DNA of 32,000 nt from Paramicrosporidium saccamoebae KSL3 (lineage: Eukaryota; Fungi; Cryptomycota). Below are positions 1-32,000 of the stretch, one piece after another. Under the pieces are notes generated by a model. It ran no database searches. It saw only the letters and a list, made by a program, of their open reading frames with translations, and was not told the DNA's origin. The stretch covers positions 22,172 through 54,171 of the forward strand of contig MTSL01000095.1 of the NCBI GenBank assembly GCA_002794465.1, read 5' to 3'. A program made the translations under genes and the position numbers. Position 1 is the stretch's first letter. Every line of letters begins with the position of its first letter.

Positions 1-7
1 GGGAGAG

Positions 8-2362
8 ATGTCGACGCAACAGGCTCAGTGTGCCAGGATGGACAGGGTTAGCGGGCAAGTCGTAGCCCAGTCCGCCTCATATGACCACTATTTCTTGCTG
101 AAATTACTTCCACTAAATTCCAGCGATGGAGTCTTTCTGGCGGTCCAAGTGCTATTCTGCGATACTGATGTCATTCCCTCTCTTATGGAACAGGTCATTT
201 CCATTGACGTTGTACACGTCCGTCCCCCTCTAATCGTCTGTCACTTCAATGGCATCCATCTTGAAATACCTACTGCAACGAACAATCTTTCCCCCGCTGT
301 GGACGCTCTGATTGTAAAGGAAGAGATGCGCCATCTTCCGGTGCATTATAAGGGGACGGTTACTGGTTTAATGGAGGGCGGATATATCATAGACGATGGC
401 CGAAGGGTGCTCAGTTCCCGTCACCTTCAAATTGGGATGGAGTGGACCTTTTATAATCTCGTCTGTCTCTTCGCGTCTGAAGAAGTTTTGGTGGAATGTC
501 CCATCTTTACGGGCAGTCTGATCCCCGTTTCCTTATCTGGTCGTCGTCAAGAGCTGCGCACATTGCTAAAGGGAATAGTTTCGAGTTCCTACTTTGATGA
601 CGAGTCAAAGTATCAACGTCTTTGTCGACGGTTAGCGGGAGATGATCATGTGAAGCATTTTCTCGATCATTCAACCACTGGATCCTGTGTCTTTTGCACG
701 GCTCCGTGGGAATTTCATACCGTTGCTTCATGTACAGCTGGACCAGAAAGCAGGCTTACTGGGCTTTTGCTTGGAAAGTTGGAAATTTGTGCCAAAACAG
801 GGCGCCTTTACTTGCGCGATTCGACAGGACAGATTGTCATTTATTCCACTCAGTCAATGGCATCGTTTGTTGATCATTTGGTCCTCGTTTCAGATAGTGT
901 ACTGGTCGCAGAGACTGTCGAGGATATTTCGTTACGATATATTATTGCCAAAAAGATTACTGCAGTGTCATTGCTCACCAAGGACACAACTCTACTGGAT
1001 AGATTTGATTTGCTCATCATCAAAGACGTCGGTATGCCTATACTTTTGGACTCTAACAAGCCCATGGTTGTTGCCATCGACGCTTATCATTTCGGTACTC
1101 TTCAGACCCATCGGCTTGAGATGCGGAAACAACAGTCAATAGAGCTGTCCATGTCTGCTTCCTGTCCTGTGCAAGCTGGCGACATTATCTTGAGGAGAGA
1201 GGACATGTTCTGGGTTCTTTTTTACGAGGCGGATGTAAGTCTGGAATCAAAACAGGCCAAAATTTCCTTCCACACGCCCCATCTCGTCAGCATTGTCTGT
1301 TCATCCGTAGCGGCAGACTATCTTGCACAATCTCAGACGCTGCTTCGTCAGGATTCGCTTAAAGTGACTGTAGAATCGAAAACCTTTCGAAAGGGCTCTG
1401 AAATTGGCTTGAAAAGCGCCTCCAACATTCGTACGCCCTTTTTCGCCGCCCACGCCATTGGCATTCCTGGTAGTAAGCATCTCTGTGTGACTGTTCGCAC
1501 CGCAACAGATAAAATGCAACTCGTCATGAAACCAAATGCCAATTACCTCTATCCCATGTGTCTAGTACCGGGTGCAGTTATTGAGATTTCAAACGTCAAA
1601 TCCACAGTTATTGGAGGCGGTGTTGACGGTTCCACGATCCACAGCTCCAAGGTCAGAATGCTCACTCCAACAACTCGAACTAATATTCGTCTGGTGGGGT
1701 ATGATCCTGACTATCAGCCCTCCAGCTCCTTTCCACTACGATTCCTCTACGAGTTGGCATCCGATTCGGCGTTGGAGGACATTGCTGTGATGGGAAAATT
1801 TTTTCGTTTTCTATCATTTCGAGTTACGGGTCATTGTATCAAATGCAGAAATGTCATTCAAAGTCGGAGATGCATCGTTCATGGTGTCACTCCCGTCAAC
1901 TACACTGTGGAAATTGTCCATCTGTTCACTGACAATACTTGGAACTGCGAAATGGTCATTGCAGATCACAAACTCATGGTGATGGATTGGGATGCAATTT
2001 TTGATTTGTCCCTGGATGGGCCAGTGGAATATGTCGAAGGACAATCAATCGGAGGACATCAAACTCACAAGCAGCTAACCAGCGAGTCTCAATCCAACAA
2101 CCCACCAGCCAACAACCCACCAACTAACAACCCACTAATCAACACACAACAATACAACGAAATGTCCAGACTGCCAGAGTTACTAATGCCCTTGAAGTCA
2201 AATGTCCTGTTTATTAGGGACTACACGGTCAAGGCCAAGGTGACATCATCCACACGACGACTACCACGATTGCAGGCTATTGAGATCGAACCAGTAGACT
2301 ATGTGGAGCAGACACGCAGACTATTTGCCTTTCTAGATTCTACTGATAAAAGTTGTAATTAG
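8..2362 (+). CDS. CTC1: CTC1-like CST complex large subunit (multi-OB-fold); probably 5'-incomplete
   Basis: 784-aa ORF; the frame is also open upstream of the ATG to the window edge. Motifs resemble vertebrate CTC1 in the same order: YKGTVTG, LLGKLEICAKTGRLYLRDSTGQI, YPMCLVPGAVIEISNV, and a C-terminal Zn module CIKC...C..H followed by an OB strand (LFTDNTWNCEM). Confidence 0.68.
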   Translation: MSTQQAQCARMDRVSGQVVAQSASYDHYFLLKLLPLNSSDGVFLAVQVLFCDTDVIPSLMEQVISIDVVHVRPPLIVCHFNGIHLEIPTATNNLSPAVDALIVKEEMRHLPVHYKGTVTGLMEGGYIIDDGRRVLSSRHLQIGMEWTFYNLVCLFASEEVLVECPIFTGSLIPVSLSGRRQELRTLLKGIVSSSYFDDESKYQRLCRRLAGDDHVKHFLDHSTTGSCVFCTAPWEFHTVASCTAGPESRLTGLLLGKLEICAKTGRLYLRDSTGQIVIYSTQSMASFVDHLVLVSDSVLVAETVEDISLRYIIAKKITAVSLLTKDTTLLDRFDLLIIKDVGMPILLDSNKPMVVAIDAYHFGTLQTHRLEMRKQQSIELSMSASCPVQAGDIILRREDMFWVLFYEADVSLESKQAKISFHTPHLVSIVCSSVAADYLAQSQTLLRQDSLKVTVESKTFRKGSEIGLKSASNIRTPFFAAHAIGIPGSKHLCVTVRTATDKMQLVMKPNANYLYPMCLVPGAVIEISNVKSTVIGGGVDGSTIHSSKVRMLTPTTRTNIRLVGYDPDYQPSSSFPLRFLYELASDSALEDIAVMGKFFRFLSFRVTGHCIKCRNVIQSRRCIVHGVTPVNYTVEIVHLFTDNTWNCEMVIADHKLMVMDWDAIFDLSLDGPVEYVEGQSIGGHQTHKQLTSESQSNNPPANNPPTNNPLINTQQYNEMSRLPELLMPLKSNVLFIRDYTVKAKVTSSTRRLPRLQAIEIEPVDYVEQTRRLFAFLDSTDKSCN
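2096..2140 (+). repeat. 3 x 15-bp CA-rich coding tandem repeat (NNPPA/NNPPT/NNPLI) within CTC1-like ORF
   Basis: aacaacccaccagcc / aacaacccaccaact / aacaacccactaatc. Confidence 0.85.
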
Positions 2363-2428
2363 TGATTGTTACTGGATCAGATATATTCCAAGACCCATAT
2401 TAAAGGTCCAACCATGCAATATATACTA

Positions 2429-3040
2429 ATGAAGCCGTGCATTCTGCTGTCCTGGTTGGTCTCGATCCCGCTGTGTGTCTCCACGGCTGTGGATCTAAAG
2501 ATCCGCTTCGGTGCTGACCAACTCCATCTGCAAAAAACCGCCACTGCCACCACAGTGACCGTAGGGGTTTCGGGCCATCGTCTTCCTTACGCCCTTCTCT
2601 GGGACGATCAGCATCCCACTCGGGTCAAGGTTGCAGTGGGTAGACGCAGAACTGTCATCCAGATGGATCAGCCCGATGACAAGTTGTATCGTTTCCTCCT
2701 CACTATGCGCTCCCAGTCGCTGCCGTTTTACCGTCTGCTCAAGCTCCTCATTGCTCCTCCCTCTCCACCTCAACTTCTCCTACCCCTTCCCCTCCACAAC
2801 GCCATCCGCTCCATCCCATCAGCAATGCAGATTCTGGTTGGCACGACATTAGACTCCTTTGAGACAACTCAGGTGCGATGTCTTGTGCCCGAAGTGGTGG
2901 ATCGCAACCTGACCACTGAAGGGAGCTTTCAACAAAAGAATGGACGGCACAGAGACGTAATTCGGGCAGCACTTTTGGACGGAAATGTTATAGTCAGGGT
3001 ATTGATGGCCTCTGATCCAGCCCTCCCCATACTCCACTAA
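2429..3040 (+). CDS. Hypothetical secreted protein
   Basis: Open frame 2366-3040; ATGs at 2414 and 2429. MKPCILLSWLVSIPLCVSTA looks like a signal peptide. AATAAA follows shortly after the stop. No recognisable domain. Confidence 0.6.
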   Translation: MKPCILLSWLVSIPLCVSTAVDLKIRFGADQLHLQKTATATTVTVGVSGHRLPYALLWDDQHPTRVKVAVGRRRTVIQMDQPDDKLYRFLLTMRSQSLPFYRLLKLLIAPPSPPQLLLPLPLHNAIRSIPSAMQILVGTTLDSFETTQVRCLVPEVVDRNLTTEGSFQQKNGRHRDVIRAALLDGNVIVRVLMASDPALPILH

Positions 3041-3411
3041 GATGCAAATAAATTATCCCTTTTGGTGCGATGGCATATCCACGGACCAAGAATCAAGGGT
3101 CTATTGATGGGTGAGCTTACTTTTATTAAAGTATATTACCTCTTCATATGTAACCATTCTTAATATAACCAAACTGAGCTGTGGAGCCGCTATTCGAGTC
3201 GGACTCACCAATAACAAGTGGATGTTGTTTAACAGGGTCCTTTAGTGCGCGAGAGCATACCTTTGCTAAAGGCGTCATTGTAAACCGCCGCACTAGATTG
3301 TGGGATGGCCTATCGGGGTTATCAACCATAAACGGATACCGTAACATGACACTTTATTGCAGGACCACATTGTCCATTCACTCTATTGTGCCCTGAGGTG
3401 GACTCTGTCAT

Positions 3412-3633
3412 TCATAAGCCAACCACTAGTTTAATGCAGTACAAAAAGTATCTGATAATCAAGAACTGAACGGTAGCGACCCAAAGGAAGCCAGTTTCAA
3501 AATTGATAAAATTGTGCAAACTTTCAGCTATGGATTCCGCCCCTTGTTGTGGCAAGGGACCCGGGCAGACTTGGGCGGCATGTGTGTGCACTGTCAGAAT
3601 CGCCAGTAAGAGTGAAACTATCGTAGCTTTCAT
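3412..3633 (-). CDS. Small (73 aa) signal-peptide plus C-terminal hydrophobic helix protein
   Basis: ATG start; MKATIVSLLLAILTVHTHA signal peptide; C-terminal GFLWVATVQFLIIRYFLYCI hydrophobic segment. Confidence 0.5.
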   Translation of the reverse strand: MKATIVSLLLAILTVHTHAAQVCPGPLPQQGAESIAESLHNFINFETGFLWVATVQFLIIRYFLYCIKLVVGL

Positions 3634-3755
3634 ATCCGACTACAGCAAAACACTTAATGCCGCTCCAGGGTGTGCCAAGGCTTAATTGAGTGAATAAATG
3701 CCTCATTGGCTCCGATTTTATGGACTGGCTGACTATCTACACAGGCGTGAGGCGT

Positions 3756-3989
3756 CTACAAGACCCCTTCAAGCAGAGCGTTAAGAAAATGCATAGCAAT
3801 AAGGGTGATCAAAAAATACAAGATGGGGTCGCATGAGTGCCCATCTTGGAATCGGGCTAGTGCTTGAATTTCTGCTCGCCCGTCATTTCTCTTTGGTGGA
3901 ATTCCTACTCCTGCCGCTTCGACTCCAAAAGCCGCACTGAAAATAAAAAGCATGGCAAGGAAGGTCAAGGCGGTAAGTCGCAGGCTCAT
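3756..3989 (-). CDS. Small (77 aa) signal-peptide plus C-terminal hydrophobic helix protein
   Basis: ATG start; MSLRLTALTFLAMLFIFSAAFG signal peptide; internal KR; C-terminal PILYFLITLIAMHFLNALL hydrophobic segment. Confidence 0.5.
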   Translation of the reverse strand: MSLRLTALTFLAMLFIFSAAFGVEAAGVGIPPKRNDGRAEIQALARFQDGHSCDPILYFLITLIAMHFLNALLEGVL

Positions 3990-4244
3990 CTTGAGTAAAG
4001 ATTAAATCCTTTTCCGTCTTCAAATGGAACCTGTGACAGTCCTGGCTTACTGCTTGAAAAATCTGCAGTACCAAATTCCAAACCCAATATCGTTCAAAAT
4101 ACGAGTGTCGCCTAGTGGTTATATATACCAGTGTCGCCATGTTCCCCCATATGCACTGATCGCACTTTCATTATGTGATTTAGGGGGCTGCCTAATTAAA
4201 TTAGTGACCCCGGACCGATCAGAACGCAGGACGTAAAAACGACT

Positions 4245-7200
4245 ATGGCACACCGCGTGACCGTACCATATACAAAAATACGGGGCTTTACACTCTTGTT
4301 ATCCGTGCTGTCTAGTATAGTTTTCGCGTCGAGTCTGCACTGGCAGTCTAATAACAACTTATACATTGCTACACAGTACGAAAGGTTCTGGCAAGAAACG
4401 GTACAAAGGGTCAATCTTGGTGACCAGAACGCGACTGGTAATGCTATCCACCGTTGGAAGAACCGCCCCATAACTTTTTCACGGGGAATCAACCAAAATG
4501 GAGCAGAAACTATAGTATCTTGGCCACGTAATGCTTTGAATCAGGGGGTCTCAGCATCGTCACATCTTGCTTTCTCGCTTATTCGGGATTTGACTTTGGG
4601 AGAAGTATCAAATTTGGATCCTGAAGCATGCACAGTGTTTGCAAAGTACCTTGACCCGACCCAGTTACAGAGCGTCAGCACAGAGTGCACGGCACGTCTT
4701 GTAGCCAACTGTAACAATCCATTAGTACGTGGGAATTCCGCCCTGTCCCTTCGGGGAATTCCCTACAGTTGGTTTGTTGGAGAACTTGGTATTCACCTGT
4801 TCACCGCTCTGCATGACCATGGTCTCTTGTCAAACTTGCCAGCTATTACGCTATCAACACTATTCTCGACAGAGCGCTTTTGCAGCTTGCTCAGGGCAGA
4901 ACACATTGGTTCGGTGGAGACTCCCGAGTATCCACTCAAATCCTTGGCTCCAGAATGTGTGGCAAAGATGCAAAACTTGGACTGTGTGCCACTTGCGCCG
5001 GCGATTGTCGGGGCCATGGGCCCGGCAGCATTTTCAAAGATGGGGGTGCTAGTCCATGCGGACACTTTCAAAAGAATGTCTGCGATACAATACGCTAGTT
5101 ATGGTCAGGACGTGCCTGAACTTCCAAGGAAACAATGTGCAGGCCGTCTTGAGTGGCAGGATTTGCTCGCCAATGTGGATTACTTGAAAGGATTGCCAAG
5201 GCTCTTTGAACCATACGATGTTGCCTATCCAATTCCCGATGTCTCGCTAACAAAAGAAATCTTTGCAGAGCTGGCAGACCATTCACCGGCAATCGCAGGC
5301 CGTCTTCTGGTTGTTCTTCCTGTCTTACCCGACGACATCCTTTCCCTATGTGGTCCGAGGGCACTTTATAGCCTACGGGCGTACAAATGTCTCCAGTTCA
5401 TCGACAGCGGAATTGATGTTCTGGGCGACCTTAACCACCATTCAAACAGTCGTCAGATTATCGAAAACATTCCTTCTGAATATTGCAAGCATCTGAGTCT
5501 GGAAGACTACTTAAAGTACAAATGGATCCGCGCCAGTCTAAGTAGCGAATGTCGAGAAAAGTTACCTTTCAAGACTGACCCCGAGGCAATAAAACAAGCA
5601 CCCGAGATGGCTGATGAGAATTACAAGGCAGAGCTTTTTCCAAATGAGCAAAGACACTTTACCACTGAGGAAGAATTGGGGGCTCTCGTGACGGATATAG
5701 CATGGGTTCCTTGCAGTGTCCATAATACTCATGCAGATCTTGAATGTTCTCAAGGACTTTTTTCTGTTCCATTGGATTACGAGTCACCCAACGGCGAATG
5801 GATAAACGTGGAAGTGTATCGATACATTTTTATTGGAGCCAACCCAACATCACAGGTTATAATGCTAGCGGGTGGTCCAGGTGGATCTGTGTTTCGATAT
5901 AAATCTTGCACCGATAAAATCTTACGCAGGACGTACGACTCGACAGCAGTGTATTATTACGAACATCGTGGATTAGGTGCAAATGGATTCAAACCAGACC
6001 ACATCTCTGCCCGTCCATTGCATGACATTATCTCCACTGCGCCCTTTGACATGAAATATCTGACTGTTGAGAACGCAGCATTGGATGTGAGTCTGTTTGC
6101 CAAAGCGATTAAACGCGACATTCCGGCCACAAGCACGCAAGTTGGGCTGTTTGGAGTGTCGTATGGAGCAGCACTGGCTCACCATGTGGTGCAGCTGTTC
6201 CCAAACATGTTTGATTTTGCGGTATTAGCAGGGGTACCTTCCATCCCTGGAGAAACAGGTATTGATAATTACAACGGATTGCTACTCCATTGTCAAATGG
6301 ATGAATTCTGCAGATCAAAGATTGGAACCGTTGCCGATTTCAAGGCTGTTCTCAAAGAGGTTGCATCTAATCGTCATTTGAATCAGTGCACCGAATATTT
6401 TCACGAAACACTCCGCCTTGAAGAGCAATGGACGGTTGGTAGAAGGATCCGATCGATCGGAGAACAGCTTATATCAGACCTAACCAACGCAATGACGGCG
6501 CGTCTTTTATTACCAGTGATAAAGTCAACCTTTGACTGTCAGAATTACAGTATCTACAAATGCGCGCTTCACAGTGTCATGAATTTGAGAACGTCTGCTT
6601 ATCCTCCTGTACCATTGAAGAAACCCACCGGGCATCATAAGAAGGATGAGTCTAATGATACCATTTTAGATGTTGTTTCCCTTGATTATCGCCTGAAAGA
6701 CATGAAGTTTGACATTATCGGAGCGCAGGAAAAGCAGTTAGAGCTATTTTCGAGCCTCACCAAGGAAGACTCTACATACGACACTTATCGTCGCGCTGGT
6801 GAATGTCTAGCGGGACGACGGCTATCGCAAATCAAACCAGCAGTGACTAGAAAGACCTTTTTTATTATTTTTCAGAACCTACTGGATCTAGTTACACCAT
6901 TTCAAGCTGGCGAAAATTTGTTTGCAAAAATTGAGGCCCCCCAGAAATGGCTCATTAGAACTGATTCCCATCAGCATTCCTACTCAGAGGTGCTCATGGC
7001 GATTCTGGTTCAGGGGGCTACCTTTGGTGGAAATATTATGTTCAATGAGCTGCAGGCTAAAGTCGGTACTACGGATATTGGCCTTCCGGGCTTTTGGGAC
7101 TTGAGCAGTCTGCCAGCCGTCAAGGGAATTTGGGACATTGTCAGCGACATTAAACACAAAACCGAAGCCCCAATTGTTCCTCCAAGAATAATGAAAGTGG

Positions 7201-7661
7201 GCTCAATCAAAATTGCCCAGTTCCGATCCATCATGGCCTCATTTAGAAACAGATTGACCTGGGGTCCCTCAAAAGAGGCATCACCCACTGTCAATGTAAC
7301 GGTAGGGTGGTTTGTCCCTGGTAAAAACGGCATTAAGATGAACAAGTTTCAACCGAAAGGGACTCAGTCTATCCGTCACATAATTGTGTTCCCAAGGATT
7401 GATGAATCGCGGCAGCAACTCATTCAGCGCCTTTTTGGCATAATCGATCAACTCCAATGTTCTGTTTACGTCCTCTGTGCAAAGGCTGCTATCAAGGCCG
7501 ACCCAGAAAATCTCTCACTGATTACCCGTGAATTGTTACTCTTTGCTACTGCGATTCGTAATAACGATCCTGACATTATGTTTCAAATGGACCAGCCTCC
7601 TGATGATCCGGAACTGCCTCTGAAAATGGCGCAGCTGTTTCCAGGCCTGTTCATAGCTTAA
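4245..7661 (+). CDS. Secreted multidomain protein: Cys-containing helical N-terminal region plus S33/TAP-like alpha/beta-hydrolase peptidase plus unknown C-terminal domain
   Basis: 1138-aa ORF with an N-terminal hydrophobic segment. Hydrolase motifs SVPLDY, LAGGPGGS, EHRGLG, nucleophile elbow GVSYG, candidate Asp (LLDLVTP) and candidate His (DSHQHS). Confidence 0.8.
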   Translation: MAHRVTVPYTKIRGFTLLLSVLSSIVFASSLHWQSNNNLYIATQYERFWQETVQRVNLGDQNATGNAIHRWKNRPITFSRGINQNGAETIVSWPRNALNQGVSASSHLAFSLIRDLTLGEVSNLDPEACTVFAKYLDPTQLQSVSTECTARLVANCNNPLVRGNSALSLRGIPYSWFVGELGIHLFTALHDHGLLSNLPAITLSTLFSTERFCSLLRAEHIGSVETPEYPLKSLAPECVAKMQNLDCVPLAPAIVGAMGPAAFSKMGVLVHADTFKRMSAIQYASYGQDVPELPRKQCAGRLEWQDLLANVDYLKGLPRLFEPYDVAYPIPDVSLTKEIFAELADHSPAIAGRLLVVLPVLPDDILSLCGPRALYSLRAYKCLQFIDSGIDVLGDLNHHSNSRQIIENIPSEYCKHLSLEDYLKYKWIRASLSSECREKLPFKTDPEAIKQAPEMADENYKAELFPNEQRHFTTEEELGALVTDIAWVPCSVHNTHADLECSQGLFSVPLDYESPNGEWINVEVYRYIFIGANPTSQVIMLAGGPGGSVFRYKSCTDKILRRTYDSTAVYYYEHRGLGANGFKPDHISARPLHDIISTAPFDMKYLTVENAALDVSLFAKAIKRDIPATSTQVGLFGVSYGAALAHHVVQLFPNMFDFAVLAGVPSIPGETGIDNYNGLLLHCQMDEFCRSKIGTVADFKAVLKEVASNRHLNQCTEYFHETLRLEEQWTVGRRIRSIGEQLISDLTNAMTARLLLPVIKSTFDCQNYSIYKCALHSVMNLRTSAYPPVPLKKPTGHHKKDESNDTILDVVSLDYRLKDMKFDIIGAQEKQLELFSSLTKEDSTYDTYRRAGECLAGRRLSQIKPAVTRKTFFIIFQNLLDLVTPFQAGENLFAKIEAPQKWLIRTDSHQHSYSEVLMAILVQGATFGGNIMFNELQAKVGTTDIGLPGFWDLSSLPAVKGIWDIVSDIKHKTEAPIVPPRIMKVGSIKIAQFRSIMASFRNRLTWGPSKEASPTVNVTVGWFVPGKNGIKMNKFQPKGTQSIRHIIVFPRIDESRQQLIQRLFGIIDQLQCSVYVLCAKAAIKADPENLSLITRELLLFATAIRNNDPDIMFQMDQPPDDPELPLKMAQLFPGLFIA

Positions 7662-7719
7662 CATTTAAAGGTGAGAATGGTCACTGCCAAGTTGTACGGA
7701 AGCTCTTTCGTGACTTGCT

Positions 7720-8311
7720 TTATTGCAGGCTGCGGGGGGGAGTGCATAACGGAACAAAATCCCCAATGAAAAAATTTCCATTACAAATTTCGCAACGTCC
7801 GTCTGCCTTACTGTCCAGTAAGACGGACAAATCACACATTGCTTTTTCTAGGTATTCGGTGATTCCCAATAAAGCTTTGCTAATCACTAACCCGGCGAAG
7901 ATGGTTGAAAGGAAGCCGAATCCATTATTGGCAAAATTCCAAATAGTTCTATACATGGATTCCACTCCTTGTTGTAAAAAACGACTCGGGTAATCCTGCA
8001 CGGATGTGTGTGCTATCAGGATCGCCAACAAGAGTGTCACTGCTGTAGCACTTACGTTTGATTGCAGTGAAACGCGTAATCCCATCGAAAACCCAATCCA
8101 GGGCATGTCAAAGCTTGGCCGGCTGATTTCTGATGAAAATTCTGATCCGAGATGCCTTTCCAATAAGATTTATGAGTTGACGCTCTCCGATGCTGCAATG
8201 CAAAACAACTATCCCAGCCTTACTCTTCAAATGGACAAGTCTCCTGATGTTGCGTGGTCATGGGATCATCACAAGGTGAGACAGTGGCCCCGGCATCAAG
8301 CATCATTATGA
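7720..8311. CDS. Probable small gene of unresolved strand and structure
   Basis: Two competing models. Minus strand: ORF 7720-8106 with two hydrophobic segments and a CxxC. Plus strand: same-frame ORFs 7715-7993 and 8006-8311 joinable by a 30-nt GTAATC...CAG intron at 7990-8019. Confidence 0.3.
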
Positions 8312-9021
8312 CTTGCACTGAGAATGTAACACTGTATGAAGAATTGCTCAAAAAGACTGAAGAGTATGTCAAGGTGTACATGGCACAGTACAATGACACT
8401 TCTCACGACTGGTCACATATCCAACGCGTCCGCAAAATGGCCCTCAGTATTGCCCAGCTGGAAGAACGCCCCGTCAACATGCAACTAGTCGAATTGGCGG
8501 CTCTGCTCCACGATGTCGGCGATGCCAAATTCCTGTCGTCTGGCACAGATTGCGAGACAATCCTCCGAACTTTTATGACTGAGGCGGGTTATCCGACACA
8601 TCTCCAAGAGGGCATTCTCTGGATCCATCAACGGGTCTCGTTTCGATACGAACTGGAACATCCGGATAGTCACATTGGGCTCTATCAATGGGAGTTGGCG
8701 TGTGTACAGGACGCCGACCGATTAGATGCAATTGGCGCCATTGGAATCGCCCGCTGTTTCTCGTTCAATGCGGTGCGCAACATGCCGCTCTGTGACCCAA
8801 ACATTCCCCCCAATGTAAACGGCAACGCTGAGCAGTATAAAAAGTCGAGTGCAAAGTCGAATGCGAGAAATCATTTCTATGAGAAGCTGTTTAAGATTAA
8901 AGGGATGATGAAAACCGAGGCCGGCAAGTCCGAAGCTTCAAGGAGACATTGTCTGATGCGGGAATTTATCCTGGAATTTGATCGCGAATGTGGATTAGAC
9001 TCGTCCCTACTCCCCTCATAA
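8308..9021 (+). CDS. HD-superfamily metal-dependent phosphohydrolase (YedJ/YpgQ-like)
   Basis: Motifs SHDWSHIQRV, LAALLHDVGDAK, QDADRLDAIGAIGIARCF, HFYEKL and MKTEAGK...RRH. First eukaryotic-style ATG at 8308. Confidence 0.9.
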   Translation: MTCTENVTLYEELLKKTEEYVKVYMAQYNDTSHDWSHIQRVRKMALSIAQLEERPVNMQLVELAALLHDVGDAKFLSSGTDCETILRTFMTEAGYPTHLQEGILWIHQRVSFRYELEHPDSHIGLYQWELACVQDADRLDAIGAIGIARCFSFNAVRNMPLCDPNIPPNVNGNAEQYKKSSAKSNARNHFYEKLFKIKGMMKTEAGKSEASRRHCLMREFILEFDRECGLDSSLLPS

Positions 9022-9088
9022 TAAAATCACCCACATCTAGAGTCTATGAGGAGATCCTAGTGGCTTTTGTCAACTCGCAACATTAATT

Positions 9089-9974
9089 TTATTTCTTGTT
9101 ACCAGCAATTGACGCCACCCGTGTCGCCTCTTGGACGGTCCTGGCTAGGACACTCCTAATTTTCCCATCTTCCATTGTGAGAATCCCAGCAATTGTGCAT
9201 CCGCCGGGTGTCGTCACTGAATCCTTAATCTGCGCCGGGTGTAAGCCGCTCTGCAATACCATCCGTGCTGCTCCTTGCAAGGATTGCGCTGCCAGCTCCA
9301 CTGCAACATCTCTAGTTAAACCCATCATCACTCCGCCATCGGCTAATGCGTCAATCATAATGCTATCATTAGCATTCATGCGAGTAGACGGTACCAAGCA
9401 AAAGCAGGACCGCTGCCGCAGAGGGCAGTTACGGCGTCCATGTGGCGGTCGGCAACGAAGCGGATGCGTCCCAAACATTGCATCAAATGTTCGACGGTGC
9501 TGCTGACTTTGGAGGGGAGGGAAGGCGGAGTAGCGAGTACGACCATCCCTTCGCGGATCTGACAGGGAGTGTTGGTCATTACACGGACGACGTGGCTTTC
9601 AGGGAACCATTCCTGGCATTTTGTGAGCGTAATTCCTGCCGCTATGGAAACAACAATCTTTTCCTTGCACAGCTGCCTAATTCGGTCAGTCGCATAATCC
9701 TCCACCATTTGGGGCTTCAGACTACATGATCAGAAGAACCAGCTGGCCAATACCAAAGGAGAATCACATTGGCCCATTCTGTGGTTTCTTCGTTTCCGCA
9801 CGCAAACTGCGAGGCGGGAAAGAGTCGTTTTAATCGTACTACCGTCTCCTCGCGGCCTGCCGTTCCGCGGATCTGTGAAGCTTCAAGAGTTCCAGACTCG
9901 ATGAGTGCAGCCATTATACATTTTCCCATAGTACCACAGCCGATTATTCCCAGTCGCACTTCAGCAGTCTCCAT
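9089..9974 (-). CDS. PRO3: Pyrroline-5-carboxylate reductase (273 aa, 3 exons)
   Basis: Exons 9974-9754, 9721-9395, 9362-9089; two 32-nt GT-AG introns. Motifs GIIGCGTMG (Rossmann), VSIAAGI, RVMTNTP, TALCGSGPAF, VTTPGGCTIAG. Confidence 0.96.
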
Positions 9975-10080
9975 TGTGACTAATAAACAATGATTATGTT
10001 ATCTTAAGCTTGTGATGATCGGCAGGGGGATGTGGTTGTGTCAAAGACCACACGATGCAGCCAATTGTCGAGAGATAATG

Positions 10081-10701
10081 CTATAGTTTACTGATGCCAA
10101 TGGGTATCTTTGTATAGAGATTATAGTCAAAGTCAAATTCCGCCTCCTTGCCATAAGCAATTTCAGCCACATGCACTAGGATATTGGCTGTCAGTGCCCA
10201 GATGCGTTGTCCGTATTGAAACTCGTGTACCCGGAATGGCACTCCATTCCAAAAGGAAATTGAAGTGGCGTGATATGTCAATTGGAGAAAGATGGTTAGT
10301 GGGACAGTGAATGCCAACTCGACTTCATCGTAGTTGGGCGTTGGGGTGAATTCAGGTGGAACAATGGCCACTACGGGGAACACAATTATGCCCATCCGTG
10401 ACACAATGGGCGTCATTGTGGCCACCACCTCACAGTCTACGAGTCCAATTTCCTCATTGGCCTCCCGAAGCGCCGTATCAATGGGACTACTGTCAGTCTC
10501 CTCCTGCTTGCCGCCTGGGAGTGACACTTCGCCTGGATGCATTGTCAGGTGTGCAGAGCGCAGAGTAAGTATCACATGGTATTCTCCATTCCGCTTCTGC
10601 AATGGCACCAGAACGGCCGCCTTGGGCAGTGGATGATTCCATGTGAATGGAGTGACGGTAGGAAGGTGATTGACCAGCCTCTCAACATTAAAGTCCGCCA
10701 T
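10081..10701 (-). CDS. PCD1: Peroxisomal CoA diphosphatase, Nudix family (NUDT7/PCD1-like)
   Basis: AAVLVPL, the CoA-Nudix motif ILTLRSAHLTMHPGEVSLPGG, Nudix box ALREANEEIGL, IWALTANIL, and C-terminal SKL. ATG at 10701. Confidence 0.9.
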   Translation of the reverse strand: MADFNVERLVNHLPTVTPFTWNHPLPKAAVLVPLQKRNGEYHVILTLRSAHLTMHPGEVSLPGGKQEETDSSPIDTALREANEEIGLVDCEVVATMTPIVSRMGIIVFPVVAIVPPEFTPTPNYDEVELAFTVPLTIFLQLTYHATSISFWNGVPFRVHEFQYGQRIWALTANILVHVAEIAYGKEAEFDFDYNLYTKIPIGISKL

Positions 10702-10846
10702 AATTAAACGCTCCAATAAGAATGTGGCACAGTCAAGGTATGCAAAGCGAATGCAAGGATTGGAGAAGGAGAGACGGCATGGTTATCGGGCCCTCATTGG
10801 TCAGATCCGATAAACATATAAATGTACCACGCGCAAAAGAAACGCC

Positions 10847-12829
10847 ATGCAGACGATCCCCCAGGCACAACCGAATCGACCGCGACGTGCTAGCGAACCA
10901 TTGTCTCGTAGTCCTTCATCGCTTCACAGCCTACTCCGCTCCCATGATTATTTTTCCCGTCTGGACGAGGTGGTTTTGGAGCGGATCATTGGCAAATTGC
11001 ATATATGGCGGTTGGAAGCGGGAGATTTGGTGGTGAAAGAGGGTGAAATGGGCGATTCAATGTTTCTGGTTGCCAGTGGCACAGTGCAAGTCTATTCGGA
11101 GGGTACAGAGGCGGTGCTGGCTGAAGTGCACCGTGGAGGATTCTTTGGGGAATTTGCTGCCTTATTCAGGGTGCCCCGAACAGCCACTATTAGGACAAAG
11201 AAGCCTACCACTTTATTAATAATCAGAAGAGCATGCTTGTTAGAGGCACTAGCAGGACATGAGGACATGCTGCGATCAATTGTAATGACAGCCCAGCGTC
11301 GGTATCGCAAGTTGATTCCCCCGCATGTCGTTTTGGGACACAAATCCACCGCCCATTCACAAATAGCCGCGCTCAAGAGCAAATTCCCTCAATTCAACGG
11401 ATTGGGCGACGATTATCTCGAGAGCCTTATTGGACATTGTCGGTTCGGATGTGAACCACAAGGACAGATAGTCTCTTTCTACAACAAAACCCACGTCATC
11501 CTCATCCTCACCGGAGAAATCCGGCTTATAGACTCTACTGTCGATTTTGCGCAATTTGGAAGCGGAATGGTGGCAGAATTCAAACGCGATGACTTTATGG
11601 CGCACATGGTAGCTGAGAGCAATTGTTCGTTCATTGAAGTGCCTATTGACATTTACCACACGGCTCATGATGGAAAGACTTTACCCAAAGCCATGGCCAA
11701 ATCGTCGGATGGCCCAAATGTCCCACTAAGCAGTACGATCCAGCAATCGCTTGGAAGCAAAAGACGGCATTCCGTTGACGTCGTTTTCTGGCACGACCAA
11801 ATCCCAACTCCAAATGCACGAATGGTCCACTCGTTTCGTCAACTCTCCATCACAGCGGGACCGGACATTGCTGAGCTGTGTGAACTCCTCAATACCCACA
11901 ACATCCGTGTCGACGATCCTACCAAAGTGCTTCCCGGTCTGGACGGGACGCGTATTGATATTTCATGTATTAAGAACCAAGTGACTGATGCAATTGTGGG
12001 AAATCTCATCACACTCTGCGGACCGGTCCTAAGACAAGTGAACCTTTCAGGCTCTGGAATTACTGACAAGTCTCTTGATGCACTTTGTGGCGTTGCAAAG
12101 ACCATCACTCACCTTGACCTGTCAGACTGTGTCTTGGTCAGCAGCAAATCATTGTATGCACTATTTCAAAACTGTACTCGTCTGACCCATCTAAACGTGG
12201 CAAATTGTCCTGGCTTCAATGACGACTGTCTCCAAGGTCTGCTTGACACCCCTTTGGTAGACATTAATGCCTCATTCTGTCGAAACTTGGGTCCCTCATG
12301 CTGGAAGCTTATTGCCTGTCATGCGCCCACTCTGGAGCGTCTGGTGCTTCATCGAACCATTGCCCTTGACGAGGAATCGGTTCTCTCTGCCAGTGAGGTT
12401 CCGTTCCCCAAACTGCGTATCTTGGATTTGGCGGAATGTGCATTCCTCACATCAACGGGTCTGCGTCTGATACTGCATGGATGTAGTGCTCTCGAGCAAT
12501 TGGGTCTGTCTTTTTGCACTGGTCTTGACGAAACACTCTTAAAGACGCTAGCATATCTAGAGGACTCACCTCTTATCAGTTTGGATCTCTCATACTGTAC
12601 CCGGGCAGCCGTTGATCGCACCGTCAAAGGACTATTGAAATGCACACCGCGTTTGCAATGTCTCAGTATGCGTGGAGCCCGACATTTGACTGTTGGATGC
12701 TTGGATGCACTGCTACAACTACCCGTATTGTCAGTGGTGAATCTGAGTGAGTGTCCGGGTATTCCCTGCCAGACGCTCCAGAACCACACAAACCAGTGGA
12801 GGTTACTGACAATTGAGAAACTCATCTAA
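10847..12829 (+). CDS. Cyclic-nucleotide-binding domain plus leucine-rich-repeat (FBXL/AMN1-type) protein
   Basis: cNMP domain with an intact phosphate-binding cassette FFGEFAALFRVPRTATI, a second degenerate cNMP-like segment, and about 10 Cys-containing LRRs (LxxLDLSxC). PKA-type sites RRAS and RRHS. Confidence 0.88.
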   Translation: MQTIPQAQPNRPRRASEPLSRSPSSLHSLLRSHDYFSRLDEVVLERIIGKLHIWRLEAGDLVVKEGEMGDSMFLVASGTVQVYSEGTEAVLAEVHRGGFFGEFAALFRVPRTATIRTKKPTTLLIIRRACLLEALAGHEDMLRSIVMTAQRRYRKLIPPHVVLGHKSTAHSQIAALKSKFPQFNGLGDDYLESLIGHCRFGCEPQGQIVSFYNKTHVILILTGEIRLIDSTVDFAQFGSGMVAEFKRDDFMAHMVAESNCSFIEVPIDIYHTAHDGKTLPKAMAKSSDGPNVPLSSTIQQSLGSKRRHSVDVVFWHDQIPTPNARMVHSFRQLSITAGPDIAELCELLNTHNIRVDDPTKVLPGLDGTRIDISCIKNQVTDAIVGNLITLCGPVLRQVNLSGSGITDKSLDALCGVAKTITHLDLSDCVLVSSKSLYALFQNCTRLTHLNVANCPGFNDDCLQGLLDTPLVDINASFCRNLGPSCWKLIACHAPTLERLVLHRTIALDEESVLSASEVPFPKLRILDLAECAFLTSTGLRLILHGCSALEQLGLSFCTGLDETLLKTLAYLEDSPLISLDLSYCTRAAVDRTVKGLLKCTPRLQCLSMRGARHLTVGCLDALLQLPVLSVVNLSECPGIPCQTLQNHTNQWRLLTIEKLI

Positions 12830-12899
12830 TCATGCTACAACTGCATTACAAGCGATAAAACTAATAAACGATTGATATAACCGGTATGAGTAACGGGTA

Positions 12900-13694
12900 C
12901 TAGTACACTACAGTCCCTAGAGGCCTCAAGATGACAGGTTGTCGACACATGGGACAGGAGTGCACTCTTCGCAGCCACTGGGCAGCACAAGCTTTATGGA
13001 ATGCGTGTCCACAAGTCAACTTGCACACTTGATCCGTCATTTCATCTGCACAGATGGGACAGTCTTCTTGGGTCCTAATCTCAATTCTATAGTTATTTGT
13101 CTCTTCTAGGTAAGGCGACAAGTCCACTGGCAGATAGCCCATTATCAATTCTTCCAGAGTCCCAACGTCTTGGCTGCAGAGAACCCATCGGATAAGTAGC
13201 TGACGATAGTATGGAAGGCAGAATTGATGTGTAAGTCCCATGGTTCCCAGGAAATTGGCATGCACTCCCAGAAAGCGAAGCATTTCCGGACGAAGTTCGT
13301 GTGCACCCACCCACCTGCTATAGAGACCACCACAAAGAACAGTAAGCATCATATACGTTGTGAACAGTATGGGAAATATCTCCATCGAGTGCGTCATTCC
13401 CATAAATGGTCCACTTCTATATTTGCCCTCGTCCAGAGACGTAAGAAACTCCTGGAAGCATCTGCAGCCCACATTTCGACGACACACTGCCACAATCATC
13501 CGGGCCACAATCAACATAACAAGTATGGCCTCGGGAATAAGGTCCCACCATCCCCGCAGCGCCAGTCTCCAGTCTTTGTGGTCGTAATACGATGACGCCA
13601 TCGAGGCAAGCTAGACAGTCAGCTACGTGCGTTGTTCTTGTACCATCACAACACAAGCGACAATCCAGGCCAGTGATACCTTGGTGCCCTTCAT
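12900..13694 (-). CDS. Signal-peptide, multi-TM RING-H2 E3 ligase, paralog 1 (253 aa)
   Basis: Exon 1 13694-13644 (MKGTKVSLAWIVACVVM), 33-nt intron 13643-13611 (GTACAA...CTGAC...TAG), exon 2 13610-12900. About 3 TM helices; RING-H2 CPIC...CGHAFHKAC...W...CPMC. Confidence 0.88.
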
Positions 13695-14346
13695 CGTATC
13701 CCCCAGAAACTCTATCAATGCGCGGGGGTTTCAATCCTGTCAAAAGGCTTGTTTATTATTGGAGGAGAGTATGCCATATGTGCGAATCAGGGTTTTCAAT
13801 CAAGGAGCACCATTACAAATTTTTATCTCCTGCACTCTCTCCTTTATAGAATAAAGCTACTCCTTGCATCATGCATTCCAATCTGTAAATTGAGTGTAAC
13901 AAATGAGTTTATCGCGGACTAGCTACTACTAGTTGGACGAAAAAGTTCATTTTATTAAACTGTATTTGTGATAGTCAAGTAGGGACCCTTTGCTAGTCCG
14001 GACTCGTGGAGATACTATCTCATGGTGCTCTCCTCTATAGACCGCCACTCTCAATATTATGTACTTTAATTGTAGGATAACTATCTAGATTGGGCCCGCC
14101 AATAATTAGACACTGTCTTGTAATTATTCCACGATCTATGGACACGCAATAGCAAATAAACGCTAAAAGTTGGCATGTATAGGTTTACGGTGACTTCACT
14201 CCATCGATTAGACGACCAAACAGTGGTGGTATTATCAATAGATCTGACAAAATTCTTCAAGAACACTTCGACGACGGGGCATGGTCACCATGGTAGGACC
14301 TCTATAAACTTTTGGTTGGTATCACCAGGATAGGGGATCGGCGTCA

Positions 14347-15135
14347 TTACAATACGGTCCCTAGAGGCTTCAGGACAACAGGCTGTCGACACATGGGACA
14401 GGAAGGCACCCTCCGCAGCCACTGAGCCGCACAGGGTGCATGAAATGCGTGTCCACAAGTCAATTTACACACTTGATCCGTCATTTCATCTGCGCAGATA
14501 GAGCAGTCTTCTTTGTCGTTAACGTCGGCTCTATAGTTGTTTGTCTCCTCTAGATAGGGCGATACGTCCACTGGCAGATAGCCCATTAGCATTTCTTCCG
14601 CTGTTCCAATGTCCTGGCTGCAAAGGACCCACCGGATGAGCAGTCGACGATAGTGCGGAATACAGAATTGGTGGGTAAGTCCCATGGCCGCCAGTAAACC
14701 GGCATACGCTCCCAAGCCGCGTAGCATTTCGTGACGACGATGCATTTCCCCTATCATGCTGCAATAGATGGAGGAACCAAAAATAGTAGCAAACGCATAC
14801 ACTACGAACAGCATGGTGAATATCTCCGGTGAGTGGTCCACCCCCATGAATGATCCACCTTCATATTCGTCCTCGTCCAGAGACGCAAGAAACTCCTGGA
14901 AGCATTTACAGCCCACATCTCGACGGCACACTGCTACAATTATCCGGGCAACAATCAGTAAAGCGAGTATGGCCCCGGGGAGGAGGTCCCACCATCCGTG
15001 CAGCACCCAGTTTTCGTCGTCATAATACGAGAACGCCGTCAAGAAAAGCTATACAGTCAGCTACGTGGGTTATCTTTGTACTATCACAACACATATGGTA
15101 ATCCAGCCCAGCGATACCTTGGTGCCCTGCTTCAT
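14347..15135 (-). CDS. Signal-peptide, multi-TM RING-H2 E3 ligase, paralog 2 (251 aa)
   Basis: Exon 1 15135-15082 (MKQGTKVSLGWITICVVI), 33-nt intron 15081-15049, exon 2 15048-14347. Closely similar to paralog 1; intact RING-H2. Confidence 0.88.
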
Positions 15136-15691
15136 ATTCCCCGAAAATCCTATCAGCGCGCAGGGGGTCCCATCCTGTCAAAAGGCTGGGCTATTATTGG
15201 GGGAGAGTTTATCCTCTTGAATCAGAGATTTCAATCAAGGGTCACTAATAAAAACTTTTCACTATATCTTTCCTTTATAAATAAAGTCCTGTTTTATATT
15301 GTGCGTTTAAAGCTGTGGGTTGAGCGCAGTAAGTTGGTCTATCACAGAGTAGTTATTGCTGGCTGTACGGGGGTACGAGACCCATTACCGGGATCCCTGG
15401 TTCGTAGATATAATATTAAAAAGCGTACTCTCTTTATAGACAGTCGTCCTTAATAGGACGGATTCGACTTTTGGGATGGCTATCTGGATTGGGATCGCCG
15501 CTAAGTAAATACAGTCTTGAAATCATTAATCAATTTATAGCCACACAATAAGTTTACAATGGTCCTAATCCGTCGCTCCGACATCATCAATAGGAATCCA
15601 ATAAAATGCGTCAGGGATGCTTGGTGATTAAGTGTGAACACTTTGATAGGACCTCTGTAAACTACTGCTAGGGATAATCTATGAATAAACG

Positions 15692-16456
15692 CTAATTCGC
15701 TGTGACGGGTAGGGACCTGAGAGAAACGCGCACCCTGCACATGGGACAGGAAGGCACTCTCCTTAGCCATGTCTCGGCACAGACCACATGGAACTTGTGT
15801 TGACACGGCAATACGCACACTCGATCCGTTATTGTGTCGGAACAAATGGGACATTCACTACTCTCCTCAACCTCAACCACATAGGGCGACACATCTACAG
15901 GGGGATGGTTCACCACTACATCCTCCAGATCAGTAATGTCTTGACCTCTTCGGATCCATTGGAAGAATAATCGTTGGTAGTAGAAGCGGCAAACAATGTG
16001 TGTGGTCCCCATAAACGACAGCATGAGCGAATGCAGCGAAAGGACAAAGAGCATGTCGGTGCGATGGCTCGGTTTCATCCATAAGCTGTGAAATACACCG
16101 GCCGCACCGACACTCGCTGCATAGATTACCATCAGCAGGTTGAACACGGCGGGGGCGCGCGACACCAAGGGAAGCCGCTGGTCTATGCGCAGTCCCTCGT
16201 CAATGTACACGGCGGCTGCGAGGAAGCAATGACAACTGGGCTTTCTCTGATAGGCCGCCACAACTGCTATAACCATACGGGACAGCAGTAGGACAGCCAA
16301 GACGGCCTCTGGCACAAAATACCAATATTCCTGCAGCGTCAGTTTATGGTCGTATTTAAAAGTATAGGACACTAGGACAGACAGTAGCTACGCAATTAGT
16401 GATACACCCAGTCTTGATACCACAAACAGGCAGAGCCCGAACCAGAACCGCGACAT
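15692..16456 (-). CDS. Signal-peptide, multi-TM RING-H2 E3 ligase, paralog 3 (243 aa)
   Basis: Exon 1 16456-16421 (MSRFWFGLCLFV), 33-nt intron 16420-16388 (GTATCA...CTAAT...TAG), exon 2 16387-15692. RING-H2 CPIC...CQHKFHVVC...W...CPMC. Confidence 0.86.
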
Positions 16457-16594
16457 TAAATAGCCATGCATATTGTAAGTAACGTGTGTCCCAAAGATGC
16501 GTGTTATAGCCTATCCCCGATTGGTTCCTGTCGGTTGGCCTGAACCAATGAAATTATCAGTGGAAATATTTAAACGCCATATTTGGAGACTGTG

Positions 16595-16750
16595 AATTGA
16601 GAACCGAATCCCGTCAATTGAATTAAGGATTGAGTCACATCAACTGAATTAAGGGTTGAGTCACATCAACTGAATTGAGGGTTGAGCCCCATCAACTGAG
16701 CTGAGGATTGAGCCCCATCAACTGAGCTGAGGATTGAGCTCAATCAACCG
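16595..16750. repeat. Minisatellite, 6 x 26 bp, intergenic
   Basis: Units begin at 16595, 16621, 16647, 16673, 16699 and 16725; consensus about aattgagg(a/g)ttgag(t/c)c(a/c)catcaactg. Confidence 0.95.
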
Positions 16751-16801
16751 GAATGCAACGACGACATGTAGGCTTTATTGGGGTATTTACAGCCAATGGA
16801 T

Positions 16802-17635
16802 TTATTTAAACTCGACAAAATCATCTAACATGTCCGTATTCTTTTGTTCCGATTCGGTGGGTAATATGGTGACTGCAGATTTGTGTGTAAACTTTCTGGA
16901 CGCCGCATGCATCACAGTTGCAGCTGCAGTGCCTTCCAGACAGTTCTTTCTCCGGTGCGCCGGCACGCCCAACAGACCTGTCAGATTGATTACGTCAGCA
17001 GGTGCACGCAACGACCACACTGATTCGGCACCACCAGTAACCAACAGACCGTCGCCCTTTAGCGCCAGTCGCTGCAGAGTCCTTGCATTACCGATAATGT
17101 TTCGTCGGGCAGTTGCATCGACAATAATCGGCGCATAAAGAAGCTCAAAAACAATGCCCCGAGCCAGCGCCTGACGCAAATAGCCGGCTCGAACGGGGAA
17201 CGGCAGTCGTACCGTCATGTCAAGAGAGATAATGTCAATGTCCAAGTTGGTGCAGGCAGAATGGAACATTTTCTCAGTTTCGGGCTGTACGGCGAGCAGG
17301 TCGTATGAACGGATGACTTCATTGCCTGCATTGATACCGTAGTTCTGCTGCGGGTCCGAGAGCACCAGCGTCAGTCGCGTGTATTGTCGTAATGGAGTGC
17401 GACCTGAGGCATAGTCTATCGGTCCAAAGGGACATTTCTACAGTCAGTGACACTTACAGTCACATGATACCGTTTTAGGCAGTTTCCCCTCCACCCTGTG
17501 ATTGATGGCCACGGCATGGTATCCCACTAAACATGAGTCGATTGTATGGACCATACACTTTTCAAGAGAAGCTAGTTGTTGTGGGAGCGAGGCGACAGTG
17601 TCTGGTTGCCAAGGCACGTTCAGGTCATAATACAT
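16802..17635 (-). CDS. RPP1: RNase P/MRP subunit p30 (256 aa, 3 exons)
   Basis: Exons 17635-17557, 17526-17471, 17437-16802; introns of 30 and 33 nt. Motifs MYYDLN, LGYHAVAINH, YTRLTL, YDLLAVQP, DIDIISLD, GIVFELLY, RAPADVINL. Confidence 0.94.
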
Positions 17636-17761
17636 AACGACTATTATAATTTTCCTTATCCCGTTGACACTGACAAACAATGGTTATATGCGCAATGAAT
17701 GACACTCCCGATATGTGGAAGTGGCTGCCGCAACATCCAATAGTTAGTCGATACTGATAGG

Positions 17762-18793
17762 ATGGCACGTCTGTCCAAACAATCAACACAACACACTATG
17801 CTGCCCGTTGAGCTGACGCTTGCCATTGCAGAACACACTCGACCCGACATTTGGCCCACATTGTCGAGGATTCCGCTCTTTCATCAAACCCTCCACCATC
17901 CGCTGTTTTGGCGTTCTCAATGCCATCAGCTCGGGCTGGTCGGTTTGACCCAACAGAAACAGTATCGTGAACATTACATAACCGACCGGAATTGGCGATT
18001 AGGACGCTTTCGACGTACCTGTCGACCAGTTGACGTGTGTCTCCATATGGACGGAGGACGTGCCGTCAGCACTGGGGAAGCTGGCGGATGGGTGTGGGAG
18101 ATGGAAAGCGGCGTTCGGGTGGTGGATGTGGGGACAATAAGTGCGGCAGCAGTAGACGGTCCCACAGTGGTCGGCGGTGCAAAAGACGGACTGCTGTCGG
18201 TGCGGGATGTGCGGATGCGAAACAGAGTCCGTCTCTCAGCCCATCAAGACGAAGTTTCTGTCGTTGCTCTTAGTGGGACAACAATAATCAGTGGGTCAAT
18301 GGATGGAACCGTCAAATTATGGGATCTGAACCTCAATTTGCTCGATCAATGGACTTTGGATTCTCCCATCAGTGCGGTGGCCATTAGACGAGGTATAGTG
18401 GCCATTGGTACAGTAGGTGGAACACTTTTCCATCGGAATGAAACCACAAAACTTGATGGCGGCGCCATTAATTGTCTCACTATTCGTGGCTCTGAGGTAA
18501 TCTGCGGCACAGACGACGGCGTCCTTCGTGGTATCAGTGGTAAAACCCATCGTATCATTGAGGAAACTTATGGAAGTCCGATCATTGCTTTGCACCGTCA
18601 TCGAGGACGTGTGGTAGCAGGTCATGCTGATGGCTTAATCACCTGTCATGATTTGAGGACTAAAAAATCCATGTTCATAGCAGAAAGACGACCGTTGATC
18701 TGGCAAATATACTCTGACGATTGTCGGATCATTTCCTCCAGCATCGACCAAAGACTGCTTGTCCATGACTTTTCCACCATAGCCCATCACTGA
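17762..18793 (+). CDS. F-box/WD40-repeat protein
   Basis: N-terminal F-box-like LPVELTLAIAEH...W; WD repeats such as AHQDEVSVVALSGTTIISGSMDGTVKLWDL. Confidence 0.85.
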   Translation: MARLSKQSTQHTMLPVELTLAIAEHTRPDIWPTLSRIPLFHQTLHHPLFWRSQCHQLGLVGLTQQKQYREHYITDRNWRLGRFRRTCRPVDVCLHMDGGRAVSTGEAGGWVWEMESGVRVVDVGTISAAAVDGPTVVGGAKDGLLSVRDVRMRNRVRLSAHQDEVSVVALSGTTIISGSMDGTVKLWDLNLNLLDQWTLDSPISAVAIRRGIVAIGTVGGTLFHRNETTKLDGGAINCLTIRGSEVICGTDDGVLRGISGKTHRIIEETYGSPIIALHRHRGRVVAGHADGLITCHDLRTKKSMFIAERRPLIWQIYSDDCRIISSSIDQRLLVHDFSTIAHH

Positions 18794-18836
18794 TAGAGCG
18801 GGTTTTGCCAATAAAGACTCTGCTTTGTTGTGTGGC

Positions 18837-20757
18837 TCATTCGGATAATTCAATCGCGTCAGAGTCGCTACTATGTGGTCGTTTCCGGATAAACTTATCT
18901 AACCGGAGCTGCGATGGATCATGTTGTTGTTTCTGCATCTTGGAAAAGTCGTTTTTGCAAAGTCCCACCTCTTCCAACATTTCTAGCTTTTTTGTAATCA
19001 GAGGCCAAATTAGATCGTCACTGGTTCCTTTGGCCAGCAGGTAATGCACATTGACGGCATCACATTGTCCGATTCGATGTGCACGGTCCTCCGCCTGCAG
19101 GAGAACCCCGGGATTCCAAAAGAGTTCTGCAAATATCACCGTGGTGGCTGCAGTCAGGGTGAGACCAGTGGAAGCAGCAGTAATACTCAAGACTGCCACC
19201 CGAATAGTTGGATCCGTCTGAAAGGCCGTACATAGATCCTGTCGTGACGAGGTTGCCGTCTTTCCGTCAATTCGGATGAATCGAGTCTTTTTGACCAGTA
19301 AGTGCCCTTCAAAGGCATCCAACACTGACTGATGATGTGCAAAGATGAGCATTTTATGGTCTGCATCCAAAAGATCGTCAATATACTCGAGCATTGCCGG
19401 CAGCTTCAGCTCAGCAGTGCGTTTCCACAAGGCCATGTATTCCGTCTTTTTCTGAAACTCTTCCAACGACTCGTCGTCAATGTTCTGGGGAATCTTTCGC
19501 AAGTCTAACAGTTTTTTAAACATGTCCAAATCCTTTTGTTTCACCTTTAGGAACACCTAAAGACATTAGTAACGGCTAAAAAGCTTACTTGATGGCGGAG
19601 CTTACGAGGAAGTTGGGAGAGAACTTCATCCTTCATTCTCCGAATAAGAATGGTACGTTCAAGCACCAGCTGCAACTCTCTCAGATTAGAGGATCCCTTA
19701 AAGTCCCACCCAAACGTCCCTCGATGTCCATTGCAATATCTTTTACCAAAATCAAAGAATCGGGAGAATAATTTGGGCTGAACCGCCTGAATCTGCGGAT
19801 ACAGCTCCAATGGTCGTGACAATGCTGGGGTTCCGGAAAGCAGAATGGCTCGGCCTGCCTGCTTTAGAACCGGCACTATGACTTTGGATCGCTTCGACTC
19901 GGAATTCTTGAGTGCATGGCTTTCGTCAGCAATAACCACCCCAAACTTACACGCTGTGACTGGGAGCAGTTTGACTGCCAGATCATAGCTCAGAATATTG
20001 ACCAATCCGTCCAATTCGCCTTTCCCATCATAAACGACGCGGATCGTATCCACTGGCACTGATGGAATCCATCGTTTGACCTGTTCATGCCAAGAGGCCA
20101 CCATTGAGGCGGGAGTGATAATGAGAAGCGGCCATTCCAGTCGGTAGAAGACGGCAATTGCCAACGCCTGGATTGATTTTCCCAATCCCATGTCATCCGC
20201 CAACATTACTCTTCCATTTCGAGATAATGCCAACTCTACCCCTTCTCGCTGGAATGGATATAGCGACCCACAGAATTCTATCCCCGAGAGATTAAATGTG
20301 CGTTGGGGAGACTCGACGCCATGAAACAGCGATAGGACGTTTGGGGGAATCTGATCCTCTACTGCCGGCTTATTAATTCCAACCCGTTCCACTACAGTTC
20401 AAAGAGTCATGTGGGCGTACAAAAGACGGAATATGATTGGAGAGGGAAGCGCCAGATGTGCTCCTCTTGGATAAATCTGGCACCCGGCACCTCCTTAAAT
20501 ATGGGATATAGCGGACCATATGCCGCAGTGCAAAACGTTGCCGACGAGTCAAGCTGAACAACCATTCGCCAGTTCAGCTTTTTCTTCTCCGCCGTCACTG
20601 GCGCGGTTGGTGTTGGTTGGGGCGCAGACGACGGTTTGACGACCATTGTGGTCGGTTTCCGCTGCTTCAGCCGCTCAAGGGCGTCCAGTCGGTTTCGTTC
20701 GATACGCGCCCGTTGCTCCACTGTCAGTCCGTCGTTCTCCATCGGGGGCCCATGCAT
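18837..20757 (-). CDS. SMARCAL1: SMARCAL1/HARP-like annealing helicase (SNF2 family), 619 aa, 3 exons
   Basis: Exons 20757-20421, 20391-19589, 19556-18837; introns of 29 and 32 nt. N-terminal RPA-binding-like helix [19 protein letters not shown], one HARP-like domain, [43 protein letters not shown]. Confidence 0.93.
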
Positions 20758-21148
20758 GATGAAACCCTAAAAGAGCAGCTCGCCTCCGAGTTCATCTCGC
20801 TCCTCACCAATGTACCACCAACACACATGTTGCTTCATGGATATAGGCAATGGAGGAGAATTGTTTCACGCGGTGTATCAAGAAGCCGGGTGTAAAGTTG
20901 GAAAAGGCGGACGAAGTAGGACCTCTTCCAGACTAAATGTAGGCGTGTTTGGCACGATGCATGGATAGATATCTAGAGGCGTGGGGGTTGGTGTCTCACA
21001 CCGTCTCTAGAATTCAGCGCAAATTGGATGCAGAACAATAAATCACGTATGCAATGTCTGGAGATGGTCAGAGACACGGAATGGCATCCCAGAGTCTCTT
21101 GCATCCAATGCAAATAAGTGTGTTTGGTAGACTTCCTATTCGGGAAAG

Positions 21149-22754
21149 ATGCGATGTGTCTATGCTCGGCCAAGGACAATGTTGGCAGTTTTGCTGGTGA
21201 CCATAGTCGCGGCATTTGCACTATTAAATTGCTATGGTCAGAGTGAACTCCCTGAAATGGTCAAGGGACGCATGAATAAGAGCCCCCCAGAGGCCCAATC
21301 CAAACCACTTGATGACGCTGCAGAATACGGAGGCGAAAAGTACGAACCCGGCATGGAGTTGGCCCGCCAGATGATGCGCCATTCATGGGCCGGCTACCGG
21401 AAATACGCCTGGGGACATGATGCGCTCCGTCCGCTCTCTCGAACCGGTCACAACACCACTGGATTGCTGACCGACATGATTTCCTCATTGGACACTCTGA
21501 TGATGCTGCGCATGGACGCAGAATATCTGGAGGCCAAGGCGTGTGTGTTGGACCAGCTGAATTTTGACAAGACAAGCACAGTGTCAATGGCAGAGATGGG
21601 GACAACCATCATGGGAGGATTATTGGGGGCCTTTGCAATGACCAATGACGGGAGATATGTAACCAAAGTCTTTGATCTCGCCACCCGACTCGCCCGCAAC
21701 TTTGACGACTTGGAAGTGTTCCCTGATGATTCCATCGATCTCAATGGGTATCTCGACCGCACCAATCTGAGAGTGTAGGAATTGGGACCACAAACCAAAT
21801 ATAAACCTCAATCGGACAGTCAATCTGGAGCAGGTCGGGTCTTTTAGTTTAGAATATTCTTATCTCACTGATCTGCTCAACGAACCCATTTACAAGCGAC
21901 GTGCCATGGAGATTGTACAACGTCTCGCCAGGATGAAAACGAGTTTTGAGGGATTGTGTCCCGAAGTCATCTATCCCGAGCGACATGTCCAGCCCAACGA
22001 TCGTACTTTTATATCCCCGTACTAATCGTTAGATTTCTCGATTGGGAGTAAATCGGCAGTGTATTACGACTACTTGCTCAAATCGTGGCTCTATAGCGGG
22101 AAACGTGAAAGTATGCCCCGCAGAGTTTATAAGAACACTGTCAAGAAGATTCAGAAGCGTTTGATCAAGGAAGTCAATGGACGGCATTTCATCATTAGTC
22201 GCAAAGGCGGCGAGATTGTCAATCAACAGGATCATTCGGCCTGCATGCTGCCTGGTTTGTTGGCCCTCGGTGCCCACGATGAACATGATCTGCCTACGAT
22301 GGAGTTGGCAGGAAAACTCATGGAGTCCTGTTACCGAATGTACAGCGACCAAAAGTCTGGTCTCGCTCCCGCTATCATTGCTACCACGGGAGAGCCAATC
22401 GATAAGAATTGGCGTCAAGGTCCCGAAGTGATGCAGAGCCTTTTTATTCTATGGCGTGTGACCAAGGATCCAAAGTATCGGCGTTGGGGTGTCGAGATTG
22501 CTCAAGCTATTAATCGACGAACCAAGGTGGGGACTGGCGGATATGCTGGAGTTGTGGATGTAACAGTCTTCCCTCCAAAACTGGCCGACCGACAGGATGG
22601 AATGGCTACAATAATCAGATTCTTTTATCTGCTCTGCACAACACCCGAGTATTTGCCGCTGGACGAGTGGGTGTTTAGCAAGGAGGGACATCCCTTTCCT
22701 ATCAATTGGAAGGGTACCGCTTATTCAAAAGGAATTACAAGTCAGCCTGAATAA
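21149..22754 (+). CDS. GH47 alpha-1,2-mannosidase-like paralog 1, catalytically degenerate (514 aa, 3 exons)
   Basis: Exons 21149-21747, 21779-22002, 22033-22754; introns of 31 and 30 nt. Type II anchor; MRHSWAGYRKYAWGHD and SLDTL motifs. Key motifs altered: SAVYYDY, QGPEVMQS, FSKEGHP. Confidence 0.9.
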
Positions 22755-23440
22755 ACAGTTTTGCTTTAATTAAAAAGTGCTTTTGAAGAGTCTTTGCCAA
22801 TATTTAGCTTCGATGGTCTCGAAAGAACAAGACACCAGTCGATTCTACCAAAAAGACATGGGATTGTTCGCACAGGGAATCATTTACAACACAAGATAGA
22901 GGTCATAACAATTTCCATTAATCCATATAATTAAATCGGCCATCTGGTCAGTCAACATTATTCATCATGCCATAGTCGCAATCAGCAGAGTTTAATCATT
23001 CTTCTCGGCTAGGAGTTGCCGCTCGGTTTGCATCTCTCTTCCTCACTCGAGCTTATTTTCAGTGCTCTTTTGGCGCTTGACGGTCGTGCAGTAGTGATAC
23101 TTTATGGCGTGGAAGGCAGCTAGTAATATCTCGGATACGTAACTGTGAGCTGAAATGTGCTATAGTTAACCAGCCATCCTATGAACAACGAGCTTAATCT
23201 TCTGGCCAGGATTGTAAATATCGCCTCGACTTTATGTACTGGACGAAACACTCATAAAAGAGCTATTTACAATGTGCCCGAATGAACTCTCGGCAAGTAT
23301 GAGGATTTTCCAATATTCACCCATAGCGGCCGTTTTATCAACTACTATGCTCTATACCGGTACGATGGCTGGGCTGCTAGCCAATTAATACTACCTAACA
23401 TCATAAAAGTACAATTTAGTTTGACAATTCGTTATCGATT

Positions 23441-25027
23441 ATGGGACTGTTACTTGCCATATTGTGCTATTCCTTTTTACTCAAATACGCATCTGGTACC
23501 TCTCTGAAGGCTTGCACTGTGGATGATTTATATTGGGGCTTGTTTGGGGCGAGCACGTTGGGCGAATTCCAAACAGCTGTAGAAGCTGCAATTGAGCTTA
23601 ATTGTCACGATTTCCTTGAGAGCATTCCTTCCATGACGACACCTGAGAAGCGTATATGGTACTTTGCGAAATATTACGGCACCACTTGGGAGATTAGTCC
23701 TACATTGTTCTGTAGTACAGAAGCGTTTCATAATGTCCATTCCATCTTACTTGCTGATAACCCGGAGGTTCTTGAATGCTTTCCTGAATGGGTATCCAAG
23801 GAGGTGACAAAGCCAATCAATCTAGCTACGTATGATGCAGTTAATATTGCGAGAACACTGCCCGCCCGGTCCGTGTTTACCGGAATAGACCTGGGACATT
23901 TTCACGCCACGCGGATCATAAGCTTGCAAGAGCAGCGTGAGGCTCGCCATTTTGATCTGGCTCTTGCAATTCAAACTAGGAACCTCGATCTCATTCAACA
24001 CTATATTGATATTGGTATATGGAGACCGACAATGGATGAGGCATACACTGCATTTAAAAGTTTTGGGAAGGAGGAGTATTTGCTGTTTCTCCTAAAGAAC
24101 CTGCCAATGCCACCCGGATACATTATTATTGAACTGATTAATGATCGCCGCTCGGACGCCCTCCAATGCATACTTTCATCCAACCCTGATTGGAAGGCGA
24201 GAACAAGAGATGTCAGTTATGCTGTTACTCAAGGGCTTTTAAGCCTCTTGGAATGGTATGCCTCTGTCAGTAACGATATGCCTCTACCGAGTTTAAAGTC
24301 GTTAGAAGAGGCTTGCAGATGTACTAGGTTTAATGTTGTTGAGTGGTTCTTGAAGAGGTATTACCAAGACTGTTTATCCTCATTCAACCCTGGGTGGAAG
24401 CTGGGTCAAGAACAAGTTGACACTGCTGTGGCAGGAGGTTTTGTTCACATTCTGAATTGGTATGCTTCTCTTGGTCGCTTCATGCCTGCTCCCAGTGAAA
24501 AGGCACTAAACCTGGCTTGCAAACATGGGCATCTTAATGTTCTCCAATGGTATGCCTCTGCCAATCCAGTTTGGAAATTGAGCCGCGATAACATAAACAC
24601 AGCCTGTAAAGATGGACATGTGCATATTTTAGAATGGGACATTTCTATTAACAATTCGAGGACTGCGCCACACGAGTCTGTAATGAGGACGGCTTGTGCT
24701 CGTGGAAATTTAAGGGTTTTTGAGTGGTTTCTAGTGAAGTATTACCAAGATCGTCTATCCTTGTTCAAACCTTTTATGTGGAGACTAGAGCCAAATGAAG
24801 TGGATAATGCCGTAATCCAAGGATGCATAACCGTTCTAAAGTGGAACGCTGCTATTGATCCCACAGGGGCCCGACCAAGCGCAAACGCTTTGACATTATC
24901 CCTTCAATCCGGACATGTCAACGTCATCGAGTGGGTTTTTGAGAACTATTCCCCTGCAACTGATACCGCCTTTCGCGCTTCCATCTTTTTACTGGCCCTT
25001 GAACAGTCAAGACAAAGGGGCATGTGA
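23441..25027 (+). CDS. Secreted ankyrin-like repeat protein
   Basis: Signal peptide MGLLLAILCYSFLLKYASG. Repeats of the type ACKHGHLNVLQWY, ACKDGHVHILEW, ACARGNLRVFEW and LQSGHVNVIEW; an internal 127-aa unit is duplicated. Confidence 0.82.
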   Translation: MGLLLAILCYSFLLKYASGTSLKACTVDDLYWGLFGASTLGEFQTAVEAAIELNCHDFLESIPSMTTPEKRIWYFAKYYGTTWEISPTLFCSTEAFHNVHSILLADNPEVLECFPEWVSKEVTKPINLATYDAVNIARTLPARSVFTGIDLGHFHATRIISLQEQREARHFDLALAIQTRNLDLIQHYIDIGIWRPTMDEAYTAFKSFGKEEYLLFLLKNLPMPPGYIIIELINDRRSDALQCILSSNPDWKARTRDVSYAVTQGLLSLLEWYASVSNDMPLPSLKSLEEACRCTRFNVVEWFLKRYYQDCLSSFNPGWKLGQEQVDTAVAGGFVHILNWYASLGRFMPAPSEKALNLACKHGHLNVLQWYASANPVWKLSRDNINTACKDGHVHILEWDISINNSRTAPHESVMRTACARGNLRVFEWFLVKYYQDRLSLFKPFMWRLEPNEVDNAVIQGCITVLKWNAAIDPTGARPSANALTLSLQSGHVNVIEWVFENYSPATDTAFRASIFLLALEQSRQRGM

Positions 25028-25573
25028 ATCACGCGAGTTGGGATTTTATTTACAGAGTCAAGTTTTATCGGAGGAGCACCAGCCTCACATCGATTTTGAG
25101 ACTATTAGATAAATACTAGCTGGGATGTCCTATGGGCAATAGTCATCAAGTCCCGGAGTCTATATTTTATCCTGAAGAACGCAGTGGAGACACTTCTTGG
25201 TAGCCTAATCATTCGCTCCACTCTCCAATGTATAGTGAGTACGAGAGATGCAGACTTATGGACAACTGCCAAGGATGTTGTGAGTATTAATATTCTCAAA
25301 GGACTTGCTCTCCTCCCCAATAGGCGAATCGGCGGCCATCGGGTACTTGTTCCTCTAACAATCGGTATTTCGTGGCCTTCCAACACTTTGGACTCTTTTA
25401 ATGACGAACTAACGGTAAATATGATCATTGCCACTGCCCACAAGACCGAACCTTGCGCAATAGTCTCACCATAAATATATTGATTGGAGACCACCTTCCT
25501 AAATGGGCGATAACAACATAAATACAGACGCCATAACAAACTGCAAATTTCAAAGACGCACTGACGACACGAC

Positions 25574-27855
25574 ATGGTGGTCAGCGCATTTTGCTTCAGC
25601 GCGGCTCGCTTCCGACGGCTGGTAATTCTGCTGGCCGTCATGCTGAGTGTCAGCTACATCTATGTGAGCATCTTTGGACGGGTGGAGATTGACGAACGGA
25701 CGATTATCCGAATCAAGGATGGGATGCGAGAGGGGTTTATTCGGGGAGCTTCCTCAGTAGGGTTGGCACCGGTGGGAGGTCGCTATGGCACCGCCGACCA
25801 TGACGACAACCCCGCCATCCGGAAAAAGCCGCCGGTAAGGGAGTCGAGGACAGAACCAGAGAAGCCCAAAGAGCTTGAAATTCCCGACGAGGATTTCACC
25901 GGAGACAAATTCGAGCCCGGAATGGAGTTGACTAAGAATATGATGCGTCATGCCTGGGATGGTTATCGCAAATACGCCTGGGGCGAGGATGAGGTGGCGC
26001 CCATTAGAAAGGGTCCCATCGGCTTTCTCGGTCCGCAATCCCTACTCGTCAGCATTATCGACTCGCTCGATACGCTAATGATTATGCGGATGGACGCTGA
26101 ATACGTCGAGGCCCGCGACTATCTCTTCTCACAATTGACCTTTGACAAACCAATGAATGTGTCGCTCTTCGAGTGCAACATTCGTATCTTAGGAGGTCTA
26201 CTAAGTGCCTTTGCGTTGACAGGAGATGGGAGGTATGTTACCAAGGCGTTTGACTTGGGCCAGCGCTTCATGTTTAATTTCAATGATCTTGAAGTCTTTC
26301 CAGACAACCAACTGAATCTAATGGCCCATACTAACAAATATGGATCTATAGATGTATCACCGGAAAAAGTGTTGTTCCTAGCACAGGTCGGCACCTTTAG
26401 TTTAGAGTTTGCATATCTTTCGGATGTGCTCAACGATCCAGTTTACAAGAAACGCGCCCTGGATATTGTGGAGAAAATTTCGCAGATGAAGACGACCCTC
26501 GAGGGCTTATATCCGGCATCTTTGCATCCTAATGTAGTGGAGCAGCGGGATGACTGTAATTGCATTTTCGGAGCATTGATTTTGTAGATTACTCGGTGGG
26601 TGGTCAATGTGACTCCTTCTACGAATACTTGCTAAAGTACTATCTTTATTCGGGAAAACGGGACAAGCTTCATTACAGAATGTACAAAAAGGCCGTTGCT
26701 GGAATCCGAAAGCACCTGATCCAGCGTCGGAATGGCCGTTTCTTCCTTGTTAATCGAAAGGGCGATCAAGTGATGGAGGAGCAGGAGCATCTGGCCTGCT
26801 TCATGCCTGGATTGCTGGCTTTGGGTGCGCACGAAGATAATGATGCGGAGCTTCTGGAGTTGGCTGGTCAGCTAACAGAGTCGTGCTACATGATGTATCG
26901 CAAACAGCGGGTTGGACTCTCGCCCGAGTTTATCAACATTAATACGATGCGTCCTACCCTGCACCGCACCTATTGGAGCATGCGGCCCGAAACTATTGAG
27001 AGTATCTTTGTTCTTTGGCGCATCACAAAAGACCCCAAATACCGTCGCTGGGGCTACGAAATTGCCCTGGCCATTGAAAAGTACGCCAAGGTGGATGGTG
27101 GCTATGCAGGAATCGAGAATATCCTCTCAAGCCCATTCCAACGCATTGACCGACAGGAAAGTTATTTCCTGGCTGAGACCCTAAAGTATCTCTATCTGCT
27201 CTTTGGGCCCAATGATGTGCTGCCGCTTGATCAATGGGTTTTCAATACAGAGGCGCACCCGTTCCCAATCAACTGGCGAGGAAAGGCATATTCGCAGGGA
27301 AGCAAGCCGGAGCAAAAGTCGCCCGTGTCTGGCACTTTGGTGATGGAGAGTCAGCCCGAAGAACCTAAGCCCAAAAGACGAACAGCAGGAGAGAAAAAAG
27401 TGCCAGCTAAGGAGGATGTTATAGACCAGGTTAATGCAGTTGACTTGGAAGAAGAGGAAAAGACACCAAGACGCCCGCCAGGAATGGGGAAGAAGGTAGC
27501 AGAAGAAGATGGAGATAATGTTAAAGCATCAAGGAACAATAATTCGCATAAAGATGAGGCGATCAGAGTCGCTGATGAAGATGCTGAAGTGCCAAATATT
27601 GAGGTGAAGGGACCTACTACCAAGGAAAATATTGCAAAAATGTCGTTTAAACAGAGCGTCGAAGAGGCTGACGTACCGATTCGCAAGCCAAGGAAGATTG
27701 TCAAAGACGAAACTAATGAGCCGACGAGCAGATCGGCAGTAAAGAAAGCAAGAAAACAGGTCGAGGAAATCGATACCAAAGACGGTCGACTCTCGCTTGC
27801 GGAGCAGTTGGACCCTCCGATGCGTCCACAGATAATTGAAGATAAATATGAATAA
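25574..27855 (+). CDS. MNS1: GH47 alpha-1,2-mannosidase (Mns1/ERManI-like), intact active site, with charged C-terminal tail (749 aa, 2 exons)
   Basis: Exons 25574-26555 and 26588-27855; 32-nt intron. Motifs LFECNIRILGGLL, GQCDSFYEYLLK, EHLACF, MRPETIES, QESYFLAETLKY and FNTEAHP are all intact; N-terminal TM anchor. Confidence 0.93.
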
Positions 27856-27881
27856 ACCGTTGACCAATCACACTGAGCTGT

Positions 27882-29490
27882 ATGTTTGTACTAAGCAGAC
27901 GGACCCTTCGGCGGCTCTCACTACTGCTCATCGGATTTCTTGTCGCGGGATTGCTACATCTGTGGAGAGGTGGTTGGCAAGAAGGACGGATCAAATGGGA
28001 TGAGATTAAGACAACTAAGCTTTTGCGAGCGATAAGCCCGCTGTCTGGGGATGAATATGAAGAGGGGATGCAGTTAGTGATCAGCGTACAGGATGTGTGC
28101 GATAGTAACTGTAGATGACACAACACGCATGGAACGGGTATAGAAAAGTGATCGGAGATGACGAGCTAATCCCTCTGGAGGGGGTTGGAAGATCCGTCTT
28201 TGGCTCGACGTCGGTAGGACTGCAGGCGATCGCTGCCATGGACACGTTACTAATAATGGGACTAACTGAAGAATACCAAGAGGCGCGTTCGGTCGTCTTA
28301 CAGCAACTTGATTTCCAAGAGGTGCCAATTGCAAGGAATTAATGGTGTAGATGCAAATTGCTCTGCCCACCTTCCGGACTACAAGCGAGATTATTGGAGG
28401 ATTACTGGGTGCCTATTCTTTGACGGGCGATGGAGAGCTGCTTCAAAAGGCGGCGCATTTAGGTCACTTGGTACTTGATGGTTTTGTAGAAAGCCTCCCC
28501 ATGCCACTCGTTCTGATTAATGTCACTGGTCGGGCCTCTCGTTCCACACGGGTGCCCCTCGTGGATATTGGCGGATTGTCGCTTGATCTTTGCTACTTGG
28601 GCGATTTGTTGGGAGAGAAGCGTTTTCGGGACCAAATGAGTGCACTGAGTGAATACATTAGATCCGCCGTATTTGGGAATCCGGGAGTGTTTGCAGAAGA
28701 GATTGAGCTACAATTAGAGACATACCAACCCAATGGCGTCTGCTCGCTAGGATACCGAGCTGGACCGGTCTACGAGTACATGATAAAGGACTCGCTCTAT
28801 GTTGCCGGCAGAGATGTCCGTGCCCGTGACACGGCCTATACCCTCACTCAAGTATCTTTGACACGCAACTAAAATGTATAGAACATGCAAAAGGTATTCT
28901 TTGATCATTATGCAAAACAGCATCGCATCGTTCGAGTGGTCAGTTGGGCAATCAGAGAGGAACCCGACCAAAGTGTCTGTTTCGCTCTCGGAACTGTGGC
29001 CTTGGGGGGTGCACCCTCTGACCCCCTTGAGCGCGCCCTCTTTTACCGGAATCTGCGTCTCATTGCCAACACTTGTTTGTCTGCCTTCCTCTCGATGGAG
29101 GAGGGCGATCCCAAAATGCTGAGACCACGGCTTGCAGAGTCGTTGTTCGTACTGTGGCGGCAGACGGGCGACACGGCTTACCGTCAAATGGGACTGCAAA
29201 TGTGCGAGCGGATTGAGTCTTGGAAGGTGTCTGGAGGCTTTACCTTTCCGGGAACCACTGTTCAGCCCGTCTTTCTCCTAGCTGAGACCTTTAAATACCT
29301 ATATCTGCTGTTTGCCCCACGATCCGTGTTGGCACTAGATGATTTTGTCTTCAACACGGCGGGCCATCCATATCCAATCAACAAGGCAGTGCCAGCCGAT
29401 GTGCAAGAGTCGACGGTGGTTCATTTGGGCGGCTATACGCCGAGAAGAAAGGTAAGGATCCTGCAGGCACAAGAACTCTTCCCTGTATAA
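27882..29490 (+). CDS. GH47 alpha-1,2-mannosidase-like paralog 3, catalytically degenerate (506 aa, 4 exons)
   Basis: Exons 27882-28085, 28115-28321, 28351-28851, 28882-29490; introns of 29, 29 and 30 nt. HAWNGY and LAETFKYLYLLF motifs retained; altered motifs FRTTSE, RAGPVYEY, RPRLAES, FNTAGHP. Confidence 0.88.
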
Positions 29491-29534
29491 ACGTCTACTG
29501 CATATATATAAATGGCTCTTTACTACAACTACGC

Positions 29535-30393
29535 CTATGGGAGGGGCAAGAGGACTGGAATCTTGCGTCCAAGGACAGTTTCGAATTTCCGCATCAAACC
29601 GAGGTATTTCTCTACTCCCGTGTGCACCTTTTTGTACTTTGTCAGAATGGTTGCCAAGTTCTCCTTCATTTCGGCTTCAATTGGATTGCATCTTTCTATA
29701 GCGGTCAGTGGCGGATAGTCACAATGGTACCAAAAAGGTTCAACAGCACCTCAGTAACCCGCCCATATAAATACAAAAAGTTGTCGAAAATAGTCTGCGC
29801 TGCTTGTAATACAGCTGGTATATCAAGATCATCCACAAAAAATTGAAACTCTGTCAATAATGCCAGTAACTCAAATAGTCCCTCCAGTGTGCCGTCTCTC
29901 AACATGCCCAGAACATCTCCATGTCGATAGTCGGGTGAATCCGCTGTTGTGATGGCTACATCACGTCCATTTATCACAGCAAGAGACACGCGATGGACGA
30001 GGTAGCGGGCGTAATTGGCAATGTTGCGCTGGATGCCCGAATGATTGGCATATCGTGTGCTAATGGAGCGGAGAATGTTCATCTCCGTATTAATGTTATG
30101 CACAGCCACTCGACTGTCACCATCGTCCAGCAGGATGTTTAGCAGCCAGAGGCATTTCCAGACCGTCTACAAATTGTAAGCACCACAAAATGGCTTCACA
30201 ATCCAAGAATCATTCCCGAATCTTGTTTTGAGAAAACAGAGCATTTCACTCGTCGTCCCATTAAACGTCGTGTCGACAATTACTATGGTCAGCGAAATAA
30301 ATTCTACAAACCGACACGGTAAGAAAGCTTCACTATTCTAGGACGGTGCGAGGTCGCCCTAATGACAGTCTCCTGCAAGGGCGACAATGCCAT
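29535..30393 (-). CDS. ANTH-domain protein (AP180/YAP180/CALM-like), domain only, 253 aa, 4 exons
   Basis: Exons 30393-30312, 30282-30200, 30166-29731, 29695-29535; introns of 29, 33 and 35 nt. Spliced protein MALSPLQETVIRATS...KLSY...DSWITVWKCLWLLNILLDDG...IANYARYLVHRV...IPVLLPLP follows the ANTH pattern (KAT, W.VVFKAL...LLREG, Y..YL..R). The exon 1 donor is the least certain junction. Confidence 0.75.
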
Positions 30394-31123
30394 GAACAGG
30401 TCGAATGACTCTTTAAGACGCTGCATTGTCCTGATTATGGGTATCCCGGGAACGGGCAAAACGACCCTCGCCCGTCAATTAGAGCGTCATTTGGGCGCAC
30501 TAAGAATTACTTTTGACGAAATTCAGCATGAAGGCAGTCTGCGCGACAAACACGACCGGATTTATGATATGGTGAAGAGCTCTGACGACACGGTCATTTT
30601 GGACGACACTTTTCACCTGCGGAGCATGCGCACGAGATATTGGCAGCTCTGCAAGAGCGAGGGAAGAGGAGTGGTTTTTGTGCTGCGCAAATGTCCTGTG
30701 GAAGAGGCCATAGACAGAGATACTGCTAGAAACGGTAGCGACAGGATTGGCCGGGAGATCATTGAAAGGATGAATGCGCAATTTGAACCTTTACGCAAAA
30801 TGCAGTCCAAATATCTCATTATCCTGGAGCAGCAGATTGACCTTGGTGAAATACACAGGATACTAAAGCTATCAAAGAGGGACTTTGAATATCACCTCAA
30901 AGTTGAGATCCACCAGCAGGAGAGCGGTATTCATCTCGCGAACATCCAGCTTAATCGCCAAGTCAGCCAACTAATTTCCAATTTGCCCCGCGACGAACAC
31001 TTTTTTTTGAGGAGGGGGGAAATTCTTGAATGGAAGTCAAATATGCTCCAGCAAATACGACTGCTGCTCGCTGATGGGACTGATGCTGATATATCACAGA
31101 TCAACACAAGAGAAATCCTATAG
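30392..31123 (+). CDS. PSTK: L-seryl-tRNA(Sec) kinase (O-phosphoseryl-tRNA(Sec) kinase)
   Basis: P-loop MGIPGTGKT. ILDDTFHLRSMRTRYWQL resembles PSTK (ILDDNFYYQSMRYEVYQL) rather than KTI12; CPVEEAIDRDTAR lid; C-terminal IHLANIQLNRQVSQ resembles the PSTK H..D..LRRIVSQ helix. Alternative ATG at 30362. Confidence 0.75.
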   Translation: MNRSNDSLRRCIVLIMGIPGTGKTTLARQLERHLGALRITFDEIQHEGSLRDKHDRIYDMVKSSDDTVILDDTFHLRSMRTRYWQLCKSEGRGVVFVLRKCPVEEAIDRDTARNGSDRIGREIIERMNAQFEPLRKMQSKYLIILEQQIDLGEIHRILKLSKRDFEYHLKVEIHQQESGIHLANIQLNRQVSQLISNLPRDEHFFLRRGEILEWKSNMLQQIRLLLADGTDADISQINTREIL

Positions 31124-31145
31124 TTCACTTTAATGATTTTACAGA

Positions 31146-32000
31146 TTAGTAAATAGGAATGTCGACTGGAACATACGCATGATGGAAGTACATTTCAGCG
31201 TCCACTCCGGCAGCCTTGATGGGTGTGGATGTGGCTGTGGAGGTGATGGGAGTATGGTCAGTAGTAGTGCTCATCGTAGTAATGTCAGAGGTTGGAGTGT
31301 GCTCAGTAGTAGTTTGAGGTGTGGACGGCTGATCCGTTGTTTCTGTACTTTCCGTAGTCGGCGTAGTGGTGAACTCTGTTGTCTCGGTGGTCCCGGTAGT
31401 TGGATCAAACGTTTCAGTCGTGGAGTGTTCCGTAGTCTCGGTAGTATCAGTTGTAGAGTGTTCTGTAGTCTCGGTAGTTTCTGTGGTAGAGTGTTCTGTA
31501 GTCTCGGTAGTTTCTGTGGTAGAGTGTTCTGTAGTCTCCGTAGTTTCTGTTGTTGTAGGATGATTAGTCGTACTTGTGGTGGGATAATCAGTCGTCTCAG
31601 TCGTGCTTGGAGTAGAGGGTTCAGTCGTCGCCGTAGTCAAAGGAGTGCTCTCCGTTGTTACTGTAGTCGCTGTAGTAAATGAAGTCTCTGTAGTAGGAGT
31701 GGAAGTAGTCATAGTAGTAAGTGTGGTGGGCTCCATAGTGGTGGTCATAGGAGTAGTTGTTGAGATGGTAGTCAAGGTAGTCGGCTCTCCAGTAGTCTCT
31801 GTCGTCATCTCAGTGGTGCTCTCCTCCGTGGTGGACACTGGTGTGGTTTCCGTAGTATCTGTAGTGAATTCGGTGGTTTCTGTAGATTCTGTGGTAACAG
31901 GAGTAGTCTCCGTGGTAGTTTCTGATGTGGGCTCTGTTGTGATTGGAGTCGTCTCTGTAGTCGGAGCGGTGGTCGCTGTTGTTACCGGAGTCGTCTCTGT
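31146..32000 (-). CDS. Thr/Glu-rich mucin-like protein, 5' end outside window
   Basis: Frame open to position 32000; dominated by T/E/S/P (TTETTETTEHS repeats), consistent with an O-glycosylated surface or stalk region. The true C-terminus may be spliced. Confidence 0.82.
   Translation of the reverse strand, partial: TETTPVTTATTAPTTETTPITTEPTSETTTETTPVTTESTETTEFTTDTTETTPVSTTEESTTEMTTETTGEPTTLTTISTTTPMTTTMEPTTLTTMTTSTPTTETSFTTATTVTTESTPLTTATTEPSTPSTTETTDYPTTSTTNHPTTTETTETTEHSTTETTETTEHSTTETTETTEHSTTDTTETTEHSTTETFDPTTGTTETTEFTTTPTTESTETTDQPSTPQTTTEHTPTSDITTMSTTTDHTPITSTATSTPIKAAGVDAEMYFHHAYVPVDIPIY
31420..31551 (-). repeat. 4 x 33-bp coding tandem repeat (TTETTETTEHS)
   Basis: Plus-strand units gtagagtgttctgtagtctcggtagtttctgtg at 31420, 31453, 31486 and 31519. 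Confidence 0.95.

Follow-up and report, generated by a model that had tools for sequence, protein, structure and literature searches.

The window analysed here, 32,000 nucleotides of contig MTSL01000095.1, comes from Paramicrosporidium saccamoebae, an amoeba parasite belonging to the Rozellomycota. On its + strand, an uninterrupted reading frame in the ORF list of the window (30362..31123) runs from ATG to stop and encodes a PSTK-type kinase of 253 aa; the coding sequence is complete, stop included, and identical to the gene called on the NCBI contig. This ORF is a real gene, far beyond chance, and its product, searched as a single sequence, matches the M. jannaschii PSTK (MjPSTK) with E=5e-7 over residues 20-235. 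Translation may in truth begin at the second ATG, Met11 at nt 30392, since this is where the closest orthologue (P0002) starts; the first ~19 residues of the window protein show no conservation and are of low confidence in the AF2 model. A preliminary description of the same DNA, made from the letters alone, had placed a PSTK gene here, and we found the ORF and the motifs it named (the P-loop, ILDDTFHLRSMR and HLANIQLNRQVSQ) all in place. It had also spoken of a compact fungal-grade genome, which agrees with the 7.28 Mb and 3750 gene models of P. saccamoebae.

The N-terminal domain (30419..30835, + strand) is supported by the Pfam AAA_33 and KTI12 N-terminal matches, by the AF2 model and by hhalign. 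Its AF2 model contains five parallel strands with pLDDT >90. The P-loop, GIPGTGKTT (residues 27-35; 30440..30466, + strand), is invariant or nearly so in the clade alignment, and its G27, P29, G30, G32, K33 and T34 are the equivalents of MjPSTK G11, P13, G14, G16, K17 and S18. The PSTK form of this loop, GxP(G/A)xGK(S/T), a motif defined in PMC2275090, is present in the window protein and in 15 of the 16 clade members, the exception being P0018, in which a Ser stands in for the Pro; in KTI12 the (G/A) position is occupied by C or S. The Walker-B Asp52 (30515..30517, + strand), invariant in all 16 members, corresponds to Asp41 of MjPSTK, whose D41A mutant is inactive (PMC2275090). When aligned with named PSTKs, MjPSTK and KTI12, the core motif ILDDTFHLRSMR (residues 79-90; 30596..30631, + strand) follows the PSTK form DD(T/N)x(Y)YxSMR: the window protein reads DDTFHLRSMR, with the DD and the SMR kept and the Tyr-Tyr changed to His-Leu throughout the clade. 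At this site KTI12 has D(S/G)xxYIKGFRY.

The RxxxR lid motif, RDTAR (30716..30730, + strand), carries R119 and R123, which align in the clade alignment with R116 and R120 of MjPSTK. R123 is invariant and R119 is found in 15/16 clade members, at sites where KTI12 has W/Y/R and a non-Arg residue. The combination of the PSTK lid, RNxxR, and the Walker-B Asp is found in the window protein (D52, R119, R123), the Asn that follows the first lid Arg being Asp120 here and either N or D in the clade as a whole. Mutational work on MjPSTK (PMC2275090) showed G14, K17, S18, D41, R116 and R120 to be essential, and all six are matched or conservatively replaced (G30, K33, T34, D52, R119 and R123). The window protein is a conserved relative of PSTK with its catalytic residues intact, and is probably active.

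The N-terminal domain is followed by a helical C-terminal domain (CTD) of ~90 residues (mapped to residues ~161-237; 30842..31072, + strand), which profile comparison, Foldseek and hhalign find to be homologous to the tRNA-binding CTD of PSTK. With the CTD alone, hhalign gave PSTK 81.5% probability and E=1.1e-5, whereas the yeast KTI12 CTD came out at E=0.52, without similarity. In the AF2 model its helices span residues 161-206 and 214-237, with a third helix short or missing; the third CTD helix of MjPSTK is, on this model, probably missing from the window protein.

This domain bears directly on whether the protein could be a generic kinase of the AAA_33/DxTN type, acting on small molecules or polynucleotides, to which an unrelated helical tail is attached; the preliminary description had named a generic AAA_33 kinase as an outcome that would refute its reading. 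AAA_33 is indeed its top Pfam match, ahead of KTI12, and DxTN/AAA_33 kinases such as T4 polynucleotide kinase and gluconate kinase share its P-loop, Walker-B Asp and RxxxR lid. However, these enzymes have a single domain or other partner domains, none with a helical tRNA-binding CTD of the PSTK/KTI12 type, whereas the tail seen here is PSTK-homologous. Moreover, the clade HMM gives short kinases 36-62 bits against 95-131 bits for PSTKs (the median for yeast KTI12 being 27.5), and the top six Foldseek matches are all full-length MjPSTK, ahead of all single-domain kinases. The clade did join the short-kinase outgroup in 24 of 60 neighbour-joining (NJ) replicates, a grouping which is the expected long-branch artefact. 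We consider a generic kinase very improbable.

KTI12, the Elongator-associated tRNA-dependent ATPase, is another candidate. It shares its superfamily and P-loop fold with the window protein, and its family is sister to that of PSTK, both being built on one two-domain plan (PMC2275090). The gene could be the KTI12 orthologue of this lineage, an Elongator cofactor diverged in a parasite to the point of looking PSTK-like; the second rank of KTI12 among the Pfam matches speaks for it, as does the clade scoring no better on the NCBIfam PSTK models than genuine KTI12. Against this stand the profiles. The clade scores 3-21 bits with the KTI12 HMM, and on the Pfam KTI12 model it reaches 38-48 bits, compared with 69-101 for PSTK and 323-334 for real KTI12. 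The window protein itself obtains 47.8 bits on this model (PF08433), over profile positions 3-170 of 271, where real KTI12 covers 1-271; in both the window protein and P0004 the match is confined to the N-terminal domain. Comparison of alignments by hhalign gave E=2.1e-38 for clade against PSTK, over 216 columns and both domains, but E=7.5e-14 for clade against KTI12, over the N-terminal domain only; when this domain was compared separately, the values were E=3.2e-39 with PSTK and E=1.9e-15 with KTI12.

Motifs and folds point in the same direction. The KTI12 signatures D(S/G)xNYIKGxRY(E/Q)L and NRWDSPLF are absent from the window protein, as is every signature motif of that family, and their places are taken by DDTFHLRSMR and FEPLRKMQSKY. 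At sites 14, 80, 116, 120 and 192 (MjPSTK numbering), PSTK-type residues replace all the KTI12-type ones. A search with the clade profile reached MjPSTK over its full length (E=2.8e-27, aligned as far as residue 244), and CtKti12 chain 6qp0, present in the library, was not among the matches listed (E up to 1.5e-3). Foldseek ranked the same CtKti12 structure (PDB 6QP0) seventh, through its N-terminal domain only. Among the best 150 matches drawn from 1.84 billion representatives there was no KTI12-type scorer, and those which bear a name are animal PSTKs. Profile, motif, domain-wise and fold comparisons thus place the protein closer to PSTK than to KTI12 in both domains, in agreement with the first reading of its motifs, and the hypothesis of a KTI12 orthologue, for which we see very little chance, is largely refuted.

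Phylogeny was less decisive than the profiles. The NJ bootstrap tree was built from 162 sequences, with PSTKs from outside the fungi and KTI12s from yeasts; in its quartets the clade grouped with PSTK in 32 of the 60 bootstrap replicates (53%), with the outgroup in 40% and with KTI12 in 4 (7%). The tree thus argues against KTI12 but does not separate a PSTK grouping from long-branch attraction to the outgroup. The KTI12 references are all from Saccharomycotina, as are the best 120 matches of a yeast Kti12 query. The comparison with KTI12 by reciprocal HMM and phylogeny proposed in the preliminary description comes out in two parts, the profiles siding with PSTK and the NJ tree giving that grouping 53% support. 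Taken with the rest, it is likely that the kinase belongs to the PSTK lineage and not to that of KTI12.

The name PSTK is a separate question. Both domains are PSTK-like, but by the curated NCBIfam equivalog models the protein falls short of the name, with 40.7 bits on both against cut-offs of 382 (TIGR03575) and 290.5 (TIGR03574). Genuine yeast KTI12 obtains 20-76 bits on these PSTK models, the same range as the clade. Because genuine KTI12 scores about the same, such sub-cut-off matches are uninformative either way, and we dropped them as evidence for PSTK. For annotation, this means that weak NCBIfam PSTK or Pfam KTI12 matches cannot tell the two families apart, while the residues at the five MjPSTK positions given above do.

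Comparison with named PSTKs shows what has been kept and what has changed. MjPSTK (PDB 3A4L, 3ADB), the best sequence and fold match in the PDB, resembles the window protein in length (~250 aa) and two-domain plan and has the DD(T/N)..SMR core in common with it, but the two are only ~21% identical. Outside the clade, the closest named relatives among the matches listed are eukaryotic PSTKs, animal proteins annotated as L-seryl-tRNA(Sec) kinase (for example from Owenia, Chrysoperla and Anabrus). Eukaryotic PSTKs are longer (~270-360 aa), carry behind the P-loop an insertion that is absent from the clade, and have Tyr-Tyr ahead of the SMR where the clade has His-Leu, and H..D..LRK in the first CTD helix where the clade has H..N..LN(R/Q).

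It is in this helix that the most telling differences lie. The helix, HLANIQLNRQVSQ (residues 191-203; 30932..30970, + strand), was placed by a residue map in the same register by HMMER and MAFFT. Its His191, at helix-1 site 192, is common to the window protein and eukaryotic PSTK, KTI12 having a Gln. In PSTK, Asp195 and Arg199 read the D-loop of tRNA-Sec (PMC3035459), and PSTKs across the range from archaea to animals (12/12) have D/R at these two sites; the window protein has Asn194 and Asn198 instead. The helix pattern H..N..L.R.VSQ, which had been taken as a PSTK mark, is accordingly one only in its His, a genuine eukaryotic-PSTK residue, and not at the Asp195 and Arg199 sites, both of them Asn. 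Of the 16 clade members, 14 have Asn at position 199 and 9 have it at position 195, and an acidic residue at position 195 is retained only in P0014 (E/R) and P0018 (D/R). Since P0018, a syntenic orthologue, retains D/R, the Asn/Asn state is derived.

A second recognition element is remodelled as well. The loop Q148-S149-K150-Y151-L152 (30803..30817, + strand; residue map) occupies the site of K142-Y143-K144-W145-D146 in MjPSTK, so that K-Y-K-W there corresponds to Q-S-K-Y here; the role of the MjPSTK loop in reading the acceptor stem is described in PMC3035459. Trp145 is found in MjPSTK, in 8/11 PSTK references and in 7/7 KTI12, whereas 15 of the 16 clade members have Phe or Tyr (Tyr151 in the window) and one has Leu.

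Could the protein nevertheless be a genuine, fast-evolving PSTK serving a complete and unreported selenocysteine (Sec) pathway? It would then phosphorylate Ser-tRNA(Sec) for SepSecS, with contacts that co-evolved with a divergent tRNA-Sec. A conserved PSTK-type gene argues for such a pathway, since the PSTKs studied so far strictly co-occur with SepSecS and tRNA-Sec and decay after Sec loss. Indeed, PSTK co-evolves precisely with SepSecS (PMC2275090), pstk was lost or pseudogenised in insects after the loss of Sec, and bona fide Sec machinery in fungi always occurs alongside tRNA-Sec. In the present case purifying selection has maintained the gene in at least eight lineages, its catalytic residues all in place. 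The published material describes Sec as vertically inherited from the fungal ancestor with a patchy survival in early-diverging phyla. Amses et al. 2022 state that every fungal phylum but four encodes Sec; Rozellomycota are not among these four, so the wording may include them.

Several observations oppose a working Sec pathway. The loss of Trp145 and of the otherwise invariant Asp195/Arg199 affects the very residues that read tRNA-Sec, and the scores lie far under the PSTK equivalog cut-offs. The published lists of Sec-using fungi, to which Gonapodya, Bifiguratus and Harpellales belong, name no Rozellomycota species in the texts consulted, and the survey which reports tRNA-Sec in only 8/1197 fungal assemblies reports none from Rozellomycota in its accessible part, where P. 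saccamoebae is not confirmed as one of the 1197. Rfam detected neither tRNA-Sec nor SECIS in the window (32 kb) or in 92 kb of eight related loci, a very weak negative. A SepSecS scan of JGI metagenomes gave 198 hits, and none of the 80 loci kept was from the four samples that carry the relatives; as its patterns were human-specific 8-mers, this result is uninformative. In the portions of the literature at hand, PSTK, KTI12 and the Sec machinery are not connected with Paramicrosporidium or Rozella anywhere except in the ambiguous sentence of Amses et al. 2022. On balance, we regard a complete Sec pathway as doubtful, though a possibility to be taken seriously.

The best explanation we can offer is that the product is a P-loop kinase of two domains, dependent on tRNA, which probably descends from eukaryotic PSTK and not from KTI12. 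By analogy with PSTK, the N-terminal domain would bind ATP-Mg and the 3' end of the charged tRNA, the C-terminal helices would clasp the body of the tRNA, and the aminoacyl (seryl) hydroxyl would receive the gamma-phosphate. The residues which read tRNA-Sec (Asp195/Arg199, Trp145) have been swapped for another set, itself conserved in the clade, and the altered recognition residues suggest that the window protein may do a different tRNA job. As these residues are replaced and the gene evolves ~2x faster than its housekeeping neighbours, the likeliest reading, to which we give an even chance, is that of a PSTK derivative, retargeted or orphan, whose tRNA target has changed and which works outside the canonical selenocysteine pathway. 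The substitutions are in themselves no proof of a changed substrate, because MjPSTK withstands Ala at several of the residues that contact tRNA, and when deprived of its CTD it retains 40% activity (PMC3035459).

A further rival to this reading involves KTI12. A PSTK-derived protein could have taken over the KTI12 role in a lineage devoid of KTI12, acting as a tRNA-stimulated ATPase for Elongator. tRNA-Sec activates Kti12 as well as PSTK, functional overlap between the two has been discussed, and the remodelled tRNA-recognition residues fit a switch to other tRNAs. However, the protein bears no sequence likeness to the KTI12 CTD, and we found no literature on Elongator or KTI12 for this lineage. 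Such a takeover appears improbable. As for the origin of a retargeted kinase, we tentatively propose, at somewhat less than even chances, that the PSTK gene outlived the Sec trait in Paramicrosporidium-like Rozellomycota and persisted over hundreds of millions of years because replacement of its tRNA-Sec-reading residues gave it a new tRNA target.

These possibilities matter because PSTK counts as a strict marker of the Sec trait, published surveys never finding it apart from tRNA-Sec and SepSecS. If the Sec pathway is real, Sec usage would reach the most deeply branching fungi, the neighbours of Microsporidia. If the kinase is an orphan, the marker rule would be broken by an enzyme derived from PSTK but acting on a new tRNA. 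If PSTK did outlive Sec, this would be the first PSTK known to have been neofunctionalised, and its activity as a tRNA-dependent kinase would be new to eukaryotes.

The history of the gene within its own group is clearer. Orthologues of 25-77% identity share its gene neighbourhood in at least seven related uncultured lineages, where they lie downstream of GH47 genes (found upstream of the kinase in L005, L008, L009, L010, L092 and L093). The closest orthologue is 77% identical, with a dN/dS of 0.17 relative to the window gene, and the kinase gene is under purifying selection. Its divergence is nevertheless fast by comparison with that of SNF2, the kinase being 37% identical between genomes whose SNF2 proteins are 70-77% identical. 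A search of the word-indexed database with the clade-alignment profile gave 9 matches, one of these members lying in the NCBI assembly GCA_020047435.1. Vertical inheritance within the Paramicrosporidium branch of Rozellomycota is the best explanation for this distribution. Horizontal transfer from the amoeba host is not favoured, because the synteny spans lineages of 42-60% GC. The tRNA gene which adjoins the orthologue in L092 is an ordinary tRNA-Thr(AGU).

The window kinase is encoded on the + strand by an ORF whose ATG lies at 30362 and whose stop codon ends at 31123 (253 aa). The ORF list and the motifs bear out the preliminary description exactly, with the P-loop GIPGTGKTT at residues 27-35, ILDDTFHLRSMR at residues 79-90 and HLANIQLNRQVSQ at residues 191-203. 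The NCBI gene call on MTSL01000095.1 (GCA_002794465.1) gives an identical protein. Since the closest orthologue begins at the position of Met11, nt 30392 may be the true start codon; residues 1 to ~19 are unconserved in the clade (the window kinase and its relatives) and poorly modelled by AlphaFold. The organism belongs to the Rozellomycota and is an intranuclear parasite of amoebae, with a genome (MTSL00000000) of 7.28 Mb, 46.9% GC and 3750 gene models (Quandt et al. 2017, PMC5701793), so that it was rightly called a compact fungal-grade genome. The genes surrounding the kinase are eukaryotic (cNMP-binding plus LRR, WD40, SNF2, ankyrin, RING and tandem GH47 mannosidases).

The curated models TIGR03575, TIGR03574 and PF08433 do not decide between PSTK and KTI12: the window kinase scores 40.7 bits on both TIGR03575 (cut-off 382) and TIGR03574 (cut-off 290.5), genuine yeast KTI12 proteins score comparably (20-33 and 45-76 bits, respectively), and both families fall under Pfam PF08433. 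The discriminating tests all favour PSTK. A profile of 14 clade members matched MjPSTK at E=2.8e-27 over positions 4-239 of 255, CTD included, and the Chaetomium Kti12 chain (6qp0) was absent among the matches listed, down to E=1.5e-3; this chain was within the searched library, as a Kti12 probe found it at 1e-23. The reciprocal HMM comparison proposed earlier also sides with PSTK when run locally. The clade HMM gave PSTK references 95-131 bits and yeast KTI12 a median of 27.5 (7-52), the PSTK HMM gave the clade 63-118 (window kinase 117.6) and yeast KTI12 a median of 51, and the KTI12 HMM gave PSTK references 22-60 and the clade 3-21. With hhalign, the clade aligned to PSTK at E=2.1e-38 over 216 columns and to KTI12 at E=7.5e-14 over 123 columns, all within the NTD. 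By domain, the NTD values were 3.2e-39 for clade-PSTK, 1.9e-15 for clade-KTI12 and 6.7e-23 for PSTK-KTI12, and those of the CTD were 1.1e-5 (81.5% probability), 0.52 and 0.18, respectively. On the taxonomically broad Pfam KTI12 model, real KTI12 proteins scored 323-334 bits at full length, real PSTKs 69-101 and the clade 38-48. None of the best 150 matches to the window kinase among 1.84 billion representatives reached a KTI12-level score, and the named proteins among them are annotated animal PSTKs (Chrysoperla, Owenia, Anabrus). Finally, the six best PDB fold matches to its AlphaFold model (pLDDT 86.6) are full-length MjPSTK, the Kti12 NTD coming seventh.

The tree is the weak point of this placement, and published PSTK trees are likewise without signal. 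In NJ quartets with 60 bootstraps, where the KTI12 references were yeasts throughout because they were drawn from the best 120 matches, the clade joined PSTK in 32 replicates, a short-kinase outgroup in 24 and KTI12 in 4. The outgroup placement is a long-branch pattern, and that the protein is a generic kinase appears very improbable. A true KTI12 orthologue is just as hard to credit, given the 4 replicates of 60 and the absence of the KTI12 signatures YIKGFRY and NRWDSPLF from the window kinase/clade alignment.

PSTK is defined by GxP(G/A)xGK(S/T), a Walker-B Asp41 and RNxxR (R116, R120), and G14, K17, S18, D41, R116 and R120 are needed for its activity (Sherrer et al. 2008, PMC2275090). The corresponding residues of the window kinase are G30, K33, T34, D52, R119 and R123, and these sites are invariant in 16 clade sequences except for Gly or Ala at the G14 site, acceptable since the motif permits either, and Met at the R116 site of one member (P0004). 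Furthermore, the clade has the PSTK state at every family-diagnostic site in Mj numbering: G/A at 14 (C/S in KTI12), T/N at 80 (L/P), R at 116 apart from that Met (W/Y/R), R at 120 (variable) and H at 192, which the window kinase shares with PSTK whereas KTI12 has Gln.

The surfaces that read the tRNA differ. PSTK recognises the compact D-loop of tRNA-Sec through Arg199, held in position by Asp195, in the first CTD helix, and K142, Y143, K144 and W145 of MjPSTK read the acceptor stem (Sherrer et al. 2011, PMC3035459). Asp195/Arg199 is present in 12/12 PSTKs examined; the window kinase has N194 and N198 instead, and Tyr151 in place of Trp145. Asn occupies position 199 in 14/16 clade members and position 195 in 9/16, and the Trp145 site is Phe or Tyr in 15/16, the helix register being identical by HMMER and MAFFT. 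Two members retain the canonical pair, P0014 as E/R and P0018, whose gene lies directly downstream of GH47, as D/R; the ancestral rozellid kinase therefore carried the PSTK pair, and Asn/Asn arose later within the lineage. In the structural model, the window kinase also seems to lack a third CTD helix. The earlier identification as PSTK rather than KTI12 is thus upheld at the level of the family by profiles, reciprocal HMMs, per-domain hhalign, Pfam, fold and residues, and fails on three features: the score required by the curated models, the pair that reads the D-loop and the Trp of the acceptor loop. The protein is best described as a new, lineage-specific PSTK-family variant. In its residues, the half performing the chemistry is a well-preserved PSTK, and the tRNA-reading surfaces have been remade in a new pattern, itself conserved.

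An exhaustive phmmer search of the 1.84 billion representatives with the window kinase returned 542 matches at E<=1e-3. The top group comprises proteins of ~240-270 aa (a few gene models are longer), 32-77% identical over nearly full length; metagenomes or SRA assemblies are the source of all of them. The neighbourhood is kept in every clade member with a long enough contig (loci L005, L008, L009, L010, L092 in GCA_020047435.1, and L093), and on the longer contigs WD40 and SNF2 (minus strand) precede the GH47 copies. As all of these share the neighbourhood and the loci range from 42 to 60% GC, the proteins are orthologues in diverse Paramicrosporidium-like organisms, and the gene is conserved and vertically inherited. 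The kinase gene is fast-evolving (window versus L005 identities are 37% for the kinase, 40% for WD40, 60-77% for GH47 and 70-77% for SNF2). Its dN/dS is 0.17 at dS 0.71 against the 77% orthologue, and it has been held under selection over a deep radiation.

[quoted passage not shown] 2008, PMC2275090), and insects that lost Sec have also lost pstk or keep it as a pseudogene; it is established that the distribution of PSTK matches that of the Sec trait exactly. The lost recognition residues and the fast rate fit a retargeted or orphan PSTK derivative, to which we give an even chance and which would act on a tRNA other than tRNA-Sec, possibly in a KTI12-like role. The accessible part of a survey of 1197 fungal assemblies, in which bona fide machinery and tRNA-Sec occur together in only a handful of species and in no rozellid, points the same way. 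Replacement of KTI12 by this PSTK-derived kinase, counted within that even chance, is improbable. A more doubtful reading than the retargeted derivative is a real Sec pathway, so far unreported, whose tRNA-Sec would have co-evolved with the kinase; it fits the rule that PSTK does not outlast Sec. MjPSTK withstands mutation at several tRNA-contact sites and has 40% of its activity when the CTD is removed (Sherrer et al. 2011, PMC3035459), so that on sequence alone this reading keeps some likelihood. Neither the 32-kb window nor the related loci scanned (92 kb) contained a tRNA-Sec or SECIS, and a metagenome scan with human-specific SepSecS peptides, which may miss a rozellid SepSecS, listed no match from the relatives' samples. 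We found no mention of the variant in the literature consulted. Either whole-genome outcome, a Sec pathway or a PSTK derivative without one, would be noteworthy.

The same scan recovered a SepSecS gene without interruptions, which shares 44% identity with human SepSecS, at 8001-9500 of both L027 and L048, on metagenome contigs of 139 kb (ERZ778023) and 169 kb (ERZ778019). Such a gene points to a eukaryote that uses Sec and has few introns; nothing found connects it with the window organism. A tRNA-Thr(AGU) gene (5886-5958, +) precedes the kinase orthologue of L092 by ~43 bp; not being tRNA-Sec and missing from the other orthologous loci, it is probably incidental.

Two tandem GH47 genes (25574-29490, +) lie immediately upstream of the window kinase. 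L005 has three paralogues (3485-9060) and L092 three called ORFs (2195-5839), and this arrangement is conserved across Paramicrosporidium-like lineages. In this reduced parasite, the ER/Golgi mannosidases seem to have undergone a lineage-specific expansion. The first window copy (25574-27855, +) is split into overlapping ORFs in different frames, 25574-26587 (Pfam positions 1-203) and 26560-27855 (207-455); its L005 counterpart is a single gene of 607-643 aa, and a short intron, a frameshift or an assembly error would account for the split. Similarly, the SNF2-family helicase (18837-20392, -) comprises two ORFs, 18837-19556 and 19547-20392, overlapping by 10 nt, against one gene of 658 aa in L005, through either an intron or a frameshift. 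Convergent with the kinase gene, their stop codons 22 bp apart, is a gene for a Thr/Glu-rich mucin-like protein with repeats such as TTETTETTEHSTTE (31146-31838, -, running past the window end; NCBI model 506 aa, no Pfam domain); the locus of the 77% orthologue likewise has a minus-strand gene at this position. Two long ORFs, 8-2362 (+; 784 aa) and 4245-7661 (+; 1138 aa), match no Pfam family at E<=1e-5 and encode lineage-specific or highly divergent proteins. In a 660-aa protein (10847-12829, +), a cyclic-nucleotide-binding domain is joined to leucine-rich repeats, which is an unusual domain combination for a reduced parasite genome. Between GH47 and the kinase, a 134-aa ORF (29705-30109, -; NCBI gene 125 aa) has no Pfam match, and the corresponding slot in L005 holds a 148-aa ANTH-domain protein.
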